Below, piece by piece: positions 1 to 64,000 of a stretch of DNA of 64,000 nucleotides (its first letter is position 1; each line of letters opens with the position of its first letter). Source of the stretch: an uncultured Acidobacteriota bacterium (GTDB lineage: Bacteria; Acidobacteriota; Vicinamibacteria; Fen-336). The position numbers were made by a program, and so were the translations under genes. The DNA is taken from positions 41,686 through 105,685 of the forward strand of contig CAZLRF010000009.1 of the NCBI GenBank assembly GCA_964561785.1, written 5' to 3'. The notes below the pieces were generated by a model, which searched no databases, was not told where the DNA came from, and saw only the letters and a list, made by a program, of their open reading frames with translations.

Positions 1-374
1 TGGGCTTTCGGACGGTCGTGAACATGCGCTCGGCGCGGGAGGGGCCGGAGGGGGAGGGAGACGCGGTCGAGGCGCAGGGTCTGCGCTACGTCTCGGTTCC
101 GGTCACGCCCGAGAGCTTCTCCCTCGCCGACGTCGAGGCGGTCGAGAGGGTGCTGGCAGACCCCGCGTCGGGCCCCGTCCTGCTGCACTGCAGCTCCTCG
201 AACCGGGTGGGCGGCGTCTGGGCCGTGCTCGAGTCGCGCCGGGGCCGCAGCCCCGAGGAGGCGCTGGCCGCCGGCCGGGCGGCCGGGCTGCACAGCCCCC
301 CGATGGAGGCGGCCGTCCGACGCCTCCTCGGGCTTCCCGAGCCGGCGGCGGTGTCTCCGCCCGTGAACCCCTGA
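1..374 (+). CDS. TIGR01244/DUF442-like phosphatase-fold (rhodanese/DSP-like) protein, 5'-truncated at window edge
   Basis: C-terminal segment GLRYVSVPV...GPVLLHCSSSNRVGGVW matches the conserved HC(X)nR P-loop region of DUF442 sulfur-transferase/phosphatase-like proteins. The frame is open back to position 3, so the N-terminus lies upstream of the window. Confidence 0.5.
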   Translation, partial: GFRTVVNMRSAREGPEGEGDAVEAQGLRYVSVPVTPESFSLADVEAVERVLADPASGPVLLHCSSSNRVGGVWAVLESRRGRSPEEALAAGRAAGLHSPPMEAAVRRLLGLPEPAAVSPPVNP

Positions 375-416
375 GCCGCCCGGGAGGCTCTCACCGGTGA
401 GAAAGGCGGAAGCGAC

Positions 417-506
417 ATGGACGGCTGGCTCGGTCCCCTCCTGATCCTCGGCGGCTGGATCGCCCTGCAGACGTGGGTCCTGCCCCGCCTCGGGGTCCCC
501 ACCTGA
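417..506 (+). CDS. possible 29-aa hydrophobic small membrane peptide (MDGWLGPLLILGGWIALQTWVLPRLGVPT)
   Basis: ATG 417 preceded by purine-rich aaaggcggaag; single TM-like peptide in otherwise empty 260-bp gap; not in ORF track (too short). Confidence 0.2.
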   Translation: MDGWLGPLLILGGWIALQTWVLPRLGVPT

Positions 507-635
507 GCCGTGCCCCAGCCGCGCCGGGGCGCGCGGAAGGACGACGAGACCTCCCCCGACGGAAAGGAGCGCTGACGTGGCCGAGATCGGCATCCGAAGG
601 ACCCTGCTGCGCCGCGTGATCGAGGCCCTGTAGCC

Positions 636-1166
636 TTGGGGGGCGTGGAGGCGGAGATTCTCCTCCGGGTCCACGCCCTGTCGACCCCCGCTCTCGACGC
701 GGCCGCCCGGGTCGGATGGGCCCTCGGCGTGCTCCGTCTGTGCGCCCCGTTCGTCCTCGCCCTGGTGGCCTGGCACCTGCGGCGCGGAGAGCGCCGGGAG
801 GCCGCCGCCTGGCTCGGGGTGGGTGCCGCGGCGGCCGTCGTGCCGGAGCTGCTCAAGGCCGCGGTGGCGCGGCCCCGGCCCGCCCTGTGGCCCTGGCTCA
901 TCCCCACCTCCGGCTGGTCCTTCCCGAGCGGCCACGCCGTCGCGGGGACGGCGCTGTACCCGCTGCTCGGGTGGCTGGCCCTGCGGGGCCGCGGCCTCGG
1001 GGCCTGGGGCTACGCGGCGGGGTTCCTCGTCGGCGTGTTCATCGGCCTCTCGAGGCTGTACGTCGGCGTCCACTGGCCGAGCGACGTCCTCGCGGGCTGG
1101 GCGATCGGAGTTGTGCTCAGCGGCGTCGCGGTCGGCCGCCTTGACAGCTCTCCCCGGACCCTCTAG
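636..1166 (+). CDS. PAP2-family phosphatase (phosphatidic acid phosphatase type 2 / undecaprenyl-diphosphatase-like), membrane
   Basis: PAP2 motifs KAAVARPRP (KxxxxxxRP), PSGH, SRLYVGVHWPSD (SRxxxxxHxxxD); multiple TM helices. Confidence 0.8.
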   Translation: MGGVEAEILLRVHALSTPALDAAARVGWALGVLRLCAPFVLALVAWHLRRGERREAAAWLGVGAAAAVVPELLKAAVARPRPALWPWLIPTSGWSFPSGHAVAGTALYPLLGWLALRGRGLGAWGYAAGFLVGVFIGLSRLYVGVHWPSDVLAGWAIGVVLSGVAVGRLDSSPRTL

Positions 1167-1348
1167 AGTCGTGGATCTCGGGGAAGTCGGCACCATGACA
1201 CCGCGCGCGAACACGGCTCTTCGGTCGGATCGCGGCGGAGCCGTGTGCCGCTGGCGTCCCGTGTTCCATTACCGGCACCCGTAGCGGCGGCCCCGGAGGG
1301 GACCGCCGCGACCGGAGCGGGTTCCCTGGGGATGCGGACGCGGGCCGA

Positions 1349-1381
1349 GAAAGCCTCTCCAGGAGACCTGGAGGGGCTTTC
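1349..1381 (+). promoter_or_regulatory. 15-bp RNA hairpin (one G-U pair, 3-nt loop) containing AGGAGA immediately 5' of the supraoperon start codon
   Basis: GAAAGCCTCTCCAGG-aga-CCTGGAGGGGCTTTC ends 1 nt before GTG 1382; SD-like AGGAGA (1361-1366) lies at stem top/loop. Confidence 0.35.
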
Positions 1382-2872
1382 GTGCTTCTGGGCGGCAGGA
1401 CGGCGATCGCAGTCAGCCTGACCGAGGAGACGACCGCTGCGGTCGTCGACCGGATGGCCGAGCTGCGCGACGCGGCCGACCTGTTCGAGGTGCGGGCCGA
1501 CTTCGTGCGCGACCTCGACCTCTCCGCCCTGCTGCGGGCGCGGACGAGGCCGATCCTCCTCACGTGCCGCCCCGAGTCCGAGGGCGGGCGCTTTCCGGAC
1601 CGCGAGGCGTCGGCCCGCCGCCGCGTCCTCGCCGAGGCGGTCGAGCGGGGATTCGACCTCGTCGACCTCGAGGCGCGCGCGGGCTGCGACGACGTGGCCG
1701 CCGCGAAGGTGGGGCGAGGGCTCGTGCTCTCGTGGCACGATTTCGAGGGCACCCCGGACGACCTCGATTCGCTCTACGACCGGATGGCCGCGTCGCGCCC
1801 CGACGTCGTGAAGATCGCGGTCACCGCGCGCTCGATCGCCGACCTCGCCCGGCTGCTCGCGTTCGCCTCCCGCCACGCGTCGGGGCCGGGCCCGCGGCTC
1901 GTGGCCCTTTCGATGGGGCCGCTGGGTGTCGCCTCGCGGGTCCTCGGGGGCCGGCTCGGGGCCCCCTTCACGTTCGCGGCCCCCTCGGCGGGCCGGGAGT
2001 CGGCCCCGGGGCAGCTCACGGCACGCGCCCTCGCCGAGACGTACCGCGTGCGCTCGATCGGGCCCTCGACCCGCGTCTACGGCCTCCTCGGCTCGGACGT
2101 CCTGCGCAGCCTGTCCCCGGCCATCCAGAATCGCGCCTTCGCCGCGACGGGCACGGACGCGGTCTACGTTCCCCTGCAGGCGGAGTCGCTCGAGGCGTTC
2201 GACGAGGCCCTGCCCGCGCTCTCCCTCTCGGGCTTCAGCGTCACTCGCCCCTACAAGACCCGGATCCTCGATCGCCTCGCCCGCGTCACGGACGACGCGG
2301 CGGAGGCGGGCTCGGCCAACACGGTCGTCGTGCAGGAGGGCCGGCTCGCCGGGCTCAGCACCGACGGGGACGGCGTCCTCGTGCCCCTGCGGAAACGGAT
2401 CGAGCCGGCGGGCCGCACCGTGGTCGTCCTCGGCGCGGGGGGAGCCGCGCGGGCGGCGGCGTTCGCCCTCGCCCGGGCCGGGGCGCGCGTGAGCGTCCTC
2501 GCCCGCCGGGTCGAGCAGGCGCGGGAGGTCGCGGCGGGGGTCCGCGGCGAGGCGGGGGCGCTCGACGCCCTGTCCCGCATCGGGTGGGACGTGCTCGTGA
2601 ACGCGACGCCGGTCGGCTCCGGGGCACTCCCGGGCGCGTGCCCGGTGCCGCCGTCGGCGATTCGGCCGGGCACCGTCGTCTTCGACATGGTGTACGAGCC
2701 GCGGGAGACGCCGCTGCTCCTCGCGGCCCGGGCCGCGGGCTGCGCGACGATCGACGGCGTCGAGATGCTGGTGGCGCAGGCGGTGGGGCAGTTCGAGGCG
2801 TGGACCGGCCGGAGGGCGCCGGTCGAGGCCATGACCGAGGCGGCGACGGCCGCGCTCGCGGAGGAGAGATGA
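1382..2872 (+). CDS. aroDE: bifunctional 3-dehydroquinate dehydratase (type I) / shikimate 5-dehydrogenase (AroD-AroE fusion)
   Basis: N-terminal half type I DHQase (VVKIAVTARS, SMGPLG); C-terminal half shikimate dehydrogenase (SPAIQNRAF, VTRPYK, GAGGAARA Rossmann, NATPVG). 496 aa. Confidence 0.85.
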   Translation: MLLGGRTAIAVSLTEETTAAVVDRMAELRDAADLFEVRADFVRDLDLSALLRARTRPILLTCRPESEGGRFPDREASARRRVLAEAVERGFDLVDLEARAGCDDVAAAKVGRGLVLSWHDFEGTPDDLDSLYDRMAASRPDVVKIAVTARSIADLARLLAFASRHASGPGPRLVALSMGPLGVASRVLGGRLGAPFTFAAPSAGRESAPGQLTARALAETYRVRSIGPSTRVYGLLGSDVLRSLSPAIQNRAFAATGTDAVYVPLQAESLEAFDEALPALSLSGFSVTRPYKTRILDRLARVTDDAAEAGSANTVVVQEGRLAGLSTDGDGVLVPLRKRIEPAGRTVVVLGAGGAARAAAFALARAGARVSVLARRVEQAREVAAGVRGEAGALDALSRIGWDVLVNATPVGSGALPGACPVPPSAIRPGTVVFDMVYEPRETPLLLAARAAGCATIDGVEMLVAQAVGQFEAWTGRRAPVEAMTEAATAALAEER

Positions 2873-3984
2873 ACGGGACGCACCGCCTGGCCCAGGTCCC
2901 CCCGGGGGTCCAGTGCTTCGTGGGCGCCGAGGCGCGGCGGCGCCGCCGGGTCGAGGAGACGGTCGTGTCGGTGTTCGAGGGCTGGGACTACGAGGAGATC
3001 ATCCCGCCGCTGTTCGACTACGCGGACGTCTTCGCGAGCGAGGCCCTCGCGCCCCGGACCTACTCGTTCGTGGGCCGGGACGGGAGCGTGCTCGCCCTGC
3101 GGCCGGACTTCACGAGCCTCCTCGCCAAGATCGCGGCCGGCCGCCTGCGCGACCGGCCGGCCCCGATGCGCCTGTACTACTCGGGCGAGGTCGTGCGCTA
3201 CGAGCCGGTGAAGGCCGGCCGCCAGAGCGAGCTGCACCAGATGGGGCTCGAGCACCTCGGGGGCGCGCCGCGGGCCGCCGACGCGGAGGTGCTGGCGATC
3301 GCCGCCGAGTGCCTCGAGCGCCTCGGCGCGCGCGGGTGGGTGCTCGCCCTCGGCCACGTGGGCGTCTTCGGCGGCCTCGTGCGGGGCGCCGCCCTCGAGG
3401 GCGAGCGGCTCGAGGCGCTGCGCGACCGCATCGAGTCGAAGGACCCGGCCGGGGTGCGCGCGGTCCTCGAGGGGACCGGCCTCGGACCGCCCGTCGCGGT
3501 CGCGCTCGAGCGGCTCGGCGCGATGGCGGGCGGGACCGACGTCCTCGACGAGGCCGCGCGAGCGTTCGCGTTCTGCCCCCCGGCCGCGGCCGCCGTCGAC
3601 GAGCTGCGGGACGTCGTCGAGGCCCTCGGCGCCGCCCATCTCGGCGAGCGCCTCGCGATCGATCTCGCGGAGGTGCGCGGCCTCGACTACTACACGGGCC
3701 TCGTCTTCCGCGTCTTCGCGCCCGACCTCGGCTTCGAGGTCGGGGGCGGGGGACGCTACGACGCGCTGCTCGCCCGCTTCGGGCGCCCGCTCGGCGCGGT
3801 GGGCTTCATGCTCGGCCTGGACCGGGTGGCCCTCCTCCTCGAGCGCCAGGGCGTCGCGTCCGAGGGGGCGAACGCGCCGGCGGAGACAATCGCGGGGACG
3901 GACCTCGGCGCCTCTCTCGCCGTGGCGCGCGCGAGGCGCGCGGCGGGTGTCCGCGTCCGCTTCGGGAACGGGGGACCGCGGTGA
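2869..3984 (+). CDS. hisZ: ATP phosphoribosyltransferase regulatory subunit HisZ (HisRS paralogue)
   Basis: Class II aaRS-like core (LRPDFT, YYSGEVVRYE, GGGGRYDAL) without anticodon domain; ATG 2869 overlaps aroDE stop (ATGA). Confidence 0.85.
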   Translation: MNGTHRLAQVPPGVQCFVGAEARRRRRVEETVVSVFEGWDYEEIIPPLFDYADVFASEALAPRTYSFVGRDGSVLALRPDFTSLLAKIAAGRLRDRPAPMRLYYSGEVVRYEPVKAGRQSELHQMGLEHLGGAPRAADAEVLAIAAECLERLGARGWVLALGHVGVFGGLVRGAALEGERLEALRDRIESKDPAGVRAVLEGTGLGPPVAVALERLGAMAGGTDVLDEAARAFAFCPPAAAAVDELRDVVEALGAAHLGERLAIDLAEVRGLDYYTGLVFRVFAPDLGFEVGGGGRYDALLARFGRPLGAVGFMLGLDRVALLLERQGVASEGANAPAETIAGTDLGASLAVARARRAAGVRVRFGNGGPR

Positions 3985-4598
3985 GCCTCACCGTCGCCCT
4001 CTCGAAGGGCAAGCTCCTCGCCGGCTCCGAGGCGCTCTTCCGCCGGGCCGGGCTCGCCTTCCCCGACCTCGACGGCCGCCGGCTCGTCGTGCCGGCGGGC
4101 GACCTGCGCTTCCTGTTCGTGAAGGACATGGACGTGCCCACCTACGTCGAGTACGGGGTCGCCGACTGCGGGATCGCCGGCCGCGACGTCCTGCTCGAGA
4201 CGGGGGCCGACGTCCTCGAGCCGCTCGACCTCGGCTTCGGCCGCTGCCGGCTCGTGGTGGCGAGCCCGGCCGGCTCGGGCTTCGCCCCCGACCGGGCGTC
4301 GACCACCCGCGTCGCGAGCAAGTACGCGAGGGTGGCCGCCGACCACTTCCTCGGGCGGGGGCTGGCGGTCGAGGTGGTGCGCCTAGCGGGGTCGGTCGAG
4401 ATCGCCCCCGGCCTCGGCCTCGCCGACTGCATCGTGGACGTGGTCGAGACCGGTCGCACGCTCGCCGAGAACGGCCTCGAGGTCGTCGAGACCGTGGCCG
4501 AGTCCTCAGCCCGTCTCGTCGTCAACCGCGCGAGCTTCCACGCCCGCCGCGCGGACGTGCAGGGTCTCGTCGAGGCCCTGCGGAGGGCCTCGCGATGA
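3981..4598 (+). CDS. hisG: ATP phosphoribosyltransferase, short form HisG
   Basis: ~205 aa short HisG (LTVALSKGKL, DLGFGRCRLVVA, DVVETGRTL); GTG 3981 overlaps hisZ stop (GTGA). Confidence 0.88.
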   Translation: MSLTVALSKGKLLAGSEALFRRAGLAFPDLDGRRLVVPAGDLRFLFVKDMDVPTYVEYGVADCGIAGRDVLLETGADVLEPLDLGFGRCRLVVASPAGSGFAPDRASTTRVASKYARVAADHFLGRGLAVEVVRLAGSVEIAPGLGLADCIVDVVETGRTLAENGLEVVETVAESSARLVVNRASFHARRADVQGLVEALRRASR

Positions 4599-5887
4599 GA
4601 ACGCTGTCCTACGGCACCGACGCCTGGAGGCGCTGGCTCGCCCGACTGCCCCGCTCGAGCGCGCCCCGCGGCGAGGCGCTGCGCGCGGCGGAGGGGATCC
4701 TGCGCTCCGTCCGCCGGGACGGCGACGCCGCCCTCGTGCGCCTGACCGCGCGCTTCGACGGCGTGCGCCTGTCCGCCCGCGAGCTGCGCGTGCCGCCCGC
4801 CGAGGTGCGCTCGCTCGCCGCGCGGGCCGACCCCCGCGTCGTCCGGGCGCTGCGCGCGATGGCCCGCCGGATCGAGGCCTTCCACCGCCGCCAGCTCGAC
4901 CCCGGCTTCCGCCTCCGTCTCCCCGACGGGTCCGTGCTCGAGGAGCTCGCGCGGCCGCTCGCCTCGGCCGGCCTCTACGTCCCCGGCGGCGCCGGGGCGT
5001 ACCCCTCCTCCGTCCTCATGAACGCGATCCCCGCGCGCGTGGCGGGCGTGCCCCGGGTCGTCGTCGCGACGCCTCCCCGCACGCTCGAGGAGAACCCGGC
5101 GGTCGCGGCCGCGATCCTCGTGGCCGGCGTCGAGCGCGACGTCTTCCGCCTCGGCGGCGCGCAGGCGGTGGCCGCGCTCGCGTACGGCACGCGGACGGTG
5201 CCGGCCGTCGACGTGATCGTCGGCCCCGGCAACGCCTACGTGGCGGCGGCCAAGCGGCTCGTGCGCGGGCAGGTCGCGATCGACAGCGAGGCGGGGCCGA
5301 GCGAGGTGGCGATCCTGGCCGACGACACCGCCGACCCCGGCTGGGTGGCGGCGGACCTCCTCGCCCAGGCCGAGCACGGCAGCGGCGACGAGACGGTGGT
5401 GCTCGTCACCCCGTCGCGCGACCTCGCGACGGAAGCCACGCGGCTCGTGGCCCTCGGCCTGCCGTCCGTGGCGAACGCGGCCCGGGCGCGCCGGGCGCTC
5501 GCCCGCAACGGCGCGGCCGTCCTGGTGAGCGATCTCGAGGAGGGGCTGGCCGCCGTCAACGCCCTCGCCCCCGAGCACGTCGAGGTGATCACCCGGGGGG
5601 CCGCGCGACTGGCCCGACGCGTCGTGGGGGGCGCCGTCTTCGTCGGCCCCCACGCGCCCGTGGCGGTGGGCGACTACGGCGTCGGTCCCAACCACGTGCT
5701 GCCGACCGGGGGCGCGGCGCGCTTCGCCTCGCCGCTCTCCGTCCGCGACTTCCAGCGTCGGCAGAGCCTCGTGACCCTGACCCGCCGCGGCCTCGCCCGG
5801 GTGGCCGAGGACGCGGTCCGCGTGGCGATGGCCGAGGGCTTCCGCGGCCACGCGCAGAGCGTGCTCACGCGCTTCGAGGGGGAGTGA
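4595..5887 (+). CDS. hisD: histidinol dehydrogenase
   Basis: Full-length similarity to HisD (GLYVPGG, VDVIVGPGNAYVAAAK, AQAEHG, HVLPTGG); ATGA overlap with hisG. Confidence 0.92.
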   Translation: MRTLSYGTDAWRRWLARLPRSSAPRGEALRAAEGILRSVRRDGDAALVRLTARFDGVRLSARELRVPPAEVRSLAARADPRVVRALRAMARRIEAFHRRQLDPGFRLRLPDGSVLEELARPLASAGLYVPGGAGAYPSSVLMNAIPARVAGVPRVVVATPPRTLEENPAVAAAILVAGVERDVFRLGGAQAVAALAYGTRTVPAVDVIVGPGNAYVAAAKRLVRGQVAIDSEAGPSEVAILADDTADPGWVAADLLAQAEHGSGDETVVLVTPSRDLATEATRLVALGLPSVANAARARRALARNGAAVLVSDLEEGLAAVNALAPEHVEVITRGAARLARRVVGGAVFVGPHAPVAVGDYGVGPNHVLPTGGAARFASPLSVRDFQRRQSLVTLTRRGLARVAEDAVRVAMAEGFRGHAQSVLTRFEGE

Positions 5888-7005
5888 TGGACCCGCTGCG
5901 CCACGTGAAGCCGGCGGTGCGGGCCCAGAAGGCCTACACCCTCGCCCTGCGCGAGGCCCCGGTCAAGCTCAACCAGAACGAGAACCCGTGGGACCTCCCG
6001 GAGGCCTTCAAGCGGCGAGTCCTCGAGAGAGCGCTCCTGCGGCCGTGGTCCCGCTACCCCGACTTCGACCCGAGGGAGCTCCTCGCGGCGCTCGCCGGTT
6101 TCTCGGGCTGGAGGGCGGACGGGATCCTCGCCGGCAACGGCTCGAACGAGCTCATCGAGGCGCTGCTCCTCGTGACCGTCTCTCCCGGCACGAGGGTCGT
6201 CATCCCGCAGCCGACCTTCACCCTGTACTCCTCGATGACGACGATCCTCGGCGGCGAGCCGGCCTTCGTGCCGCTGCGGCGAGAGCCTCCCGACGGCGGG
6301 TTCGCCTACGACGTCGGGGAGCTCCTCGCCGCGCGCGAGGCGAGCCGCGCGTCGGTCACCATCGTCTGCTCGCCCAACAACCCCACCGGCACGAGCCTCC
6401 CCCTCGCCGACGTCGAGCGGCTGTGCGCCGCGAACGACTCGCTGGTGGTCGTCGACGAGGCCTACCACGAGTTCTGCGGGCGATCCGCGGTCCCCCTCCT
6501 GGAGCGACACCCGAACCTCGTCGTCCTGCGCACCTTCTCGAAGGCGATGGCGCTCGCCGGGCTCCGGGTCGGATACCTGCTCGCCTCGCCCGACCTCGTG
6601 CGCGAGGTGAACAAGGCGCGCCTGCCCTACAACGTCAACTTCTTCTCGCAGGCCGCGGCCATCGCGGCGATCGAGGAGTACGAGGCGGTGCTCGCGCCGA
6701 CCGTGCGCGCCCTGGCGGCGGAGCGGGAGCGGCTCCTGTCCCGGCTCGCCGACGTGCCGGGGGTCCGGGCCCACGCCTCGGACGCGAACTTCTTCCTGCT
6801 CGAGCTGACGGGCGCCGACCCCGGGGCCGTCTTCGCCTCGCTCCTGCGCCGGGGCGTGCTCGTGCGCGACGTGACGTCGTACCCGATGCTCTCCTCGTTC
6901 CTGCGCGTGAGCGTGGGGTCCGCGGAGGAGAACGACGCCTTCCTGCGCGCCCTGGGGACGGCTCTCACGGAGGCCGGCATGGATCTCACGACGGGGAGGG
7001 CCTGA
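5884..7005 (+). CDS. hisC: histidinol-phosphate aminotransferase
   Basis: Class II PLP aminotransferase (KLNQNENP, CSPNNPTG, RTFSKAMALAGLRVGY); start overlaps hisD stop. Confidence 0.9.
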   Translation: MMDPLRHVKPAVRAQKAYTLALREAPVKLNQNENPWDLPEAFKRRVLERALLRPWSRYPDFDPRELLAALAGFSGWRADGILAGNGSNELIEALLLVTVSPGTRVVIPQPTFTLYSSMTTILGGEPAFVPLRREPPDGGFAYDVGELLAAREASRASVTIVCSPNNPTGTSLPLADVERLCAANDSLVVVDEAYHEFCGRSAVPLLERHPNLVVLRTFSKAMALAGLRVGYLLASPDLVREVNKARLPYNVNFFSQAAAIAAIEEYEAVLAPTVRALAAERERLLSRLADVPGVRAHASDANFFLLELTGADPGAVFASLLRRGVLVRDVTSYPMLSSFLRVSVGSAEENDAFLRALGTALTEAGMDLTTGRA

Positions 7006-7625
7006 TGGCGACGAAGCGCCGGACGGAGCGCACGCAGCGGCCGAGGCGGGCCCGGATCGAGCGAAGGACGCGCGAGACCGACATCGTCCTGTCGCTCGAC
7101 CTCGACGGCGCAGGACGGGCACGGGCGAGGACCGGGGTCGGCTTCCTCGACCACATGCTCGGCGCCCTCGCCACCCACGCGCGGCTCGACCTCGACGTGC
7201 GCTGCAAGGGCGACCTCCACGTGGACGCCCACCACTCGGTCGAGGACGTGGGCATCGCGCTCGGCCAGGCGCTCCGGGAGGCGCTCGGGGACAAGCGCGG
7301 GATCGTCCGCTTCGGCCACGCCTACGTGCCGCTCGACGAGGCGCTGTGCCGGGCGGTCGTCGACCTCTCCGGCCGGCCGTGGCTCCACTTCGGCGCGCAG
7401 TTCCGGGCGCAGAGGATCGGGGACATGCCGACCGAGCTGTTCGAGGACTTCTTCTGGGCGCTCGTCGACCACGGGCGCTTCAACCTGCACCTCGACGTCG
7501 TGCGGGGGCGCAACTCGCACCACGTCGCGGAGGCGCTCTTCAAGGCGACGGCGCGGGCGCTCCGCCTGGCCGTCTCGCGCGACCCCCGGGTCGCGGGCGT
7601 CCCGTCCACCAAGGGGAGCCTGTAG
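7005..7625 (+). CDS. hisB: imidazoleglycerol-phosphate dehydratase (monofunctional)
   Basis: IGPD motifs (GVGFLDHML, DLHVDAHH, HHVAEALFKA); 206 aa with no fused HAD phosphatase domain; ATG shares 1 nt with hisC TGA. Confidence 0.9.
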   Translation: MATKRRTERTQRPRRARIERRTRETDIVLSLDLDGAGRARARTGVGFLDHMLGALATHARLDLDVRCKGDLHVDAHHSVEDVGIALGQALREALGDKRGIVRFGHAYVPLDEALCRAVVDLSGRPWLHFGAQFRAQRIGDMPTELFEDFFWALVDHGRFNLHLDVVRGRNSHHVAEALFKATARALRLAVSRDPRVAGVPSTKGSL

Positions 7626-7628
7626 CGC

Positions 7629-8252
7629 ATGATCGCGATCGCCGACTACGGCATCGGCAACCTCGGCAGCGTCACCAAGGCCTTCCGCCGCGCGGGGGCG
7701 GAGGTCGCGCTCGTGGGCGACGTCGACCGGCTGCGCCTCGCGGACGCGCTCGTCCTGCCCGGGGACGGCGCGTTCGCGGCCACGATGGGCGAGATCGAGG
7801 CGCGCGGGCTCGTCCCCGTGCTGCGGGAGGCGGCCGCGGCGGGGAAGCCTCTCCTCGGCATCTGCATCGGGATGCAGGTTCTCTTCGAGGAGAGCGAGGA
7901 GCACGGCCGCCACCGGGGGCTCGGCCTGCTGCCCGGCCGCGTCGTGCGCTTCGACGGCGAGCTTCCGGTGCCCCACATGGGGTGGAACCGGCTGCGGGCG
8001 CGGCGGGCGCACCCGATCCTCGACCCGGTGCCGGACGGCGCCCACGTCTACTTCGTCCACTCCTACTGGTGCGACGCCGCGGACGACGTGGTGGTCGCGA
8101 CGTCGGACTACGGCCGCGACTTTCCGGCCGTGGTCGCACGCGGCAGCGTCCTCGGCCTGCAGTTCCACCCCGAGAAGAGCCAGGACGTGGGGCAGCGCAT
8201 GGTGGAGGCCTTCGTGCAGATCGTGAGGGCGGCGAGGAGGACGGCGGCATGA
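7629..8252 (+). CDS. hisH: imidazole glycerol phosphate synthase, glutamine amidotransferase subunit
   Basis: GATase1 (LGICIGMQ nucleophile elbow, FHPEKS). Confidence 0.92.
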
Positions 8253-8986
8253 TCGTGGTTCCCGCGATCGACATCCGGAAGGGCCGGGTCGTACGCCTGC
8301 GCCAGGGCCGGGCCGAGGAGGAGACGGTGTACGGCTCGCACCCGGCGGAGGCCGCGCGCCGCTGGGAGGCCGAGGGGGCCGCGCGCCTCCACGTCGTCGA
8401 CCTCGACGCGGCCATCGAGGGGATGAGCCAGACCGACGCGATCGCGGCGGTGGTGCAGGCGGTGCGCATCCCGGTCGAGGTGGGCGGCGGGGTGAGGAGG
8501 CTGGCCGACGCCCGGCAGCTCAGGGACCTCGGCGTCGAGCGCGTGATCTTCGGGACGGCCGCGGTGTCCCGCCCGGAGGAGGTGCAGGCCGCGGTCTCGC
8601 ACTTCCCGGAGGCGGTGGCGGTGGCCATCGACGCCCGCGACGGCCGGGTGGCGGTGGCGGGCTGGAACGAGACGACGGACGTCGACGCGCTCGAGCTCGC
8701 CGCCACCGTCGAGAGCTGGGGCGTGGTGCGGGTCCAGTTCACCGACATCCGGCGCGACGGCACCCTCGTCGGGCCGAACCTCGAGGCGATCGAGGCGCTC
8801 GGCCGCAGGACCGGCCTTCGGGTCACCGCCGCCGGCGGCGTCTCGGACGTGCGGGACCTCGTCCGCCTCGCCGAGCTCGAGCCGTTCGGGGTCGACGAGG
8901 CAATCGTGGGCAAGGCCCTCTACGAGGGGCGGGTGACGCTCGCCGGGGCGCGGCGGGCCCTCGCCGAGGGGGAGGCGACGCGCTGA
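8249..8986 (+). CDS. hisA: 1-(5-phosphoribosyl)-5-[(5-phosphoribosylamino)methylideneamino]imidazole-4-carboxamide isomerase
   Basis: HisA/HisF TIM barrel ([23 protein letters not shown]); ATGA overlap with hisH. Confidence 0.9.
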
Positions 8987-9776
8987 TGCTCGCGAAGCGG
9001 CTCATTCCCTGCCTCGACGTCGACCGCGGCCGCGTGGTGAAGGGCGTGCGCTTCGTGTCCCTGCGCGACGCGGGCGACCCCGTGGAGGCGGCGGTGCGCT
9101 ACGACCTCGAGGGCGCGGACGAGCTGGTCTTCCTCGACATCACCGCCTCCTCCGACGCGCGGCCGATCGTGCTCGACATGGTGCGCCGCGTGGCGGACGC
9201 GGTCTACCTGCCGTTCACCGTGGGCGGAGGCGTGCGCGCGGTGGAGGACGCCGAGGCGCTGCTGCGGGCCGGCGCGGACAAGGTGGCGGTCAACACCGCG
9301 GCGGTCGACGAGCCGGCGCGGCTCGAGGATCTCTCGCGCCGCTTCGGGTCGCAGGCGGTCGTCCTCGCGATCGACGCGCGCTCGACCGGGCGCGGCGGGT
9401 GGGAGGTGTTCGTGCACGGCGGACGCACGCCCACCGGCCGGGACGCCGTCGAGTGGGCGCGGGAGGGGACGGCGCGGGGCGCGGGCGAGATCCTGCTCAC
9501 CAGCATGGACCGGGACGGGACGAAGGACGGCTTCGACGTGGCGCTCGTCCGGGCAGTGGCCGACGCCGTGCGTGTGCCGGTCGTGGCCTCGGGCGGCTGC
9601 GGCAGCGTCGCCCACATGGCCGAGGCCTTCACGCAGGGGCGGGCGAGCGCGGCGCTCGCCGCCTCCGTCTTCCACTTCGGCGAGATCCGGATCCCCGAGG
9701 CGAAGAGGGAGCTGCTCGCCCTCGGCGTGCCGGTGCGGCCCCCGGCGGAGCCGCCAGCGGCGGCGGGAGGCCGGTG

Positions 9777-9777
<1 letters not shown>
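8986..9777 (+). CDS. hisF: imidazole glycerol phosphate synthase, cyclase subunit
   Basis: HisF motifs ([30 protein letters not shown]). Confidence 0.92.
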
Positions 9778-14197
<4,420 letters not shown>

Positions 14198-14201
<4 letters not shown>

Positions 14202-14851
14202 GCCGGCTCTTCGTGAAGGTCTGCGGTATCACGTCGCCCGAGGACGCGGCGCTCGCGGCCGAGGCGGGGGCCGACGCGGTCGGCCTCGTCTTCTGGCGGA
14301 AGAGCCCGCGGGCGGTGACCGTCGAGGCGGCCCGGAGGATCGGCGAGGCCCTGCCGCCCTCGGTGGTGCGCGTCGGCGTCTTCGTGGACGCCTCCCGGGA
14401 CGAGATGGCGCGGGCGGCCGACGCCGCCTCTCTCGACCTGCTGCAGCTGCACGGGGACGAGCCCCCCGAGGCGTGCGAGGGCCTGCCGCGCCGGGCGTGG
14501 AAGGCGCTGCGCGTGGGCGAGGGCTTCGCGCCGGAGGACGCGCGGCGCTACGAGGGCCGCGTGGCGGGGATCCTCCTCGACACCGGCGGCGGCGAGCCCG
14601 GGGGCACCGGCCGCGCGTTCGACTGGTCGCTCGCACGGGGCGTGCGCGAGCGGGCCCGCTTCCTCGTGCTCGCGGGCGGCCTCGGGCCCGACAACGTCCG
14701 CAACGCCGTCGCGGCCGTGCGTCCCGACGGCGTCGACGCGTCGAGCCGCCTGGAGAGAGAGCCGGGGCGGAAGGACCCCGCGAAGGTGAGGGCGTTCGTG
14801 CAGGCGGCGCGCGCCGCGACGGCGGACCCCGGGGAGGACGAGGAGGCATGA
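14198..14851 (+). CDS. trpF: phosphoribosylanthranilate isomerase
   Basis: PRAI ([33 protein letters not shown]); GTGA overlap. Confidence 0.88.
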
Positions 14852-16155
14852 GCACGGCACGGCACGCGGGCGTCTGGCCCGACGCAGCGGGGCGCTTCGG
14901 GCCCTACGGCGGGCGCTACGTCCCCGAGACCCTCATGGAGCCGCTGCGCGAGCTCGAGGAGGCGTATGCCTCCGCCCGCCGCGACCCCGGCTTCGAGGCG
15001 GAGCTGCAGAGGCTGCTGCGCGACTACGTGGGCCGGCCGACGCCTCTCGGCCTCGCCGCGCGGCTGTCGGAGCGCCTCGGCTGCCGGGTCTGGATGAAGC
15101 GCGAGGACCTCTGCCACACCGGCGCTCACAAGATCAACAACGCGCTCGGCCAGGCGCTCCTCGTGAAGCGGATGGGAAAGACGCGGGTCGTGGCCGAGAC
15201 CGGGGCCGGCCAGCACGGCGTCGCCACCGCCACCGTCTGCGCGCTGCTCGGGCTCGAGTGCGTCGTCTACATGGGCACCGAGGACATCGCCCGCCAGGCC
15301 CCGAACGTGAAGCGCATGCGGCTCCTCGGGGCGGAGGTGCGCGGCGTCGACTCGGGCACGCGCACGCTGAAGGACGCGATCAACGAGGCGATGCGCGACT
15401 GGGTCACGAACGTGCGCACGACCCACTACCTCCTCGGCTCCGTCCTCGGCTCGCACCCGTACCCGGCCATGGTGCGGGACTTCCAGGCGGTGATCGGCCG
15501 CGAGGCCCGCGCGCAGGTCCTCGAGGCGGACGGCCGTCTGCCCGACCTGCTGGTCGCCTGCGTGGGCGGCGGCTCGAACGCGATCGGCCTCTTCTTCGCC
15601 TTCCTCGAGGACGGGGGCGTGCGGATGGTGGGGGTCGAGGCGGGCGGGCGCGGGACGCGGCCCGGCGAGCACGCCGCGCGCTTCCTCGCCGAAGACGGAT
15701 CCGGGGCCGGCGTGGGCGTTCTCCAGGGCACCCGGACGTACCTCCTGCAGGACGCGGCCGGCAACGTGCTCGCGACCCACTCGGTCTCGGCCGGCCTCGA
15801 CTACCCGGCGGTGGGCCCCGAGCACGCGCTGCTGCACGACGAGGGTCGGGTCGAGTACGCCGCGGCGAGCGACGAGGAGGCCCTCGCCGCCTTCCACCTC
15901 CTGGGCGAGACCGAGGGCGTGCTGCCCGCCCTCGAGTCGGCTCACGCGGTGGCCTGGCTCGTCCGCGAGGCCAAGTCCCTCGCCGGCCGGACGGTCGTCC
16001 TCAACCTCAGCGGGAGAGGCGACAAAGATCTGGGGATACTCGAGCTCGAAGCCAAGCGACGCCACGGCAATCCAGGGGGGTCTGGGGGGATGGAGTCCCC
16101 CCAGAACAAGGAAGCCGGCACCGGCCTGGGCTTCGATGGTCGCAAGTCCCGATGA
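14848..16155 (+). CDS. trpB: tryptophan synthase beta chain, with ~30-aa low-complexity C-terminal extension
   Basis: PLP-dependent TrpB ([30 protein letters not shown]) followed by a Gly/Pro-rich tail ([14 protein letters not shown]...). ATGA overlap with trpF. Confidence 0.9.
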
Positions 16156-16200
16156 TCTTCGCTCACCCCACCCGGTGCACGGCTGCTTCGGAGGACTGAG

Positions 16201-16629
16201 ATGAAGCGCACGAACGTCAAGGGGAACAGCCCCTACGAGCCGATCGTCGGCTACTCGCGGGCGGTGCGCGTCGGGGCGCACGTGGTCGTGGCCGGCACCA
16301 CCGCCACCGGCGAGGACGGGAAGATCGTGGGCAGGGGCGACGCCTACGCCCAGGCCGTGCAGTGCTTCCGCAACATCGAGAGGGCCCTGCACGAGGCGGG
16401 GGCCAACTTCCGCGACGTGGTGCGCACGCGCATGTACGTGACCGACATCTCGCGCTGGGAGGCGGTGGGGCGCGCCCACGGCCAGATCTTCCGCGACATC
16501 CGGCCCGCGGCCACGATGGTGGAGGTGAGCCGCCTCGTGGACCCCGACATGCTGGTCGAGATCGAGGTCGAGGCGGTGGTGGGGGAGGACACGACGCAGC
16601 GCCTGCCGAAGAAGGGAGTGGGCCGGTGA
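16201..16629 (+). CDS. ridA: RidA/YjgF/TdcF-family reactive-intermediate (enamine/imine) deaminase-like protein
   Basis: 142 aa with the YjgF fold signature ([47 protein letters not shown]). Inserted between trpB and trpA. Confidence 0.7.
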
Positions 16630-16657
16630 GGGTCTCGACGCGGGAGGCCCGCTAGCG

Positions 16658-17434
16658 ATGGGCCGCATCGGGGCGCGCTTCGCGCGGAGGAGGGCCGAGG
16701 GGAAGCCGGCCTTCGTGGCGTTCCTGACCGCCGGCGACCCCTCGCTCGACGGCACGGTCGAGGCCGCGGTCGCCCTCGACGCGGCGGGCGCCGACGTCCT
16801 CGAGCTCGGGGTGCCGTTCTCCGACCCGCTGGCCGACGGGCCGGTCATCCAGCGCTCGAGCGAGCGGGCCCTCGCACGCGGCGTCACCCTCGAGGGCGTC
16901 CTCGGCGCGGTGCGGCGGATCCGCGAGCGGAGCGAGCTGCCGCTGCTGCTGTTCAGCTACGTGAACCCGCTCCTGCAGTACGGCCTCGAGCGCCTGGCCC
17001 GGGACGCGAAGGCGGCGGGAGCGGACGGGGCGCTGGTGACGGACCTCCCGCCGGAGGAGGCCGGGGAGTGGATCCCCGCCGCGCGCGCGGCGGACCTCGA
17101 CACGGTCTTCCTCGCCTCGCCCACGAGCCCGCCGGAGCGGCTGCGCCTCGTCGCGGAGGCGAGCCGCGGGTTCGTCTACGCGATCAGCCGGACGGGCGTG
17201 ACGGGGGAGCGCCAGGCGCTCTCGGCCGACGCCCGGCCGCTCGTCGAGCGGCTGCGGGCGCTCACGGACGTGCCGGTCGCGCTGGGCTTCGGCATCGGGA
17301 CCCCGGAGCAGGTGCGCGAGGCGGCGGCGGTGGCGGACGGGGTCGTGGTCGGGAGCGCGCTCGTGCGCTTCCTGGAGGAGCACCCGGAGGGGGACCTCGG
17401 GGCTCGGGTGAGATGGCTGACGAGCACGACATAG
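16658..17434 (+). CDS. trpA: tryptophan synthase alpha chain
   Basis: TrpA TIM barrel (FVAFLTAGDP, LELGVPFSDPLADGPVIQ, GFGIGT). Confidence 0.9.
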   Translation: MGRIGARFARRRAEGKPAFVAFLTAGDPSLDGTVEAAVALDAAGADVLELGVPFSDPLADGPVIQRSSERALARGVTLEGVLGAVRRIRERSELPLLLFSYVNPLLQYGLERLARDAKAAGADGALVTDLPPEEAGEWIPAARAADLDTVFLASPTSPPERLRLVAEASRGFVYAISRTGVTGERQALSADARPLVERLRALTDVPVALGFGIGTPEQVREAAAVADGVVVGSALVRFLEEHPEGDLGARVRWLTSTT

Positions 17435-17859
17435 GCGGGAAGACGGACCGGCCGCCGAAGATCCCCGCGCGGCCCGCGCCCCCGGGCGCCACGGCCGCGG
17501 AGGCGGTCCGCCCCGAAGAGGGAGCGGCCTCCCGCGGTGCGGCCCAGGTGGGCGAGCTGCGCCGGCGGATCGACCAGATCGACGATCAGCTCATGAAGCT
17601 GCTGAACGCGCGCTCGGCGTGCGCGGTGGAGATCGGGCGGATCAAGCGCCGGATCGGGATGGCGGTCTACCAGCCCGAGCGGGAGAAGTGGATCCTCGAA
17701 CGAGCCGAGCGCAACAACCCCGGCCCGCTCGACGCGAGCGCGGTGCGGCGGGTGTTCGAGCGCGTGATCGACGAGAGCCGTCGCCTCGAGCGCCTGGCCG
17801 GCGAGGCCGAGGCGCGCGGCGCGGCGGACGCGGCGGCGGAGCCCCCGGGCGAGCGGTAG
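17413..17859 (+). CDS. aroQ: chorismate mutase (AroQ class) with Pro/Ala-rich N-terminal extension
   Basis: AroQ helix motifs (LRRRIDQIDDQLMKLLNARSACAVEIGRIK, YQPEREKWILER). ATG 17413 overlaps trpA by 22 nt; an internal GTG near 17548 would give a canonical ~100-aa enzyme. Confidence 0.7.
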   Translation: MADEHDIGGKTDRPPKIPARPAPPGATAAEAVRPEEGAASRGAAQVGELRRRIDQIDDQLMKLLNARSACAVEIGRIKRRIGMAVYQPEREKWILERAERNNPGPLDASAVRRVFERVIDESRRLERLAGEAEARGAADAAAEPPGER

Positions 17860-17872
17860 GGAAGGAGACGAG

Positions 17873-18910
17873 GTGTCCATGGTCATCGTGATGGAGCATA
17901 CGGCCAGCGAGGAGAACGTCCAGAGGGTCATCGAGTCGCTGGTCGAGGCGGGCTACGACGTCCACCGCTCGAGCGGCGTCGACTTCACCGTCCTCGGCGC
18001 GGTGGGGGTCCCCACGCGGCCCGTCGACCCGAGGCTCGTCGAGGTCCTGCCCGGCGTGCGCGAGGTCGTCCGCGTCTCCGAGCCCTACAAGCTCGCCGGC
18101 CGCACGTTCAAGCCCGAGGACACGGTGGTCGACGTGGGGGGGGTCGGGGTGGGCGGGCCGGAGGTGATCGTCATGGCCGGACCCTGCTCGGTCGAGGGCC
18201 CGGACCAGGTGGGGGCGGTGGCGCGCTCGGTCGCCGCGTCGGGCGCGCGCGTGCTCCGCGGGGGCGCCTTCAAGCCCCGGACGTCGCCCTACTCCTTCCA
18301 GGGCCACGGCGAAGCGGCGCTCGGGTGGATGCGCGCCGCGGCCGACGCGAACGGCATGGCGGTGGTGAGCGAGGTCATGGACCCCCGGCAGATCGAGATG
18401 ATGATGCGCCACGTCGACTGCCTGCAGGTTGGTGCCCGCAACATGCAGAACTTCGAGCTGCTGAAGGAGCTCGGCCGCGTGCGCAAGCCGGTCCTCCTCA
18501 AGCGCGGCCTCTCCGCGACCATCGAGGAGTGGCTCCTCTCCGCGGAGTACGTGCTCTCCGGGGGGAACGGCCAGGTGATCCTGTGCGAGCGCGGGATCCG
18601 CACCTTCGAGAGCTACACCCGCAACACGCTCGACATCTCCGCGATCCCGGTGGTGAAGAAGCGGAGCCACCTGCCGATCGTGGTCGACCCGAGCCACGGC
18701 ACCGGCCGGCGCGAGAAGGTCATCCCCATGGCCCGGGCCGCGGTCGCGGCGGGCGCCGACGGCCTCCTGATCGAGGTCCACGACAACCCCGAGAAGGCCC
18801 TCTCCGACGGCCCCCAGAGCCTCTACCCCGACCAGTTCGACCGGCTCATGGGGGAGCTGCGGATCATCGCCCCTGTCCTCGGGCGGTCCATTCCCCTCGC
18901 GCGGGGCTGA
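17873..18910 (+). CDS. 3-deoxy-7-phosphoheptulonate (DAHP) synthase, class I-beta, with N-terminal ferredoxin-like regulatory domain
   Basis: KDO8PS-like catalytic core (VMAGPCSVEG, KPRTSPYSFQG, VVDPSHGTG) preceded by a ~70-aa FL/ACT-like domain, as in the Thermotoga-type allosteric enzyme. Strong SD GGAAGGAGA upstream. Confidence 0.85.
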   Translation: MSMVIVMEHTASEENVQRVIESLVEAGYDVHRSSGVDFTVLGAVGVPTRPVDPRLVEVLPGVREVVRVSEPYKLAGRTFKPEDTVVDVGGVGVGGPEVIVMAGPCSVEGPDQVGAVARSVAASGARVLRGGAFKPRTSPYSFQGHGEAALGWMRAAADANGMAVVSEVMDPRQIEMMMRHVDCLQVGARNMQNFELLKELGRVRKPVLLKRGLSATIEEWLLSAEYVLSGGNGQVILCERGIRTFESYTRNTLDISAIPVVKKRSHLPIVVDPSHGTGRREKVIPMARAAVAAGADGLLIEVHDNPEKALSDGPQSLYPDQFDRLMGELRIIAPVLGRSIPLARG

Positions 18911-18922
18911 CCCCCGGGGGTC
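18909..18922. repeat. 14-nt perfect palindrome GACCCCCGGGGGTC overlapping the DAHP synthase stop codon
   Basis: Self-complementary sequence between convergent genes; no loop and no U-tract. Confidence 0.3.
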
Positions 18923-18986
18923 GCGGTCGCCGAGGACGGGGGCGCGCGGCACCTCGTCGAGCGTCCTCCGAAGCACGCCCGCCCGA

Positions 18987-20057
18987 CTAGGCCACGCGCC
19001 CCGGCCCGCCGCTCGGCAGGCGCAGCTCCACCCGGAACTCCGATACGCCCGGCCGCGCCTCGACGAGCGCGCCGTCGCCGTGCAGGGCGGCGAGCCGGCG
19101 CCTGACGTTCTGCAGGCCGATCCCGGTGCCCTTCCGTGCCGGGGCGTCGGGATCACGCGGGTTGGTGACCGCGATCCGCAGCTCGTCCCCCCGCCGCGCG
19201 GCCTCGATGCGGATCTCGCCGCCGTCGAGCCGCTGGGCGATGCCGTGGGTGACCGCGTTCTCGACGAGGGGCTGGAGGAGGAGGGGGGGGACCGGGCAGG
19301 CCCGCGCCGCCTCGTCGGCCGCCACCGTGTGCGAGAGCCGCTCGCCGAAGCGCACCTTCTCGATCGCGAGCAGCTGCAGGGCGAGGTCGAGCTCCTCGGC
19401 GAGGGGGATCGACTCGCGGGCGCCCACGGTGAGGCTGCGGCGGAGGAAGTCGGCGAGCCCCACGCACAGCCGCCGCGCCTCCTCCGGCCGCGAGGCGATG
19501 AGGGCGTTGATCGAGTTGAGGCTGTTGAAGAGGAAGTGGGGGTGGATCTGCGCCCGCAGCGCGCGCAGCTCCGCCTCGCGCGAGGCGATCTCGAGCTCGA
19601 GGGCCCTCCGCTCGGCCGCCTGCGACGCGCCGAGCGCGAGGAGCAGGTAGTGCAGCGCGGAGGTCAGCAGGAAGAGGGCCACCCCGAGGCCGAGGAGGAG
19701 GGGCGCCGTCTCCAGCTGCCGGGCGAGGAGGCCGGGGAAGACGTCGAGGCGGTCGAGGAGGGACGCCCACGCGCGGGCGGCGGCCAGCCAGAGGACGGCG
19801 GAGACGGAAGCGGCGACGAGCTGGGCGCCCAGCGAGCGGAGGAGGCGCGAGAGGCGGAGCGGGGCGGCCTGGCACACCCAGAACGCGCCGAGGCCGACGA
19901 AGCCGAACACCAGCGCGAGGGGCACGGCGAAGACGAGCGCCTCCGTCCACGCGAACGGGGCGGCGAGCACGAGCTGCCCCCCGACCAGAGCGCCGACGAG
20001 CGCCCACGCGGCGAGGTAGGCCCCGAACCGGCGCCAGTCGGCGAGGATCGGGTGCAT
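18987..20057 (-). CDS. LytS/YehU-family sensor histidine kinase (membrane)
   Basis: N-terminal TM helices; His_kinase (PF06580-type) H-box HPHFLFNSLNSINALI; HATPase_c G-box GTGIGLQNVRRRL. Confidence 0.8.
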   Translation of the reverse strand: MHPILADWRRFGAYLAAWALVGALVGGQLVLAAPFAWTEALVFAVPLALVFGFVGLGAFWVCQAAPLRLSRLLRSLGAQLVAASVSAVLWLAAARAWASLLDRLDVFPGLLARQLETAPLLLGLGVALFLLTSALHYLLLALGASQAAERRALELEIASREAELRALRAQIHPHFLFNSLNSINALIASRPEEARRLCVGLADFLRRSLTVGARESIPLAEELDLALQLLAIEKVRFGERLSHTVAADEAARACPVPPLLLQPLVENAVTHGIAQRLDGGEIRIEAARRGDELRIAVTNPRDPDAPARKGTGIGLQNVRRRLAALHGDGALVEARPGVSEFRVELRLPSGGPGRVA

Positions 20058-20060
20058 GGG

Positions 20061-20786
20061 TCAGTTCTTGACCTCGACGCCTCCCATGATCGCGAGGCCG
20101 GTGACCACGAGGCGGCGCCTCGACCCGGCCAGAGGCCGCGCGTTGTTCACGAAGCCCCCGAGCACGGCGTTGCCCCGGCTCACGACCTCCCAGTCGTCGG
20201 GCACCTTGATCTCGATGCCGCCCCAGAACGCGAACGTGTCGATCACGGCGGGACGCCCCTCCGGCATCGACGCGCCGCGCAGGTCGATCTCGCAGCCGCC
20301 CATCACCGCCGTGGCCTGGCCGCCCTTGAAGTCCGCCGTCGTGATCACCGTCTTGGTGCCGCCCATGAACTGCACGAGGTCGAGGGCGGGGGAGGCGTCG
20401 GCGGGGACGGGCGGCGGGCGCAGGGCCTTCCACGCGATGTTGGCGCCGACGGCGAAGATCACGAGGGCCCACACGCCGGCGAACGACATCCGGCCCAGGC
20501 TCACGAGGAGGAAGGCGAGGCCGGCCACGATCCAGACGATCGCCGAGGAGCCACGCCCCGTCGGCGAGAGCAGCTTGACCACCCCGACCGCGACGAGGGC
20601 GAGGGGCCAGAAGCGGAACAGCGTGCTTCCGTCCACGAGGCCGAGGCTGTCGAGGGCGAGCACGAGCCCCGCGAGCATGATCGCGAGGCCGACGACGAGC
20701 CGGGGGGTGATCCTGACGTCGGCCGCCGGCTTCTCGGGGTTCCACGGGGGGGTCATCTCCTGCCTCCGACCATAACTTACGGCCAA
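20061..20786 (-). CDS. LiaF-like / DUF2154-type membrane protein (putative kinase-associated stress module)
   Basis: 3-4 TM helices followed by a beta-rich C-terminal domain (GGTKTVITTADFKGG...GGIEIKVPDDWEVV...GGVEVKN) resembling LiaF/YvqF. Located 3 nt upstream of the histidine kinase on the same strand. Confidence 0.55.
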   Translation of the reverse strand: MAVSYGRRQEMTPPWNPEKPAADVRITPRLVVGLAIMLAGLVLALDSLGLVDGSTLFRFWPLALVAVGVVKLLSPTGRGSSAIVWIVAGLAFLLVSLGRMSFAGVWALVIFAVGANIAWKALRPPPVPADASPALDLVQFMGGTKTVITTADFKGGQATAVMGGCEIDLRGASMPEGRPAVIDTFAFWGGIEIKVPDDWEVVSRGNAVLGGFVNNARPLAGSRRRLVVTGLAIMGGVEVKN

Positions 20787-20881
20787 ACAGCAGCTTCCGA
20801 AAGGCGCGAATCGGCCAACTCCCGGCCGAAGCCGGCGGGTGACGGGGCCTTTCGACCTAGAATGCCGTAGATCGAGGCGGC

Positions 20882-22534
20882 ATGATCGGCCAGACCCTGT
20901 CGCACTACAAGGTGATCGAGGAGCTCGGCCGGGGCGGGATCGGCGTCGTCTACCGGGCGCTCGACACGACGCTCGGGCGGGAGGTCGCCCTCAAGGTCCT
21001 CGGCCCCGCGGCAGGGCGCGACGCCGAGCAGCAGCGCCGGCTCGAGCAGGAGGCGCGGGCGGCGGCCGCGCTCGCCCACCCCGCGGTCGCGGTCGTCTAC
21101 GAGATCGACGAGGCGGAGGGGGTCACGTTCATCGCGATGGAGCTCGTCCGGGGACGCCCCCTCGCCGCCCTCGTCGCCTCGACGCCCCTCGAGCCCGCGC
21201 GCGGGCTCGACCTCGCGATCGAGATCGCCGAGGGTCTCGCAGAGGCCCACGCCCGCGGCGTCGTCCACCGCGACCTCAAGCCGAAGAACGTCATGCTGAC
21301 CGAGTCGGGCCACGCGAAGATCATCGACTTCGGGCTCGCCAAGCTCCTGCGCCCGCGTCCCCCGTTCGAGAGCGGGGCGGACACGCCGGCGTGGGGCGAC
21401 ACCGACCCCGGCCGCATCCTCGGCACCGCCGCCTACATGTCGCCCGAGCAGGTGCGGGGAGCCGACGTCGACGCGCGCAGCGACCTGTTCTCCTTCGGGG
21501 CGCTCCTCTACGAGGTCCTGGCCGGCGAGCCGGCGTTCCGGCGCGAGACCGGGGTCGAGACGCTGCACGCGGTGCTGAAGGAGCCGGCGCCGCGCCTGCG
21601 CGGGGCGGGGCTCGGCGCGGCGGCGCCCGTCGTCGAGCGCGTGCTCGACCGCTGCCTCGCCAAGTCGCCGCAGGACCGCTACCCGTCGGCGGCCGAGCTC
21701 CTCGCGGACCTGCGCGAGGCGCGACGCCGCCTCGAGGCCGCCTCGGACCCCGCGAGGCGGCCCCCGCCCGCGCCTCCCGTCGCCTCGCCCCCGCCCGCCG
21801 TCCTGCGGGCGCTCGTCGTCGACGACGAGGAGCCGGCCCGCCAGATCCTGCGCGAGTACCTCGGCCGGGCCGGGGGGGTCGAGGTGGTCGGGGAGTGCCG
21901 CAACGGCTTCGAGGCGGTCAAGGCGGTGAACGACCTGCGGCCGGACCTCCTGTTCCTCGACGTCCAGATGCCGAAGCTCGACGGCTTCGAGGTCCTCGAG
22001 CTGCTGGGCAGGGACGTCGCCGTGGTGTTCGTCACCGCCTTCGACGAGCACGCGATCCGCGCGTTCGAGGTGAACGCGGTCGACTACATCCTCAAGCCCG
22101 TGTCGCCCGAGCGTGTCGTGGCCGCCCTCGACCGGGCGCGCCGGCGGCTCCTCTCCCGTACGCCCCTGCCGGCGGCCGCGCTCGCCGCCGCCGCCCGGCC
22201 GGCCGGAGAGCCCGTCTCGCGCATCGTCGTCCGCCAGGGGCCGCGCGTCCACGTGATCCCCGCGGAGAAGCTCGACTACGCGGAGGCCCAGGACGACTAC
22301 GTGGCCCTCCACGCGGAGGGCCGCTCGCACCTCAAGCAGCAGACCCTGGCCGACCTCGAGGGCTCGCTCGATCCCCGCCGCTTCGTGCGGATCCACCGCT
22401 CGTACCTGCTCAACCTCGACCGCCTCGCCCGCATCGACTCCGAGGGCGGCGAGCCGAAGGCCGTGGTGCTCGCGGACGGGACGCGGCTGCCCCTGAGCCG
22501 CTCCGGGTACGGCCGGCTGAAGGGGCTGCTGTAG
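20882..22534 (+). CDS. hybrid Hanks-type Ser/Thr protein kinase fused to a LytTR-family response regulator (STK-REC-LytTR)
   Basis: Kinase subdomains (LGRGGIGVVY, VALKVL, HRDLKPKNVML, DFGLAK, GTAAYMSPE); Pro-rich linker; REC (LVVDDEEPARQIL, LLFLDVQMPKLDG, VVFVTAF, YILKP); LytTR (VVRQGPRVHVIPAEKLDYAEAQDDYVALHAEGRSHL...FVRIHRSYLLNLDRL). One continuous 550-aa frame. Confidence 0.8.
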   Translation: MIGQTLSHYKVIEELGRGGIGVVYRALDTTLGREVALKVLGPAAGRDAEQQRRLEQEARAAAALAHPAVAVVYEIDEAEGVTFIAMELVRGRPLAALVASTPLEPARGLDLAIEIAEGLAEAHARGVVHRDLKPKNVMLTESGHAKIIDFGLAKLLRPRPPFESGADTPAWGDTDPGRILGTAAYMSPEQVRGADVDARSDLFSFGALLYEVLAGEPAFRRETGVETLHAVLKEPAPRLRGAGLGAAAPVVERVLDRCLAKSPQDRYPSAAELLADLREARRRLEAASDPARRPPPAPPVASPPPAVLRALVVDDEEPARQILREYLGRAGGVEVVGECRNGFEAVKAVNDLRPDLLFLDVQMPKLDGFEVLELLGRDVAVVFVTAFDEHAIRAFEVNAVDYILKPVSPERVVAALDRARRRLLSRTPLPAAALAAAARPAGEPVSRIVVRQGPRVHVIPAEKLDYAEAQDDYVALHAEGRSHLKQQTLADLEGSLDPRRFVRIHRSYLLNLDRLARIDSEGGEPKAVVLADGTRLPLSRSGYGRLKGLL

Positions 22535-22536
22535 GC

Positions 22537-23256
22537 CTAGGCCTCGCGGGCCTCGTCCGCCCCGATCGCGGGCAGGAGGCGCTCGGGGGCGGGGCTGTCG
22601 AGGAAGAGCAGGTTGAGCCGCGGCTGACCGTCCGCGCCGATCGAGATGTTGCGCACCTCGGCCCGCGTCTTGAAGTCCCCGCCGATCTCCTCGACCTGGA
22701 GGATCGCGCCCTTGAGCACGGGGAGGGTGACCGCCCGGACCCGGGCCCCCCACAGGCTCACGTCCTCGGCGACGGTCCTCTCCTCGACCGCGATCCCGCC
22801 GGGGGCGTGCTCCGCCTCGAGCCGCAGGCTGAGCCGTGCCACGTGGCGGGGGAACTTGCGCCGCTCGACGGGGACGGGGTCGCCGGGCATCAGGAACAGC
22901 TCGCCCGGGAGCGACTGCGCTCCCCGCGGCGGGTTCTTGCCGAGGAAGACGACGCCGATGCGCAGCCCGCCGCCCGGAGCGGGGCGCGCGTTGCGGACGA
23001 GCGTGTAGACGCGGTACGAGGGGTCGGTGAGGTCGTACTGCCGGAAGCGCTGGGGCAGCGGGAGCGAGAGGTGGAGGACCTGGCCGAGGACCACCGGTCG
23101 GCTCAGCCGCAGGCCGACGCCCCCCGGGGAGGCGTCCTCGCAGGTCGCCATCTCCTCCCAGGTCGTCCCGTCGCTCTCGCGCCCCTGGACGCGCACCGGG
23201 AGCTTGAGGGGAACACGCCTCTGCTTCCGGCGCTCGGCCCCGCCTCCCTGGGTCAT
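22537..23256 (-). CDS. tandem PilZ-domain protein (putative c-di-GMP receptor)
   Basis: Two PilZ signatures: RRVPLKLPVRV...EDASPGGVGL and RRKFPRHVARL...EDVSLWGARV (RxxxR + DxSxxG). The ORF upstream of 23256 is antisense to the ABC ATPase and was trimmed. Confidence 0.65.
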   Translation of the reverse strand: MTQGGGAERRKQRRVPLKLPVRVQGRESDGTTWEEMATCEDASPGGVGLRLSRPVVLGQVLHLSLPLPQRFRQYDLTDPSYRVYTLVRNARPAPGGGLRIGVVFLGKNPPRGAQSLPGELFLMPGDPVPVERRKFPRHVARLSLRLEAEHAPGGIAVEERTVAEDVSLWGARVRAVTLPVLKGAILQVEEIGGDFKTRAEVRNISIGADGQPRLNLLFLDSPAPERLLPAIGADEAREA

Positions 23257-23298
23257 GCCTGGCCGGGAAGCTAGCACAAATCGGATAACCTTGCGCTG

Positions 23299-24072
23299 AT
23301 GAGCGACGCGTTCGCGATCGAGGTCGAGGGGCTGACCAAGGTCTTCCGGGGGAAGACCGCGGTCGACCGGCTGTCCTTCCGGGTCGCGAGGGGGCGCTTC
23401 TTCGGCTTCCTCGGGCCGAACGGGGCGGGCAAGAGCACCACGATGCGGATGCTCACCGGGCTCCTGCGGCCCACCTCCGGGGACGCGGCCGTCCTCGGGG
23501 TGCGGCTCTCCGGCGACCTCCTCGCCCTCAAGCGAAGGATCGGCGTCGTCCCCGAGGAGCTGCCCCTGTACGAGCGGCTGACCGGCGAGGAGCACCTGCT
23601 CTTCGCCGCCCGCATGCACGGCCTCCCGCGTCCCGAGGCCCGCCGGCGCGCGGAGGAGCTGCTCGAGTTCCTCTCGCTCGCCGACGAGCGGGGCAAGCTC
23701 GTCGTGGACTACTCGCAGGGCATGCGCAAGAAGCTGGCCCTCGCCTGCGCGCTCGTCCACGGGCCCTCGGCGCTCTTCCTCGACGAGCCGCTCAACGGCA
23801 TCGACCCCGTGGCCGGGCGCGTGGTGAGCGACCTCCTGCGGCGGCTCACCGCGCGCGGGGTGACGCTGTTCTTCACCTCTCACGTGCTCGACGTGGTCGA
23901 GCGCCTGTGCGACGAGGTCGCGGTCGTCGACCGGGGGCGCATCGTGGCCCAGGGGACGCTCGACGAGATCAGGGCCCAGCGCGCGATCGCGGGCGGGGCG
24001 TCGCTCGAGGACGTGTTCCTGAAGCTCGTCGACGCGGACGTGAGGCGCGAGGACCTCTCGTGGATCGCCTGA
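23299..24072 (+). CDS. ABC transporter ATP-binding protein (ABC-2 type)
   Basis: Walker A GPNGAGKST, signature-like YSQGMRKKLALA, Walker B LFLDEP. Confidence 0.85.
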   Translation: MSDAFAIEVEGLTKVFRGKTAVDRLSFRVARGRFFGFLGPNGAGKSTTMRMLTGLLRPTSGDAAVLGVRLSGDLLALKRRIGVVPEELPLYERLTGEEHLLFAARMHGLPRPEARRRAEELLEFLSLADERGKLVVDYSQGMRKKLALACALVHGPSALFLDEPLNGIDPVAGRVVSDLLRRLTARGVTLFFTSHVLDVVERLCDEVAVVDRGRIVAQGTLDEIRAQRAIAGGASLEDVFLKLVDADVRREDLSWIA

Positions 24073-25655
24073 TCGCGCTCGTGGCGCTGCGCTTCAGGCT
24101 CGAGGCGCGGGCCCTCCTCGGCGCCCGCGGGCGCCTCGTGGCGCTCCTCGTGGCCCTGCCCCTCCTCCTGCTCCTCTCCGCGGCCACGGCGGGCCTCGCC
24201 TTTCTCGCCGCACGCGTGGTCGAGCGCGAGGAGCCGGCGCTCGTCCTCCCCGCGCTCTCCGCGGCGTCGGCCGTGCTCGGGCTCGCCTGGGCCCTCTCGC
24301 CCTTCCTCGCGGGCGTCTTCGCCACCGAGACCCACGACCTCGGCCGGCTCGTGGTCTACCCGGTGTCGTTCGCGACGCTCGTGGTCTCGTCGCTCGCCGC
24401 GAACGTCGTGCAGCCGGTGGTGCTGGCCCAGGTCCCGGTCCTCGTCGCCCTCGGCCTCGGCCTCGCCGGGGCGCATCCCCGGCTCCTGCCCGCGCTCGCG
24501 GGGCTCGCCCTCGCCTTCGCGCTCGTCCTCGCCACGGGGCAGGCGGTGGGGATCGCCCTGCACGCCGTCTCCCGCCACCGCCGCCACCACGATCGCGTGC
24601 TCCTCCTCGGTCTCGGGCTCGGGATCGCCCTGAGCCTGCTGCCCCTCCTCCTGCTCTCGCCCGGGGGCGGCGGCGCCCGCCGCCTCGCTCTCTCCCTCGT
24701 CGAGCGCGACGTGTTCGCCCTCGTTCCCCTCTCCTGGGGGGTCCGGGCGGCGGTGCACGCGGGCCGGGGCGAGGCTCTCTCGTTCCTGGGCTGGGCGACC
24801 GGGGCCGCCCTGGCCCTGGCCGCGGCCCTCGGCGTCTCGACGCTCCTCGCGCGGCGTCTCTACCGCGGCGAGGCCGACCTCGGCGAGGCGACGGGAGGCC
24901 GATCGGCCCGGGCCCGCATGCCCCTGCCGGGGGCGGTGGGCGCTCTCGTCGAGAAGGACCTGCGCGTCGCCTGGCGCGACCCCCGGCTGAAGGCGCTCGT
25001 CTTCAGCGGCCTCGTCGGGCCCCTCGTCCTGCTCTTCGTGCTCGGCCAGGGCGGGGGGGCGCGCCCGTCGCTGCTCCTCGCGGTCGCGGTGCTGTCGGGC
25101 CTCGGGGCGGTGGGCGCCAACACGTTCGCCTTCGAGCGGCAGGGGCTCGCGCTCCTCCTCGGCAGTCCTCTCGACCGGCTCTCGCTCCTCGTCGGGAAGA
25201 ACATCGCCCTCGTCGCCCTGCGCCTGCCCGTCGTCCTCGCCATCGCCCTCGCCACGCTGCTCGTCGCCGGGCCCGCCTTCGTCCCCGCGGTCGCGACGGT
25301 CGCCCTCTCGACCCTCGTCCTCGCCGCCGCCGCCGACAGCTACCTCTCGATCCTCGTCCCGCTGCCGGTGTCGGCCGCGGGGCGCGACCCGAGCACGCCC
25401 GCCTCCGGCACGCGCGGGCTCGGGACCCTGGTCGCCCTCGTCCCCGCCCTGCTGGCCACCCTCGCCGCGGCCGTCCCGTTCGCGTTCCTCGCCTGGCTGC
25501 CGCTTCTCCTCGGCGAGCCGTGGCTCGCCGTCGCCACCCTTCCCCTCGCCCTCGCCGGCGCCGCCGCCGTCCACTTCATGGCCGTGGCGGGCGCGGCGCG
25601 GCTGCTCGAGCGGCGCGAGGGCGACCTCGTGGCGCGCCTCGCCGGGGAGGACTGA
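24060..25655 (+). CDS. ABC transporter permease (ABC-2 family, polytopic membrane protein)
   Basis: ~10 predicted TM helices, Leu/Ala-rich; GTG 24060 overlaps the ATPase stop by 13 nt; start uncertain. Confidence 0.6.
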   Translation: MDRLIALVALRFRLEARALLGARGRLVALLVALPLLLLLSAATAGLAFLAARVVEREEPALVLPALSAASAVLGLAWALSPFLAGVFATETHDLGRLVVYPVSFATLVVSSLAANVVQPVVLAQVPVLVALGLGLAGAHPRLLPALAGLALAFALVLATGQAVGIALHAVSRHRRHHDRVLLLGLGLGIALSLLPLLLLSPGGGGARRLALSLVERDVFALVPLSWGVRAAVHAGRGEALSFLGWATGAALALAAALGVSTLLARRLYRGEADLGEATGGRSARARMPLPGAVGALVEKDLRVAWRDPRLKALVFSGLVGPLVLLFVLGQGGGARPSLLLAVAVLSGLGAVGANTFAFERQGLALLLGSPLDRLSLLVGKNIALVALRLPVVLAIALATLLVAGPAFVPAVATVALSTLVLAAAADSYLSILVPLPVSAAGRDPSTPASGTRGLGTLVALVPALLATLAAAVPFAFLAWLPLLLGEPWLAVATLPLALAGAAAVHFMAVAGAARLLERREGDLVARLAGED

Positions 25656-25656
25656 C

Positions 25657-26415
25657 GTGGCGCGACGCCCCCGGGTGGCGATCGTCGGCCTCGGCCTCGT
25701 CGGGGGCTCGCTCGCCCGCGCGCTCCGCGCCGCCGGCCACCACGTCACCGGCATCGACTGGCCCCACGTCGTGCGCCGCGCCCTGCGCTCGCGCGCGATC
25801 TCGGCGGGGGCGACCCGGACCGAGCGGGGCGCGGAGGCCGACGTCGTGGTCCTCGCGGCCCCGCCCGCCACGAACCTGCGCCTCCTGCGCCGCCTCGCGA
25901 AGGTGGCCCGGCCCGGCCTCGTGGTCACGGACGTGTCGAGCGTGAAGGGCGACATCGTGCGCGAGGCGGCGCGGCTCCGCCTCGAGGGCTTCGTCGGCGG
26001 ACACCCGATGGCCGGCACCGAGAAGCGGGGCTTCGCCGCCGCGCGGGCGGACCTGTTCCGCGGCGCTTCGTGGTGGCTCGTGCCCGGGCGCTCCGCGCGC
26101 GCCACGCGCGCCGTGCGCGGGCTCGTCCTCGCCGCGGGCGCGCGCCCGGTCCTGACCGACGCCGCGACCCACGACCGCGCCATGGCGTTCCTGAGCCACG
26201 TCCCGCAGGTCGTCGCCTGGGCGCTCTTCGACGCGGCCCGGCTGGACCCGGTGGCGCGTCGGCACCTGCGCCGGGCGGGCCCCGGCTTCCGGGGCATGAC
26301 CCGCCTCGCCCGCAGCCCCCGCCCCCTGTGGCGCGACATCCTCGACGCCAACCGCCTCGAGGTGCGCCGCGCCCTCGGCGCGCTCGCGAGGCAGATCGAG
26401 AGGAGGAGACCGTGA
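25657..26415 (+). CDS. tyrA: prephenate dehydrogenase
   Basis: Rossmann VAIVGLGLVGGSLA; PDH core (VTDVSSVKG, GGHPMAG). Confidence 0.8.
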   Translation: MARRPRVAIVGLGLVGGSLARALRAAGHHVTGIDWPHVVRRALRSRAISAGATRTERGAEADVVVLAAPPATNLRLLRRLAKVARPGLVVTDVSSVKGDIVREAARLRLEGFVGGHPMAGTEKRGFAAARADLFRGASWWLVPGRSARATRAVRGLVLAAGARPVLTDAATHDRAMAFLSHVPQVVAWALFDAARLDPVARRHLRRAGPGFRGMTRLARSPRPLWRDILDANRLEVRRALGALARQIERRRP

Positions 26416-26813
26416 AGCGTGCTCCGGACCCCGAGGCCGCGGCGGCCCTCGTGCCCCGCGCCCTCTTCGGCAGCAGCGTGGCCGTCCTCGTCCTGGGCGG
26501 GCTCCTCAACGTCCAGGGCCAGACTGCGCTCGGGCCGGAAGCGATCTCGTGGGGGGCCGCGGGGTGGGCGCTCGTCGCCCCCGTGGTGGCCGTGCTCGTC
26601 CGCGGCCGGGGCCTCGTGCTTCCCCGCGAGGAGCCGCGCTCCGGGGAGGAGGCGATCGCGCGCGCCCGAAGCGGGCTCGTCTTCTTCGCGATCCTGGAGA
26701 GCGCGGCCGTCCTCGCCGGCATCGCGGCGATCGTGAGCCCCCCGTGGTGGCCCCTCGCCGCGGCGATCGTGCCCCTCGCCGTGATGGCGATGAACCTGCC
26801 GCCGAGACGCTGA
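26412..26813 (+). CDS. small membrane protein, hypothetical
   Basis: GTG 26412 overlaps tyrA stop (GTGA) with AGGAGGAGA upstream; 3-4 hydrophobic helices. Confidence 0.45.
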   Translation: MKRAPDPEAAAALVPRALFGSSVAVLVLGGLLNVQGQTALGPEAISWGAAGWALVAPVVAVLVRGRGLVLPREEPRSGEEAIARARSGLVFFAILESAAVLAGIAAIVSPPWWPLAAAIVPLAVMAMNLPPRR

Positions 26814-26892
26814 CGAGGGGCCCCCGCGGGGACGTATCATCGCAGACGGCCGCGGGTCGTCCGCGGCGGATCGTCGCCTGGAGGTGAAGACC

Positions 26893-27444
26893 ATGTTCCA
26901 CCCGGGGAAGCGCGCGGCCGCGCTCGCCGCGGCCTTCGTCTGGCTCGGCGGTGCGGCCTGCAACAAGGGCGCCGCGGAGGCCGCGCTCGCGGGCGCGGAG
27001 CAGGCGCTCTCCGCCGCGCGCGCGGATCTCGAGAGGTACGTGCCGCGGGAGCTCGCGGCCCTCGACCGCAGCCTCGCCGCGGCGAGGGCCGACCTGGCGA
27101 ACGGCCGCTACACCGACTCCCTGAAGGCGGGGCAGGAGCTGCCGTCGAGGATCGCCGACGCCCTCGCCGCGGCGCAGGCCCGCAAGGGAGAGCTGACCGC
27201 GTCGTGGAAGGGCCTGGCCGAGTCGCTTCCGGCGACGATCGACGCTCTCACCGCGAGGGCGACCGCCCTCGCCGCCGCGCAGGCGGACCTCGGGGCCCTC
27301 AGCCGGTCCTGGGCGGACGCGACCGCCGCGTTCGAGGGCGGCGACGTCGCGCAGGCGGTGACCCTCGCCCGGGACGCGAAGGCGAGGGCCGACGCGCTCG
27401 CCTCCCGCCTCGGCCTCGTCCCCGCCCCCGGGGTGCACCCGTGA
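26893..27444 (+). CDS. exported/lipoprotein-like alpha-helical hypothetical protein
   Basis: SD GGAGG then ATG 26893 (alternative GTG 26884); signal peptide ending GGAAC; Ala-rich coiled-coil-like body. Confidence 0.45.
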
Positions 27445-28802
27445 ACAAGGTGGTACCGAGCGCGAGGGAGGCCGTGCGCGACGTCCCGGACGGCGCGACG
27501 CTCATGCTGTCCGGCTTCGGCCTGTGCGGGATCCCGGAGAACCTGATCGTCGCCCTGCGCGACCACGGGGCGCGGGGCCTCACCTGCATCTCGAACAACG
27601 CCGGGGTGACCGACTTCGGGATCAGCCTGCTCCTGAAGAACGGCCAGGTCCGGAAGATGGTCGCCACCTACGTCGGGGAGAACAAGGTCTTCGAGACCAT
27701 GTTCCTCGAGGGCTCGCTCGAGGTGGAGCTCAACCCCCAGGGCACCCTCGCCGAGCGGATCCGCGCGGGCGGGGCCGGCATCCCGGCCTTCTTCACCCCC
27801 GCCGGCTACGGCACCGTGGTCGCGGAGGGCAAGGAGGTGCGCTGGTTCGACGGCAAGCCCTACCTGATGGAGACGGGGCTGCGGGCCGACTTCGCGCTCG
27901 TGAAGGCGTGGAAGGGCGACACCGCGGGCAACCTCGTCTTCCGGCGCACCGCGCGCAACTTCGGCCCGATGATGTGCCAGGCCGCGCGCACGACGATCGC
28001 CGAGGTGGAGCACCTCCTGCCCGCGGGGGCGATCGACCCCGACCAGGTGCACGTGAGCGGGATCTTCGTCCACCGGATCCTCCAGGGAGCCGGGTACGAG
28101 AAGCGGATCGAGCGGCGCACCCTGCGCGGCGAGGGCGCGCCGGAGACCGACCCGAAGCGGCTGCGGATCGTGCGGCGCGCCGCGCTCGAGATGAAGGACG
28201 GCGACTACGTGAACCTCGGCATCGGCATGCCCACCCTCGCCGCCAACCACGTGCCCGAGGGCGTCTCGATCGTGCTCCACTCGGAGAACGGGATGCTGGG
28301 CGTCGGACCGTACCCCGAGGCGGGTCAGGAGGACCCCGACCTCATCAACGCGGGCAAGGAGACGGTGACGGAGCTGCCCGGCGCCTCCTACTTCTCGAGC
28401 GCCGAGTCGTTCGCGATGGTGCGCGGCGGCCACGTCGACCTCACGATCCTCGGCGCCCTCCAGGTCGACCAGGAGGGCAACCTCGCCAACTGGACGATCC
28501 CGGGCAAGATGGTCAAGGGGATGGGAGGAGCGATGGACCTCGTGGCCGGCGCCCGCCGGGTGGTGGTGGCGATGGAGCACGCGGCGAAGGACGGCCGCCC
28601 CAAGATCCTGACGCGGTGCACGCTGCCGCTGACCGGAAGGCGGTGCGTCGACCTCGTGGTCACCGAGATGGGGGTCCTCCGGGTGACGCGGGAGGGGCTC
28701 GTCCTCGCCGAGATCGCGCCCGACACGACGGTCGAGGCGGTGAAGGGGGCCACCGGGGCGCCGCTCCTCGTGGCCCCCGACCTCGCGACCATGCCGTTCT
28801 AG
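27441..28802 (+). CDS. family I 3-oxoacid CoA-transferase, fused A+B subunits
   Basis: A-subunit region ([14 protein letters not shown]) and B-subunit region ([12 protein letters not shown] catalytic Glu motif) in one 453-aa polypeptide; GTGA overlap with upstream gene. Confidence 0.8.
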
Positions 28803-28831
28803 CCGGGGAAGCGCGCGCTTCCAGGGAGGAG

Positions 28832-29317
28832 ATGGCGACGCGGAGCGTGGCGATCGACTGGGACGGCCTCGAGCGGGCCCTCACCCGCCGCCCGCGCGAG
28901 TCCGAGGCCTTCCTCGACACCCGGAGCGGCGACATCGTCTGGGTCACCCGGGGGTGGAGCGACGACCACGCCTTCTCCGACCAGGAGCTCGACGAGGGCC
29001 TCGCCGCGGGCCGGCTCGTCGCCGTGCTCCCCGTCCCGCCGCAGACCGAGCTCGGCTGGATGCGCGCGTTCGTCGACGCGCTCGAGGACGGCTGGCCGCG
29101 GGACATGCTCCGCTCGGCCCTCGACGGGCCCGACCCCGACCTGCGGTTCGAGGACGCGCTCGGCTTCTTTCCCGAGGACCGCGTGCGCTGGGTGGCCTGC
29201 CGCAACGCGCGCCTCGCGGCCGTGGTGCGCGCGTGGCTCGAGGCGAACGAGATCGAGCCGACCAGCGAGCCCCCGCGCTGGTACCACAAGGCGACCCGCG
29301 GGCCGGACGTGGCATGA
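28832..29317 (+). CDS. hypothetical cytoplasmic protein (UPF0158-like)
   Basis: SD GGGAGGA 4 nt upstream of ATG 28832; 161 aa acidic protein with no confident domain. Confidence 0.4.
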   Translation: MATRSVAIDWDGLERALTRRPRESEAFLDTRSGDIVWVTRGWSDDHAFSDQELDEGLAAGRLVAVLPVPPQTELGWMRAFVDALEDGWPRDMLRSALDGPDPDLRFEDALGFFPEDRVRWVACRNARLAAVVRAWLEANEIEPTSEPPRWYHKATRGPDVA

Positions 29318-29324
29318 TCGAGGG

Positions 29325-30794
29325 ATGACCAGCGGGCACCCGGGCGGACGCGAGCGGCTGCGCGAGATCGCGCGCCGGGCCATGCGCGAGCGCGGCTTCG
29401 AGCCCGACTTCCCGCCCGCGGTGCTGGCGGAGGCCCTCGCGCTCGAGGAGCCGGCCCGGCGCCTCGACGGCCCGGTCGAGGACCTGCGGGGGCTCGCCTG
29501 GGTGTCGATCGACAACGACGACTCGCGCGACCTCGACCAGCTCTCGGTGGCCGAGGAGCAGGCCGACGGCTCGGTGCGGCTGCGGGTCGCCGTGGCCGAC
29601 GTCGACGCGGCCGTGCGCCGCGGGGGCGCGATCGACGAGCGGGCGAGGACGAACACGACGTCGGTCTACACGCCGGCCCAGGTCTTCCCGATGCTGCCCG
29701 AGCGGCTGTCGACCGACCTCACGTCGCTCAACGAGGGCGAGGACCGCCTGGCCCTGGTCGTCTCGCTCGTGACCCGCCGCGACGGCACGCTGGCCGGCTC
29801 CGCGCTCGCGCGCGCCCTCGTCCGCAACGAAGCCCGGCTCTCTTACGGCGCGGTGGCCGCCTGGCTCGACGGCCGGGCGGAGGCCCCCCCGGCCGTAGCC
29901 GCCTCGCCCGAGGTCGAGTGGCAGCTGCGGCTCCAGGACCGGGTGGCCTCCGCGATGAAGGACAGGCGCGAGGAGCGGGGCGCCCTCGCCCTCGCCTCGA
30001 ACGAGTCCACGGTCGTGTTCGAGGGGGACCTCCTCGCCGACCTCCGGCCGGCCGAGGACGACCGCGCGAAGGAGATGATCCAGGACTTCATGATCGCGGC
30101 GAACACCGCGACCGCGCGCTTCCTGGAGCAGAGCGGCTTCCCCTCGCTGCGGCGCATCCTGCGCCGGCCGGCGCGCTGGGACCGCATCGTGGCGATCGCC
30201 CGCGAGGCGGGGCACGAGCTGCCCGGGGAGCCGAGCGCCCCCGCGCTGCAGGCCTTCCTGCTCGAGCAGCGGGCCAGAGATCCCCTGCGCTTCCCCGACC
30301 TCTCGCTGTCGGTGGTGAAGCTCCTCGGGTCCGGCGAGTACGGGGTCGAGGAGCCGGGGCGGCCCGCGGAGGGGCACTTCGGCCTCGCGGTGAGCGACTA
30401 CACCCACTCCACGGCCCCGAACCGCCGCTACCCCGACCTCGTCACCCAGCGCCTGGTGAAGGCCGCGCTCGCCGGCCGGCCGTGCCCGTACTCCGTCGAG
30501 CAGCTCCTCGAGCTCGCGCGCCACTGCACGGAGCAGGAGGACGACGCCTCGAAGATCGAGCGCCAGGTCAAGAAGTCCGCGGCGGCGATGGTGCTCGAGG
30601 GGCGCCGGGGCGAGCGCTTCGACGCCGTGGTGACCGGCGCCTCGGCCAAGGGCACCTGGGTGCGGGTCTTCCGCCCGCCCGTCGAGGGCCGGGTGGTGCG
30701 CGGGGAGGACGGGCTCGACGTGGGCGAGCGCGTCAGGGTGGCGCTGCTCGGCACCGACGTCGAGCGCGGCTTCATCGACTTCGCCCGGGCCTGA
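29325..30794 (+). CDS. RNB-domain exoribonuclease (RNase II/R family, short form)
   Basis: RNB catalytic motifs (DSRDLDQ, HFGLAVSDYTHSTAPNRRYPDLVTQR). Confidence 0.8.
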   Translation: MTSGHPGGRERLREIARRAMRERGFEPDFPPAVLAEALALEEPARRLDGPVEDLRGLAWVSIDNDDSRDLDQLSVAEEQADGSVRLRVAVADVDAAVRRGGAIDERARTNTTSVYTPAQVFPMLPERLSTDLTSLNEGEDRLALVVSLVTRRDGTLAGSALARALVRNEARLSYGAVAAWLDGRAEAPPAVAASPEVEWQLRLQDRVASAMKDRREERGALALASNESTVVFEGDLLADLRPAEDDRAKEMIQDFMIAANTATARFLEQSGFPSLRRILRRPARWDRIVAIAREAGHELPGEPSAPALQAFLLEQRARDPLRFPDLSLSVVKLLGSGEYGVEEPGRPAEGHFGLAVSDYTHSTAPNRRYPDLVTQRLVKAALAGRPCPYSVEQLLELARHCTEQEDDASKIERQVKKSAAAMVLEGRRGERFDAVVTGASAKGTWVRVFRPPVEGRVVRGEDGLDVGERVRVALLGTDVERGFIDFARA

Positions 30795-30803
30795 GCGGGG
30801 CGC

Positions 30804-32504
30804 CTACAGCCGGCCGGCCTTCATCTGCGCGAGCAGGTGGTCGCTCGACCGCACGGCGAGGGCCATGATCGTGAGGGTCGGGTTCTGGCAGCCGCCGGAG
30901 GTGAAGCCCGCCCCGTCCATGACGAACAGGTTGGGCACGTCGTGCGACCGCTGGTACTGGTCGAGGACGGAGGTCCTCGGGTCCTTGCCCATCCGCGCGA
31001 CGCCGAGCTCGTGGATGCCGTAGCCGGGCACCCGGTCGGGCACGGCGAAGGGTCGGATGTTCACGGCCCCCGCCGCGTCCATCATCTCCGCCGCCGACTC
31101 CGCCATGTCCGGGATCATGGCCCGCTCGTTCTCGCCCCACGCCATGTGGACCTTCAGGATCGGGATGCCGTACGCGTCCACCTGGCCCGAGGGGTCGATC
31201 TCCACGAAGTTCGAGAAGTAGGGCAGGCACTCGCCGAAGCCCACGAGCCGCACGGACGAGGAGGGGCTCATGACCGCCCTCTTGTAGGCCTCGCCGAAGC
31301 CCGGGGCGTCGAAGCTGAAGTCAGTGCCCTGGCCTCCCTGGAAGCCGTAGCCGCGCAGGAAGCGCTTCGAGCGGGGGCCGTCCTTCGTGTTGCGGAAGCG
31401 GATCACGTAGATGCCGTTGGGCCGGTTGGGCCCCTGGACGCTCGGGGTCCCCTCGAGGCCGGGGAACTCCCCGCTCGCGCCCCCGGCGACCCAGAGGTGG
31501 TCCATCAAGTAGTGGCCGAGCACGCCGCTCGAGTTGCCGAGCCCGGCCGGGTGGCGGGGTTCCCGCGAGTTGAGGAGGATCCGCGCCGACTCGAGGGCCT
31601 GCGCGCACAGCACGACCGCCCGGCCGCGGGTCTCGCGCACCTCGCGGGTCGTGCGGTCGACCCAGACGACGGAGCGGGCCCGGCCGCTGACGGGATCGGT
31701 CTCGACCTTCCACGCCATCGCGTCGGGCACGTGGGTGCAGCGGCCGGTGGCGAGCGCGTCGGCCACGGTGGTGAAGGCCGAGTTGAAGTACGAGTTCGTG
31801 ACGCAGCCCCAGTAGCACGGGCCGCAGTAGTGGCAGGGGGCGCGGCCGTTCAGCGTGCGGGTGATGTTCGCCACGCGGCCGATCGTCACCGTCCGGCCGA
31901 GCTTCCGTTTCACCCGCTCGCGCAGGCGCAGCTCCGCGCAGTGGAACGGCATCGCGGGGTGGAAGCGGCCGTCCGGCAGCTCGTCGGAGCCCTCGGCGAG
32001 GCCGGAGATGCCGACGTAGTCCTCGACGAGGTCGTAGTAGGGGGCGAGGTCGGCGTAGGAGAGCGGCCAGTCCTCCCCGAAGCCGTCGAACGAGGCGGCC
32101 TTGAAGTCCCCGTCGCCCATCCGGTAGCTCTGCCGGCCCCACACGACCGTGCGGCCCCCGGTGACCCGCAGCCGCCCCTGCCAGCTGAAGGGCTTCCCCT
32201 CGGCCGTGGTGTAGGGCTCCTCGAGGTCGTTCGCGAACCAGTCCGCGTTCCTCTCCGTGCACGCGTAGCAGTCCGCCTGCACCGGCCGGGTGCGGCGCAG
32301 GACCTCGCGCTGCACGCCGCGGTACGGGAGATCGAAGGGCGCCCCGTGCTCGTCGAGATCGGTGATCCGCAGAGGCCGCCCCGCGTCCAGGAGGGCGACC
32401 CGGGCCCCGGCCTCGCAGAGGCGCTTCGCCGCCCAGCCTCCGGAGGCGCCCGAGCCGACCACCACCGCGTCGAAGACCTCCTGGGACGATTCCGCCATCG
32501 CCAC
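30804..32504 (-). CDS. GMC-family FAD-dependent oxidoreductase
   Basis: FAD fold VVVGSGASGG; GMC C-terminal domain. Confidence 0.85.
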   Translation of the reverse strand: MAMAESSQEVFDAVVVGSGASGGWAAKRLCEAGARVALLDAGRPLRITDLDEHGAPFDLPYRGVQREVLRRTRPVQADCYACTERNADWFANDLEEPYTTAEGKPFSWQGRLRVTGGRTVVWGRQSYRMGDGDFKAASFDGFGEDWPLSYADLAPYYDLVEDYVGISGLAEGSDELPDGRFHPAMPFHCAELRLRERVKRKLGRTVTIGRVANITRTLNGRAPCHYCGPCYWGCVTNSYFNSAFTTVADALATGRCTHVPDAMAWKVETDPVSGRARSVVWVDRTTREVRETRGRAVVLCAQALESARILLNSREPRHPAGLGNSSGVLGHYLMDHLWVAGGASGEFPGLEGTPSVQGPNRPNGIYVIRFRNTKDGPRSKRFLRGYGFQGGQGTDFSFDAPGFGEAYKRAVMSPSSSVRLVGFGECLPYFSNFVEIDPSGQVDAYGIPILKVHMAWGENERAMIPDMAESAAEMMDAAGAVNIRPFAVPDRVPGYGIHELGVARMGKDPRTSVLDQYQRSHDVPNLFVMDGAGFTSGGCQNPTLTIMALAVRSSDHLLAQMKAGRL

Positions 32505-32563
32505 CTCCCGGGGAGCGCGCTGCGGGGAGAGTATGGCATCCTTGCGCCCGGGAGCTCCCGGGC

Positions 32564-33190
32564 ATGAGCGAGAAGCCGTCGTCGAGCCGTCGGAAGGTCC
32601 TCCAGGTCCTGGCGGGAGGCGCGGGCGCCGGCCTCGCCGCGCCCGCGGTCGGGGCCCAGGAGCACGCGCACGCGGCGTCCCCCGCGGCCGCAGCGACGGC
32701 CGCCCCCGGCGCCTCTGCGGTGTTCCTCGACCCGCACCAGCTCGAGACGCTCGCCTCGCTCGCCGAGGCGATCGTGCCCGGCTCGACCGCGGCCGGGGTC
32801 GCCCCGTTCGTCGATCGCCTCCTCGCCGCCGACACCGCGGCGCGCCAGCGGGCGTTTCTCGCGGCGCTCGGCGCGATCCAGGCCGAGTCGGCCGCCCGCT
32901 ACGGCAAGCCGTGGCTGGGCCTCACGCAGGCGCAGAGGACCGAGCTGCTGACCGCCGCCTCCACGGGTCGGCCGGCCCACGCCCCACGGTTCTGGGCCCC
33001 CGGCCGGGAGGTCCTCCCGCCCGACGAGCCGCCCGCGCCGCCGACCCTGCGGGACCGCTTCGACCTCCTCAAGGAGCGGATCGCGACCGCGTACTACAGC
33101 TCGGAGGCGGGCATGAAAGAGCTCGGCTGGACGGGCGAGATGATCCACGCCGAGCCGCCGGGCTGCCGCCACCCGGGCGGCCACCCGTAG
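32564..33190 (+). CDS. gluconate 2-dehydrogenase subunit 3-family protein (Tat-exported small subunit of GMC dehydrogenases)
   Basis: Twin-arginine signal SRRKVLQVLAGGAGAGLAAPA; family-typical size; divergent partner of the GMC flavoprotein. Confidence 0.7.
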   Translation: MSEKPSSSRRKVLQVLAGGAGAGLAAPAVGAQEHAHAASPAAAATAAPGASAVFLDPHQLETLASLAEAIVPGSTAAGVAPFVDRLLAADTAARQRAFLAALGAIQAESAARYGKPWLGLTQAQRTELLTAASTGRPAHAPRFWAPGREVLPPDEPPAPPTLRDRFDLLKERIATAYYSSEAGMKELGWTGEMIHAEPPGCRHPGGHP

Positions 33191-33215
33191 GTCGGCCCTT
33201 CCGCGCCGGCCTCCG

Positions 33216-33665
33216 TCAGTCGGCGCGGATCCGGTTCGAGGCGTCGTGGCAGGCGTTGCACGCGCCGCCCGTGATCGCCGCCTTCATCGCCCGCCGTGCG
33301 TCTCCGCTGCCGGCGACGTCCACGTAGAGGCCGGAGCCGAAGCTGACCCGCTGCGACGTGTAGGCGTTGCCGGAGGCGTCGGCGGAGAGGCTCAGCACCA
33401 CCGTGCCCCCGCCGTCCGGGGCGGTGGTCAGGCGCACGGTGGCCCCGGGATAGACCGAGCCGCTCTCCCGGTAGACCGTCCCGGCCACGCTGAGGTCGCG
33501 GTGGCAGGCGAGGCAATCGCGGCCCGCGTTGTGGCTGGCGGCGGCGGTGAGGCTCCCGCTCGACGCGCCCGCCGCCGAGGGACTCCCGGAGGATCCCCCG
33601 CAAGCCGTCGCTCCTGCCGCGAGCAAGGCGGCCAGAATCAGGCTCGGCGCGCGTCGAGGGGTCAT
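33216..33665 (-). CDS. small dihaem c-type cytochrome lipoprotein
   Basis: Signal peptide with Cys (LLAAGATAC); two CxxCH motifs (CLACH, CNACH); ORF trimmed to Met-32 of the track ORF. Confidence 0.55.
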   Translation of the reverse strand: MTPRRAPSLILAALLAAGATACGGSSGSPSAAGASSGSLTAAASHNAGRDCLACHRDLSVAGTVYRESGSVYPGATVRLTTAPDGGGTVVLSLSADASGNAYTSQRVSFGSGLYVDVAGSGDARRAMKAAITGGACNACHDASNRIRAD

Positions 33666-33763
33666 CTGCGCTCTCCTTCGCCGCGGCGGCGCCCGCCCCG
33701 GCCCCTCCACTCTAGCCCAGCCTCCCGCGCCGCTTCTGTCACAAGCTGTTTCGTTCACGACAG

Positions 33764-33793
33764 TTGACAGGCGCGCGCCCTCTCCACTATCGT
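33764..33793 (+). promoter_or_regulatory. candidate sigma70-type promoter of rho (-35 TTGACA 33764-33769, 18-nt spacer, -10 TATCGT 33788-33793)
   Basis: Consensus -35 box; the ORF track's apparent start at 33764 is this TTGACA read as a TTG codon. Confidence 0.4.
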
Positions 33794-33868
33794 TCGGCCA
33801 TCCGGTCCAGCGGAGCGGGCGTACCGCCTGCCACTCTCCATTCCGCCGTCTCCATCCAGGTAACCGAA

Positions 33869-35377
33869 ATGGCCACCGACGACCCCTCGTCCAACCCGCC
33901 GCCCGCCGCGGACGCGGAGCCGAAGGCCGCGAGTCCGGCCGACAGCGCCGCGCGCAGCGGCGCCCACCGCAACGGCGGACACCGTCGCGGGCGCGGCGGC
34001 CCGAAGGGCGAGCACTCCCCGCGCAAGCCGCGCCTGCCCCAGCGGGACGTCGAGGAGGACGAGCCGGTTCCGGACACGGTCGCCGGTGCCGAGGGGGAGG
34101 GGACGGAGGAGGAGGGCAACCGGCTCGACCTCGCCGTCCTCAAGGAGATGAGCATCCAGAAGCTCATCGAGGTGGCGAAGGAGCTGGAGATCCCCGGCGC
34201 GACCTCCATGAAGAAGCAGGAGCTCGTCTTCCAGATCCTGCGCGCCCAGGCGGAGAAGGAGGGCCTCATCTTCTCCGAGGGCGTCCTCGAGATCCTGCCC
34301 GACGGCTTCGGCTTCCTGCGCGCCCCCGAGTACTGCTACCTCCCCGGGCCGGACGACATCTACGTGTCCCCCTCGCAGATCCGCAAGTTCGACCTGCGCA
34401 CGGGCGACACGATCAGCGGCCAGATCCGGCCCCCGAAGGAGGACGAGCGTTACTTCGCCCTCATCAAGGTGGACGCGGTCAACTTCGAGCCGCCCGACCG
34501 CGCGAAGGAGAAGATCTTCTTCGACAACCTGACCCCTCTGTACCCGCAGGGGCGGATCAGGCTCGAGACGACGCCCGACCAGCTCACGACCCGGGTGATG
34601 GATCTGCTCTGCCCGCTCGGCAAGGGGCAGCGCGCCCTCATCGTGGCCGCCCCCCGCACGGGCAAGACCATGATCCTCCAGGCGATCGCCAACGCGGTCA
34701 CCACGAACCACCCGGAGATCGTCCTCATCGTGCTGCTCATCGACGAGCGGCCCGAGGAGGTGACCGACATGCAGCGCTCGGTCCACGGGGAGGTCATCTC
34801 CTCGACGTTCGACGAGCCGGCCGACCGGCACGTCCAGGTGGCGGAGATGGTCCTCGAGAAAGCCAAGCGCCTCGTCGAGCACAAGAAGGACGTGGTGATC
34901 CTGCTCGACTCGATCACCCGTCTCGCCCGGGCCTACAACACGATCGTCCCGCCCTCGGGCAAGGTCCTCTCGGGCGGCGTCGACTCGAACGCGCTCCAGC
35001 GGCCCAAGCGTTTCTTCGGGGCCGCCCGCAACGTGGAGGAGGGGGGCTCGCTCACGATCATCGCGACCGCGCTCGTCGAGACGGGGTCGAGGATGGACGA
35101 GGTCATCTTCGAGGAGTTCAAGGGCACCGGCAACGCCGAGATCGTCCTCGACCGCAAGCTCACCGACAAGCGGATCTTCCCGTCGCTCGACATCAACCGC
35201 TCGGGCACCCGCAAGGAGGAGCTGCTCGTCCCCGCCGCCGAGCTCAACCGGGCGTGGATCCTGCGCAAGGTCCTCTCCGCGCTCTCGCCGGTCGAGGCGA
35301 TGGAGCTGCTCCTCGAGCGGCTCTCGAAGAGCAAGAGCAACCGCGAGTTCCTCGAGAGCATGTCGGCCGGCGGGTAG
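33869..35377 (+). CDS. rho: transcription termination factor Rho (with charged low-complexity N-terminal insertion)
   Basis: Rho N-terminal domain ([18 protein letters not shown]), CSD-like RNA-binding domain, RecA-like ATPase (Walker [17 protein letters not shown]). Start placed at ATG 33869, downstream of the promoter. Confidence 0.9.
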
Positions 35378-35387
35378 CCGCCCGCTC

Positions 35388-35828
35388 TCACATCCCGGGG
35401 TCGGGGCTGACGTCGCCCAGCCCGGCGCGGATCGTGAGCGACATCGTCTGCGACATCAGGTTCTTCCCCGACTTGCGCAGCGTGATCTTGACCCGGTAGA
35501 CGCCGGCGTGCTGGAACGTGTGGTGAGCGGTGTAGCGGCGCTGGATCGCCGTGCCCTCGGTCCACGGGTCGCAGTCCGACTCCTGGACGCTCTTGCCGCC
35601 GTCGTCCCACTCCCATTCGACCTCGGGGCAGTAGAGCTCCTCGACGTCGTCGCCGCCCTTGAGCTCCGCCGTGAACATGATGTTGGCCGGCGAGAACGCG
35701 AAGCGCGGCGTGGAGCGCAGCTCGAGGGCGGGCTTCTTGCCCTTCTTGGGCTTCTCCTCCCCCCCTGCGAGCGGGACGTGGGCGAGGCCGAGAGACAGCG
35801 CGGCGACGACGGCGACGAGCTTGCGCAC
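35388..35828 (-). CDS. small secreted single-PKD-domain protein
   Basis: Signal peptide MRKLVAVVAALSLGLA; PKD signatures WEWDDGGKS and HTFQHAGVYRVKITL. Confidence 0.55.
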   Translation of the reverse strand: MRKLVAVVAALSLGLAHVPLAGGEEKPKKGKKPALELRSTPRFAFSPANIMFTAELKGGDDVEELYCPEVEWEWDDGGKSVQESDCDPWTEGTAIQRRYTAHHTFQHAGVYRVKITLRKSGKNLMSQTMSLTIRAGLGDVSPDPGM

Positions 35829-35877
35829 GAAATGCTCCTTGCTTCGGATGCCCCTTTTGCCATTCTAGTCCGAGTCG

Positions 35878-35949
35878 GGGGTCAGATCTTGAATCTGCTC
35901 ATCGGGCGGGCCGCGGGCCGCGGGATGCGTCGATTCAAGATCTGACCCC
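35878..35949. repeat. perfect 18-bp inverted repeat (GGGGTCAGATCTTGAATC ... GATTCAAGATCTGACCCC) with 36-nt GC-rich spacer, overlapping the putative promoter of the downstream Fic-like gene
   Basis: Arms 35878-35895 and 35932-35949 are exact reverse complements; each arm contains an AGATCT palindrome; TAGAAT -10-like box at 35967-35972. Confidence 0.5.
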
Positions 35950-35989
35950 TTCACGACCTACACGGGGACGCCCCGTAGAATGGCGGGGC

Positions 35990-36691
35990 ATGAGCACGCC
36001 GCTGCGTCTGCAGCCCTCGCCCGCCGTCAAGGAGAAGCGCCTCGCCTCGCTCCTCGCAGAGCGGGGCCTTGAGGCGGACGACCCCGCGCTCGCGGGGCTG
36101 GTCGAGGACGCCCAGCTCCTCGGGAGCCTCGAGCTCGCCGGCGTGCGCGCCTCGTGGGACGAGGTGCGGGCCTCGCGCGAGCCGGGCCGGGGGGCGGCCG
36201 AGGTCCTGGCCCTGCGGCGGGCGCGGGCGGCGGTCGCGAGGGACGCCCCGTTCGGCGTCGCCGCCCTGCGCGCGTGGCACGAGGCCATCGCGGGCCCCGT
36301 CGGCTACCGCACGGGCGAGCGCGAGCGGGAGGGGCCGCCGCCCGCGCCCGCCGAGTTCATCGAGAGCCGGCTCGCCACTCTCGAGGAGTGGCTGGAGATG
36401 GCCGGGTCGCGGGACCTGCGGCCCGAGCAGGCGGCCGCCGTGGCCCTCGCCCGCGTCGTCGAGATCCTGCCCTGGGACGACGCGAACGGCCGCGTCTCGC
36501 GCCTCGCCGCGTCCCACCTCATGGAGAGGGGCGGGATGCGCCCGCCGATCCTGGTCGCCGGCGACGCCCCGCGCCTGCGCGCGGCGCTCGAGTCGGCCTT
36601 CCAGCTCGAGACCGGGCCGCTCGTCGACCTCCTCGTCGAGGCCTCGGGCCGCGCCCTCGACGTGATGATCCAATCGCTCAGCGCACGCTGA
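35990..36691 (+). CDS. Fic/DOC (Fido)-like protein with degenerate active-site motif
   Basis: ILPWDDANGRVSR aligns with the Fic motif HPFx(D/E)GNGRxxR but carries H->L and G->A substitutions. Confidence 0.4.
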   Translation: MSTPLRLQPSPAVKEKRLASLLAERGLEADDPALAGLVEDAQLLGSLELAGVRASWDEVRASREPGRGAAEVLALRRARAAVARDAPFGVAALRAWHEAIAGPVGYRTGEREREGPPPAPAEFIESRLATLEEWLEMAGSRDLRPEQAAAVALARVVEILPWDDANGRVSRLAASHLMERGGMRPPILVAGDAPRLRAALESAFQLETGPLVDLLVEASGRALDVMIQSLSAR

Positions 36692-36721
36692 TCCGCTCCT
36701 GCTACGCTTGGTTCGTCCGCC

Positions 36722-38122
36722 ATGCACATCGACCTCCCCCCCGGTGTCGTGCGCCTCTTCGCCGACGTGCGCTCGGCCGGGGGCCGGCCGTTCGTGGTGG
36801 GCGGCGCCGTGCGCGACGCCCTCCTCGGCCTGCCGCTGAAGGACGTCGACGTCGAGGTGTTCGGCCTGCCGGCGCAGGGCCTCGAGCGGCTGCTCGGCGC
36901 GCACGGGCGGGTGGACGCGGTCGGGCAGGCGTTCCGCGTCTACAAGCTCTCGGGCGTCGAGGGGGTCCTTGGCGCGCTCGACGTCGCGCTTCCGCGGCGC
37001 GACTCGAAGGTCGGTCCCGGCCACCGGGGCATCGCCGTCCTCGGCGACCCCCAGCTGCCGATCGACGAGGCCGCCCGCCGCCGCGACTTCACGATGAACG
37101 CGATGCTCTTCGACCCCGCGACGGGCGAGCTGCACGACCCGTGGGGCGGGAGGCGCGACCTCGAGGCCCGCGTCCTGCGCGCCGTGGACCCGTCGACGTT
37201 CGGCGACGATCCGCTGCGCGCCCTGCGCGCCGTGCAATTCGCGGCCCGGTACGAGCTCGAGGTCGAGCCGGCCAGCGCCGCGCTGTGCGCCGCGATGCCG
37301 CTCGCCGAGCTGCCCCCCGAGCGGATCTTCGTCGAGATCGAGAAGCTGCTCCTGAAGGCGGAGAAGCCGTCGCGCGGCCTCGCCCTCCTGAGGGCCTGGG
37401 GCATGCTGCCGGTCGTCGCCCCGGAGCTCCTCCCCCTCGACGAGACGCCCCAGGACCCCGGCTGGCACCCCGAGGGCGACGTGTGGGTCCACACGCTGCA
37501 GGTCGTGGACGAGGCGGCGGCCCTCGCGAGGGACCTCGCCACCGACCGCCCACGGCACCTCGCCGTCATGCTGGGCGCCCTCTGCCACGACCTCGGCAAG
37601 CCCGCGACCACCCGCTTCGAGGACGGCCGCATCCGCTCGCGCGGGCACGAGGAGGCAGGGCTCGCGCCCACGCGCTCCCTCCTCGACCGGTGGGGCGTCC
37701 ACACGCTGCTCGGCTACGACGTGCGGGCCCAGGTGCTCGCCCTCGTCGCCCACCACCTCAAGCCCGGCCAGCTCTACGACGATCGCGAGAGGGTCGGCGA
37801 CGGGGCCATCCGCCGCCTCTCCCGCAAGTGCGAGCCCGACCTGCTCTACCGCGTGGCGAAGGCCGACTGCCTCGGGCGCCGGCCCGGCGCCTTCGCGCCG
37901 GTCGCGATGGAGTGGTTCCGCGCCCGCGTCGCCGAGCTCGACGCCTTCCGCCCCCCCGAGCCGCTGCTCAGGGGCCGCGACGTCCTCGCCCTCGGCGTCC
38001 CGCCGGGCCCGGAGGTCGGCCGGGTCGTCCGGGCCGTCTACGAGCGGCAGCTCGACGGGGCGGTCCGCACGGTCGACGAGGCGCGCGACGAGGCGCGCCG
38101 GCTCCTCGGCTACCGGCCGTAG
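36722..38122 (+). CDS. cca: CCA-adding tRNA nucleotidyltransferase (class II, with HD domain)
   Basis: PolyA_pol head (VVGGAVRDALLGLPLKDVDVEV, RRDFTMNAM); HD motif LCHDLGKP. Confidence 0.8.
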   Translation: MHIDLPPGVVRLFADVRSAGGRPFVVGGAVRDALLGLPLKDVDVEVFGLPAQGLERLLGAHGRVDAVGQAFRVYKLSGVEGVLGALDVALPRRDSKVGPGHRGIAVLGDPQLPIDEAARRRDFTMNAMLFDPATGELHDPWGGRRDLEARVLRAVDPSTFGDDPLRALRAVQFAARYELEVEPASAALCAAMPLAELPPERIFVEIEKLLLKAEKPSRGLALLRAWGMLPVVAPELLPLDETPQDPGWHPEGDVWVHTLQVVDEAAALARDLATDRPRHLAVMLGALCHDLGKPATTRFEDGRIRSRGHEEAGLAPTRSLLDRWGVHTLLGYDVRAQVLALVAHHLKPGQLYDDRERVGDGAIRRLSRKCEPDLLYRVAKADCLGRRPGAFAPVAMEWFRARVAELDAFRPPEPLLRGRDVLALGVPPGPEVGRVVRAVYERQLDGAVRTVDEARDEARRLLGYRP

Positions 38123-39642
38123 GTCGTCTCGCGGTCGAGGACCTCGAGGGTGTGCGCGTAGAGGTCGTCCACCTGCGCGGGGCTGTTCGCGATCGCGGTG
38201 AGCCCGAGCTTGCCGAACTCGGACAGCGCGCCGATGAGGTGGAAGAGGACCCCCGACTCCGTCCCGTGGCTGTAGTGCAGCTTGTTCACGGTGAGGATGT
38301 CGACGAGGTCCTCCGGGAGCAGCCCCCGGTACTGCTCGGAGAAGAGGTTGTCCGTCGCCTTGTAGTACTTGGCGTGGCCGCTCGGCGAGAGGAAGAGACC
38401 CGTCTCCGGGTCGAGGCTCCCGCCGGTGAGGAACTGCAGGGCGAGGTAGGGATGGGTCGTGCCTCCCATGCGCAGGTTGATCTCGAGCGCGGTCACCCGC
38501 CAGTGCTCGGCCGGGGCGTCGCGGTGCACGAGGAAGTCGATCCCGAGGCGGCTCACCACGCCGTGCGCGGCCAGCACCCTCCCGATCGCGAGCCCCGCCT
38601 CCTGGACCTGGAGCCGGTAGTCGTCGCGGGCGGGGAAGCGGCAGCCGAGGAACACCTGCCCGCTCGGCCCGCCGAGGATCTGGTCGTGGGTCGAGATCGC
38701 CTGGACGTCCCCGCGCGGGCTGATCCGCAGCTGCGCGCTCGGGGAGAGCTTCTCCCCGGCCTCCACGAACTCCTCCACGATCCCCCCCATCCTCGAGAGC
38801 TTGTCGAAGTACGTCTCCGCGGTCTCCGTCGCGACCGCGAACTCGACCTGCCGCAGCGCGTCGCGCAGGGCCTCGCGCGACGTGGACTCCGGGTAGCGGA
38901 ACAGGGCGTTGCCCTCCCCGGAGAAGCTCTCGTCGAGCTTGATCACCGCCCGCCGGATCCCGGGGCGCTTCGCCCGCAGCTCCTCGAGCGCCGTCTCGAC
39001 GTCGTGGGGCGTGTGCAGGTCCTCGAAGCCCTCGGGCAGGGCCACCCCCGCCTCCCGGAACACCTTGCGGCTGCCCGACTTGGTCCCGAGGTGGGCGAGG
39101 CGCGGGTCGCAGCCGTTCAGGGGCACGCCGAGCAGCACGGCGAGCTTGCGCTCGTGGGGGGTCGAGTTGAAGACGGTCAGGTAGGCCTTCGAGGGGTCCG
39201 CGATCCCGGCCCGGATCCGCTCGATGAGCCGGGGCCGCGCGAGGATCTTCTCGGTGAGCGAGCGCGGGGAGGCGTCGTCCGCGCACAGGAGCGTCAGGCG
39301 GGAGCGCGCGTGGCTCGCCGGGATCCCGGCCAGGAACTGGAGGTAGTACTCGAGGATGATCGGGTGGATCGGCTGCGAGGTGACGTACACCATCCGCGCC
39401 CGGGGGTTGCGCAGGCGGATGAGGAGGAAGAGCAGCCGCTCCTCGTAGAAGCTCGCCCCCGCGATCTTGCACAGCTCGCTCTGGTCGAGGGTGAGCGAGG
39501 GCACCACCACCGAGGTGTGCGGCTCCTCCTCCCGCATCGTGAGCGAGTCCCACACCGCGGCGAGGCGGGGCTTGAGCCGCTCGAACTCCGCGATCTCCTG
39601 CTCGGGGGTGAGGTCCCTCGGGAACGGGGGCTTCGGGATCAT
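38110..39642 (-). CDS. ATP-grasp superfamily ligase (pre-ATP-grasp + ATP-grasp; possibly PGM1-like peptide ligase family)
   Basis: 510 aa with central ATP-grasp-like region (RAVIKLDESFSGEGNALF, LEINLRMGGTTHP); assignment by overall pattern only. Confidence 0.4.
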   Translation of the reverse strand: MIPKPPFPRDLTPEQEIAEFERLKPRLAAVWDSLTMREEEPHTSVVVPSLTLDQSELCKIAGASFYEERLLFLLIRLRNPRARMVYVTSQPIHPIILEYYLQFLAGIPASHARSRLTLLCADDASPRSLTEKILARPRLIERIRAGIADPSKAYLTVFNSTPHERKLAVLLGVPLNGCDPRLAHLGTKSGSRKVFREAGVALPEGFEDLHTPHDVETALEELRAKRPGIRRAVIKLDESFSGEGNALFRYPESTSREALRDALRQVEFAVATETAETYFDKLSRMGGIVEEFVEAGEKLSPSAQLRISPRGDVQAISTHDQILGGPSGQVFLGCRFPARDDYRLQVQEAGLAIGRVLAAHGVVSRLGIDFLVHRDAPAEHWRVTALEINLRMGGTTHPYLALQFLTGGSLDPETGLFLSPSGHAKYYKATDNLFSEQYRGLLPEDLVDILTVNKLHYSHGTESGVLFHLIGALSEFGKLGLTAIANSPAQVDDLYAHTLEVLDRETTYGR

Positions 39643-39652
39643 CGCGCCCCCC

Positions 39653-40810
39653 TCAGAACACCTCGGCCCCTCGGCCGGCCGCCACGGGCTCCCCGAGCAC
39701 CGCGTGGACGACCCCGTCCTCGTGCAGGCCGCGGGAGCGGCCGAGCGCCTCCGCCCGTCGCCGCACCTGCCGGAAGAGGTGGAAGCGCAGCGGTCCGAGG
39801 AGCGTGAAGTCCGAGGTCAGGTGCAGCCGCTGGTCCACGTCCTCCTCGGGGAAGGAGCGGGTGAGGATCTCGAGCCGCTCCCGGTACCAGGCCTCGCTCA
39901 CCTCGCCGCGGTCGCGCTTCTGGTTGAGGATCATCACCTGGCGGAAGCGGTCCACGATCTCGGGGTGGTGGTTCGCCGCGAACACCCGCGGCATCACGCC
40001 GGAGCGGTCCCGCGCGAACTCGATCATCGTCACCGCGTCCCCCGGGGCGCCGCCCACGCCCAGCGTCTCGAAGCCGATCGGCACCGCCCACGCCGGACGC
40101 CCGCGGCGGGGGATCAGGTCGAACAGGCGGTTCTCCACGACCCGGAACCGGGCGCTCTCCCCGAGGAGCTCGGCGAAGCGGCGGAACCACGGGTGCTCGG
40201 CCGCCGGCCACGCGAGCACGTTCTCGAGGACGCCGGTGCACTTGCCCTTCTCGGGGCCCCGCAGGACGGGCTCGGCCGCTCCCGACCAGCGGCACAGGAC
40301 CCCGAACGTGTGGCACACCGCGAGCAGCGCCGCGTCCTCGTCCTCCCGGATGGCGTCGAACAGCCGGAACGCCGGCTCCTCCCAGGACGGGTCCTCCCGA
40401 ACGCCCTGGGCGAACGGGGCGACGCCGTCGTTCTGCCGCGGGTCGATGTGGCCCGGTCCCCCCGTGCCGACGTAGAGCGCGTAGCGCCCGCCCGGGGGGC
40501 CGGGGAGGACGCCCGAGCGGCGCACGTCGAACGAGAGCACGCGCACCCGCAGGCCCGCCTCCTCGAGCGCCCCGATCGACTCACAGCTCGCGTCCATGAC
40601 CGCGTGGACGAGCGAGTCGTGCCCGAGGTTGGGCCAGCCGTGGTTCATGTCGAGCACGGCCACGTCGATCGCCCGCGGGTCCTCCGCCGGCACGTCCTGC
40701 GGGCGCTCCACCCTCACGTACTCGAACGTGCCGCAGGGCGCGGTCGACGGGCAGTCGGTGACGCAGAACTGCCGGCCGTGGCGCTGCTTGAAGGCACACT
40801 CGAGGGGCAT
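39653..40810 (-). CDS. class I glutamine-amidotransferase-like protein with N-terminal Cys4 cluster
   Basis: Nucleophile-elbow-like LLAVCHTFGV and C-terminal NHHPEIV (HPE His/Glu motif); N-terminus MPLECAFKQRHGRQFCVTDCPSTAPCG with four Cys; 11 nt upstream of the ATP-grasp gene on the same strand. Confidence 0.4.
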   Translation of the reverse strand: MPLECAFKQRHGRQFCVTDCPSTAPCGTFEYVRVERPQDVPAEDPRAIDVAVLDMNHGWPNLGHDSLVHAVMDASCESIGALEEAGLRVRVLSFDVRRSGVLPGPPGGRYALYVGTGGPGHIDPRQNDGVAPFAQGVREDPSWEEPAFRLFDAIREDEDAALLAVCHTFGVLCRWSGAAEPVLRGPEKGKCTGVLENVLAWPAAEHPWFRRFAELLGESARFRVVENRLFDLIPRRGRPAWAVPIGFETLGVGGAPGDAVTMIEFARDRSGVMPRVFAANHHPEIVDRFRQVMILNQKRDRGEVSEAWYRERLEILTRSFPEEDVDQRLHLTSDFTLLGPLRFHLFRQVRRRAEALGRSRGLHEDGVVHAVLGEPVAAGRGAEVF

Positions 40811-40914
40811 GATCCGCAGAGTCTACCGGCCCCCCGGGGCCCCGTCCACCCGGGTCTCTTGCCACGACGGGGGGCGCGGAGGCAGACTCGCTCCCGGCAT
40901 CCCGGAGGTGCGGC

Positions 40915-41403
40915 ATGGGACTCGAGCTGAAGCTGGTCGCGATCGACAAGCCGGCCGACGCCAACCTCATCCTCGGCCAGTCGCACTTCATCAAGACCGT
41001 CGAGGACCTCTACGAGGCCCTCGTGGCGTCCGTGCCGGGGATCCAGTTCGGCCTCGCGTTCTGCGAGGCGTCGGGGCACTGCCTCGTCCGGGCGGAGGGG
41101 ACCGACGAGGCGATGAAGGCGGTGGCGGTCGCCGCGGCGCAGTCGATCGGCGCCGGCCACAGCTTCGTGATCGTCCTCCAGAACGCCTTTCCCATCAACG
41201 TGCTCAGCGCGGTGAAGGCCTGCCCCGAGGTGTGCCGGATCTACTGCGCCACCGCGAACCCGCTGCAGGTGGTCGTGGCCGAGACCGAGCAGGGCCGCGG
41301 CATCCTCGGCGTCGTCGACGGCTCGTCGCCGAAGGGCGTCGAGGACGCGGCGGGGGTCGCGTGGAGGCAGGAGCTGCTGCAGAAGTTCGGCTACAAGCGC
41401 TGA
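40915..41403 (+). CDS. adenosine-specific-kinase-family (DUF355-like) protein
   Basis: N-terminal LKLVAIDKPADANLILGQSHFIKTVEDLYEAL resembles this small family; low certainty. Confidence 0.3.
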   Translation: MGLELKLVAIDKPADANLILGQSHFIKTVEDLYEALVASVPGIQFGLAFCEASGHCLVRAEGTDEAMKAVAVAAAQSIGAGHSFVIVLQNAFPINVLSAVKACPEVCRIYCATANPLQVVVAETEQGRGILGVVDGSSPKGVEDAAGVAWRQELLQKFGYKR

Positions 41404-41489
41404 GCGGCCGGATGCAGCGGACGGGCGCACGGAAAGGCCGAAGCGCCCGCCGCTGATCCGGCCGCCGGGGGAGACCGAGGAGACGACCC

Positions 41490-41969
41490 ATGGGACTGAG
41501 CCTCACCTCGCCGGCCTTCGCACCGGGCGGGGAGATCCCCTCCCGGTTCACCTGCGAGGGCCGCGACCTCTCGCCCGCCCTCGAGTGGACGGGCGTTCCC
41601 GAGACGGCGAGAAGCCTCGTGCTGATCGTGGACGATCCCGACGCCCCGGACCCCGAGGCCCCGAAGATGACCTGGGTCCACTGGGTCCTCTACAACCTGC
41701 CGCCGTCACTCCGGGGCCTGCCCGAGGGCGTCGCCGCGAAGGACCTGCCGCCGGGGACGAGGCAGGGGACGAACGACTGGAAGCGCACCGGCTACGGCGG
41801 GCCCTGCCCGCCGATCGGCCGCCACCGCTACGTCCACAAGCTCTACGCTCTCGACGTCGTTCTCCCCGACCTCGGCGCGGCGACCAAGACCCAGGTCGAG
41901 GCGGCCATGACGGGCCACGTGGTCGCGCAGGCGGAGCTCGTCGGGACGTACGAGAAGACCGGGCGCTGA
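41490..41969 (+). CDS. YbhB/YbcL-family PEBP (Raf kinase inhibitor-like) protein
   Basis: PEBP signature DPDAPDPEAPKMTWVHWVLYN and GYGGPCPPIGRHRYVHKLYAL. Confidence 0.8.
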   Translation: MGLSLTSPAFAPGGEIPSRFTCEGRDLSPALEWTGVPETARSLVLIVDDPDAPDPEAPKMTWVHWVLYNLPPSLRGLPEGVAAKDLPPGTRQGTNDWKRTGYGGPCPPIGRHRYVHKLYALDVVLPDLGAATKTQVEAAMTGHVVAQAELVGTYEKTGR

Positions 41970-41980
41970 GGAAGCTCGCC

Positions 41981-42889
41981 TCAGCGGCGCGCGGGGCGAT
42001 AGTCGGGGTAACGCGCGTCGCCGCCGCCGAACGTGACCCGCCAGGAGCGGCCGTCGGAGAGCCGGAAGCGGTAGATCTCGAAGCCGCCCGCGACCGTCGA
42101 GGCGAAGGCGATCTCCGACCCGTCGGGGGAGTAGACGGGGTCGTAGTTGAGGCCGGGCCAGTCGACGAGGACGCGCTCCGTGCCCGTGGCGAGGTCGTGC
42201 TCGAGGAGAAGGCTGCGGTCCCGGCGGGGGCGGCGGCCGACGTAGACGACCGCCCGGCCATCGGGCCGGAAGCGCGGCTCGCATCCTCCGACCGTCGAGA
42301 GGCGTCGCGTCTCGCCGCCCGCGGCGTCCACCAGCCAGATCTGGTGGCCCTCCCGGACGTTCGACGAGAAGACGATCCGCGTCCCGTCCCGGCTCCAGTG
42401 GGGGTTGCCGAGGATCGAGCGCGGCCCGTGTCGCACCAGGAGCCGCGTCGCCCCGCTCGCGCGGTCGAGGAGCCAGAGCGACTCGGGCCCGTCCCGGTTC
42501 GAGAGGAACGCGAGGGTGCGGCCATCGGGCGACTCGTCGGCCTGCCACTCCGTGTGGGCGTTCGTGCGCACGCGTCGCGCCTCGCCCCCCTCCGCGGGGA
42601 CGGCGAAGAGCTGCCAGTTCCCCAAGCGGTTCGAGGTGAACACCACCCGCCGTCCGTCGCCGGTCCACCGCGGCAGGCCGTCCGTGGCGGGATGGGTCGT
42701 CAGCCGGCGCGGGGTCCCGCCCGCGGCGGGGACCACGTAGAGGTCGCGGTTTCCCCCTGCCTCCTTCTCGAAGACGAGCCGGTCGCCGCTCTGCGCCGCC
42801 GGCGCGTCCGCCCGGGCGGGCGCGCCCCGGGAGCAGGCGCCGGCGAGGAGCGACAGAGCGACGGCGCCGCCGGCCAGCACGCGCCTCAC
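41981..42889 (-). CDS. TolB-like beta-propeller (PD40/WD40-like repeat) lipoprotein
   Basis: Repeated PD40 units (SPDGRTLAF, SRDGTRIVF, RPDGRAVVY, SPDGSEIAF). Start placed at GTG 42889, giving the lipoprotein signal RRVLAGGAVALSLLAGAC; the track ORF extends to 42985. Confidence 0.65.
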   Translation of the reverse strand: MRRVLAGGAVALSLLAGACSRGAPARADAPAAQSGDRLVFEKEAGGNRDLYVVPAAGGTPRRLTTHPATDGLPRWTGDGRRVVFTSNRLGNWQLFAVPAEGGEARRVRTNAHTEWQADESPDGRTLAFLSNRDGPESLWLLDRASGATRLLVRHGPRSILGNPHWSRDGTRIVFSSNVREGHQIWLVDAAGGETRRLSTVGGCEPRFRPDGRAVVYVGRRPRRDRSLLLEHDLATGTERVLVDWPGLNYDPVYSPDGSEIAFASTVAGGFEIYRFRLSDGRSWRVTFGGGDARYPDYRPARR

Positions 42890-43006
42890 CCGAGGGCCCA
42901 GGCTCGGCCGCCGGCCGCGGGCCACGGTGTCGAAGCGCGCGAGCGACCCCGGCTCGAGGCGGCGGGCCACGGCCCATCGTGCCACAATGGCCCGCGAGAG
43001 GTGTCC

Positions 43007-43354
43007 ATGCTCTCCCGGAGGACCGTCCTCGCCGCCGCGCTCGCCGTCTCCGTGGCCGGCCTCGCTCCCGCCGAGCCGCCTCCCGTGGCCGACGCCCCGC
43101 CCGTCCTACCCCCGGGCCTCGCGAAGAGGTTCGGGCCCGAGGCGCCGGAGGAGGCCTGGGTCGCGTTCCACCCGACGCGCGACGACGGCGCCTGGTTCCT
43201 GATCGACTACGAGTGGACCCTCGTGACGGGCCTCTCCGCGGCGACGCGCGCCGAGGTGCGCTCCGCCCGGAAGCTGCCGGCGCGCACGCCGCCGCTCCCG
43301 CCGCCGGACGTGGGCGTCGCCCTGCACGTGGTCCGCTTCGGGCCGCCGCGTTGA
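43007..43354 (+). CDS. small secreted hypothetical protein
   Basis: Signal peptide MLSRRTVLAAALAVSVAGLAPA; 115 aa; its stop overlaps the TTG start of the next gene (TTGA). Confidence 0.4.
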   Translation: MLSRRTVLAAALAVSVAGLAPAEPPPVADAPPVLPPGLAKRFGPEAPEEAWVAFHPTRDDGAWFLIDYEWTLVTGLSAATRAEVRSARKLPARTPPLPPPDVGVALHVVRFGPPR

Positions 43355-45083
43355 GCCGGAAGGAGGCCCTGGCCGTCGCCGTCGGCGTCGCCCTCTTCGC
43401 GGGGCTCGCGGTCGACTCCCTGCGCCGCTCGTCGGCGACCTACGACGAGCCCGCCCACCTCTCCGCCGCCTGGACCCACCTCGCCCTCCACGACTACCGC
43501 CTCTCCCCGGACCACCCGCCCCTCGTCAAGAGCCTCGCCGCGGTGCCGCTCCTGTTCCTCGACGTGAAGATGGACGAGAGGGACGAGGCCTGGGAGGAGC
43601 ACGCGATCTGGCGCTTCGCCCGCCGCTGGCTCTACCAGTGGAACGACGCGGACCGCCTGCTCTTCTGGGGCCGGCTCCCCATCGTCGCCCTCGCCGCCTC
43701 TCTCGCCGTGGCCGTCTTCCGGTGGACCCGCGCGCGGCTCGGACGGGCGGCCGCCTTCCTCGCCTTCTTCCTCGCGGTGCTCTCGCCCGAGCTGCTCGCC
43801 CACGGCCAGCTCGTCACCACCGACCTCGGGGCCGCGGCCTTCGTCTTCCTCGCGGTGGCCGCCTTCGACGCCGCCCTCGAGCGCACGACGCCGGTCCGGG
43901 TCCTCCTCGCCGGCGCGGCCCTCGGGGCGGCGCTCGCGACCAAGTTCTCCGCCCTCGGCCTTCTCCCCATTCTCCTCGCCGTCGCCGCCGCCCGGGTCCT
44001 CGACCCCCGCCCGCTCGTGCTGCGCGCGCGCGGGGAGCGCCTCGTCGAGCGACGCTCCGCCCGCGCGGCCGCCCTGCTCGCACTGCTCGCTGCTCTCGTG
44101 CCGGTCGCCGTCCTGGTGATCTGGGCGGCCTACGGCTTCCGCGGCTCGTTCGGCGCCGACCCCGGTCTCGCCGCTTCGTTCCCGTGGGACGGCCTGCGCG
44201 AGAGCGACCCCGTCGTCCACCGCGCGGTCGACGCCGCGCGCTCGCTCTCGCTCCTCCCCGAGCCCTACCTCTTCGGCTTCCTGCGCTTCTTCGAGCACTC
44301 GGAGGCGCGGCGGGCGTTCCTCCTCGGCCAGCTCTCGGACACGGGCTTCCCGCACTTCTTCCTGGTGAGCTTCGCGGTGAAGACGCCGCTGCCGCTGCTG
44401 CTGCTCTTCGCGCTCGCCCTCCTCGGCCGCGGCCGCGACTCCTTCCGGCCCGGGGCCCTCGCCGCGGCGTGGCTGCCCCTCCTCGTGTACGCCGCCCTCA
44501 CCCAGACCCGCGGCCTCAACATCGGCCACCGCCACCTGCTGCCGCTGTACCCGTTCGTCTTCGTCGTGGCCGGCGCCGCCGGGGCGTGGCTCCCGAGGCG
44601 CTTCGGCCGGCCCGGCGCGGTCCTCCTCGCCGCGCTCCTCGGCTGGTACGCGTGGGGGACGCTGCGTGTCCACCCCCACGCGCTCGCCTACTTTAACGAG
44701 ACCGTGGGCGGCCCCGCCGGCGGCTGGCGGGTGCTCGTCGACTCGAGCCTCGACTGGGGACAGGACCTCTCGCGCGTCGAGCCGTGGATGAAGGCCCACG
44801 GCATCGAGCGCTACAAGCTGTCCTACTTCGGCACCGCCTCGCCCGCCCACCACGGGATCACCGGCGAGATGCTGCCCGGCTACTCGTCTCCGCGCGCGCC
44901 GCACGTCACGCGCGAGGTGAGCCCGGGCGACGTGCTCGCGGTGAGCGCGACCAACCTCCAGGGCGTCTACCTCGACGGGGAGGACCAGGCCCTCGTGGCG
45001 CGGATCCGCGACCTCGCGCCCACGGGGCGGATCGGCTACTCGATCCTCGTCTTCCGGTCCGACTTCCGCTGGCCGGCCGCGCC

Positions 45084-45087
<4 letters not shown>
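43351..45087 (+). CDS. GT-C-fold glycosyltransferase (GT39/GT83 PMT/ArnT-like), polytopic membrane protein
   Basis: First-loop YDEPAH (DE motif), >10 TM helices, large C-terminal periplasmic domain; start TTG 43351 inferred. Confidence 0.6.
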
Positions 45088-47206
<2,119 letters not shown>

Positions 47207-47210
<4 letters not shown>

Positions 47211-48865
47211 GGGCAGCGTCTCCTTTCCGGATAGGCGGGGAGCGTCGCGAGCCGAGGGTCCTCCACGGGCCCGCCGACCGTGAAATGGTACAGGTCGCGG
47301 ACGCGGCCGTCGCGCAGGCCGAGCGTCTCGTGGACGACGTCGTCGAAGAAGCAGCCGATGCCCGTGCCGCGCCGGGACGCCGCCTCGGCCTCGAGGTACA
47401 GCGCCTGCCCCACGAGGCCGGCCTCCCAGTGCCGGCGGCGGTAGATCCACGCGGACTCGTCGAGCCCGTCGAGCTCGGCGAGCATCGCGACCGCGAAGGC
47501 CGAGTCGGAGGCGATCTCCTGGTGGCAGCTCGCGAAGCGGGAGAAGGCCCGCGCGTCGCCCTCCTCGAGGAGGAGGAGGGCGACCGGGCCGGGGCCCCCG
47601 GGGGCCGGGGTCCACGCGAAGCCGGGGCGCAGCGCCTCGCGAAGCCTCGCCGCGGCGTCCGGCGCGCGGGGCAGGAGGTACAGACCCGCGGCCAGCCCGG
47701 CGACGCGGTGGACGAAGAGGACCGGGTGGACGCGAGGGGGGCCAGCCATCGCGTCGAACGGCGGGACGCCGGGGCGGGGCACCAGCCGGTCGAGGAGGGC
47801 GAAGAACGTCGTGGCATCGAGCCCGGTGGCGCCGTCCATGGCGACGGCGCTCCGCCGCCGCCGGATGAGCGCGATGGCCGGTCCGGTGGCGCCGGGACGG
47901 GCGAGCTCCTCGGGCCGGACGGGCGAGAGCGTGTCCGCTCCCGCAGGGGCCGTGCGCGGCTTCACGGTCGCCCGCGCGACCTCGTCGACCGCCGGCCAGT
48001 CGACGTGCGTCGGGCTCAGCCGGTTCGGCGCGCCGTCCCACCCGCCCTCGCGCACCGCCGCGCGCAGCGCGTCGAGCCCGTCCTCCAGCCGGCGCGCCGC
48101 CTCGTCGAGCCCGCCCCGCGGCCCGACCACGAGGAGGGCGTCGGGATGCTCGCGGTCCGCCGGAGCGAGCGCGGCGCGGTCCGCCTCCCGGTCGAGGCCG
48201 AGGAGGGCCGCGACGTCGTCGTCGCCGGGCGCTTCGACGACCCGCGCCGCCCACCCGAGCGCCGCCGCGGCGTAGCGCAGCGACCCGAGCGCGTGGCCCA
48301 CGTCGTGCTGGCAGTAGCGGAAGGCCCGCGCGCCGTACTTCCAGGCCTCCCGCCAGTGAATCGAGGACAGCCCGGCCAGGAGGACGTCGCCCGGGAGAAG
48401 CCGGGCGAGCAGCCTCTCCCCGTCCGGCGCGGGCGTCCACCGCCGCTCGAGGGCGTGGTCGCGCGGGGCGTAGTGGTGGAGGCCGGCGGGGACTCCCCTC
48501 CCCGGGGGCAGGAGGACGTAGCCCTCGGTCGGGTGGAGGTTCCCGCTCGACGGGTTGGCGCGCAGCGCCCAGCGGGACCTCCCGTGCTGCTTCCACGCCG
48601 TGATCCCGAGCGCGAGCTCGAGGAAGGCGCCGAGCGAGCACCGATCGAGCGGTCGCGGGGCGACGCCGCCCGGTCGGTGGATCGCGCCCCACGACGCGTC
48701 GAGCTCGGCACCGGCCAGCGCCAGCTCGAGACGCTGCGCTCCCGCGTACGTCCGGAACGGGTCGGGCTGGTTCGCCCAGTCGAGGGCGCCGGGGCCGGGG
48801 GCGTAGCCGCCGGGGCGGTGGGTGCTGAGGTCGTGGTAGCGGCGGACGACGGCGGCGCCGCTCAT
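47207..48865 (-). CDS. SagB/ThcOx-type tandem nitroreductase-fold dehydrogenase
   Basis: 552 aa with two nitroreductase-like halves; conserved PSSGNLHPTEGYV (PSxGxxxP) as in SagB-type dehydrogenases; ATGA overlaps on both sides. Confidence 0.6.
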
Positions 48866-51090
48866 CGCCCGCGCACCGCGAACTCGTCGCGGGGGAAGAG
48901 GTCGCGGTTGGGCTCGACGTCGGCCGGGGCTCCGGCGGGGACGACCTTGGCGATCCGCTGGCGAACCAGCTCCGCGCGGGCCCGGCCGAGGTACGCCTCC
49001 GCCGCGCCGAGCCTTTGCTCCCACGCGTCGGGTTCGAGGCGCAGGGGCGTCAGGCTGCCGAGCAGGATGCCGCCGTCCGCGACTTCGAGGGCGTACGGAA
49101 ACACGCGCAGAAACGTCGTGCGCACCCTCTCGGTGGGCGCCCACGTGCAAGCGATCCCGCCGGTCCGCAGCCGCCGCGCCACCAGTTCGAAGAACTCGAG
49201 CGAGTACAGGTTGCCGCTGTACGAGGCCTGGGGCCAGATCGCGTCGGCCTCGACGAGGTCGTAGGTGTCCGGCTCGGACTGGAGCAGCTGTCGGCCGTCG
49301 GCGATCCGGATCCGAACCCGCGGGTCCTCGAGGAAGTGGGCGAGGGCGGGGAACGACCCCAGCGGGAGGAGCCGGCGCAGGACCCGGGGCTGCGGGCTCG
49401 ACAGCTCCGCCACGCTCACCGACTCGGTCTCCGCCCGGCACCCCGCCGCCCACGCGGTGTCGCCCGACCCGAGGCCGATGATCATCACCCGCCGGGGGGC
49501 GGGGTGGACGATCGCGGGCACGGCCCCGAGCACGGTGTGGGCGCCGCCGAAGGGGAACCAGCTGTTCCCCTTGCCGTTGATCGACAGCCGGAAGCGCCAG
49601 CGGGAGCCGGCCGGCTCCTCGGTGATCGCGACCACGCCGGTCGCGTCCTCCTCGAAGAGGGCCTTCGTGCCGGAGCCGAGGCCGTGCAGCCGCCGCCACA
49701 GCGTCTCGCCGTCGGGCAGGGCCGTGGCGAGAAGGGCGACGGCGAGCAGAGGGATCGCGAACACGCGGCCGTAGCGCCGCCCGCCGAGCGCCGCGAACAC
49801 GACCCCGGCGAGGACGAGGGTCCGCAGCGTGGCCGCGGTGCCGAGGGCGTCGACCGCGACGAGGCCGACGAGGAGGCTCCCCGCCACGCAGCCCGCGATG
49901 TTCGCGGCCTGGAGGAGGCCGACCTTTCGGCCGCTGTCGCGGACGTCGTCGTGGACGGCCCGCTGGAGCACCGGGAACGAGAAGCCCATGAGCACCGTGG
50001 GCAGGCCGAACAGGAGGAGGGGCAGCGCGACGTACAGCCGCAGCAGGCGCGTCGCGTCGTTCGCGTGGCCGACGTCGAAGAAGCCGTAGCCGCTCCAGTA
50101 CGCCGCGTAGAAGCTCTCCCCCGGCAGCCCGCGGACCAGCACGAGCGCGCCGAGAGCGGCGAGGGCGAGCATCGCGCACTGGGCGAGCAGGAAGGCGCGC
50201 AGCGGCCGTCGGATGCGGTCGACGACCCCCGTGGCCACCAGGCAGCCCGCGGCCGAGCCCAGGAGGTAGACGGCGAGGACCGTGCCGAAGGTGAAGGCGG
50301 TGGACTTCACGGCCACGTCGAGCAGCCGGAACCACGCGATCTCGAGCGAGAGGGCCACGAGGCCGGAGAAGGCGTAGAGGGAGAGCCAGAGGGCGAAGGG
50401 CTGGCTGCCGGGGGGCTCGACGGCGGGCGGGACCGCGTCCTCCTCAAACCGTGCCGGCGGGGCGTCGTCCCGGACCCGGCGGAGGAGCGCCCCTCCGCCG
50501 AGCCCCACGAGCACGCTCGTGGTGCCGGCGACGACCAGCGCTCCCCGGATGCCGAGGCGGGGCACGAGCAGCCACGGCGTCGCGAGGGCCCCGAGCCCCG
50601 CGCCGGCCATGTTGAGCGCGTAGAGCAGCCCGATCGAGCGGCCCGCCTCGCGCACCCCCGGCACGACCGCCCGCGTCAGCAGCGGCAGCGAGACCCCCAT
50701 GAGGACGGTAGGCGGGCCGAGCGCGGCGACGTGCACGAGGGCCGCCGGCCACGAGGGGACGCGCAGGTGCGAGGCGATCGGGTAGAGCCAGTCGTAGTAC
50801 ACCCAGGGGCTCGCGACGCCGAAGGCGCCGATCCCCGCCTCGACGAGGGCGAAGCGCGCGAGGGCGGCCCGGCGGGAGAGCCTCGCGCTCCACACCCCCC
50901 CGAGGTGGCTGCCCGCGCCGAGGCCGGCCATGAAGGCGGCCACGATCACCGACACCGAGTAGAGCCCCACCCCGGTGTAGAGCGCGAGGATGCGCTGCCA
51001 GGCGACCTGGTAGACGAGCGCCGCGACCCCGCTGAGGAGGTAGAGCGCGGCCGCGAGCCGGAGCGTCAGGGCGTCGCGACGGGCCGTCAT
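48862..51090 (-). CDS. fused MFS-like membrane domain / spermidine-synthase-like (aminopropyltransferase fold) protein
   Basis: N-terminal ~12 TM helices followed by a Rossmann methyltransferase/aminopropyltransferase fold (VMIIGLGSGDTAW, DLVEADAIWP); 742 aa. The ORF upstream of 51090 is antisense junk. Confidence 0.65.
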   Translation of the reverse strand: MTARRDALTLRLAAALYLLSGVAALVYQVAWQRILALYTGVGLYSVSVIVAAFMAGLGAGSHLGGVWSARLSRRAALARFALVEAGIGAFGVASPWVYYDWLYPIASHLRVPSWPAALVHVAALGPPTVLMGVSLPLLTRAVVPGVREAGRSIGLLYALNMAGAGLGALATPWLLVPRLGIRGALVVAGTTSVLVGLGGGALLRRVRDDAPPARFEEDAVPPAVEPPGSQPFALWLSLYAFSGLVALSLEIAWFRLLDVAVKSTAFTFGTVLAVYLLGSAAGCLVATGVVDRIRRPLRAFLLAQCAMLALAALGALVLVRGLPGESFYAAYWSGYGFFDVGHANDATRLLRLYVALPLLLFGLPTVLMGFSFPVLQRAVHDDVRDSGRKVGLLQAANIAGCVAGSLLVGLVAVDALGTAATLRTLVLAGVVFAALGGRRYGRVFAIPLLAVALLATALPDGETLWRRLHGLGSGTKALFEEDATGVVAITEEPAGSRWRFRLSINGKGNSWFPFGGAHTVLGAVPAIVHPAPRRVMIIGLGSGDTAWAAGCRAETESVSVAELSSPQPRVLRRLLPLGSFPALAHFLEDPRVRIRIADGRQLLQSEPDTYDLVEADAIWPQASYSGNLYSLEFFELVARRLRTGGIACTWAPTERVRTTFLRVFPYALEVADGGILLGSLTPLRLEPDAWEQRLGAAEAYLGRARAELVRQRIAKVVPAGAPADVEPNRDLFPRDEFAVRGR

Positions 51091-51131
51091 GGGCGCCCTA
51101 ATCTGCCACGGCGGGCGGCGAACGCAAGGGC

Positions 51132-52121
51132 TCAGGCGGCGGCGCGGCGGCGGTAGGCCCCGGGGGGGGTCCCGAAACGGCGGCGGAAGGCCTTGCTGAA
51201 GGCGGCCTCCGACTCGTAGCCGACGCTCGCGGCGACCTCGCCGAGAGAGAGCGCCCCGTCCTGCAGGAGTCCGGCCGCCGTCTCGAGCCGCCAGCGCGAG
51301 ACGTACGCGAGGGGAGGCTCGCCCACGAGGGCCGCGAAGCGGGCGGCGAAACGCGAGCGGGACATCCCCACCGCCTCGGCCAGCGAGGCGTTCGTCCAGC
51401 CCCGCTCCGGCGCGCGGTGGACGAGGGCGAGGGCAGCGCCGACCTGGCGGTCGCGCAGCGCCCCCATCCAGCCGCCCTGTCCCTCGGGCAGCGACTCGAT
51501 CCACGCCCGGAGCACCTGGACGAAGAGGACGTCGGTGAGGCGCGAGACGATCGTCTCCGTCCCCGGCCGCGCCTCGCGGGTCTCCCAGGCCAGGAAGCGC
51601 AGGGTCGCTTCCAGCCACTCCGCGGCCGGCGTCTCGGCCGGCCGCAGGTGGATGAGCGGAGGCAGCAGCTCGACGAGCGGGTGCGCCTGTCTCCGCTCGA
51701 AGCGGAACGAGCCGCAGACGAGCCGTGTCTCCGGCCCCTCGCCCCCGCCGCGCATGACGAGGCAGCCGCCCTCGCTCCCATGCCGGCCGGCCATCTCCGA
51801 CAGCGGCCGCGCCGTCGTGCCGAGCGAGTCGGTGAGGGTGTGGCCGGTCCCGTGGGGCACGACCACGAGGTCGCCGCCCGCGAGGGCGACCGGCTCTTCT
51901 CCCTCGATCCGCAGCCAGGCGCCGCCGCGCTCGATCACGTGGAAGTGCGCGTAGTCCGAGCGCTTCAAGGCCATGCCCCACGGTGCCTTGAGCTCGGACC
52001 GACAGAAGACCCGGCTGCGCAGTCGCACCGCGTCCATGACCGTCGTGAGGACGTCGCTCGCGTCGGTTCGCCAGGCCGCCGGTATGGGACGATCGGACAA
52101 GAAAGCGGGATTCTGCGACAT
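51132..52121 (-). CDS. AraC-family transcriptional regulator with cupin-type sensor domain
   Basis: N-terminal cupin (LVVVPHGTGHTL); C-terminal double HTH (SLAEAVGMSRSRFAARF...SVGYESEAAFSKAFRRRFGTPP). Confidence 0.85.
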   Translation of the reverse strand: MSQNPAFLSDRPIPAAWRTDASDVLTTVMDAVRLRSRVFCRSELKAPWGMALKRSDYAHFHVIERGGAWLRIEGEEPVALAGGDLVVVPHGTGHTLTDSLGTTARPLSEMAGRHGSEGGCLVMRGGGEGPETRLVCGSFRFERRQAHPLVELLPPLIHLRPAETPAAEWLEATLRFLAWETREARPGTETIVSRLTDVLFVQVLRAWIESLPEGQGGWMGALRDRQVGAALALVHRAPERGWTNASLAEAVGMSRSRFAARFAALVGEPPLAYVSRWRLETAAGLLQDGALSLGEVAASVGYESEAAFSKAFRRRFGTPPGAYRRRAAA

Positions 52122-52196
52122 CGGTCGTCCTGAGCGCTCGGACTATAACACAAGAAACGAGCCCGGCGCCGAGAGGCGAAGAACGGAGACGAGACG

Positions 52197-52943
52197 ATGA
52201 GCGCAAACGCGAACGTGACGAACCCGGACCGGAAGAAGAGAGTCCTCCTGATCGCGGCCAACCCGGCCACCTCGCCGACCACGGGCTGGCCGATCGGCTT
52301 CTGGTGGGCGGAGCTGACGCACCCCTACTGGGCCTTCACCGAGGCCGGCTACGAGGTCGAGATCCGCAGCCCGAAGGGCGGTGCGCTCCAGGCCGACGGC
52401 TACAGCGACCCCGAGGACGCGAGCGGCTACTCGGCCCACGACATCCTGTCGCTCGGGTTCAAGAAGTCGAAGGCGCACGCCGCCCTCCTCGAGGACACGA
52501 GGTCGATCGAGGGCGTGACGGCCGCGGACTACGACGCGCTCTTCGTGACCGGCGGGCAGTCGCCGATGGTCACGTTCCGCGGCGACGCGAAGCTGCAGAA
52601 GCTGGTGGCGGAGTTCTACGAGGCGGGGAAGATCGTGGCCCTCGTCTGCCACGGCACCTGCCTGCTGCTCGAGACGACGCTGTCGGACGGCGAGCTCCTC
52701 GTCGACGGGAAGACGTGGACCGGCTTCGCGAACAGCGAGGAGCAGTTCGCGGACAGCTTCGTGGGCAAGCGCATCCAGCCCTTCTGGATCGAGGACGAGG
52801 CGCGGAAGATCCCGGGCACGAACTTCGTCGTCGACCAGCGCTTCCGCGAGTTCGCGGTGCGTGACGGACGCCTCGTGACGGGGCAGCAGCAGTACTCGGG
52901 GGCGGCCGCGGCCCGTCTCGTCATCGAGGCGCTGGGGCGATGA
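52197..52943 (+). CDS. DJ-1/PfpI-family (type 1 glutamine amidotransferase-like) protein
   Basis: Nucleophile elbow IVALVCHGT; family length. Confidence 0.75.
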   Translation: MSANANVTNPDRKKRVLLIAANPATSPTTGWPIGFWWAELTHPYWAFTEAGYEVEIRSPKGGALQADGYSDPEDASGYSAHDILSLGFKKSKAHAALLEDTRSIEGVTAADYDALFVTGGQSPMVTFRGDAKLQKLVAEFYEAGKIVALVCHGTCLLLETTLSDGELLVDGKTWTGFANSEEQFADSFVGKRIQPFWIEDEARKIPGTNFVVDQRFREFAVRDGRLVTGQQQYSGAAAARLVIEALGR

Positions 52944-53575
52944 GGATCGCCTTTCTCGGCTATGGCAACGTCGGCGCGCCGCTCGCCGACCATCTGCGGC
53001 GGCGGGGCCACGAGGTGACGCTGGCCGCCGCCGATCCCGCCTCCGAAGGGGTGAAGAAGGCGCTCGCCCGAAACCGCGACCTGAGGGTCGCCGCGCCGCG
53101 CGAAGCGGTGGGCGGCGCCGAAGTCGTGTTCCTCGCCACGCCCTTCCAGGCGAACGAGGAGGTCCTGAAGGGGGTCGCCGCCGAGCTCGCCGGCAAGGTG
53201 CTCGTCGACTGCACGAACCCGGTCGGCCCGGGGCTGCGCCACGGGCTCGAGAGCCGCGAGTCGGGATCGCAGGCGGTCCAGAGGCTCGCCCCCGCCGCCC
53301 GTGTCGTGAAGGCCTTCAGCATCTACGGGTTCGAGAACTTCGAGGACAGCGCCTACCCGGGCTACGCCGTCCAGCCCGTCATGATGTTCTGCGGCGGCGA
53401 CGCCGCGGCGAAGAAAGCCGTGGCCGGGCTGATCGCCGAGCTCGGCTGGGAGCCCCTCGACGTGGGCGGCCTCGAGCAGGCGCTGCACCTCGAGCACATG
53501 ACGCTCCTCTGGGTCCGCATGGTGCGGGTGAACGGCGCCTCGCCCCACATGGTGTGGGCCCGGCTGCGGCGTTGA
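52940..53575 (+). CDS. NADPH-dependent F420 reductase-like / NAD(P)-binding oxidoreductase (PF03807 family)
   Basis: MRIAFLGYGNVGAPLA Rossmann; family size; ATGA overlap with DJ-1 gene. Confidence 0.6.
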   Translation: MRIAFLGYGNVGAPLADHLRRRGHEVTLAAADPASEGVKKALARNRDLRVAAPREAVGGAEVVFLATPFQANEEVLKGVAAELAGKVLVDCTNPVGPGLRHGLESRESGSQAVQRLAPAARVVKAFSIYGFENFEDSAYPGYAVQPVMMFCGGDAAAKKAVAGLIAELGWEPLDVGGLEQALHLEHMTLLWVRMVRVNGASPHMVWARLRR

Positions 53576-53582
53576 GCGTGAC

Positions 53583-54689
53583 ATGAAGGTTCACGCCCCC
53601 GGGCGCCGGGCCACGTGGTTCGAGCTGTTCTTCGACCTCGTGTTCGTGGCCGGGGTGGCCCAGCTCTCCTCGGCTTTCGCCGCGAGCTACGACCTCGGGG
53701 GGGCGCTGCGCTTCGTCCTCGCCTTCCTCGTGCTGTGGTGGGCCTGGCTGGGCCACACCTTCCACGCCAGCCGGTTCGACGAGGACCGCCCCGACCAGAG
53801 GGCCCTGGGCATGGCCCTGATCCTCGCCGTGGTCCTCACCGGCTACGGGGCGGGCGACGCTTTCGGCGCCCGCGGGTGGGCCTTCGCGGCCGGCCTCGCC
53901 GCCTTCAAGGCGCTGCTCGTCGTCGCCTACGTGCGGGAGCGCCGCCGGCCGTACGCGCGCGGCCTGGTGCGCACCTACGGGGCCCTCTACGCCCTGCAGG
54001 CCGTGCTCTGGGCCTCGTCGCTCGCGACCGCCGGCTCCCCCCGGCTCGGGCTCTGGCTCGCCGCCCTCGCGATCGACTTCGTGACGCCGTTCCTGGTCGC
54101 TCCGCACACGCACGGAGTTCCGCCCCATCCTGAGCACCTGCCCGAGCGGTTCGGCCTCTTCACCATCATCCTGCTCGGCGAGAGCGTCGCCGCGGCCATC
54201 CACGGCCTCGGCCACGCCGAGCCGCTCCGCGTCGAGTCGATCGTGATCGTCGTCTCCGCCGCGCTCGTCGCGTTCCTCTTCTGGTCCGGCTACTTCGAGC
54301 GCGCGCGAGGTGTCGCCGAGCGCCACGTGGACCACGCGGCCGCCGGGCGCCGGCTGCGTCTGTGGGCCTACGGGCACGTCCCTCTCTACCTCGGCGTGGC
54401 CGGCCTCGCCGCGGGGACCGTGGCGCTCGCCGGCCATCCCGACGCCCACGGCGTCGAGCCCTGGCTCTTCGCGGGCGCGGCGGCGCTCGGGATGCTCGGT
54501 GTGACGACGGTGGCGGCGAGCCACGGTGGCGACATCGGCCAGGCGCTCGCCGCGGCCGGGCCGCACTATGCGGTGGCCGCGGCGACGGCCGCGCTACCCC
54601 TCGTGTTCGCCGGTTACCTGGCAGTGCCGGCGTGCGCGGCGGCCGCCGCCGTGCAGGTCGCCGTCTCGGCCCGCCGCCGCGCCGGCTGA
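53583..54689 (+). CDS. LtrA (low temperature requirement A) family membrane protein
   Basis: Signature WFELFFDLVFVAG; ~9 TM helices. Confidence 0.75.
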   Translation: MKVHAPGRRATWFELFFDLVFVAGVAQLSSAFAASYDLGGALRFVLAFLVLWWAWLGHTFHASRFDEDRPDQRALGMALILAVVLTGYGAGDAFGARGWAFAAGLAAFKALLVVAYVRERRRPYARGLVRTYGALYALQAVLWASSLATAGSPRLGLWLAALAIDFVTPFLVAPHTHGVPPHPEHLPERFGLFTIILLGESVAAAIHGLGHAEPLRVESIVIVVSAALVAFLFWSGYFERARGVAERHVDHAAAGRRLRLWAYGHVPLYLGVAGLAAGTVALAGHPDAHGVEPWLFAGAAALGMLGVTTVAASHGGDIGQALAAAGPHYAVAAATAALPLVFAGYLAVPACAAAAAVQVAVSARRRAG

Positions 54690-54752
54690 CCCCGGCCCCA
54701 TTCGACGGCCCGCCGGCGCAGGCGGTCCGACTTGGGGTAGTCTTCTCCCGTC

Positions 54753-56189
54753 ATGATCCCGAACGAGACCCCAGGGCTCACCCGCCGCCGCTTCGTCGCC
54801 ACCGCCGCCGCCGCCGCCGGCGTTTCGATCCTCCCCCGCCACGTCCTCGGCGGGCCGCGCTTCGTGGCCCCGAGCGACACCGTCCACGTCGCGGTCATCG
54901 GCGTCGGCGGCCAGGGGCGCACGAACGTCCGCGCCCTCTTCCACGAGCCCGACTGCCGGATCGTGGCGATCGCCGACCCGTGCGAGGAGTGGGACCTCAC
55001 GCCCTTCTACTACGGGGGCAAGGCCGGCCGGGGGCCGGTCCGGGCCGAGATCGAGGCCCACTACCGCCAGAAGACGCCGGGCTACTCCTGCGCCGTGTAC
55101 GAGGACTTCCGGGTCCTGCTGGAGAAGGAGAAGGGGATCGACGCCGTCCTCGTCGCCACCCCGGACCACTCGCACGCCTACGTCTCGATCCTCGCGATGA
55201 AGGCCGGCAAGCACGTCTACTGCGAGAAGCCTCTGACCCGCGACATCTGGGAGGCGCGCACGGTGGCGAAGGTCGCGGCGGAGACGGGCGTCGCGACGCA
55301 GATGGGCAACCAGGGCCGCTCGACCGAGGGGCACCGCCAGACGGCCGAGTGGATCTGGGACGGGGCGATCGGCGCCGTGCGCGAGGTGCACGCCTGGGGC
55401 GGGATCTTCCCGTTCGCCGCGGGCCGCGGCCGGCCGCCGGGCGAGCCCCCGGTGCCGCCCGGCCTCGACTGGGACCTCTGGCTCGGGCCCGCGGAGTGGC
55501 GTCCCTACCACCCCGCGTACGCGCCCTTCGGCTGGCGCGGCTACTGGGCCTTCGGCGGCGGGGCGCTTCCCGACCTCGCCATCCACCACCTCGACCCCGC
55601 CTTCAACGCGCTCTTCCTCGACGCGCCCCGCACGGTCGAGGCGACGGCCACCGGGGGGGTGGACCCGGAGACCGTCGCCTTCGGCATGCTCGTGACCTGG
55701 CGCTTCGGCGAGCGGCAGACCGAGCGCGGCACGATGGCGCCGCTGAGCGTCCAGTGGTACGACGGGGGCCTGCGTCCGCCCACGCCCCCCGGCGTCGACC
55801 CCGACGACCCGCGCCAGCGCCTCGGCGAGGGCGGCAGCGGGGTCACGTTCGTCGGTGAGAGGGGAATCATCACCTGCGCGGGGTGGTCGGGCATGCCGCG
55901 CCTGCTTCCCCTGGAGCGGCATCGCGACTACGTGCGCCCGGAGAAGACGCTGCCCCGGGTGGAGGGGCACCACGCCGACTGGCTCCAGGCGTGCAAGGGA
56001 GGCCGCCCGGCCAGCTCGAACTTCGGCTACGGCGCCCGCCTCGTCGAGTTCATCGCGCTCGGCAACGTCGCCCTGCGCACGCAGAGGCAGATCACGTGGG
56101 ACGCGCCGGGCATGAGGGCGACGAACGCGCCCGAGGCCGACGCCTTCCTCAAGCGTCCCTATCGCGCGGGCTGGGAGCTGCCGCTGTAG
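54753..56189 (+). CDS. Tat-exported Gfo/Idh/MocA-family NAD(P)-dependent oxidoreductase
   Basis: Twin-arginine signal LTRRRFVATAAAAAGVS; Rossmann VAVIGVGGQG; conserved EKPL. Confidence 0.8.
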   Translation: MIPNETPGLTRRRFVATAAAAAGVSILPRHVLGGPRFVAPSDTVHVAVIGVGGQGRTNVRALFHEPDCRIVAIADPCEEWDLTPFYYGGKAGRGPVRAEIEAHYRQKTPGYSCAVYEDFRVLLEKEKGIDAVLVATPDHSHAYVSILAMKAGKHVYCEKPLTRDIWEARTVAKVAAETGVATQMGNQGRSTEGHRQTAEWIWDGAIGAVREVHAWGGIFPFAAGRGRPPGEPPVPPGLDWDLWLGPAEWRPYHPAYAPFGWRGYWAFGGGALPDLAIHHLDPAFNALFLDAPRTVEATATGGVDPETVAFGMLVTWRFGERQTERGTMAPLSVQWYDGGLRPPTPPGVDPDDPRQRLGEGGSGVTFVGERGIITCAGWSGMPRLLPLERHRDYVRPEKTLPRVEGHHADWLQACKGGRPASSNFGYGARLVEFIALGNVALRTQRQITWDAPGMRATNAPEADAFLKRPYRAGWELPL

Positions 56190-56304
56190 AGCCGCGCTCG
56201 GCGCGGGGCGCGTCCGTGCGCACGGAGGCGTTCCCGCGCTAGACTCCCGCCCTTCCCGCATCGCCTCGCCCCCTCCGGCAGGCGAGACGTCCCGGAGGTG
56301 CCGC

Positions 56305-57003
56305 GTGGCCGGGCCGGACCGCACGACCAAGGAGCGTCGCCGCCACCCGCGGTGGCGGCTGCGCCTGCCCGTACGCGTGCAGGGGAGCGAGCCGGACGGC
56401 TCCCCCTTCGAGGAGATGACGAGCTGCACCGACGCCTCCGCGGGAGGGGCCAGCATCCGCCTCGCTCACCCCGTCCGGCAGGGGCAGGTGCTGCTCCTGT
56501 CGCTCCCGCTTCCCGCGCAGTTTCGGCAGTACGACGTCACCTCCCAGTCGTACCGCGTCTACGCCCTCGTCCGCTCGGCCACCCCCTCGCCCGGAGAGCC
56601 GGCCCGCGTCGGCCTCCTCTTCTACGGCCGCCACCCGCCCGAGGGGGCGGCGTCGCTTCCGGGAGGGCTCTTCCTGATCGAGGGCGACCCTCGCCCGGCC
56701 TCGTCCGTGACCGCGATCGCCGTCCGGCTGCGCCTGCCGGCCGAGCAGGCGCCGGGGGGCGTGGAGCAGGAGGAGCGAGCGGCGGTCGAGCGCGTCGGCG
56801 AGCGGGGCGTGAGGGTGAAAGTCGGGCGGCTGCCCCTCATGCGGGGCGCGGTCCTCCGCCTCGAGGAGATCGGCGGCGAGTTCGCGACCTCGGCCGAGGT
56901 GGAGCAGCTGCGCATCGGCACAGACGGCGCGCCGAGCGTCGACCTCGTCTTCCTCGACGGGCCCCCGCCCGAGCGGTGGGGCCCGCCGCGGGGCGAGCCC
57001 TAA
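56305..57003 (+). CDS. tandem PilZ-like protein, paralogue of 22537..23256
   Basis: RRRHPRWRLRLPVRV...TDASAGGASIRL (RxxxR + DxSxGG) and overall collinearity with the other PilZ protein; GTG start with GGAGG 6 nt upstream. Confidence 0.6.
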   Translation: MAGPDRTTKERRRHPRWRLRLPVRVQGSEPDGSPFEEMTSCTDASAGGASIRLAHPVRQGQVLLLSLPLPAQFRQYDVTSQSYRVYALVRSATPSPGEPARVGLLFYGRHPPEGAASLPGGLFLIEGDPRPASSVTAIAVRLRLPAEQAPGGVEQEERAAVERVGERGVRVKVGRLPLMRGAVLRLEEIGGEFATSAEVEQLRIGTDGAPSVDLVFLDGPPPERWGPPRGEP

Positions 57004-58352
57004 GCCGACGCGAGCGCGAGGGCGCCGACCACGAGCGCCGAGTAGGCCACGAGGAAGACGAGGCCGTAGCCGAGGATGTCGCGGAACTCGAGCCGCGCGA
57101 CGCCGAGGAGCGGGATGGCCCAGAACGGCTGCACGAGGTTCGTGGCCATGTCGCCGTACGCGTAGGCCATGGCGACCGACGTCGCGCCCACGCCCAGCTC
57201 CGCCGCGGCCCCGAGCACGTACGGCGCCTCCATCGCCCACTTCGCCCCGCCCGAGGGGACGAGGGAGTTGAGCACGGCCGAGTAGGCGAAGACGACGAGC
57301 GGGAAGCTCCCGGGGCTCGACACGGCGAGAAAGGCGTGGGTCAGCGACTCCACGAGGCCGGTGTCCCTGATGATCCCGTAGATCCCCGCGTAGAGGGGGA
57401 ACTGGAGCACGACCCCGTGCAGCGGGCGCGAGGCCTCCTCGGCGGCCTTCCCCAGCGAGGCCGGGCTCGGATGCAGGAGAAGGCCGAGGGCGAGCGCCAC
57501 GAGGTTCACGCTGTCGAGCGTCGCGGCGAACGTGCCGGCCCGGGCCTGCAGGAGCAGGGACGCGAGGGCGAGAAGCCCGAGCCCGCGGTTGAGCCAGGGG
57601 CCGTGCACGAGGCGCTCGGCGGGCGTGGGCGACGCCGGCGGCCCCGGCGGCTCGAAGGACGAAAGCTGAGACAGCACCCGCGGCGGCACGGCGACGGTGC
57701 GCTCGCGGGGCGGGTGGAGGAGGGCCGCGAAGGCCGTCAGCACCACCACGACGGCCGTCATCAGGCCCAGGTTCGTCGCGGTGAAGATCGTCTGGGACAA
57801 CGGGACGACGCCCGCGACGAGGCCGTCCCGGATCATGAAGTTCCCCGGCGTCGCGAGCAGGAGCGGCACCGAGCCCGACGGGCCTCCGTGCCATGTCGTG
57901 CCCATGCCGAGGTAGGCGACGGCGACGAGGAGGCGGTAGTCGGCGTCGGGCCGGGCCCGGCCGATCGCCCGCACGAGCATGGCCGAGGCGATGAGGCCGA
58001 CGCCCCAGTTCAGCCAGCACAGGACCATCGACAGCAGGGCCGTCCAGGCCACGGCCGACCGGGACCCCCGGGGCACGCGGGCGAGCGTCTCGAGCGCCCG
58101 CGCGACCGGGGGCGCCACTGCGAGCACGTAGCCGGCAAAGATCACGAGCGCGATCTGCATGCCGAACGACAAGAGCGCCCACACGCCGCCGCCCCACGCG
58201 GACACGCACTGGGCGGGGGACGCGCCGCCCACGAAGAGCCCGAGGGCGAGGGCGAGCAGGGTGAGGAGGGCGGCGATCGAGAACGCGTCCGGCACCCAAC
58301 GGGCCGAGAGGCGGGCGAGGGCGTCGGCGAGGCGCGGAAGCAGGCCGCCCAC
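57000..58352 (-). CDS. atoE: short-chain fatty acid transporter (AtoE family)
   Basis: Full-length polytopic membrane protein matching the AtoE/SCFA-transporter pattern. Confidence 0.65.
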   Translation of the reverse strand: MGGLLPRLADALARLSARWVPDAFSIAALLTLLALALGLFVGGASPAQCVSAWGGGVWALLSFGMQIALVIFAGYVLAVAPPVARALETLARVPRGSRSAVAWTALLSMVLCWLNWGVGLIASAMLVRAIGRARPDADYRLLVAVAYLGMGTTWHGGPSGSVPLLLATPGNFMIRDGLVAGVVPLSQTIFTATNLGLMTAVVVVLTAFAALLHPPRERTVAVPPRVLSQLSSFEPPGPPASPTPAERLVHGPWLNRGLGLLALASLLLQARAGTFAATLDSVNLVALALGLLLHPSPASLGKAAEEASRPLHGVVLQFPLYAGIYGIIRDTGLVESLTHAFLAVSSPGSFPLVVFAYSAVLNSLVPSGGAKWAMEAPYVLGAAAELGVGATSVAMAYAYGDMATNLVQPFWAIPLLGVARLEFRDILGYGLVFLVAYSALVVGALALASA

Positions 58353-58355
58353 GGC

Positions 58356-59735
58356 TCAGGCGGGGAGCGGCTCGAAGAGCGCGGTGAAGTGGCGGAGCAC
58401 GGCGGGTGCCTTGGCGATGCGGTAGCCGCGGAGGCGGTCCTTCATCCCCGCGACCCCGACCACCGCCTCCGCCACGTAGTCGATGTGCGACTGCGTGTAC
58501 ACCCGGCGGGGGATGGCGAGGCGGACGAGGTCCATGGCCCCCTCTCTCTCCGTCCCGTCCGGCTGGAGGCCGAACATCACCGTGCCGATCTCGACCCCGC
58601 GGATGCCCGCCTCGACGTAGAGCGCGTTGGCGAGGGCGATTCCGGGGTACTGCAGCGGGGGGACGTGCGGGAGGAGCGCCCGCGCGTCGATGTAGACCGC
58701 GTGGCCTCCGGCCGGCCGGATGACCGGGACCCCCGCCGCCACGAGCCGCTCGTGGAGGTACTCGGTCGAGCGGATGCGGTAGCGAAGGTACGACTCCTCG
58801 ACCACCTCCTCGAGCCCGCGGGCCACCGCCTCGAGATCGTAGCCGGCGAGGCCCCCGTAGGTCGGGAAGCCCTCGGTCAGGATGAGCAGGTTGCGGCAGC
58901 GCTCGGCCCAGGCGTCGTCGTCGAGCGCGAGGAAGCCCCCGATGTTCGCGAGGCCGTCCTTCTTGGCCGACATCGTGCAGCCGTCGGCGAGCGAGAACAT
59001 CTCCTGGGCGATCGACTTGGGCGTGCGGTCGGCGAAGCCCTCCTCGCGCGTCTTGACGAAGTAGGCGTTCTCCGCGAAGCGGCAGGCGTCGAGGAAGAAC
59101 GGCTTGCCGTAGCGGTCGCACAGCTCGCGCACGCCGCGAAGGTTCTCGATCGAGACGGGCTGGCCGCCCCCGGTGTTGTTGGTGACCGTGACCATCACGA
59201 GGGGCACCCGCGCCCCGTCCGTCTCGAGCGTCCGCTCGAGGGCGGCGAGGTCGACGTTGCCCTTGAAGGGGTGGACCTGCGACGGCACGCGCCCCTCCGG
59301 GATCACGAGGTCGCGTGCCTCCGCCTCCTCGACCTCGACGTTGGCGCGGGTCGTGTCGAAGTGGTTGTTGTTGGGGACCACGTCCCCGGGCTTCAGCACG
59401 CTGTGGAAGAGGATCCGCTCCGCGGCCCGGCCCTGGTGGGTGGGGATGACGTGGCGGAAGCCGGTGAGGTCCTGCACCACGTCGCGAAAGCGGTAGAAGG
59501 AGCGGCTGCCCGCGTAGGACTCGTCGCCCTGCATGATCGCGCCCCACTGGGCGGCCGACATCGCCCCCGTGCCGGAGTCGGTCAGGAGGTCGACGAGCAC
59601 GTCCTCCGCGTGCAGCCGGAAGACGTTGTAGCCGGCCTCCGCGAGCGCCCGCTCGCGGTCCTCGCGGTGGGTGAACTTCACCGCCTCCACCGACTTGATG
59701 CGGAACGGCTCGATGATCGTCTTGAAGTGCAGCAT
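58356..59735 (-). CDS. tnaA: tryptophanase / tyrosine phenol-lyase family beta-eliminating lyase
   Basis: Full-length match (FRIKSVE, DLLTDSGTGAMS, SAKKDGLANIGG PLP-lysine region); 459 aa. Cannot distinguish tryptophanase from tyrosine phenol-lyase by eye. Confidence 0.75.
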   Translation of the reverse strand: MLHFKTIIEPFRIKSVEAVKFTHREDRERALAEAGYNVFRLHAEDVLVDLLTDSGTGAMSAAQWGAIMQGDESYAGSRSFYRFRDVVQDLTGFRHVIPTHQGRAAERILFHSVLKPGDVVPNNNHFDTTRANVEVEEAEARDLVIPEGRVPSQVHPFKGNVDLAALERTLETDGARVPLVMVTVTNNTGGGQPVSIENLRGVRELCDRYGKPFFLDACRFAENAYFVKTREEGFADRTPKSIAQEMFSLADGCTMSAKKDGLANIGGFLALDDDAWAERCRNLLILTEGFPTYGGLAGYDLEAVARGLEEVVEESYLRYRIRSTEYLHERLVAAGVPVIRPAGGHAVYIDARALLPHVPPLQYPGIALANALYVEAGIRGVEIGTVMFGLQPDGTEREGAMDLVRLAIPRRVYTQSHIDYVAEAVVGVAGMKDRLRGYRIAKAPAVLRHFTALFEPLPA

Positions 59736-59782
59736 GGCGCGCCCCTTCCTGCGGCGAGTATAGTCTCGCGCCCCGCGGCGGC

Positions 59783-61063
59783 TCAGGCCGCGGCCGGGCG
59801 CGGCCGCGACAGCCGCAGGAGCCCGATGCCGAGCAGGACGGCGACCCCCGCCACGAGGGCCTCCCGACCGGTGGCCCCCGAGGCGACGAGGACCGCCGCC
59901 ACCGCGAGGGTGGGGAGGGCCGGCCAGGCCTGGCCGGGGACGAGGCCTCGCTCGCGGCGACGGGCGAGGGCGACGAGGGCGAGGGCGCTCGTCCCGAACT
60001 GGGCGAGGACGGCGATGCTCGACAGCGCGAACAGCTCGCCGAGCTCGCCGAGGCTGACGATCAGGCAGACCACGAGCCAGGTGACGACGAGGGCCCGCGT
60101 GGGCACGCCGGAGGGCGAGACGCGGTCGAGGGCGAAGAGCTCGCGGCCCCCGGAGGCGAAGGCGGAGAGGTAGCGGGGCGTGGTGACCATCATCCCGAAG
60201 GCGATGCCGAGGGCCGACACGCTCGTCCCCGCCGCCACGAGTCGGGACAGGGGCGACCCGCCGAAGACCGCCGCCGCGTCGGCGAGAGGGGCGCTCGACG
60301 CCGCGAGCTGCGGCAGCGCGCTCACGCAGGCGAGCACGAGGGCGGCGTAGAGGGCGATCGCGAGGACGAGCGAGGCCACGGTCGCGAAGGGCACCGAGCG
60401 CGCCGAGGCCCGCACCTGCCCGGCGATCACGGGCACGATCTCGAAGCCCTGGCAGGCGAAGACGGCGGTGAGAGCGGCCCTCAGCCAGCCGGCGTGGGGG
60501 GCCGCCGGCGCGGGCGCGGCGGGCCCGCCCCCCGCGAGGGCGAAGGCGGCGACCAGGAGGAGGAGCGGCAGGAGCTTGAGGACGGTGAGGGCAGTCCAGA
60601 CCCGCGCGGAGACGCGCAGCCCGGAGGCCACGACGGCGGCGAGGACCGTGGTGAGCAGGGCGGGGGCCAGGCGGGCGAGAGGGCCCGCGGCACCCGCGGG
60701 AAGGAGGGCGCGGGTCAGCCCGACGATCACCGCCGCGGCGCTGAAGATCGCGCTCACGTAGGCGATCCAGCCGACCAGGAACGACGCCCGGTCCCCGAAC
60801 GCCGCCCGCGCGAAGACCACCGGCCCCCCGTCCTCGTCGAAGCGCCGGCCGAGGGCGGCGAAGGTGAGGGCGGCGGGCAGCAGGGCGAGCCCGGTCAGGA
60901 CGAAGACGGCCACCGCGCCGAGGCCGGGGGCGCTCGCCGCCACCGCGGCGGGGATGAAGAAGATGCCGACCCCCACGATCCCGTTGAGGCCGAGCGCGAC
61001 GAGCTGCAGCGGGCCGACCGGGCGCATGGGGGCGACTTCACCACAAGGCGGACGCGAAGACAA
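59783..61063 (-). CDS. APC-superfamily amino acid permease
   Basis: 12 TM helices, GLNGIVGVGIFFIP N-terminal motif; start may be the internal Met (61027). Confidence 0.7.
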   Translation of the reverse strand: MSSRPPCGEVAPMRPVGPLQLVALGLNGIVGVGIFFIPAAVAASAPGLGAVAVFVLTGLALLPAALTFAALGRRFDEDGGPVVFARAAFGDRASFLVGWIAYVSAIFSAAAVIVGLTRALLPAGAAGPLARLAPALLTTVLAAVVASGLRVSARVWTALTVLKLLPLLLLVAAFALAGGGPAAPAPAAPHAGWLRAALTAVFACQGFEIVPVIAGQVRASARSVPFATVASLVLAIALYAALVLACVSALPQLAASSAPLADAAAVFGGSPLSRLVAAGTSVSALGIAFGMMVTTPRYLSAFASGGRELFALDRVSPSGVPTRALVVTWLVVCLIVSLGELGELFALSSIAVLAQFGTSALALVALARRRERGLVPGQAWPALPTLAVAAVLVASGATGREALVAGVAVLLGIGLLRLSRPRPAAA

Positions 61064-61131
61064 AGCCTTGCCGGGGCCCCGGGGTCGTCACTATCATCGT
61101 TGCCGTCACATCCTCTCGCCGGGAGGCTCGC

Positions 61132-61584
61132 ATGCGACGTGCCGCGTGGTTCGCCATCGTCTCGTTGGCCTCGATGCCGGCGGCCGTCGCCCAGGCGCCC
61201 CCGCCGGGGCTCCCCCCGTCGACGCCGAAGATCCCGTCGCCGCCCGACGGCGGCGTCGCGGCCGTGTCCGGCGCCTACGCCTACCGCACGTACTGCGCGA
61301 GCTGCCACGGACCGGCAGGCAAGGGCGACGGACCCCTCGCGGAGAGCCTGCGCTTCCACCCCCCGGACCTGTCGCTGATCGCGAAGCGCAGCGGGGGGGA
61401 GTACCCCGCGGAGAAGGTCCACCGCATCGTCGACGGCCGCCGGCCCCTCCCCGGCCACGGAGGCCCCGACATGCCGATCTGGGGCGACGCCTTCAAGAAC
61501 CCGGAGACCGGGTTCGACGAGGCCTCGGTGAAGGAGAAGATCCGGGCGGTCGTCGAGTACGTGCGCACGCTCCAGGCGAAGTAG
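61132..61584 (+). CDS. monohaem class I cytochrome c (secreted)
   Basis: Signal peptide; CASCHG haem-binding motif; distal Met in PDMPIWG. Confidence 0.75.
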   Translation: MRRAAWFAIVSLASMPAAVAQAPPPGLPPSTPKIPSPPDGGVAAVSGAYAYRTYCASCHGPAGKGDGPLAESLRFHPPDLSLIAKRSGGEYPAEKVHRIVDGRRPLPGHGGPDMPIWGDAFKNPETGFDEASVKEKIRAVVEYVRTLQAK

Positions 61585-61637
61585 GGCGTCTTCGCGGGTC
61601 GGGCCTGCTATCATCGGCGCGACGTCCGCCCGCCGAG

Positions 61638-63815
61638 ATGGCCGATCCCCGTTCCCCCGCCGACCCCCTCCTCGACCTGCGCGTGCGCTGGCGGCTCGGG
61701 CGCGTTCTGCTGTGGGCCGCGGGCCTGCTGACCCTCGTCGCGCTCGCCCGGCCCCTCGCGCCGTGGTCGCCGGGGTGGCTCAAGGCGGCCGCCGCACTGC
61801 TCATCGGCCTCGGCGTCACCGCGTCCGCCCTCCTCGCCAGCCTTCGCGGGAGGAAGCTGCCGGAGACCCTCGCCCTGCACGGCTTTCTCGTGCTCTCGGT
61901 CGATGCGCTCGGGCAGGCGGTCGGAGCCCACGGGTTCCCGGTGTGGCCGTTCATGGTGCTGCTCGTCGCCGCGCTGTCCGTGGCGGAGGGGCTCCCGGTC
62001 GCGCTCGGGGTGGCGGCGCAGGCGACGCTCCTCGCCTCGGCCGACGCGGTGCGGCCGCTTCTTCCCCCTCTTCCCCCGGGCGGGCCGCCGCCCCTCGACC
62101 CGAGGCCCGTGATCGCCGCCGCCGTCGGCTACTTCGCCCTCGCCTTCGCCGTGAACCGCGCGCTCGCGGGGGAGAAGCAGCGCCTCTCCGCGACGCTCGC
62201 CGAGCTCGCGCGGCTCGAGCACGGCATCGCCCAGCTCGACGAGGAGCCCGCGGGCGCGCCCGCGCCCCCCGCGAGCGCCGCCCAGGCCCTGCGCCAGGTC
62301 ACCGAGGAGGGCCGTCGCGCTCGCCAGCTCGACCGGGCGAGCGAGCTCGACGCTGCCCTCCGGCGCCTCGTCGACGTGGCCCACCTCGCGGTCGGGGCCC
62401 ACTCGGTCCTGTACTTCGACGTGGACCGCCAGCGGGAGCAGGCCCACCTGCGGGTCTCCCGCGGGGTCCCGGCCCTGCTTCCCGGCTGCGCCGCCCCCCT
62501 CGGGACCGACCCGTTCTCCTTCGTGCTCGAGCGCGGCCAGCCCTTCTACGCGACCGACTTCCGGCGCCTCCTGTGGGAGCTGCCCTGGTACCGCGGGCAG
62601 GTCAAGGTCGGCACCCTCCTCGCCGTCCCCGTGCGCGCGGGCGACGTCATCGTCGGGGTCCTCGTCGCCGACCGCCTGGAGATCCAGGCGTTCACCGCGA
62701 ACGAGCCGCGCCTGCTCGAGGGGTTCGCCGCGCTCGCCGCGGACGCGATCCAGCGGGTCCGCGCCTCGCTCGGGCGGGAGGAGCTCGACGCCGAGTTCAA
62801 GGCCGTCTACCCGCTGTCGCAGCGGCTCGCGACTCTCTCGCGCGAGGCCGAGGTCCGCGAGCTCGTCCTGCGCGCCTCGCGCCACCTCGCCCCCGTCGAC
62901 GGGGGGGCGGTGGCGATGGCCGACGACCTCGACACGCGCTACGTCGTGGAGGCGGCCTTCGGCTGGCCCGCGGAGTTCCTGAAGCGGGAGGTGAGCCTCG
63001 AGGAGCGCACCTGGGCCTCGTGGGTGCTGCGCTCGGCGGAGGAGGCGTTCCTGCTCGACGACGTGGCGGGGCACGAGAAAGCGATGCCGGTGCTCGTGCT
63101 CGACGAGGGGGCCGGGCGGGCGGAGTCGCTCCTCGCGGTCCCGCTGCGCGCCCGCAACCGCACGCTCGGGGCCCTCGTCCTCACCGGCCCGCGAGGCAGC
63201 TTCGACGCCGCCGCGCGGCGCGTGCTCGAGATCCTCGCCAACCAGGCCGCGGCCACGATCCAGCTCATCAAGGACAAGGAGCAGCAGCGGCAGCTCGCGG
63301 TGCGCGACGGCCTCACCGGCCTGTACAACCGCCGGGCCTTCAACGAGCTGCTCTCCGCGGCGATCGCCAACGAGGACCGCCGCCCCGGGGGCAGCCTCGG
63401 CCTCGTGCTCCTCGACCTCGACCACTTCAAGAAGCTCAACGACACCTACGGCCACCTCGCGGGCGACGCCGCCCTGCGCTCGGTGGCGCGGCTGCTCGGA
63501 CAGCACCTGCGCAAGGGCGACCAGGCGGCCCGCTACGGGGGGGAGGAGTTCGTGGTCATCCTGCCCGGCTCGGACGAGGAGCGCGCCTCGGGCGCCGCGG
63601 AGCGCCTGCGGGCCGCCCTGCAGAAGCACCGTTTCGTGTTCGAGGGGGCCCGCATCCCGCTCACCGCGAGCCTCGGGGTCGCGGTGTGGCCGGCGGACGG
63701 GAAGGAGCCCGAGGCGCTCCTCGGCGCGGCCGACCGCGCCCTCTACGCCGCCAAGCAGGGCGGCCGCAACCGCGTCGCGGCCGCGTCGCGCCTGCCCCCG
63801 CCGGCGAAGGCCTGA
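61638..63815 (+). CDS. membrane-anchored GAF-domain diguanylate cyclase (GGDEF)
   Basis: N-terminal TM helices, two GAF-like regions, GGDEF domain with active site GGEEF and I-site RKGD; ATG 61638 chosen within the longer ORF. Confidence 0.8.
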   Translation: MADPRSPADPLLDLRVRWRLGRVLLWAAGLLTLVALARPLAPWSPGWLKAAAALLIGLGVTASALLASLRGRKLPETLALHGFLVLSVDALGQAVGAHGFPVWPFMVLLVAALSVAEGLPVALGVAAQATLLASADAVRPLLPPLPPGGPPPLDPRPVIAAAVGYFALAFAVNRALAGEKQRLSATLAELARLEHGIAQLDEEPAGAPAPPASAAQALRQVTEEGRRARQLDRASELDAALRRLVDVAHLAVGAHSVLYFDVDRQREQAHLRVSRGVPALLPGCAAPLGTDPFSFVLERGQPFYATDFRRLLWELPWYRGQVKVGTLLAVPVRAGDVIVGVLVADRLEIQAFTANEPRLLEGFAALAADAIQRVRASLGREELDAEFKAVYPLSQRLATLSREAEVRELVLRASRHLAPVDGGAVAMADDLDTRYVVEAAFGWPAEFLKREVSLEERTWASWVLRSAEEAFLLDDVAGHEKAMPVLVLDEGAGRAESLLAVPLRARNRTLGALVLTGPRGSFDAAARRVLEILANQAAATIQLIKDKEQQRQLAVRDGLTGLYNRRAFNELLSAAIANEDRRPGGSLGLVLLDLDHFKKLNDTYGHLAGDAALRSVARLLGQHLRKGDQAARYGGEEFVVILPGSDEERASGAAERLRAALQKHRFVFEGARIPLTASLGVAVWPADGKEPEALLGAADRALYAAKQGGRNRVAAASRLPPPAKA

Positions 63816-64000
63816 CGCCGCCCCGCTGCGCGGGGCCGCCCCTCCGCGAACCCGCCGACCCGCCGAACGGACCATTGACCCCGCGCCGCCCCCGCTCCTA
63901 GGCTTGGAGCGAAGGGAGGAGTGCCTTGGGCCGGGAGACGGTCGTGCGTTGGTCGTGCGTCGCGTGGGCGTTGTCGGTGGCGTCGTGCGGAGGGGGCGGC

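Follow-up and report, generated by a model that had tools for sequence, protein, structure and literature searches.

A run of 19 plus-strand genes for histidine, tryptophan and common aromatic biosynthesis is preceded, at 1141-1381, by a sigma-70-like promoter, a leader ORF, a hairpin in which the regulatory codons pair with a box further downstream and a terminator hairpin that adjoins the start of aroDE. All positions refer to the window, the whole 64,000-nucleotide stretch of DNA that was analysed (GC ~75%). We consider it likely that the 19 genes form one operon characteristic of the Vicinamibacteria, transcribed from the single promoter at 1141-1169 and controlled at 1195-1381 by a ribosome-mediated (leader-peptide) transcription attenuator. 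The upstream leader and terminator hairpin probably switch the whole block on upon shortage of Trp, His, Phe or Tyr.

A GC3 frame plot delineates an uninterrupted plus-strand ORF run over 1382-18910, as does a crude gene caller applied independently. This 17.5-kb run holds 19 ORFs rather than the twenty counted in the first-pass annotation, in the order aroDE, nine his genes, six trp genes with a Rid/YjgF-family gene among them, chorismate mutase and DAHP synthase (NCBIfam/Pfam; Table 1). Every gene that had been named was identified by NCBIfam profiles, while the Rid/YjgF-family gene had been omitted. Among relatives the latter is confined to the closer subclade, and canonical RidA was rejected as its identity, with Ala in place of E. 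coli RidA Arg105 and TIGR00004 below cutoff. Chorismate mutase may start at ATG 17413 (22-nt overlap with trpA) or at GTG 17548; its GC3 frame signal starts near 17401. DAHP synthase matches the Thermotoga maritima enzyme (1RZM/1VR6/3PG9) along its entire length, N-terminal regulatory domain included. The his set had been described as complete except for histidinol-phosphate phosphatase, and a Pfam search likewise found no such enzyme of the PHP, HAD or IMPase type in the operon or in the 64-kb window. We found tyrA 6.8 kb downstream of the block, past opposite-strand genes, and no clear intrinsic terminator 3' of 18910.

Table 1. Leader elements and genes of the his-trp-aro block (window positions)
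Feature	Position	Strand	Details
Sigma-70-like promoter	1141-1169	+	TTGACA 1141-1146, 17-nt spacer, TAGAGT 1164-1169
Leader ORF	1195-1284	+	29 codons, MTPRANTALRSDRGGAVCRWRPVFHYRHP, stop TAG
Leader regulatory codons	1252-1254, 1264-1266, 1267-1269, 1270-1272, 1276-1278	+	Trp, Phe, His, Tyr, His, respectively
Segment A	1255-1268	+	CGTCCCGTGTTCCA; 5' arm of predicted anti-antiterminator helix, inside regulatory codons; pairs with 1327-1340
Apex hairpin B:C	1284-1309	+	GCGGCGGCCCC-GGA-GGGGACCGCCGC; begins at last base of TAG stop
Segment D	1325-1340	+	CCTGGGGA (1325-1332) able to pair with terminator 5' arm (antiterminator); 1327-1340 pairs with segment A
Terminator hairpin E:F	1350-1380	+	AAAGCCTCTCCAGG-AGA-CCTGGAGGGGCTTT, then TTTCGTGCTTCT; aroDE Shine-Dalgarno GGAGG 1370-1374 in 3' arm
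aroDE	1382-2872	+	Type I 3-dehydroquinate dehydratase (TIGR01093, residues 9-220) fused to shikimate dehydrogenase (TIGR00507, residues 232-492)
his block (hisZ to hisIE)	2869-10388	+	
hisZ	2869-3984	+	NCBIfam equivalog
hisG	3981-4598	+	Short form; NCBIfam equivalog
hisD	4595-5887	+	NCBIfam equivalog
hisC	5884-7005	+	NCBIfam equivalog
hisB	7005-7625	+	Dehydratase (IGPD) only; NCBIfam equivalog
hisH	7629-8252	+	NCBIfam equivalog
hisA	8249-8986	+	NCBIfam equivalog
hisF	8986-9777	+	NCBIfam equivalog
hisIE	9774-10388	+	NCBIfam equivalog
trp block, first part (trpE to trpB)	10385-16155	+	
trpE	10385-11833	+	NCBIfam
trpGD	11830-13395	+	NCBIfam
trpC	13392-14201	+	NCBIfam
trpF	14198-14851	+	NCBIfam
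trpB	14848-16155	+	NCBIfam
Rid/YjgF-family gene	16201-16629	+	Between trpB and trpA; PF01042 2.3e-31
trpA	16658-17434	+	TIGR00262 2.2e-80
Chorismate mutase, AroQ-type	17413-17859	+	TIGR01807, residues 48-119; start uncertain
DAHP synthase, type I-beta	17873-18910	+	N-terminal regulatory domain (Thermotoga type); NF006421, residues 3-339

The genes lie on the same strand. At each of the 18 junctions they overlap or are separated by no more than 45 nt, and 13 junctions lack any intergenic DNA, with ten 4-nt ATGA/GTGA overlaps and three 1-nt overlaps, in agreement with the prevalence of such overlaps noted in the first-pass annotation. One further junction is a 3-nt gap and the last four measure +45, +28, -22 (or +113) and +13. 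The frame shifts in the same direction at 13 of the first 14 junctions, which cannot be chance since about one third per junction is expected, and SD-like motifs stand ahead of 17 of the 18 internal starts. At the his-trp boundary trpE overlaps hisIE by 4 nt, with no intergenic leader ahead of it. The promoter upstream of the leader is the sole plus-strand match to a sigma-70-like consensus in 1-20000 (0.1 expected). Comparative synteny, which had been proposed as a check on the claim of one polycistronic unit, supports that claim: the gene order is kept in 33 of 33 Vicinamibacteria-like (Acidobacteriota) loci with TrpE identity down to 65%, and junction gaps are near zero across these relatives. 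The sole promoter-like site is also consistent with one unit. The hisIE-trpE junction has a median of 5 nt and a maximum of 94 nt in 30 loci. We infer a single transcript of >17 kb covering all 19 genes.

Long operons often contain weak internal promoters, as established for the E. coli his and trp operons, and the conserved cluster could instead consist of several transcription units read from such promoters, with the leader governing the 5' part only or merely modulating a basal level. The length of the block would fit this arrangement, weak promoters missed by a consensus scan could lie in the 45-, 28- and 13-nt gaps around rid, trpA and the DAHP synthase gene, and relatives tolerate insertions (a ThiF-family gene 3' of aroDE, small ORFs or repeats at junctions within the his block). 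However, no internal sigma-70-like site appears at the threshold at which the 5' promoter is detected, terminator-like matches within genes are not in excess (4, versus 2.2 ± 1.7 in shuffled sequence), and both the 13 junctions without intergenic DNA and the short his-trp junction of the relatives speak against separate units. We regard a division into several units as unlikely.

Orthologous leader modules were recovered from ~70 related loci (14 genome loci and ~55 metagenome loci). Between relatives the gene upstream of the module varies, but the leader remains next to aroDE. Of 69 distinct related upstream regions, 64 have a TTGAC(N)-16..18-TAnnnT motif no more than 110 nt ahead of the leader start. 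The 39 distinct leader peptides are 14-34 residues long, with hypervariable N-terminal parts containing 4.3% W/H/F/Y; their last 12 residues contain 49.8%, versus a background of 8.6%. Trp is found in all 39 peptides (most leaders have one Trp codon only), His in 38, at least two His in 37, and Phe or Tyr in 33, and the natural variation extends from W + HHHHHH, via W-F-H-Y-W-H, to W + YYY-Y. The stop is TAG in 65 of 67 leaders. By visual reading of the alignment, indels occur in multiples of three only within the leader ORF, indicating that the ORF is translated. This codon set fits the products of the block, His matching the his genes, Trp the trp genes, and Phe/Tyr the chorismate mutase, DAHP synthase and AroDE. 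Joint control of the pathways, previously proposed on the grounds that they consume PRPP, thus gains a conserved candidate attenuator but loses that rationale, as the leader would sense the supply of end-product charged tRNA.

The leader RNA folds better than its shuffles (z = -3.67). Across 67 leaders, helix A:D is 84% paired with compensatory change at 6 of 12 pairs, and the E:F hairpin is 98% paired with G-C/A-U and U-A/C-G swaps; the B:C stem is retained via compensatory changes despite varying sequence and length among relatives. In a set of 15 sequences the terminating fold is 93.4% paired, with 10 compensatory pairs against 4.0 ± 1.6 and none of 500 shuffles reaching as many. Similarly, the 67-sequence alignment, which was not fitted to the structure, is 88.3% paired in this fold versus 40-59% when slid, with 61 compensatory cells against 30.9 ± 4.2 (again 0 of 500 shuffles as high). 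The antiterminator D:E is 97% paired, versus 42-73% with the partner slid, with almost no compensatory change, and the segment D box is conserved in all leaders; an antiterminator helix conserved in sequence is compatible with these data, if unproven. The terminator is present in 66 of 67 full-length MFE folds, and masking of the leader ORF leads its 5' arm to pair with segment D in 63 of the 67. When a ribosome was modelled as a mask in MFE folding, the sequestered fraction of the 5' arm was 0.60 without a ribosome, 0.85-0.88 for stalling at codons -12 to -7 and 0.72-0.76 near the stop, a modest discrimination. The leader may contain mutually exclusive pairings, A:D and E:F with covariation and D:E without, between which masking discriminates partially.

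The terminator motif occurs once in the window, and a terminator scan missed the hairpin. The GTG start directly adjoins the hairpin in the window's own lineage, which leaves a degenerate U-tract (UUUCGUGCUUCU) and perhaps weak termination. It could be argued from this poor U-tract, and from the placement of GGAGG in the 3' arm and of the GTG start one base past the stem in the window and its nearest relatives, that the hairpin acts mainly on translation, hiding the aroDE Shine-Dalgarno and start until stalling opens it, with no termination. We consider this rather improbable. Deeper relatives (L018, L024, L025, L030 and many metagenome loci) have a canonical TTTTTT tract behind the hairpin and, as read from the sequences, an aroDE start ~15-50 nt further along, from which we conclude that the conserved feature is a terminator; moreover, the translational and termination modes are not mutually exclusive.

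Rfam gave no family match at gathering thresholds in the whole window and, up to E = 10 on 1100-1450, only chance hairpin matches to unrelated families; no paper describing the leader module was found in the literature. The lack of an Rfam match counts against the very improbable reading of the upstream RNA as a protein- or metabolite-binding element (riboswitch, T-box-like or TRAP-like), or as a W-R-P arrest peptide sensing a free ligand, with W/H/F/Y codons that are incidental. Such a reading would suit the highly structured RNA and the almost invariant TGG-CGN-CCN (W-R-P) among leaders. However, helix A:D accounts for the conservation of CGN-CCN, the regulatory codons keep their number and kind while peptide length and N-terminal sequence are hypervariable, and the codon-sized indels point to translation. 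A point against attenuation itself comes from Streptomyces coelicolor, in which similar-looking leader ORFs upstream of ilvB and leuA failed to act as classical attenuators upon mutation (PMC1262725).

In the attenuation mechanism that we favor, a ribosome would translate the 29-codon ORF while RNA polymerase transcribes the leader. Scarcity of Trp-, His-, Phe- or Tyr-tRNA would stall the ribosome on the W-R-P-V-F-H-Y-R-H cluster and cover segment A, so that segment D could pair with the terminator 5' arm (CCUGGGGA with UCUCCAGG); no terminator would then form and polymerase would enter aroDE and the 18 downstream genes. With all four amino acids plentiful, the ribosome would depart, A:D would pair, the terminator hairpin would form and transcription would stop. 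In the window's own lineage the hairpin would additionally bury the aroDE Shine-Dalgarno. Further downstream, translation may be coupled from gene to gene by the start/stop overlaps of 4 nt and 1 nt, all of which have an SD-like motif ahead of them, and HisZ/HisG and the regulatory domain of DAHP synthase may add feedback on enzyme activity. Both the stalling-driven fold switch and the identity of the sensed amino acids are inferred.

The arrangement resembles the hisL and trpL attenuators of E. coli and Salmonella in having a short leader ORF with end-product codons directly before the first biosynthetic gene, an anti-antiterminator arm within the ORF and, as predicted here, mutually exclusive antiterminator and terminator hairpins. 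In contrast to hisL and trpL, each of which responds to a single amino acid (7 His and 2 Trp codons, respectively), the leader described here mixes Trp, His, Phe and Tyr, has an additional apex hairpin beginning at the stop codon and is hosted by Acidobacteriota; it has no sequence or structure match to Rfam His_leader, Trp_leader or other leader families. The ilvGMEDA, ilvBN and thr attenuators of E. coli each have a leader peptide that combines codons for more than one amino acid, so that a shortage of any of these relieves termination. The present leader shares such multi-amino-acid codons, but while those leaders serve a single branched pathway (Ile/Leu/Val, Thr/Ile), here two separate pathways, His and the three aromatics, are merged. 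Multivalent Trp/His/Phe/Tyr attenuation, a function that would follow from the codon content, would be a new form of a known mechanism.

Supraoperons of trp and aro genes are known from Bacillus subtilis (aroFBH-trpEDCFBA-hisC-tyrA-aroE), Nostoc/Anabaena and Desulfovibrio (PMC1173090), and share with this block a complete trp operon among common-pathway aromatic genes on one strand. The first-pass annotation had seen here an extension of the Bacillus logic, which holds as an analogy only. In Bacillus hisC is the sole his-named gene, in contrast to the full hisZGDCBHAF-IE set here; order and aro content differ, with aroDE first and chorismate mutase and DAHP synthase last here; and control is by the TRAP protein rather than the proposed leader peptide. 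Assignment to the Bacillus-type aro supraoperon was rejected on gene order, the distance of tyrA and the 4-nt overlap in place of a leader before trpE. Genes for trp near the his operon have been described in Actinomycetota (PMC13055916), and the Actinomycetes and Thermoleophilaceae loci recovered here contain a his run followed by same-strand trpE and later trp genes. These hisDCBHAF(I)-trpE-C-B-A runs of Actinomycetota-labelled loci are closer his-trp precedents than Bacillus. The actinobacterial run lacks trpF (bifunctional PriA), hisZ/hisG, trpD and aro genes, whereas the present block has separate hisA and trpF, is contiguous throughout and has a shared leader ahead of it. A PriA-type cluster was likewise rejected, as trpF matches NF002298 (8e-68), hisA scores above the TIGR00007 cutoff and TIGR01919 (hisA-trpF) falls below cutoff.

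According to a 2010 survey, hardly any of the attenuators predicted in Acidobacteriota had been assigned a function, and leader-peptide systems were then known in Proteobacteria and Actinobacteria only (PMC2965389). We lean towards the view that the single Trp/His/Phe/Tyr leader peptide works as an OR gate with four inputs on a 19-gene, 17.5-kb operon merging His, Trp and common aromatic biosynthesis. Acidobacteriota would thereby have their first described functional leader-peptide attenuator, which would also be the first that couples His with the aromatics. If so, the natural leader variants would constitute a series in which the sensitivity to each amino acid, relative to the others, is tuned. 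The block belongs to a group of soil Acidobacteria.

We identified a run of plus-strand genes, unbroken from aroDE to a DAHP synthase gene, on which a third-position GC frame plot, an in-frame start and stop analysis and a separate crude gene caller all agreed; raw ORF lists of the window are crowded with spurious frames because its G+C content is ~75%. NCBIfam scans gave the order aroDE, hisZ, hisG, hisD, hisC, hisB, hisH, hisA, hisF, hisIE, trpE, trpGD, trpC, trpF, trpB, Rid/YjgF, trpA, AroQ-type chorismate mutase and type I-beta DAHP synthase, in which aroDE is a type I dehydroquinase fused to shikimate dehydrogenase, hisG is the short form and hisB has the dehydratase domain only. The first-pass annotation had described twenty consecutive genes; the run is consecutive and the genes it named were confirmed by NCBIfam, but the count is 19 ORFs and the Rid-family gene had been overlooked. 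Its description of the DAHP synthase as allosteric is fair by homology, since the enzyme aligns end to end, N-terminal regulatory domain included, with that of Thermotoga maritima (1RZM/3PG9). As it also reported, most of the 18 junctions (13) are short overlaps, ten of the 4-nt ATGA/GTGA type and three of 1 nt; one further junction is a 3-nt gap, and the last four (+45, +28, -22 and +13) are the sole ones with spacers or a longer overlap. Identical gene-to-gene frame shifts occur in a run far beyond chance, and 17 of 18 internal starts are preceded by a GGAGG-like motif at 6-14 nt. A histidinol-phosphate phosphatase is indeed missing from the operon, and a search of the ~60 window ORFs for PHP, HAD or IMPase domains gave none. 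The two genes directly upstream, a PF04273 BLH-phosphatase-like gene and a PAP2 gene, belong to no known histidinol-phosphate phosphatase family. We rejected both as operon members because they precede the promoter and tblastn places PAP2 there in the nearest relatives only (loci L001, L004, L032 and L040).

Positions of the features discussed, in window coordinates
Feature	Position	Strand	Remark
PF04273 BLH-phosphatase-like gene	18-374	+	directly upstream of operon promoter
PAP2 gene	636-1166	+	directly upstream of operon promoter
Putative promoter	1141-1169	+	TTGACA-17-TAGAGT
Leader ORF	1195-1284	+	29 codons, MTPRANTALRSDRGGAVCRWRPVFHYRHP; within the ~210-nt untranslated stretch
Segment A	1255-1268		in the regulatory codons
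Apex hairpin	1284-1309
Segment D, as paired with A	1327-1340		downstream box
Predicted terminator hairpin	1350-1380
Proposed antiterminator	1325-1332 with 1356-1363		CCUGGGGA pairs with UCUCCAGG; shares bases with A:D and terminator
Gene run, aroDE to DAHP synthase	1382-18910	+	19 ORFs
trpB	14848-16155	+	435 residues
Rid/YjgF-family gene (PF01042)	16201-16629	+	between trpB and trpA
LytS-type histidine kinase	18987-20057	-	wedged after DAHP synthase gene
LiaF-like protein	20061-20756	-	wedged after DAHP synthase gene
Ser/Thr-kinase-receiver-LytTR fusion (unusual)	20882-22534	+	wedged after DAHP synthase gene
ABC ATPase	23299-24072		between operon and tyrA
Membrane protein	24060-25655		between operon and tyrA
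tyrA (prephenate dehydrogenase)	25675-26415		6.8 kb downstream of operon
Rho termination factor gene	33869-35377	+
Short-chain fatty acid transporter	57000-58352	-	adjoins lyase
Beta-eliminating lyase (tryptophanase or tyrosine phenol-lyase family)	58356-59735	-
Amino-acid permease	59783-61027	-	adjoins lyase

The cluster is real, conserved and non-random. A TrpE protein scan with one genome per species gave 73 loci, the closest matches (90-91% identity) being Vicinamibacteria/Acidobacteriota metagenome-assembled genomes. Each of the 33 Vicinamibacteria-like loci, including those with TrpE identity as low as 65%, showed the complete order aroDE-hisZGDCBHAF-IE-trpE-GD-C-F-B-(rid)-A-CM-DAHPS in a tblastn synteny map, with gaps at the junctions centred on zero. 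At the hisIE-to-trpE junction, where a division of the his and trp blocks would show, the median gap was 5 nt and the maximum 94 nt across 30 loci, in keeping with the original description of one run. Adjacency of his and trp genes as such is not unique to Vicinamibacteria, since the Actinomycetes/Actinomycetota-labelled loci of the scan read hisDCBHAF(I)-trpE-C-B-A and hisF adjoins trpE on single Elusimicrobiota and Omnitrophota contigs. Among 22 loci with both aroDE and hisZ, 13 carry a ThiF-family (PF00899) gene of ~1 kb between them, which the window and its lineage do not have; in these relatives (for example L016:1441-2463) it has a GTGA overlap with the aroDE stop. Small inserts also lie between his genes in some relatives, and the inserts inside relatives' operons are repeats or small uncharacterized ORFs, with no phosphatases among them. 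One 522-nt hisB-hisH gap (L013:6670-7185) consists of a GC-rich unit repeated in tandem about three times, visible as recurring translated blocks in several frames, and is a repeat insertion, not a gene.

Upstream of aroDE, the putative promoter is the only plus-strand sigma-70-like match in positions 1-20000, where 0.1 would be expected, and it would leave ~210 nt untranslated ahead of aroDE. Within this stretch a GC hairpin begins at the stop codon of the leader ORF; next comes the conserved box GGGTTCCCTGGGGATGCGGACG, and then the 14-bp hairpin AAAGCCTCTCCAGG-AGA-CCTGGAGGGGCTTT, whose 3' arm contains the aroDE Shine-Dalgarno; the GTG start comes directly after. We found this module upstream of aroDE in 14 genome loci and in most of 65 usable upstream regions, drawn from 80 metagenome loci that an AroDE alignment had retrieved, and 64 of 69 distinct sequences have TTGAC(N)-16..18-TAnnnT ahead of the leader start, at a distance of no more than 110 nt. 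We rejected the possibility that the hairpin is a terminator of the preceding gene: the upstream neighbor varies from one relative to another whereas the leader remains linked to aroDE, so the module belongs to aroDE. AroDE homologues at 50-55% identity (L133, L137, L144 and L147) have neither the leader nor an adjacent hisZ, and two loci with the order aroDE-X-hisA-like-trpE (L109:1805-6264 and L113) lack both the his block and an upstream leader ORF, indicating that leader and complete supraoperon go together within a single clade. In the latter two loci, X is a gene of ~1 kb, and the hisA-like gene might act as a TrpF or PriA-type isomerase.

The leader peptides have 14-34 residues and are hypervariable in length and N-terminal sequence, but the tail invariably has a Trp codon, with clustered His, Phe and Tyr codons after it (for example ...CRWRPVFHYWHP; MRIERWRPTFHHHRHYS; MFRWRRTHHHHRIYA; VNCWRPVHHHHHHG; ...HRWRPIYYYRYRD; ...FHWRGIFYFYHRHQ). 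In 39 distinct peptides these four residues make up 49.8% of the last 12 positions, as compared to 4.3% of their own N-terminal parts and 8.6% of the window proteins as background; Trp is present in 39 of 39, His in 38, at least two His in 37 and Phe or Tyr in 33, all counts that are biased because the ORFs were picked by W/H/F/Y composition itself. The picked ORFs do align mutually at TGG-CG and TAG anchors. Read by eye from the printed alignment, the stop is TAG in 65 of 67 leaders, and gaps come in threes within the leader ORF and not so downstream. At 1273-1275 the window has CGG (Arg), a codon that is TGG (Trp) in almost every close relative (...FHYRHP versus ...FHYWHP), so that the window's leader keeps one Trp codon only.

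Compared to shuffles, the leader RNA has a much better predicted fold (z = -3.67), and RNAalifold on 15 genome leaders gave three elements: a long A:D helix, the apex hairpin and the terminator. In these 15 sequences the terminating fold was 93.4% paired (slid controls 37-53%) and had 10 compensatory pairs, compared to 4.0 +/- 1.6 in shuffles (0/500 as high). Further support is provided by 67 distinct leaders aligned with MAFFT, structure not consulted: 88.3% paired versus 40-59% when slid, and 61 compensatory cells versus 30.9 +/- 4.2 (0/500 as high). The terminator alone was 98% paired in this set, with G-C/A-U and U-A/C-G swaps, and was the only element that RNAalifold recovered from the 67-sequence alignment; the variable apex region is misaligned there, and helices were therefore tested by explicit column pairs. 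The proposed antiterminator is pairable in 97% of cells versus 42-73% slid and, its sequence being conserved, offers almost no covariation; the pairing is compatible with the data, though unproven. A C:D helix, between the apex 3' arm and GGGUUCC, had appeared in RNAalifold of 20 sequences and was dropped, as it was 76.5% paired in the 67 sequences versus 79.2% when slid by one column. Unmasked full-length MFE folds formed the terminator in 66 of 67 leaders, while masking of the leader ORF led the terminator 5' arm to pair with segment D in 63 of 67. With a sliding 30-nt ribosome mask, predicted sequestration of the terminator arm was 0.60 with no ribosome, 0.85-0.88 at codons -12 to -7 and 0.72-0.76 near the stop, a modest contrast that is not sharp and lends weak support to the expected trend.

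This anatomy suggests a ribosome-mediated attenuator of the classical type plus one extra hairpin. A ribosome stalled on the Trp/His/Phe/Tyr codons would cover segment A, leaving segment D to capture the terminator 5' arm and allowing the polymerase to read through; with no stalling, the A:D helix and the terminator would both form. The codon set mirrors the operon's products, which are histidine and tryptophan and also phenylalanine and tyrosine, the latter two by way of DAHP synthase, AroDE and chorismate mutase. We read the leader as a case of multivalent attenuation, which would resemble ilv/thr but act across two pathways. In the window's lineage the aroDE start has shifted up to the hairpin, the stem encloses the Shine-Dalgarno and the U-tract (UUUCGUGCUUCU) is broken up, which makes a translational component likely in this lineage. 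Among deeper relatives the UUUUUU tract is clean and the start codon lies at a greater distance downstream, suggesting that termination is the conserved function. The initial proposal of one unit under joint control was right in spirit, and a candidate four-amino-acid attenuator would make that control specific and open to test, but the PRPP rationale of the proposal does not hold.

In favor of a single transcript are the one promoter-like site, with none internal at the same threshold, internal terminator-like hits no higher than the shuffle expectation, the conserved order and the 13 junctions without intergenic DNA. Long operons with weak internal promoters are a general precedent, and by analogy such promoters might split this operon: its length of 17.5 kb, the small gaps near its 3' end and the insertions that relatives tolerate within it all count toward this alternative. 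Downstream of the DAHP synthase gene we saw no obvious intrinsic terminator; the gene that follows is convergent, on the opposite strand, and a rho gene is present within the window. Its product has the Rho_N domain from residue 91, which implies an N-terminal extension.

Supraoperons of trp and aro genes are documented (PMC1173090), and trp genes near the his operon have been noted in Actinomycetota (PMC13055916). The suggested link to the Bacillus-type aro supraoperon does not hold, as that has another gene order and TRAP-type control, whereas here tyrA lies outside the operon and the candidate is a leader-peptide attenuator. The window carries both trpF and hisA, so this is not an actinobacterial PriA-type cluster. 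No Rfam leader, T-box or riboswitch family matched at gathering or permissive thresholds, which places the leader outside the curated His/Trp leader families despite a similar proposed working. To our knowledge, leader-peptide attenuation, a textbook mechanism, is known almost entirely from Proteobacteria/Actinobacteria and from single pathways. A 2010 survey gave almost all predicted Acidobacteria attenuators no assigned function and listed leader-peptide systems then known from Proteobacteria and Actinobacteria only (PMC2965389), and comparable leader ORFs of Streptomyces coelicolor, when mutated, were not classical in behavior (PMC1262725). Full-text literature searches gave no account of a his-trp-aro operon, nor of an amino-acid leader peptide or attenuator, in Acidobacteria or Vicinamibacteria. 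Supraoperons and leader-peptide attenuation are thus the known kinds here, and the candidate four-amino-acid attenuator is what is added. The comparative data point to a version of attenuation, in abundant and poorly studied soil Acidobacteria, in which one small ORF would integrate four amino-acid supplies and gate two otherwise separately regulated pathways that share PRPP. It would offer a testable example of the co-evolution of operon fusion and regulatory-codon mixing, and leader variants with differing codon mixes a natural series for quantitative models of attenuator sensitivity. The module may also serve as a compact regulatory part with a single input, for use in high-GC hosts engineered to make aromatics and histidine, and promoter, leader, terminator and aroDE together as an annotation marker for Vicinamibacteria genomes.

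Among relatives, only the closer subclade carries the Rid-family gene, and deeper ones lack it. We rejected it as a canonical RidA, since its TIGR00004 score is under the cutoff and it has Ala in place of the catalytic Arg105: its RPAATMVEV corresponds to FPARSCVEV in E. coli RidA. Its neighbor TrpB is a PLP enzyme whose TIGR00263 match stops at residue 396; the remaining ~39 residues form a C-terminal tail beyond the family model, ahead of the rid gene. In at least one relative, judged by eye from the printed sequence, the ABC genes and tyrA appear directly after the DAHP synthase gene. Further along the window, the group of lyase, permease and transporter genes (57000-61027) may be an aromatic amino-acid catabolic module near the biosynthetic operon.

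Follow-up and report, generated by a model that had tools for sequence, protein, structure and literature searches.

A Rid6 gene between trpB and trpA in a his-trp-aro cluster of an acidobacterial lineage

Introduction

Between the genes for the two subunits of tryptophan synthase, trpB and trpA, an uncultured soil member of the Acidobacteriota carries a gene for a 142-amino-acid protein of the Rid/YjgF fold, which raises the question of what such a protein does at this position. The gene lies in a stretch of 64,000 nucleotides, which is called the window below. A sequence-only reading of the window had put forward, as plausible, a dedicated RidA deaminase that shields tryptophan synthase from 2-aminoacrylate (2AA) and, as a conceivable alternative suggested by the fold of AroH-type chorismate mutase, an enzymatic role in aromatic biosynthesis. 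Here, the protein is placed among the Rid subfamilies, its locus is compared with those of its relatives, and the possible roles are weighed. The observation itself is confirmed, and its interpretation is partly supported, in that family and operon membership hold and the proposed mechanism does not.

Results

A Rid gene within a his-trp-aro cluster

In the list of open reading frames, as annotated with Pfam and NCBIfam, the rid gene lies between trpB (stop at 16155) and trpA (start at 16658), all on the + strand, and the interval 16156-16657 comprises the gene plus both of its spacers. The identification as a Rid/YjgF-fold gene of 142 codons between trpB and trpA is borne out by profile matches for the gene (PF01042, Endoribonuclease L-PSP/Rid, E=2.3e-31) and for its two flanks (TIGR00263 and TIGR00262). 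The features of the locus are as follows.

7629..14851, + strand: hisH, hisA, hisF, hisIE, trpE, a trpG-trpD fusion, trpC and trpF, the upstream part of the same cluster
14848..16155, + strand: trpB, tryptophan synthase beta, TrpB1 type (TIGR00263, 585 bits)
16050..16200, + strand: DNA particular to this genome, ~130-150 nt, between the conserved TrpB C terminus and the rid ATG
16156-16200, + strand: trpB-rid spacer, non-coding proper, 45 nt
16201..16629, + strand: rid6, 142-amino-acid Rid-family PF01042 protein with an ATG start, assigned to the Rv2704-like Rid6 proteins
16630..16657, + strand: rid-trpA spacer, 28 nt
16658..17434, + strand: trpA, tryptophan synthase alpha (TIGR00262, 269 bits)
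17413..17859, + strand: AroQ-type (CM_2) chorismate mutase (Pfam/NCBIfam), with a 22 nt overlap with the end of trpA
17873..18910, + strand: DAHP synthase, type I-beta, with an N-terminal ferredoxin-like domain (Pfam/NCBIfam)

The cluster spans 7629-18910 and consists of 13 co-oriented genes in the order hisH-A-F-IE, trpE-GD-C-F-B, rid, trpA, AroQ chorismate mutase, and DAHP synthase. The first nine genes, hisH to trpB, overlap one another by 1 or 4 nt at each junction, in agreement with the earlier description of an otherwise tightly overlapped operon, and positive gaps occur only on both sides of rid and, with 13 nt, before the DAHP synthase gene. The spacers flanking rid had been given as 46 and 28 nt; the second figure stands, and the first is corrected to 45 nt. 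A scan of the cluster with sigma-70 and intrinsic-terminator consensus sequences detected no sigma-70-like promoter and no credible terminator, and an internal promoter or terminator was rejected as a candidate. As a contiguous and co-oriented gene with no such signal inside the cluster, rid has the features of a component of the trp operon. Similarly, a search of 9-20 kb of the window against Rfam returned no match at E<=1, neither attenuator nor riboswitch, and an RNA element or attenuator controlling the cluster from within this interval was likewise rejected.

The rid gene is a real coding gene under purifying selection. It was judged to be real, and to look expressed, on the basis of a GC3 of 0.986 that matches the neighbouring genes, a GGAGGA Shine-Dalgarno sequence 6 nt upstream of the ATG, and dN/dS values of 0.16-0.39 against nine relatives, similar to the range obtained for TrpA.

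Two further proteins of the region were observed in passing. The trpG and trpD genes are fused to encode a 521-amino-acid protein (window 11830-13395) with GATase and anthranilate phosphoribosyltransferase domains, a fusion that is kept in relatives. Downstream of the cluster, a 550-amino-acid protein (window 20882-22534; also at 12632-14281 in locus L001 and 14214-15869 in locus L003) joins a Ser/Thr protein kinase, a response-regulator receiver, and a LytTR DNA-binding domain, an unusual hybrid of two signalling types in one protein; it adjoins a divergent LytS-like histidine kinase and a LiaF-like membrane protein.

The encoded protein is assigned to the Rid6 subfamily

Niehaus et al. 2015 divide the superfamily, in full Rid/YjgF/YER057c/UK114, into RidA and Rid1-7, of which Rid4-7 are without the arginine and "remain mysterious"; they describe the Arg105 position as variable in Rid5 and Rid6 and S. 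enterica Rid7 as being without imine hydrolase activity, and in their table of genomes M. tuberculosis H37Rv has a single Rid1 and a single Rid6. Rid6 corresponds to the CDD model YjgF_YER057c_UK114_like_6. Arg105 (S. enterica numbering) is reported to be essential for imine hydrolysis, and Rid4-7 are predicted to be inactive. Of the two M. tuberculosis homologues, only Rv3678c has Arg105 (Prosser et al. 2016). Since H37Rv has one Rid1 and one Rid6, and Rid1 keeps the arginine, Rv2704 is taken to be the Rid6 protein.

The match of the window protein to PF01042 has 108.8 bits (cut-off, 27.3) and extends over residues 13-127, which cover positions 6-121 of the 121 in the profile. The profile specific for the RidA subfamily, TIGR00004, scored 70.3 bits, below its cut-off of 106.25. 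The best match among solved structures was M. tuberculosis Rv2704 (3i7t; E=1.2e-33), followed at a distance by a match with E=2e-14. Upon alignment with HMMER to two YabJ/RidA proteins, the RidA residues K-P-A-R-S-C-V-E-V stand opposite R-P-A-A-T-M-V-E-V in the window protein, such that the equivalent of RidA Arg105 is Ala104 (RidA "PARS" as opposed to "PAAT"). This position was further inspected in an alignment of 86 family members, translated from the retrieved loci, and was occupied by Ala in 34, Thr in 34, Ser in 18, and Arg in none. Other residues of the RidA site are retained: the equivalent of Tyr17 is Tyr18 (Tyr in 73 and Phe in 13 of the 86), and Glu120 is kept in 85/86. The placement suggested by the sequence-only reading as a check, by subfamily and by the Arg105 equivalent, thus goes against its own proposal of a dedicated RidA deaminase, with a sub-threshold TIGR00004 score, Ala104 in place of the arginine, and Rv2704 as the nearest protein. 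With Rv2704 nearest and well apart from the other subfamilies, a variable residue other than Arg at the Arg105 position, and a retained Glu, the window protein is, by sequence comparison, assigned as an Rv2704-like Rid6.

In RidA, the substrate carboxylate is clamped by two residues, Arg105 and one that follows it two positions later; the latter is T167 in Arabidopsis RidA and corresponds to Met106 in the window protein. Since this carboxylate clamp is missing, RidA-type hydrolysis of 2-aminoacrylate or iminopropanoate by the window protein appears unlikely. In place of the clamp, the family has a set of residues that are invariant over the 86 members (Glu13, Arg20, Gly25, Gly32, Thr33, Gln51, Arg75, Thr76, Arg77, Trp86, His93, and Pro102). 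Four arginines are invariant (Arg20, Arg75, and Arg77) or near-invariant (Arg101).

A monomer model predicted with AlphaFold (AF2), of moderate confidence (pLDDT 68.5), has the expected order of secondary structure elements and a chorismate-mutase-like beta-alpha-beta-alpha-beta(2) fold. When this model was compared with the PDB by Foldseek, the top 50 matches were all Rid proteins (TM 0.64-0.71), with 3i7t first at 56% identity. By homology, the Rid6 protein would form a trimer with ligand clefts between subunits, to which the conserved residues may contribute.

Rid6-like domains also occur in tandem. Proteins of ~380-420 amino acids (P0121-P0126 and others) contain three such domains, and one protein of 803 amino acids contains six. 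Presumably, such proteins are trimers whose subunits are covalently joined, in the manner known from 3x-RidA. Rid6-like domains in other multidomain proteins are joined to unrelated partners (phosphatase, DUF3291, GNAT twice, Clp_N, Maf, DUF2520, NTP transferase, and amidinotransferase), and domain fusions were rejected as a clue to Rid6 function on account of this heterogeneity.

Linkage to trp genes is restricted to one acidobacterial clade

To compare the locus with those of its relatives, one genome per GTDB species was scanned; 543 relatives were found, and the best 80 were kept. All 85 loci of the comparison were searched with the His, Trp, chorismate mutase, and DAHP synthase proteins of the window. 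The order trpB-rid-trpA was present in 15/15 loci in which the Rid protein is at least 76% identical to that of the window (L001-L014 and L016). Ten of these are species-level genomes, and the names attached are Vicinamibacteria or uncultured Acidobacteriota. The same order from hisH to the DAHP synthase gene occurs with two close homologues from metagenomes, whose contigs measure 295 kb and 212 kb, and the entire his-trp-aro gene order is kept in L001 and L003. Long contigs with the arrangement include CAVUMT010000001.1 (4.7 Mb) and CAVOPG010000001.1. In one long-contig metagenome-assembled genome (L007, 292-8765), trpE, trpGD, trpC, trpF, trpB, and the DAHP synthase gene are each split into several frames, and rid and trpA are intact; the broken frames look like indel errors of long-read assembly and not like pseudogenes.

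Beyond these loci, the linkage disappears: none of the 70 loci with a Rid protein of 60-74% identity has a trp, chorismate mutase, or DAHP synthase gene within ~6 kb. The unlinked loci include other Acidobacteriota, two of them, DATNCQ01 and JBGPBV01, labelled Vicinamibacterales or Vicinamibacteria, and further loci from Gemmatimonadota, Dehalococcoidia, Ktedonobacterales, Planctomycetota, Meiothermus, a cyanobacterium, a betaproteobacterium, and others. The trpB-rid-trpA linkage is therefore restricted to one acidobacterial clade. A search for the same insertion in related genomes, as the sequence-only reading had advised, accordingly bears it out among close relatives and fails to do so outside the clade. 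That reading had also named what would speak against it, namely, clustering of the protein with subfamilies that lack the deaminase residues and no conserved linkage to trp genes elsewhere; the first was found, and the second was found in large part.

In a neighbour-joining tree, the trp-linked rid genes form one nearly exclusive clade in which five unlinked sequences are nested, on an alignment too short for robustness; the tree also disagrees with the organism labels. Among the best 80 of the 543 relatives, each genome gave one locus. Since no genome gave two, the trp-linked gene would be the only close Rid6 copy per genome, which suggests relocation rather than duplication, with the reservation that metagenome-assembled genomes are incomplete and that the best 80 of 543 are covered. 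The substitutions by which the trp-linked clade can be told apart (Ser/Ala, Leu/Phe, Ile/Val, and Trp/Tyr) are conservative, are all found in unlinked orthologues as well, and leave the invariant positions untouched; on these grounds, specialising substitutions in the clade were rejected.

The surroundings of the unlinked orthologues were examined for a shared neighbour. When neighbouring open reading frames were clustered all against all, the best cluster covered 11/70 unlinked loci, and Pfam annotation of 136 flanking open reading frames gave a heterogeneous set led by GGDEF (8), epimerase/DUF1731 (7), SDR (6), and PhzF (4). The 25 commonest flanking Pfam families listed for these loci contain no PLP enzyme and no trp or aro gene. 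A neighbour or theme common to the 70 loci was rejected on the basis of this heterogeneity. Weak flanking associations are local to lineages, with a PhzF-like isomerase at 4/70 and GGDEF at 8/70 unlinked loci, mostly within Gemmatimonadales. Orthologues of 60-74% identity (loci L015-L085) are spread over Acidobacteriota, Gemmatimonadota, Chloroflexota, Planctomycetota, Deinococcota, a cyanobacterium, and a betaproteobacterium, a similarity across phyla that reflects either remarkable conservation or frequent transfer.

The trpB-rid junction and its extra DNA

Among relatives, the end of trpB and the beginning of rid share bases (ATGA in L001; 1 nt in L003), adjoin directly, or are separated by a few to ~100 nt; between rid and trpA, these relatives have ~7-46 nt. 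In the window, ~130 extra bases follow the conserved TrpB C terminus (...DKDLGILE). The last ~30 codons of trpB form a low-complexity tail that has no counterpart in relatives and is read through from the inserted DNA, and the GGAGGA preceding rid falls inside the extra region at 16050-16200. The extra DNA contains a perfect hairpin at 16081-16105 with a 10-bp stem and a 5-nt loop (TCTGGGGGGA-TGGAG-TCCCCCCAGA); its overall fold is not unusual (z=-1.2). No second copy was detected in the window or in the loci, and a repeat or mobile element was rejected on the basis of this uniqueness and the fold score.

Given the overlapping or abutting genes of the relatives and the ~130 extra bases of the window, the 45-nt trpB-rid spacer is peculiar to this genome. 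The notion that rid has spacers of its own is thus correct for the window and fails as a general trait of the arrangement. Judging from the junctions compared, the ancestral state of the insertion looks to have been one in which rid was translationally coupled to trpB.

Discussion

We consider it somewhat probable that the protein performs a general Rid6 function, not specific to tryptophan, and is co-expressed with amino acid biosynthesis. The gene would be an ordinary Rid6 orthologue from the Rv2704-like branch of the Rid/YjgF superfamily, without the arginine that clamps the substrate carboxylate and with a set of its own (Glu13, Arg20, Arg75, Arg77, Trp86, His93, a near-invariant Tyr/Phe18, and Glu120). 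Because of the missing arginine and this set, the protein would most likely bind or convert a small metabolite, and this would not be 2-aminoacrylate handled in the manner of RidA. The move to a site between trpB and trpA would have taken place in an ancestor of one Vicinamibacteria lineage and would have involved the single close copy found in the genome; the gene would now be transcribed with the his-trp-aro cluster and translated from its own ribosome-binding site, or in relatives coupled to trpB. Its job would probably be a general housekeeping one that gains from co-production with amino acid biosynthetic enzymes, rather than a step in tryptophan synthesis.

General housekeeping is the default reading of the role of Rid6, and two sets of observations weigh against it. 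One is the site itself, which lies exactly between the genes for two subunits of one enzyme, has been kept over a dS of ~0.3-0.7, and in relatives includes the ATGA overlap; this position and retention exceed what a random landing site requires. The other is that the Rid family does associate with PLP enzymes, and a Rid5/6-like protein from Yersinia aided growth when co-expressed with a PLP aminotransferase.

These same observations lend themselves to a second explanation, possible though on balance unlikely, in which the Rid6 trimer is a non-canonical partner of tryptophan synthase that removes or sequesters a reactive by-product of the beta subunit (aminoacrylate/iminopyruvate or an indole-derived adduct) by way of Arg20, Arg75, Arg77, His93, and Glu120. 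The exact insertion between trpB and trpA, the coupling to trpB in relatives, the retention in 15/15 loci, and the purifying selection on rid are all consistent with such a partnership. The chemistry of TrpB proceeds through aminoacrylate, and variants of tryptophan synthase are inactivated by serine-derived 2AA. RidA, Rid1, and Rid2 genes cluster with other 2AA-forming PLP enzymes including tryptophanase, and Y. pestis Y3550 raised growth upon co-expression with a PLP aromatic aminotransferase. From the alignment, the four invariant or near-invariant arginines (20, 75, 77, and 101) might replace Arg105. However, all 70 orthologous loci outside the clade are unlinked and have no PLP enzyme among their commonest flanking families, the trp-linked copies carry no specialising substitutions, and both arginine-less Rid proteins that were reported as tested were without imine/2AA deaminase activity. 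The more specific proposal, that Rid6 would serve as an accessory enzyme of Vicinamibacteria tryptophan synthase and quench reactive species released by TrpB through an Arg105-independent site (Arg20/Arg75/Arg77/His93/Glu120), is regarded as doubtful. If true, Rid6 would be the first of the "mysterious" Rid4-7 subfamilies to have a biochemical function assigned.

A regulatory or RNA-directed role is improbable. In one version, tryptophan, indole, or some other metabolite of the pathway would be the ligand of the trimer, and binding would tune expression or the activity of enzymes; in the other, the trimer would cut the polycistronic mRNA as an endoribonuclease of the L-PSP type. Ribonuclease or regulatory roles have been assigned to some Rid-family proteins, the pocket is remodelled and includes the invariant Trp86 and His93 as well as Tyr18, and the empty Rfam search of 9-20 kb leaves the regulation of the cluster unexplained. 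Y3550, in contrast, is without RNase activity, and the surroundings of orthologues elsewhere are not consistently regulatory or trp-related.

There is very little likelihood that tryptophan synthase has in this protein a dedicated 2-aminoacrylate/iminopropanoate deaminase of the canonical RidA type, as first proposed. The Rid fold, the Pfam family, and the retained Tyr18 and Glu120 are compatible with such an enzyme, and the metagenome source labels close homologues "enamine deaminase RidA"; it was nonetheless rejected on the missing Arg105 and the sub-threshold TIGR00004 score, given that Arg105 is reported to be essential, that Rid4-7 are predicted to be inactive, and that inactivity was shown for one Rid7 and one Rid5/6-like protein. 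Where such Rid6 genes have been labelled "enamine deaminase RidA" automatically, the label is probably wrong.

YjgF/Rid proteins and AroH have a common fold. An AroH-like chorismate mutase, or another chorismate-using enzyme on that fold, is highly improbable in spite of the operon shared with aromatic-pathway genes, and was rejected, as the protein matches PF01042 only and not CM_1 (PF07736) at E<=10, no chorismate mutase occurs among 47 PDB sequence matches or the top 50 Foldseek matches, an AroQ gene already follows trpA, and the 70 other loci are without aromatic-pathway neighbours.

Returning to the general Rid6 function favoured above, the trp linkage is best described as a lineage-specific curiosity of gene order and not as a new system, and as a useful lead to the function of Rid6. 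Rid4-7 are widespread without known activity, and the sole conserved operon setting that the comparison found for Rid6 is the trp operon of this acidobacterial lineage. The family is also unusually conserved, with 60-74% identity over at least seven phylum-level groups.

Comparison with known systems

The closest known protein is M. tuberculosis Rv2704 (3i7t), the best match by both sequence and fold, with 56% identity, a small residue at the Arg105 position, and the Tyr and Glu retained; it, too, has no defined function. The two differ in genomic setting, Rv2704 lying away from trp or 2AA-related genes, whereas the window gene lies between trpB and trpA. Proteins of the RidA subfamily (S. enterica RidA, E. 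coli TdcF, and B. subtilis YabJ) share the Pfam family and fold at ~33-37% identity, and their genes often cluster with 2AA-forming PLP enzymes. The window protein differs from them in the Ala that replaces the catalytic Arg105, in its sub-cut-off score, and in the other invariant residues of its pocket. Clustering of Rid genes with tryptophanase and other PLP enzymes is described by Niehaus et al. 2015, the accessible text of which does not have tryptophan synthase among the enzymes that it mentions.

Y. pestis Y3550, a Rid5/6-like protein compared here by description, is similarly an arginine-less Rid co-expressed with a PLP enzyme of aromatic amino acid metabolism; it is reported to have no imine/2AA deaminase activity and no RNase activity and is encoded in an island with a PLP aromatic aminotransferase. 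It differs in its partner enzyme, in the horizontally acquired nature of that island, and in having Phe at position 17. At the level of the operon, the his-trp-aro cluster of the window recalls the aromatic supraoperon of Bacillus, although the composition differs.

A search of the literature on RidA/YjgF in connection with tryptophan synthase, the trp operon, or Vicinamibacteria found no Rid gene within a trp operon. The trpB-rid-trpA arrangement thus appears to be undescribed, in line with the sequence-only reading. Insertions at this position are themselves known: Burkholderia, Flavobacterium, and a Sargasso Sea contig are described as having non-trp genes, of undefined function, at the same point between trpB and trpA in otherwise canonical trp operons. 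The window gene is, in this comparison, an ordinary member of a known subfamily, situated in a known kind of operon variation.

Follow-up and report, generated by a model that had tools for sequence, protein, structure and literature searches.

A Ser/Thr Kinase Fused to a Receiver-LytTR Regulator and Encoded with a LiaF-Like Protein and a LytS-Type Histidine Kinase in Acidobacteriota

The response regulator VraR is also phosphorylated by the Hanks kinase Stk1, and in cyanobacterial HstK-type proteins, a Ser/Thr kinase and a histidine kinase are fused. Among kinase/two-component fusions such as the HstK type, we know of none that joins a Ser/Thr kinase to a receiver and a LytTR domain. Experiments have shown that phosphorylation of the LytTR regulator ComE by StkP, at T128, enhances its dimerization and DNA binding (PMC6010298). 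LytTR-encoding operons with LiaI-LiaF-TM/Toastrack proteins have been noted (PMC11237479), and the LytTR Regulatory Systems pair a receiver-less LytTR protein with a membrane inhibitor (PMC6193735). Here, we describe a fusion from soil Acidobacteriota that unites two phosphorylation systems usually confined to cross-talk between distinct proteins.

The window analyzed is a 64,000-nt stretch of DNA from an uncultured Acidobacteriota bacterium. The fusion gene (20882..22534, plus strand) is listed as one ORF without interruption, and it encodes 550 amino acids comprising a PknB-like Ser/Thr kinase, a disordered linker, a receiver, and a LytTR domain. An earlier note on this DNA had read the three domains in a single frame, and all of them indeed exceed their Pfam cut-offs: Pkinase at aa 9-274 (20906..21703; 148.5 bits, cut-off 31.7), Response_reg at aa 311-416 (21812..22129; 83.3 bits, cut-off 30.2), and LytTR at aa 455-549 (22244..22528; 71.3 bits, cut-off 22.6, a score that qualifies the protein as a LytTR regulator). 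The kinase and the receiver are connected by a Pro/Ala-rich tether, aa 288-305 (21743..21796), predicted to be disordered, with a pLDDT of ~26 in the AF2 model of the fusion and a length of ~15 to 45 aa among family members in a linker alignment. Confident packing between the domains is absent from the AF2 model (pTM 0.52), and its LytTR region is poorly modeled and unreliable, with a pLDDT of ~36-67 and partly helical assignments, although a LytTR fold consists mainly of beta-strands.

The kinase and receiver chemistries both look intact, judging by their residues. In addition to a Pkinase profile match above threshold, the protein has the full catalytic motif set of a Hanks-type kinase: G16/G18/G21, K38, E57, H129-R130-D131, N136, D149-F150-G151, and S187-P188-E189. 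All of these are invariant in 129/129 fused sequences except E189, which is kept in 128 and substituted in one. Among the activation-loop residues, T168 and T174 do not vary in either fused clade, and T182 is substituted once among the 129 sequences. The kinase domain matches PknB structures at E = 1e-49, and T174 aligns with PknB T171. The receiver matches its profile and has the residues of a CheY-like domain, namely, the acidic pocket D314 and D315, the phospho-acceptor D360, T385, and K405, again invariant in 129/129 fused sequences. D360 is the aspartate that the earlier note had recognized in LFLDVQMP. The invariance of the catalytic residues in both domains points to purifying selection on both chemistries. 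The closest solved receiver structure is 6m8o, deposited as "DNA-binding response regulator," which we take to be the S. aureus LytR receiver. We found no fused-specific residue in the REC-LytTR half, the candidate Y326 being present in the nearest unfused relatives as well, and so there is no sequence signature of kinase-regulator co-adaptation.

The fusion family is common in metagenomes. The three-domain architecture recurs in at least 240 clusters of proteins (90% identity) from independent JGI, ENA, NCBI, and Logan assemblies, and these clusters fall into two fused clades, Vicinamibacteria and Bryobacterales, that are ~50% identical overall. The first clade comprises at least 120 of these 90%-identity clusters, at 79-100% identity and with the same three domains in frame; the second contributes at least 120 further clusters, also with the three domains in frame. 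Database entries for the fused proteins are automatically annotated "protein kinase" or "LytT family response regulator." The earlier note did not recognize the architecture as a described class. This holds insofar as we found no description of a kinase-receiver-LytTR architecture in the literature searched, but with hundreds of proteins in databases it is not rare. The fusion family is conserved in Acidobacteriota and uncharacterized.

Divergent from the fusion gene are genes for a LiaF-like membrane protein (20061..20756, minus strand; 231 aa from the conserved ATG) and a histidine kinase (18987..20057, minus strand; 356 aa). Profile matches confirm these neighbors, and the 3 nt noted earlier between the LiaF-like stop and the histidine kinase start is correct. 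The LiaF-like protein has a LiaI-LiaF 4-TM domain (LiaF-TM, 40.4 bits; LiaI-LiaF-like_TM1, 36.4 bits; both above cut-off), followed by a weak C-terminal LiaF-like_C (Toastrack/DUF2154) match that scores 22.1 bits in the window, below the cut-off of 29, and 31.8 bits in the homologue from locus L003. The longest ORF for this protein (20061..20786) starts at a TTG, and the 95-bp divergent gap reported earlier is true of that ORF only. In seven of eight related loci, the called length is 227-232 aa; the eighth, L167, has 267 aa. A GGAGG Shine-Dalgarno sequence lies at 20763-20767, and both CAT and CCTCC (the ATG and GGAGG on the opposite strand) are invariant in the alignment. We therefore place the start at 20756, which makes the intergenic region 125 bp (20757..20881).

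In Pfam, the histidine kinase scores 83.6 bits for His_kinase (PF06580) and 28.2 bits for HATPase_c, and it has the phospho-acceptor His box IHPHFLFNSLN. Its N terminus, read directly from the sequence, has four predicted TM helices with very short loops, and Pfam detected no 5TMR_LYT or GAF domain; it is predicted to be of the intramembrane-sensing type. The LiaF-like, histidine kinase, and fusion genes are adjacent in 8/8 Vicinamibacteria loci despite differing outer flanks. The Bryobacterales genes overlap and run in one direction as an operon, in the order LiaF-like, histidine kinase, and fusion; the histidine kinase and fusion ORFs share an 8-nt overlap in L003 and L004, and the three genes are likewise co-directional in L169. 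A distant fused member, P0126, has no LiaF-like or histidine kinase gene within ~4 kb. The three genes are thus supported as one module, and from synteny we infer that the histidine kinase and the receiver are cognate. On the other side, a PilZ-domain gene (22537..23256, minus strand; ~239 aa from the ATG at 23256) converges on the fusion gene and neighbors it in 6/8 related loci.

The shared 125-bp divergent region is strongly conserved, with many invariant columns in an alignment of nine Vicinamibacteria loci. A structured RNA was considered and rejected: there is no Rfam match and there are no compensatory pairs in the alignment, so the region reads as a DNA control sequence. LytTR target sites consist of two repeats of 9-11 nt with a spacer of 11-13 nt (PMC4847170). 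Motif scans revealed a candidate operator that fits this rule, a direct repeat GCCGGC-N15-GCCGAT (20810..20836, minus strand) with half-sites CCCGCCGGC and TTGGCCGAT in a 21-bp register. The repeat precedes the LiaF-like ATG by 54 nt and the fusion ATG by 45 nt. The family pattern, GCCGRY-N15-GCCGAT, occurs twice in the window (0.19 expected) and 24 times in 2.9 million strand-positions, with 16 of the 24 matches upstream of LiaF-like genes and on the gene's strand. Outside Vicinamibacteria, 6/29 regions upstream of LiaF-like genes have the pattern at N15, and none of the same 29 regions has half-site pairs at any other spacing between 5 and 30, or with the orientation reversed. Because the pattern recurs at the LytTR spacing alone, autoregulation through the candidate operator is likely; the divergent P2/P3 region of AgrA is a precedent (PMC4227749).

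Between the candidate operator and a -10-like TAAGTT of the LiaF-like gene, the alignment contains a conserved palindrome, CTTCCGAAAG (20794..20803; family consensus CTTCCGGAAG). An invariant -10-like hexamer, TAGAAT (20858..20863, plus strand), lies 18 nt before the fusion ATG and may serve as the -10 element of the fusion gene, which would then have a very short leader. A sigma-70 consensus scan found no full promoter. An ABC transporter operon (23299..25655, plus strand), with an ATPase at 23299-24072 and a 12TM_1-type permease at ~24060 to 25655 by ORF call and Pfam, is downstream of the fusion gene in 7/8 Vicinamibacteria loci and follows it by 6 nt in one of them (L163). Because we found no exact operator match upstream of the transporter genes, we infer only that it is a possible target operon of the regulator.

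How did the kinase come to be joined to its regulator? An operon of LiaF-like, histidine kinase, and plain REC-LytTR genes is widespread in Acidobacteriota, and we regard it as the parent module. The earlier description of a LiaFSR-like topology built from LytS/LytTR parts is a fair one. Every locus found via a plain REC-LytTR protein (57-62% identity; L006-L018, L020, and L031) has this gene order, and the REC-LytTR half of the fusion is 57-64% identical to related regulators in LiaF/histidine kinase modules. In simple neighbor-joining trees of the domains, the fused clades are monophyletic in 0/100 bootstraps for REC-LytTR, and a split with 100% support separates their kinase halves. Unfused receptor kinases share 54-58% identity with the window's kinase, the Bryobacterales fused kinases only 42-44%. 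These comparisons indicate that a kinase was joined to its regulator at least twice, independently. The nearest unfused kinases have C-terminal TPR, PD40, or other sensor or scaffold domains where REC-LytTR now sits, and one locus (L080) has the histidine kinase, regulator, and kinase as adjacent separate genes.

We tentatively favor, at somewhat less than even confidence, the idea that the fusion is a His-Asp to Ser/Thr relay in which a receiver-gated kinase provides a second output; a kinase controlled by receiver phosphorylation was one of two mechanisms raised in the earlier note. In this view, the protein would be the response regulator of an acidobacterial two-component module of the membrane-stress type, extended at its N terminus by a PknB-like kinase domain that is catalytically competent. 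The LiaF-like/histidine kinase pair would detect a membrane or envelope cue, and the histidine kinase would phosphorylate D360, as synteny and intact motifs suggest. The phosphorylated receiver would dimerize, allowing the LytTR domains to bind the computed candidate operator (20810-20836) in the divergent promoter region and to control both the liaF-histidine kinase operon and the regulator's own gene. Dimerization or DNA binding would bring the two tethered kinase domains together; they could then be activated by trans-autophosphorylation of T174 in the activation loop, which corresponds to PknB T171. The active kinase would constitute a second, Ser/Thr output, acting on other proteins or feeding back on the regulator. 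The relay is favored by a tether that is predicted to be disordered and is variable in length, by the position of REC-LytTR in place of the kinases' sensor tail, and by the StkP-ComE precedent. Against the relay count the N-terminal placement of the output, output domains N-terminal to a receiver being less usual than C-terminal ones, together with the lack of confident packing in AF2 and of a co-adaptation signature, and the fused member P0126 (locus L170) without nearby LiaF-like and histidine kinase genes.

The kinase may instead be a second input, the other mechanism raised in the earlier note, phosphorylating the linker, the receiver, or the LytTR domain of the same protein, either in cis or within a dimer, so that DNA binding is tuned independently of, or together with, D360 phosphorylation. 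This would hard-wire the cross-talk seen from StkP to ComE or from Stk1 to VraR, with two inputs converging on one factor. The experimental precedent of ComE T128, the very high local substrate concentration ensured by covalent fusion, the invariant catalytic residues, and the independent fusions, which favor a direct kinase-regulator relationship, all speak for it; the linkers also hold Ser/Thr residues, with a semi-conserved "DS" right after the kinase domain in both clades. However, the fused kinase has lost every sensor domain of its free-standing relatives, and so it is not obvious what signal it could bring in. No Ser/Thr of REC-LytTR is conserved in fused proteins specifically (T385, T488, S507, and S539 are conserved equally in unfused regulators), and the segment between REC and LytTR, where ComE T128 presumably falls by our estimate (ComE was left out of the alignment), has no Ser/Thr conserved across both fused clades. 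We regard this as rather unlikely. A pseudokinase, serving as a noncatalytic dimerization domain or scaffold in an ordinary LytTR response regulator, seems very improbable. Kinase domains can dimerize back-to-back, L31 aligns with PknB L33, which we take to be part of that interface, and no substrate is known, but an essentially invariant catalytic set (G-loop, K38, E57, HRD, N136, DFG, and SPE) in 129 sequences from clades only ~50% identical is not what one expects of a pseudokinase. Finally, a collapsed stop or frameshift could have merged a kinase gene with a separate response regulator gene. Noisy long-read assemblies of the locus exist, and L169 is frameshifted in several module genes. 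Yet the in-frame architecture recurs in the clusters from all four assembly sources, linkers differ between relatives by whole codons, and an identical 550-aa protein is recorded on two contigs (NCBI and JGI). An assembly artifact is effectively refuted, and we give it next to no weight.

Membership in the LytTR Regulatory Systems can be rejected, given the complete receiver and adjacent histidine kinase. LytSR, BtsSR (YehUT), and YpdAB likewise pair a kinase of His_kinase (PF06580) and HATPase_c domains with a REC-LytTR regulator, and LytTR sites of this type are direct repeats with a ~12-nt spacer (PMC4847170). BtsR is the top named NCBIfam match of the REC-LytTR half, but at 167.3 bits (equivalog cut-off 246), and with LytR at 89.5 (375), the protein falls outside the LytS/BtsS-BtsR family; the histidine kinase here has four TM helices without a detected 5TMR_LYT or GAF, and the module adds a LiaF-like partner as well as a fused kinase. 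The unfused, uncharacterized acidobacterial operons have the same three gene families (histidine kinases 39-48% identical) and, in several cases, GCCGRY-N15-GCCGAT upstream of the LiaF-like gene. Their regulators lack a kinase domain, however, and their genes are co-directional, whereas the window's regulator is divergent from liaF-histidine kinase. HstK-type proteins similarly carry Ser/Thr and His-Asp signaling domains in one polypeptide. In Streptococcus pneumoniae, too, a PknB-family kinase acts on a REC-LytTR regulator with a cognate histidine kinase (PMC6010298). StkP, however, is encoded separately, as a membrane protein with PASTA domains, and has many substrates, while the kinase here is tethered and without a sensor domain, and the equivalent of ComE T128, its position estimated, is not conserved in fused proteins. 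LiaFSR of Bacillus subtilis and VraTSR of Staphylococcus aureus share with this module a LiaI-LiaF-TM/Toastrack protein encoded immediately upstream of the sensor kinase, in conserved adjacency with the two-component pair, a sensor kinase without an extracytoplasmic domain encoded with its regulator, and likely autoregulation. The module would thus work in the manner of a Lia system, but we reject membership, since both the kinase class (PF06580, LytS class, versus HisKA_3 in LiaS/VraS) and the output class (LytTR versus NarL/LuxR-type HTH) differ; moreover, no PspA/LiaH or LiaI gene adjoins the module, and the Ser/Thr kinase is fused rather than a separate protein. The phosphorylation of VraR by Stk1 offers a precedent for a Hanks kinase feeding into a Lia-type regulator.

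The reading frame at 20882..22534 (+) runs uninterrupted for 550 aa in a window of about 75% G+C. Pfam places three domains in it, each far over its gathering score: Pkinase (aa 9-274, 148.5 bits), Response_reg (aa 311-416, 83.3 bits), and LytTR (aa 455-549, 71.3 bits). The earlier note had read a kinase, a receiver, and a LytTR domain in one frame, and this is borne out. Structures of M. tuberculosis PknB match the kinase half at E = 1e-49; among named NCBIfam families, BtsR fits the C-terminal half best, and its 167 bits fall under the equivalog cut-off of 246. When we searched 5.8 billion clustered proteins with the fusion, we obtained at least 120 clusters at 79-100% identity, with Pkinase, Response_reg, and LytTR in all of those listed. 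The label given to the Vicinamibacteria clusters is "protein kinase [Vicinamibacteria bacterium]" at NCBI and "LytT family response regulator" at JGI, and the identical 550-aa protein is recorded on two contigs. A search seeded with a Bryobacterales homologue gave at least 120 further clusters, at 67-100% identity to the seed and with the architecture unchanged. Linkers in the family differ in length by whole codons. With at least 240 clusters of the same in-frame architecture and linkers that vary in this way, sequence comparison excludes a collapsed stop or frameshift, a possibility raised earlier, as the explanation for the family.

Among 1.84 billion representatives at 50% identity, full-length clusters are few (P0121, P0123, P0126, and the frameshifted P0177), and the remaining top hits that were scanned are tandem-kinase proteins. 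Set against the many close clusters, this means that the family covers little sequence space and yet is abundant in soil metagenomes. Representative hits with two matching stretches were considered as REC-LytTR-kinase fusions; all six scanned are tandem-kinase proteins. P0177 was considered as a natural STK-REC protein without LytTR and rejected, because its contig, L169, is frameshifted and LytTR coding continues in other frames. Tandem arrays of three to five Hanks kinase genes occur in many Acidobacteriota, Ignavibacteria, Krumholzibacteriia, and Zixibacteria loci (L025-L027, L039, L043, L049, L053, L071; proteins P0122, P0128, P0132, P0199), and some database proteins, up to 7165 aa long, hold four to six kinase stretches per chain. 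The proposal that the architecture is an undescribed regulator class stands in part: we found no description of a Pkinase-REC-LytTR protein in the open-access literature searched, but the databases hold hundreds of automatically annotated copies. The kinase-REC-LytTR protein is real, conserved, mechanistically suggestive, and tractable by experiment; it is neither rare nor new chemistry.

An alignment of 129 fused proteins, which takes in the two clades as well as P0123 and P0126, both distant members, keeps G16, G18, G21, K38, E57, H129-R130-D131, N136, D149-F150-G151, and S187-P188 of the kinase invariant, with T182 and E189 each retained in 128. The receiver residues D314, D315, D360, T385, and K405 are likewise invariant across the 129. 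Both clades keep T168 and T174 of the activation loop without exception, and T174 aligns with T171 of PknB, a regulatory autophosphorylation site. These catalytic and loop residues make a pseudokinase unlikely. By its residues the fusion reads as a bona fide Hanks kinase, and their conservation points to selection on both the kinase and the receiver chemistry.

Divergent from the fusion gene lie a histidine kinase gene (18987..20057, -; His_kinase PF06580 83.6 bits, HATPase_c 28.2 bits) and a gene for a LiaF-like membrane protein, whose longest ORF is 20061..20786 (-). Read directly from the sequence, the N-terminus of the histidine kinase holds four hydrophobic helices with very short loops, so it looks like an intramembrane-sensing kinase. 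The LiaF-like protein passes for LiaF-TM (40.4 bits) and LiaI-LiaF-like_TM1 (36.4 bits), and its LiaF-like_C score, 22.1 bits, is under the cut-off of 29. On checking the ORFs, the coordinates and the 3-nt gap between these two genes proved correct as first noted; the 95-bp divergent gap did not. In an alignment of the divergent region (A1), an ATG with GGAGG ahead of it is invariant, its window equivalents being ATG 20756 and a Shine-Dalgarno sequence at 20763-20767, and the called LiaF-like length is 227-232 aa in seven of eight related loci (267 aa in L167). We therefore place the predicted LiaF-like gene at 20061..20756, which makes the intergenic region 125 bp (20757-20881).

All eight related Vicinamibacteria loci share this arrangement, with the histidine kinase and LiaF-like genes pointing one way and the fusion the other, and their outer flanks vary (DAHP synthase, sulfatase, methyltransferase, WYL regulator, MacB). 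These close relatives fell outside the listed genome and metagenome locus matches and were taken from contigs encoding fusion homologues. In the Bryobacterales loci L002-L004, and also in L169, the order is LiaF-like, histidine kinase, fusion on a single strand, and in L003 and L004 the last two ORFs share 8 nt. A genome scan via the plain REC-LytTR gene (57-62% identity) gave, among the matches listed, 15 loci that all read LiaF-like, histidine kinase, REC-LytTR (L006-L018, L020, L031; Acidobacteriota save one bin labelled Limnocylindrales). This unfused order argues that the ancestral unit was a Lia-like three-gene module whose kinase was of the LytS class and whose regulator was a LytTR protein, and that the fused kinase domain came later. 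LytTR-encoding operons with LiaI-LiaF-TM/Toastrack proteins have been noted earlier, and the kinase fusion is not described there (PMC11237479). The distant fused member P0126 (44% identity), on L170, has no LiaF-like or LytS-class histidine kinase gene within about 4 kb; its neighbours encode a TPR protein and an OmpR-type regulator. L003 also holds, 3.4 kb downstream (11051-11770), a partial copy of the REC-LytTR half of its fused gene, 99% identical (232/235 aa) and without the first 13 or so receiver residues, which is a recent segmental duplication or else an artefact of long-read assembly.

The 125-bp intergenic region is strongly conserved in A1. A structured RNA or riboswitch was rejected here: an Rfam search gave no match at E <= 1, and RNAalifold found 0 compensatory pairs, with a positive covariation term. 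Control DNA is thus the best reading of the region. Read in the LiaF direction, it carries a candidate operator, CCCGCCGGC-N12-TTGGCCGAT, that is, GCCGGC-N15-GCCGAT, at 20810-20836. Its two half-sites, GCCGGC at 20831-20836 and GCCGAT at 20810-20815, keep a 21-bp register. The pattern GCCGRY-N15-GCCGAT, derived from Vicinamibacteria loci alone, matches twice in the window against 0.19 expected, and 24 times in 2.9 million strand-positions across all fetched loci; 16 of these lie ahead of a LiaF-like gene and on the same strand as it. Outside Vicinamibacteria, 6 of 29 LiaF-like genes carry it at N15 within 500 nt upstream, and in the same 29 upstream regions (500 nt) other spacings from 5 to 30, or the reverse orientation, gave 0 matches. 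L003, L004, and L017 have it with one mismatch. The geometry is like that of almost all LytTR regulator sites, 9-11 nt repeats with 11-13 nt spacers (PMC4847170), and a site placed within a divergent promoter region is reminiscent of AgrA at P2/P3 (PMC4227749). From this spacing-specific pattern, its geometry, and its place, we infer autoregulation, in which the regulator would control liaF-HK and its own gene through the predicted site. Further exact matches away from LiaF-like genes, at 1041-1067 (-) in the window and 6799-6825 (+) in L002, may be chance or extra regulon sites.

Two other elements of the region are invariant. One is a -10-like TAGAAT at 20858-20863, 18 nt ahead of the fusion ATG; the other is a palindrome, which at 20794-20803 of the window reads CTTCCGAAAG and in the other eight loci CTTCCGGAAG. 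A sigma-70 promoter and terminator scan of 20650-20950 found none, so what we say of promoters comes from the conserved hexamers alone. In L163, an insertion of about 100 nt (~2890-2990; A1 columns 154-254) separates TAGAAT from the fusion ATG; it holds a GC-rich inverted repeat, GACCCGCGCGGAGCGCGGGTC, and is possibly a small mobile or REP-like element.

The module is embedded in an aromatic amino-acid biosynthesis cluster (12240-18910 and 25657-26415), with indole-3-glycerol-phosphate synthase, PRAI, TrpB, TrpA, chorismate mutase, and DAHP synthase upstream and prephenate dehydrogenase downstream. L081 and L082 have the same cluster order as the window, and the PilZ and ABC genes are part of the insert with the module. 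The PilZ gene (22537-23256, -) follows the fusion in six of eight related loci, and the ABC transporter, with a 12TM_1-type permease (23299-25655, +), in seven of eight; in L163 the transporter begins 6 nt past the fusion gene. Synteny makes the transporter a plausible target, as in other envelope-stress modules. Upstream of it we found no exact operator match, only the half-site-like ATCGGATAAC. At 34001-36000, local G+C dips to 0.677; the rest of the window is at about 0.75.

How often the fusion arose was judged from simple neighbour-joining (distance) trees of both halves. In the REC-LytTR tree, support for the fused clade of Vicinamibacteria is 100%, the fused proteins of Bryobacterales group with unfused regulators within another 100%-supported clade, and fused proteins are monophyletic in 0 of 100 bootstrap trees. 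The kinase tree puts the fused clades on opposite sides of a 100%-support split, with unfused kinases on both sides. Free-standing kinases of about 550-1,020 aa share 54-58% identity with the kinase half of the window's fusion, the Bryobacterales fused kinases only 42-44%. A single ancient fusion would have to be followed by losses and domain replacement, and is less parsimonious; the fusion probably arose more than once, with what appear to be at least two independent origins in Acidobacteriota. In most of the free-standing relatives scanned, the kinase domain is followed by TPR, PD40, FGE-sulfatase, or CsgG-like regions; the fusion has REC-LytTR in the place of this usual sensor or scaffold tail. 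In L080 (3566-7818), a histidine kinase, a 251-aa REC-LytTR, and a 782-aa kinase-TPR protein are encoded by adjacent separate genes, with about 70 nt between regulator and kinase; this is a gene-neighbour counterpart of the fusion, with the order reversed.

For the coupling of kinase and regulator, we favour a receiver-gated kinase as a second output. The adjacent histidine kinase would phosphorylate D360, and the protein would dimerise on the direct repeat. The tethered kinase domains would thereby come side by side for trans-autophosphorylation of the activation loops, making the activated Hanks kinase the second output. In its support we count that the kinase no longer has any sensor domain of its own, and that bacterial Hanks (PknB-family) kinases are generally activated by dimerisation driven from the region C-terminal to the kinase domain. 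The predicted (AF2) structure is confident for the kinase and the receiver and models LytTR poorly; it shows no confident interdomain packing, kinase-receiver docking included (pTM 0.52). The tether at aa 288-305 has a pLDDT of about 26, and across the family tethers span roughly 15 to 45 residues. The chief alternative has the kinase phosphorylating its own regulator, so that two inputs meet on one factor, and there is a precedent in StkP, which phosphorylates the LytTR regulator ComE at T128 (PMC6010298). A comparison of fused with unfused proteins found no fusion-specific residues in REC-LytTR; Y326, considered as a fusion-specific cis-phosphorylation candidate, occurs in the nearest unfused regulators too. 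The gated output and the added input are not mutually exclusive. A more ambitious form of the receiver-gated reading, which we offer tentatively and think doubtful, is that LytTR brings the gated kinase to specific promoters, where a His-Asp signal would turn on both transcription and a DNA-tethered Ser/Thr kinase, whose substrates could be RNA polymerase, factors bound alongside it, or the LiaF/HK sensor complex. If true, such a promoter-delivered kinase would be a one-polypeptide relay from His-Asp to Ser/Thr signalling.

Cross-talk between Hanks kinases and two-component systems, as in StkP-ComE and in Stk1 with VraR, GraR, or WalR, is an active topic that is hard to study: the kinases have many substrates, and interactions between the separate proteins are weak. 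A covalent, one-to-one pairing that has apparently arisen at least twice argues strongly, in "Rosetta-stone" fashion, that the cell benefits when a LiaF-associated LytTR regulator is coupled to a PknB-like kinase. The fusion is also a minimal soluble protein for asking whether the receiver controls the Hanks kinase or the kinase controls the regulator, and the predicted operator could serve as a read-out. Members of its family are plentiful in soil Acidobacteriota (Vicinamibacteria and Bryobacterales), a major group of soil bacteria that is poorly understood.

Among known systems, the module would work like LiaFSR and VraTSR but differs from them in kinase class and output domain. The idea of a LiaFSR-like module built from LytS/LytTR parts thus holds for its Lia-like working and its LytS/LytTR-class pair, and not as membership of LiaFSR/VraTSR. 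Within the LytS/LytTR class, to which the pair belongs, it is not an equivalog of BtsSR or LytSR. In StkP-ComE, the kinase and the regulator are separate proteins, whereas the fusion joins them covalently, one to one.

Follow-up and report, generated by a model that had tools for sequence, protein, structure and literature searches.

Two neighboring minus-strand genes in a 64-kb stretch of DNA from an uncultured Acidobacteriota bacterium (referred to as the window here) raise the question of what reaction is carried out by a protein with a glutamine amidotransferase (GATase)-like core whose gene lies directly upstream of that of an ATP-grasp ligase. Both open reading frames (ORFs) described in an earlier, sequence-only reading of this DNA are present (Table 1), and their GC3 values mark them as true reading frames, as opposed to the many spurious ORFs of high-GC DNA. 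The spacer between them measures 10 nucleotides rather than the 11 given earlier and contains a G run that resembles a ribosome-binding site, implying that the two genes are cotranscribed and translationally coupled. A sequence scan of positions 37900 to 41100 revealed no terminator-like or promoter-like site, and no σ70 consensus was found in the divergent intergenic region 5' of the pair. Rfam gave no match with an E value of ≤1 in this region and, over positions 37900 to 41600, a single match located inside the GATase-like gene (E value of 0.29, far under the gathering score). These scans yielded no usable riboswitch, promoter, or terminator near the two genes.

TABLE 1 Positions in the window of the gene pair and of its sequence features
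Feature	Position	Strand	Basis
GATase1-fold protein gene, 385 aa, ATG start	39653..40810	minus	GC3 0.98
PGM1/BesA-type ATP-grasp carboxylate-amine ligase gene, 510 aa, ATG start	38110..39642	minus	GC3 0.99
10-nt spacer, TGA-GGGGGGCGCG-ATG, from stop of 385-aa gene to ATG of 510-aa gene	39643..39652	minus	sequence read
Divergent intergenic region 5' of the pair, 104 bp, presumed promoter region	40811..40914		sequence
N-terminal Cys-rich extension of 385-aa protein (C5, C16, C20, C26), probable metal-binding arm	40733..40798	minus	translation and conservation
Cys76 (core helix alpha-1), which likely completes the N-terminal Cys site as its fourth ligand	40583..40585	minus	covariation
GTGGPGH motif, residues 115-121, putative counterpart of the class I GATase GGPG oxyanion-hole loop	40448..40468	minus	conserved across diverse members
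AVCHTFG, residues 164-170, nucleophile elbow with putative catalytic Cys166	40301..40321	minus	model and conservation
NHHPEI, residues 280-285, putative triad His282 and Glu284	39956..39973	minus	model and conservation
Central ATP-grasp nucleotide-binding/catalytic region of 510-aa protein, residues 190-411	38410..39075	minus	motifs align with BesA
PGM1 C-terminal domain, residues 445-496	38155..38310	minus	Pfam PF18105 (PGM1_C) 6.4e-14

Genome-context comparison confirmed that the pairing is conserved: of 82 related loci, nearly all from Acidobacteriota metagenome-assembled genomes (MAGs), 71 carry homologs of the two genes side by side and in the same orientation. Given that all other neighbors vary, this pairing is more than chance, and it is maintained in hundreds of uncultured soil bacteria. 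The neighbors of the pair in the window are housekeeping genes. A functional link to PF04008, PEBP, the CCA-adding enzyme, Fic, or Rho was rejected, since their synteny with the pair is limited to the closest Vicinamibacteria (7 to 25 of the 82 loci), and so was a role in anti-phage defense, for which PADLOC gave no match with either protein.

The 385-aa protein matched no model in Pfam or NCBIfam as a single sequence, 21 members of its family had no Pfam match at an E value of ≤10, and neither phmmer nor a profile search found a match in the PDB. Given that no sequence library recognizes the protein, structure prediction was needed to place it. The predicted structure adopts the class I GATase alpha/beta/alpha fold, in which a central strand and a helix flank the nucleophile elbow, and has a helical C-terminal extension; the fold bears out the GATase1-type core that had been proposed from sequence together with a call for exactly this check. 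No model of the family exists in the Pfam and NCBIfam copies searched, and public records label it “hypothetical.” It is compact and strongly conserved, with 253 clusters at 50% identity out of 1.84 billion representative proteins, and occurs in at least 330 species-level genomes.

The strings AVCHTFG and NHHPEI, cited earlier as a Cys-His-Glu signature, are present and are placed as the fold would have them. In the predicted structure, Cys166 lies at the junction of strand 161-165 and helix 167-176, and it is invariant except in one degenerate member (P0228), while NHHPEI comes after the last core strand (274-279), with His282 invariant and Glu284 nearly invariant among family members. All three residues are kept in 75 of the 77 members examined, suggesting from alignment and model that C166, H282, and E284 make up the Cys-His-Glu triad of the class I GATase-like superfamily. 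Another cysteine, Cys173, follows Cys166 by seven residues. By analogy with the established motif and with the description of S68 and H70 in the Arabidopsis gamma-glutamyl peptidase GGP1 (MEROPS C26; PDB 9K7I/9K7J/9K7L), GTGGPGH may correspond to the GATase oxyanion-hole loop. The likeness to GGP1 extends to H192/E194, which come after the last core strand as H282/E284 do in the 385-aa protein. However, identity to GGP1 is just 12 to 15%, with no HMM match, and the 385-aa protein has ∼140 extra residues, made up of an N-terminal Cys arm and the C-terminal helical extension. Moreover, position Cys+4 is Gly (C166-H-T-F-G170) instead of the canonical Gln, a residue conserved in most class I glutaminases. 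The S1-subsite Gln that typifies gamma-glutamyl peptidases, four residues past the nucleophile, is therefore absent from the 385-aa protein, whereas in GGP1 this residue (Q104) binds the glutamyl alpha-carboxylate.

The four N-terminal cysteines that had been read as a Cys4 site are present as quoted, with the spacing C5-x10-C16-x3-C20-x5-C26 in the translation, but conservation points to a different set of residues. Among 77 family members, the conserved cysteines are C5, C16, at least one of C20 and C26, and C76 of the core helix, whereas C26 by itself is often Gly, Glu, or another residue. Position 76 is Cys in nearly all sequences bearing the extension and is not Cys in the extension-less members P0122, P0127, P0129, P0130, P0134, and P0136. 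The arm, modeled at low confidence (pLDDT of 55 to 64), and Cys76 probably bind a structural or redox-sensitive metal. Given that the whole extension is missing in the Eremiobacterota clade, it is an accessory element.

The partner is more readily recognized. Apart from the PGM1 C-terminal domain, the 510-aa protein matches Pfam ATP-grasp_IQCH (PF24923) at 8.9e-21 and, in the PDB, BesA (8yi6; E value of 7e-47) over residues 62 to 496. The ATP-grasp motifs KLDESFSGEGN (235), IVEEF (288), GIDFLV (367), and LEINLR (386) all align with BesA, and residues K235, E290/E291, and E387/N389 are present. Foldseek placed BesA first among the top matches of the AlphaFold2 model, followed by PGM1 (3wvq/3wvr) and 8ynd; the model is poor (pLDDT of 60, from a shallow alignment of 83 to 93% identity), with residues 190 to 411 as its confident part, and served only to confirm this neighborhood. 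The earlier assignment to the PGM1-like ATP-grasp ligases is thus upheld, in line with the NCBI label of the homologs, “peptide ligase PGM1-related protein.” The closest characterized relative, BesA, is an L-propargylglycine--L-glutamate ligase that joins glutamate, through its gamma-carboxylate, to an amino acid. Like the pheganomycin peptide ligase PGM1, it falls in the same ATP-grasp subfamily as the 510-aa protein, has the PGM1 C-terminal domain, and aligns with that protein over the full length. We nevertheless ruled out a BesA equivalog, since the NCBIfam BesA model (NF042917) scores 169.7 bits against a cutoff of 750 and no Bes pathway genes lie nearby; pheganomycin pathway genes are likewise missing from the window locus. 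Neither protein of the pair is an equivalog of a characterized enzyme, as had been proposed. Unlike the sporadic biosynthetic clusters of BesA and PGM1, the 510-aa gene is conserved in a housekeeping-like manner across Acidobacteriota, with 64 to 91% identity between Acidobacteriota lineages as named in MAG record titles and a length of 510 aa in every one of the closest 120 homologs.

Such conservation could reflect a macromolecular substrate, and PGM1 itself ligates ribosomally made peptides (PMC8939145), both of which would suit a peptide or protein modification system in which the PGM1-like ligase tags a ribosomal peptide or a protein with an amino acid and the thiol peptidase processes or removes this tag. 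We consider this the least probable of the readings discussed here. No substrate-peptide gene was found beside the pair, where the only ORF of the divergent intergenic region encodes 25 aa (positions 40823 to 40900) and cannot be conserved, given that the intergenic space of relative L011 is just 58 nucleotides. No conserved small ORF adjoins the pair, and no other enzymes of ribosomally made peptide or natural-product pathways are linked to it among its housekeeping neighbors.

Several processive enzymes, including RimK and CphA, are also ATP-grasp ligases, and cyanophycinase has a GATase1-like fold and a gene located beside that of its synthetase. The pair could by this logic be a synthetase and depolymerase of a poly-amino-acid or repeated isopeptide that serves storage or protection, with the ATP-grasp enzyme adding residues repeatedly and the GATase1-fold enzyme trimming them. 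The many conserved arginines of the amidase-like family (R90, R97, R109, R174, R184, R228, R267, and R275) would be suited to a polyanionic substrate. A cyanophycin-type pair, however, consists of an S51 Ser-His-Glu peptidase and an ATP-grasp/Mur-ligase synthetase, a combination that we do not find here; we consider this explanation improbable.

The structural neighbors of the 385-aa model include CarA and GatD, and CarA/CarB (carbamoyl-phosphate synthetase) and GatD/MurT likewise have a GATase1-fold gene immediately upstream of the gene for an ATP-dependent ligase or next to it. The pair might accordingly be a two-subunit glutamine-dependent amidoligase that follows CarA/CarB logic, or GatD/MurT logic with a different ligase fold: Cys166 would form a glutamyl thioester, and the ammonia released by this glutaminase subunit would attack an acyl phosphate on the ATP-grasp subunit to give a carboxamide. 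We rank this as the main rival of the reading favored below but as less likely, for three reasons. First, glutaminase subunits normally keep to one synthase family, whereas the ligase partner is not constant here: of 91 loci, 71 have the PGM1-like protein adjoining the 385-aa homolog, whereas every Eremiobacterota locus and at least eight Acidobacteriota loci with enough flanking DNA lack it and have the family coupled to other ligases, namely YbdK/GCS2, instead. Second, the glutamine-binding Gln at Cys+4 is missing. Third, the 385-aa protein, which has a helical C-terminal extension, exceeds typical glutaminase subunits by ∼150 residues.

What does stay constant is that the amidase-like family always lies beside ATP-dependent amide ligases. 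In some Acidobacteriota and in Eremiobacterota, its gene is part of larger cassettes, which also encode a YbdK/GCS2 ligase, a circularly permuted ATP-grasp protein, a short ATP-grasp-like protein, and sometimes a class III aminotransferase, so that with the PGM1-like enzyme up to four ligases surround it. This suggests that the pair is the minimal form of a modular pathway; neither a GCS2 gene nor a circularly permuted ATP-grasp gene was found in the 64-kb window. Confident homology to primary-metabolism enzymes coupled with unrelated neighbors elsewhere, which the sequence-only reading had named as counterevidence, was looked for and is not what these loci show.

What is established for the pair is its gene structure and linkage, the fold, and the conservation of the motifs. 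The reading that we tentatively favor, at somewhat less than an even chance, is that the two genes form one operon that serves as a ligase/thiol-amidase module, its product being a small metabolite with an amide link, probably a gamma-glutamyl one. The 510-aa enzyme would use ATP to phosphorylate a carboxylate and would then couple an amine to it. The 385-aa protein would act as a cytoplasmic cysteine amidohydrolase of the class I GATase fold: attack of Cys166 on the amide carbonyl, for which His282 and Glu284 would serve as base, would give a thioester, and the acyl (glutamyl) group would be freed as water resolves this thioester, in the manner of GGP1, PuuD/SpuA, and EgtC. In this way, the pair may add and then remove an acyl or gamma-glutamyl handle, or set the level of a conjugate. 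We infer the hydrolase direction, the gamma-glutamyl specificity, the binding of a metal, and the substrate.

Two kinds of known systems come close to this favored module. An ATP-dependent gamma-glutamyl ligase and a GATase1-fold gamma-glutamyl hydrolase also act together in the polyamine catabolism systems PuuA/PuuD and SpuB(PauA)/SpuA(PauD)/SpuC, and some related loci carry a class III aminotransferase and an adjacent glutamine synthetase-fold ligase (GCS2). The PuuA/PuuD-like ligase/hydrolase reading that had been proposed from sequence stays tentative but is favored by the structural neighbors and by the recurrence of YbdK/GCS2 and class III aminotransferase genes. In contrast to the Puu and Spu systems, the ligase in the window is of the ATP-grasp rather than the glutamine synthetase type, the hydrolase comes from another sequence family, and the pair has no linked oxidase, dehydrogenase, or transporter. 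[quoted passage not shown] Those neighborhoods and the pair in the window are the same kind of system, but they differ in ligase family and in taxa (proteobacteria and firmicutes versus Acidobacteriota and Eremiobacterota here), and neither the PGM1-type ATP-grasp partner nor the multiligase cassette is described there.

If the two genes simply add and remove a gamma-glutamyl group, they would be an ordinary variation on the Puu/Spu theme. It is rather unlikely, in our estimation, that either the amidase and its up to four ligases make a new gamma-glutamyl cofactor, low-molecular-weight thiol, or polyamine conjugate or the pair is a glutaminase-fed ATP-grasp amidoligase. In the former case, the product would be restricted to Acidobacteriota and Eremiobacterota, both of them dominant soil phyla that are poorly represented in culture; in the latter, the pair would be the first ATP-grasp amidoligase, carbamoyl-phosphate synthetase aside, to take its ammonia from a glutaminase subunit of its own, which would represent a new family. 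Once pinned down, the reaction of the 385-aa protein would add a new sequence family to the class I GATase/C26 peptidase superfamily, might bring a new amidotransferase type or a new small peptide-like metabolite to light, and would give a function to a conserved metabolic module of Acidobacteriota and Eremiobacterota.

Because the G+C content of the window is ~75%, long spurious ORFs occur in every frame, and real genes were told apart from them by third-position GC. The genes for the amidase-like protein and its PGM1-like ATP-grasp ligase partner are separated by TGA-GGGGGGCGCG-ATG, a spacer of 10 nt (not 11, as a sequence-only reading had it) whose G run resembles a ribosome-binding site; the protein motifs quoted in that reading were all found. 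Given that no terminator-like or promoter-like sites were found between or around the two genes, they form a single operon. The ligase gene and a convergent tRNA nucleotidyltransferase gene overlap at their 3' ends by 13 nt. Two long stop-free ORFs that overlap real genes in other frames were rejected as artefacts of the 75% G+C. The short intergenic ORF upstream of the amidase-like gene cannot be conserved, since the intergenic space at the related locus L011 is only 58 nt. Elsewhere in the window, the Rho gene encodes an Arg/Gly/Pro/Ala-rich N-terminal extension of ~100 residues before the conserved core, and a DJ-1/PfpI-family protein, which likewise belongs to the GATase1-like superfamily, seems to have no relation to the pair.

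Coordinates of the features discussed (window positions, unless preceded by the L-number of a related locus)
Feature	Coordinates	Strand	Remarks
Amidase-like gene	39653-40810	-	385 aa; third-position GC 0.98
PGM1-like ligase gene	38110-39642	-	510 aa; third-position GC 0.99
CCA-adding/HD-domain tRNA nucleotidyltransferase gene	36722-38122		Overlap with ligase gene at 38110-38122
Stop-free ORF	35951-39553	-	1200 aa; rejected
Stop-free ORF	36154-39807	+	1217 aa; rejected
Short intergenic ORF	40823-40900	-	25 aa
PF04008 "adenosine-specific kinase" homologue and PEBP/YbhB-family protein	40915-41969	+	Divergent from the pair
Rho termination factor	33764-35377	+	
AraC/cupin regulator and adjoining DJ-1/PfpI-family protein	51132-52943		
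C166 to C173 of the amidase-like protein	40292-40315		
Class III aminotransferase gene	L014:10896-12248; L037:5662-7014		Overlaps the PGM1-like ligase stop in some Acidobacteriota
Eremiobacterota four-gene operon	L083:5937-10256; L090:4931-9230; L091:4938-9253		Metagenome and MAG contigs
YncE-like beta-propeller gene	L023-L025: about 9200-10340		~345 aa

The 385-aa amidase-like protein has no match in Pfam, NCBIfam, PADLOC, or PDB sequences; the same holds for its family profile, and a scan of 21 members at an E value of ≤10 returned none. Its close homologues fall into 2421 clusters at 90% identity, of which the best 120 are 72 to 95% identical to it, 385 to 386 aa long, and labelled "hypothetical" throughout, those with organism names being Vicinamibacteria. 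When 1.84 billion representative proteins were searched exhaustively with HMMER, just 253 clusters reached an E value of ≤1e-3, including many fragments and frameshifted calls, and the family is therefore compact. An alignment of clean and diverse members (38 to 83% identity) shows the conserved blocks GTGGPGH (residues 115 to 121), xVCHTFG (containing C166), and NHHPE (containing H282 and E284), together with numerous conserved arginines.

An AlphaFold model built from the diverse alignment (pLDDT 85, pTM 0.88; residues 1 to 27 and the C-terminal tail of low confidence) places C166 between a central strand and a helix, and H282 and E284 after the last core strand. This is the arrangement of C100, H192, and E194 in the Arabidopsis gamma-glutamyl peptidase GGP1, so that the GATase1-like Cys-His-Glu core proposed from sequence alone is correct, even though it escapes every sequence model. 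Position Cys+4 is atypical: it is Gly170 in the 385-aa protein but, in GGP1, a Gln that binds the alpha-carboxylate of the glutamyl group. This Gln is also present in most class I glutaminases. Seven residues past the putative nucleophile C166, the same helix carries another cysteine, C173, that is nearly invariant. Since the nucleophile of GGP1 takes part in an inactivating disulfide, a redox switch would be conceivable here by analogy. The active site is degenerate in a few members: P0228 has the nucleophile replaced by Gly and the triad Glu by Gln, and P0126 carries Asp for this Glu. They may be pseudo-enzymes or sequencing artefacts.

Among 77 members compared, C5 and C16 are invariably Cys wherever the N-terminal extension is present; C20 and C26 are complementary, with at least one of the two being Cys (patterns at positions 5/16/20/26/76: CCCCC, 15; CCRCC, 12; CCHCC, 8; CCCxC, ~20). 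C76, in core helix alpha-1, is Cys almost solely in proteins with the extension. This conservation pattern supports a putative four-ligand site of C5, C16, C20 or C26, and C76, at which we infer metal binding; this is not the linear Cys4 motif proposed earlier. The Eremiobacterota clade has no N-terminal Cys arm at all, which makes the site accessory.

The partner ligase has intact ATP-grasp motifs. Two Pfam models match it, one for an ATP-grasp domain (PF24923) and one for the C-terminal domain of PGM1, the pheganomycin peptide ligase. Its top NCBIfam model is BesA, the L-propargylglycine--L-glutamate ligase (170 bits versus a cutoff of 750), and BesA is also its sole PDB sequence match (8yi6; E value of 7e-47, residues 62 to 496). 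Due to a shallow alignment, the AF2 model is poor (pLDDT 60), but the structures that match it best are those of BesA, of PGM1 (3wvq/3wvr), and of an ATP-grasp peptide ligase from Streptomyces. The closest 120 homologues are invariably 510 aa long, and NCBI labels these homologues "peptide ligase PGM1-related protein."

With each GTDB species represented by one genome, at least 330 species were seen to encode a relative of the amidase-like protein; the best 80 are, with few exceptions, MAGs of Acidobacteriota (Vicinamibacteria, Thermoanaerobaculia, and Holophagales). In 71 of 82 loci, the PGM1-like ligase gene shares the strand of the amidase-like gene, mostly directly downstream of it (median gap, 22 nt), and the ligase is more conserved than the amidase-like protein (64 to 91% versus 56 to 83% identity). 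The other neighbors in the window (PF04008, PEBP, CCA enzyme, Fic, and Rho) are common to the closest relatives only, with PF04008 (7/82 loci) and PEBP (12/82) syntenic only in the closest Vicinamibacteria. A YbdK/GCS2 carboxylate-amine ligase scoring above the NCBIfam NF010039 cutoff is found nearby in 20 of 91 loci; for the 11 loci with its gene directly upstream on the same strand, the median offset is -13 nt. Further recurrent neighbors are a circularly permuted ATP-grasp type 2 protein, a short ATP-grasp-like protein of ~320 aa, and a class III aminotransferase; their order is variable, the strand is always one, and neither these components nor GCS2 occur within the 64-kb window. Among the 91 loci, 56 have amidase-like>PGM1-like, 11 the amidase-like gene alone, and 4 GCS2>amidase-like>PGM1-like>aminotransferase, the order in which the aminotransferase overlap is seen; several other architectures contain extra ligases. 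Loci L074 and L075 are examples of a full cassette, with genes for GCS2, the short ATP-grasp-like protein, the circularly permuted ATP-grasp protein, the amidase-like protein, and the PGM1-like ligase. At three Thermoanaerobaculia loci, a beta-propeller gene lies between the pair.

The Eremiobacterota members (~335 aa; 335 to 340 aa) belong to a conserved four-gene operon encoding a short ATP-grasp-like protein (314 to 321 aa), GCS2 (~370 aa), the amidase-like protein, and a 404-aa protein. Start and stop codons overlap, by 8 nt between the GCS2 and amidase-like genes. The 404-aa protein has no Pfam match and weakly resembles circularly permuted ATP-grasp proteins (hhalign probability 65%, E value of 6e-5). 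Genes for arginase-family, PF00756 esterase, and glutaredoxin-like proteins recur within a few kilobases, which hints at possible thiol or polyamine chemistry.

We tentatively favor a ligase/thiol-amidase module, given that stand-alone gamma-glutamyl peptidases are the structures closest to the 385-aa protein and that BesA and GCS2, the characterized relatives of the ligase partners, make gamma-glutamyl amides. An established design of gamma-glutamylation pathways pairs a GATase1-fold hydrolase with a ligase, GS-fold or other, and sometimes adds a class III aminotransferase, and GCS2-sized ligases beside "glutamine amidotransferase-like thiol peptidases" were noted earlier (PMC2588565). In the main rival, which we consider somewhat less likely, the 385-aa protein would be a glutaminase subunit that supplies the ATP-grasp ligase with ammonia, after the manner of CarA/CarB. 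The close packing of the two genes speaks for it, as does the minimal two-gene form with no intermediate enzyme, but the ligase partner is inconstant, and this swapping of partners between lineages argues for the ligase/thiol-amidase module. For both readings alike, the lack of the Gln at Cys+4 argues against a glutamyl S1 pocket. A polymer synthetase/depolymerase and peptide or protein tagging are less likely still.

The libraries and literature searched contained no description of the amidase-like family, its Cys arm, its partnership with a ligase of the PGM1-type ATP-grasp class, or the multi-ligase cassette; systems of this type, which combine an ATP-dependent amide ligase and a GATase-like thiol enzyme, are already known. 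Our comparisons show a conserved operon in which an ATP-grasp carboxylate-amine ligase is encoded together with an enzyme of GATase1 fold that bears a Cys-His-Glu signature, and they place the pair within a modular system of several ligases.
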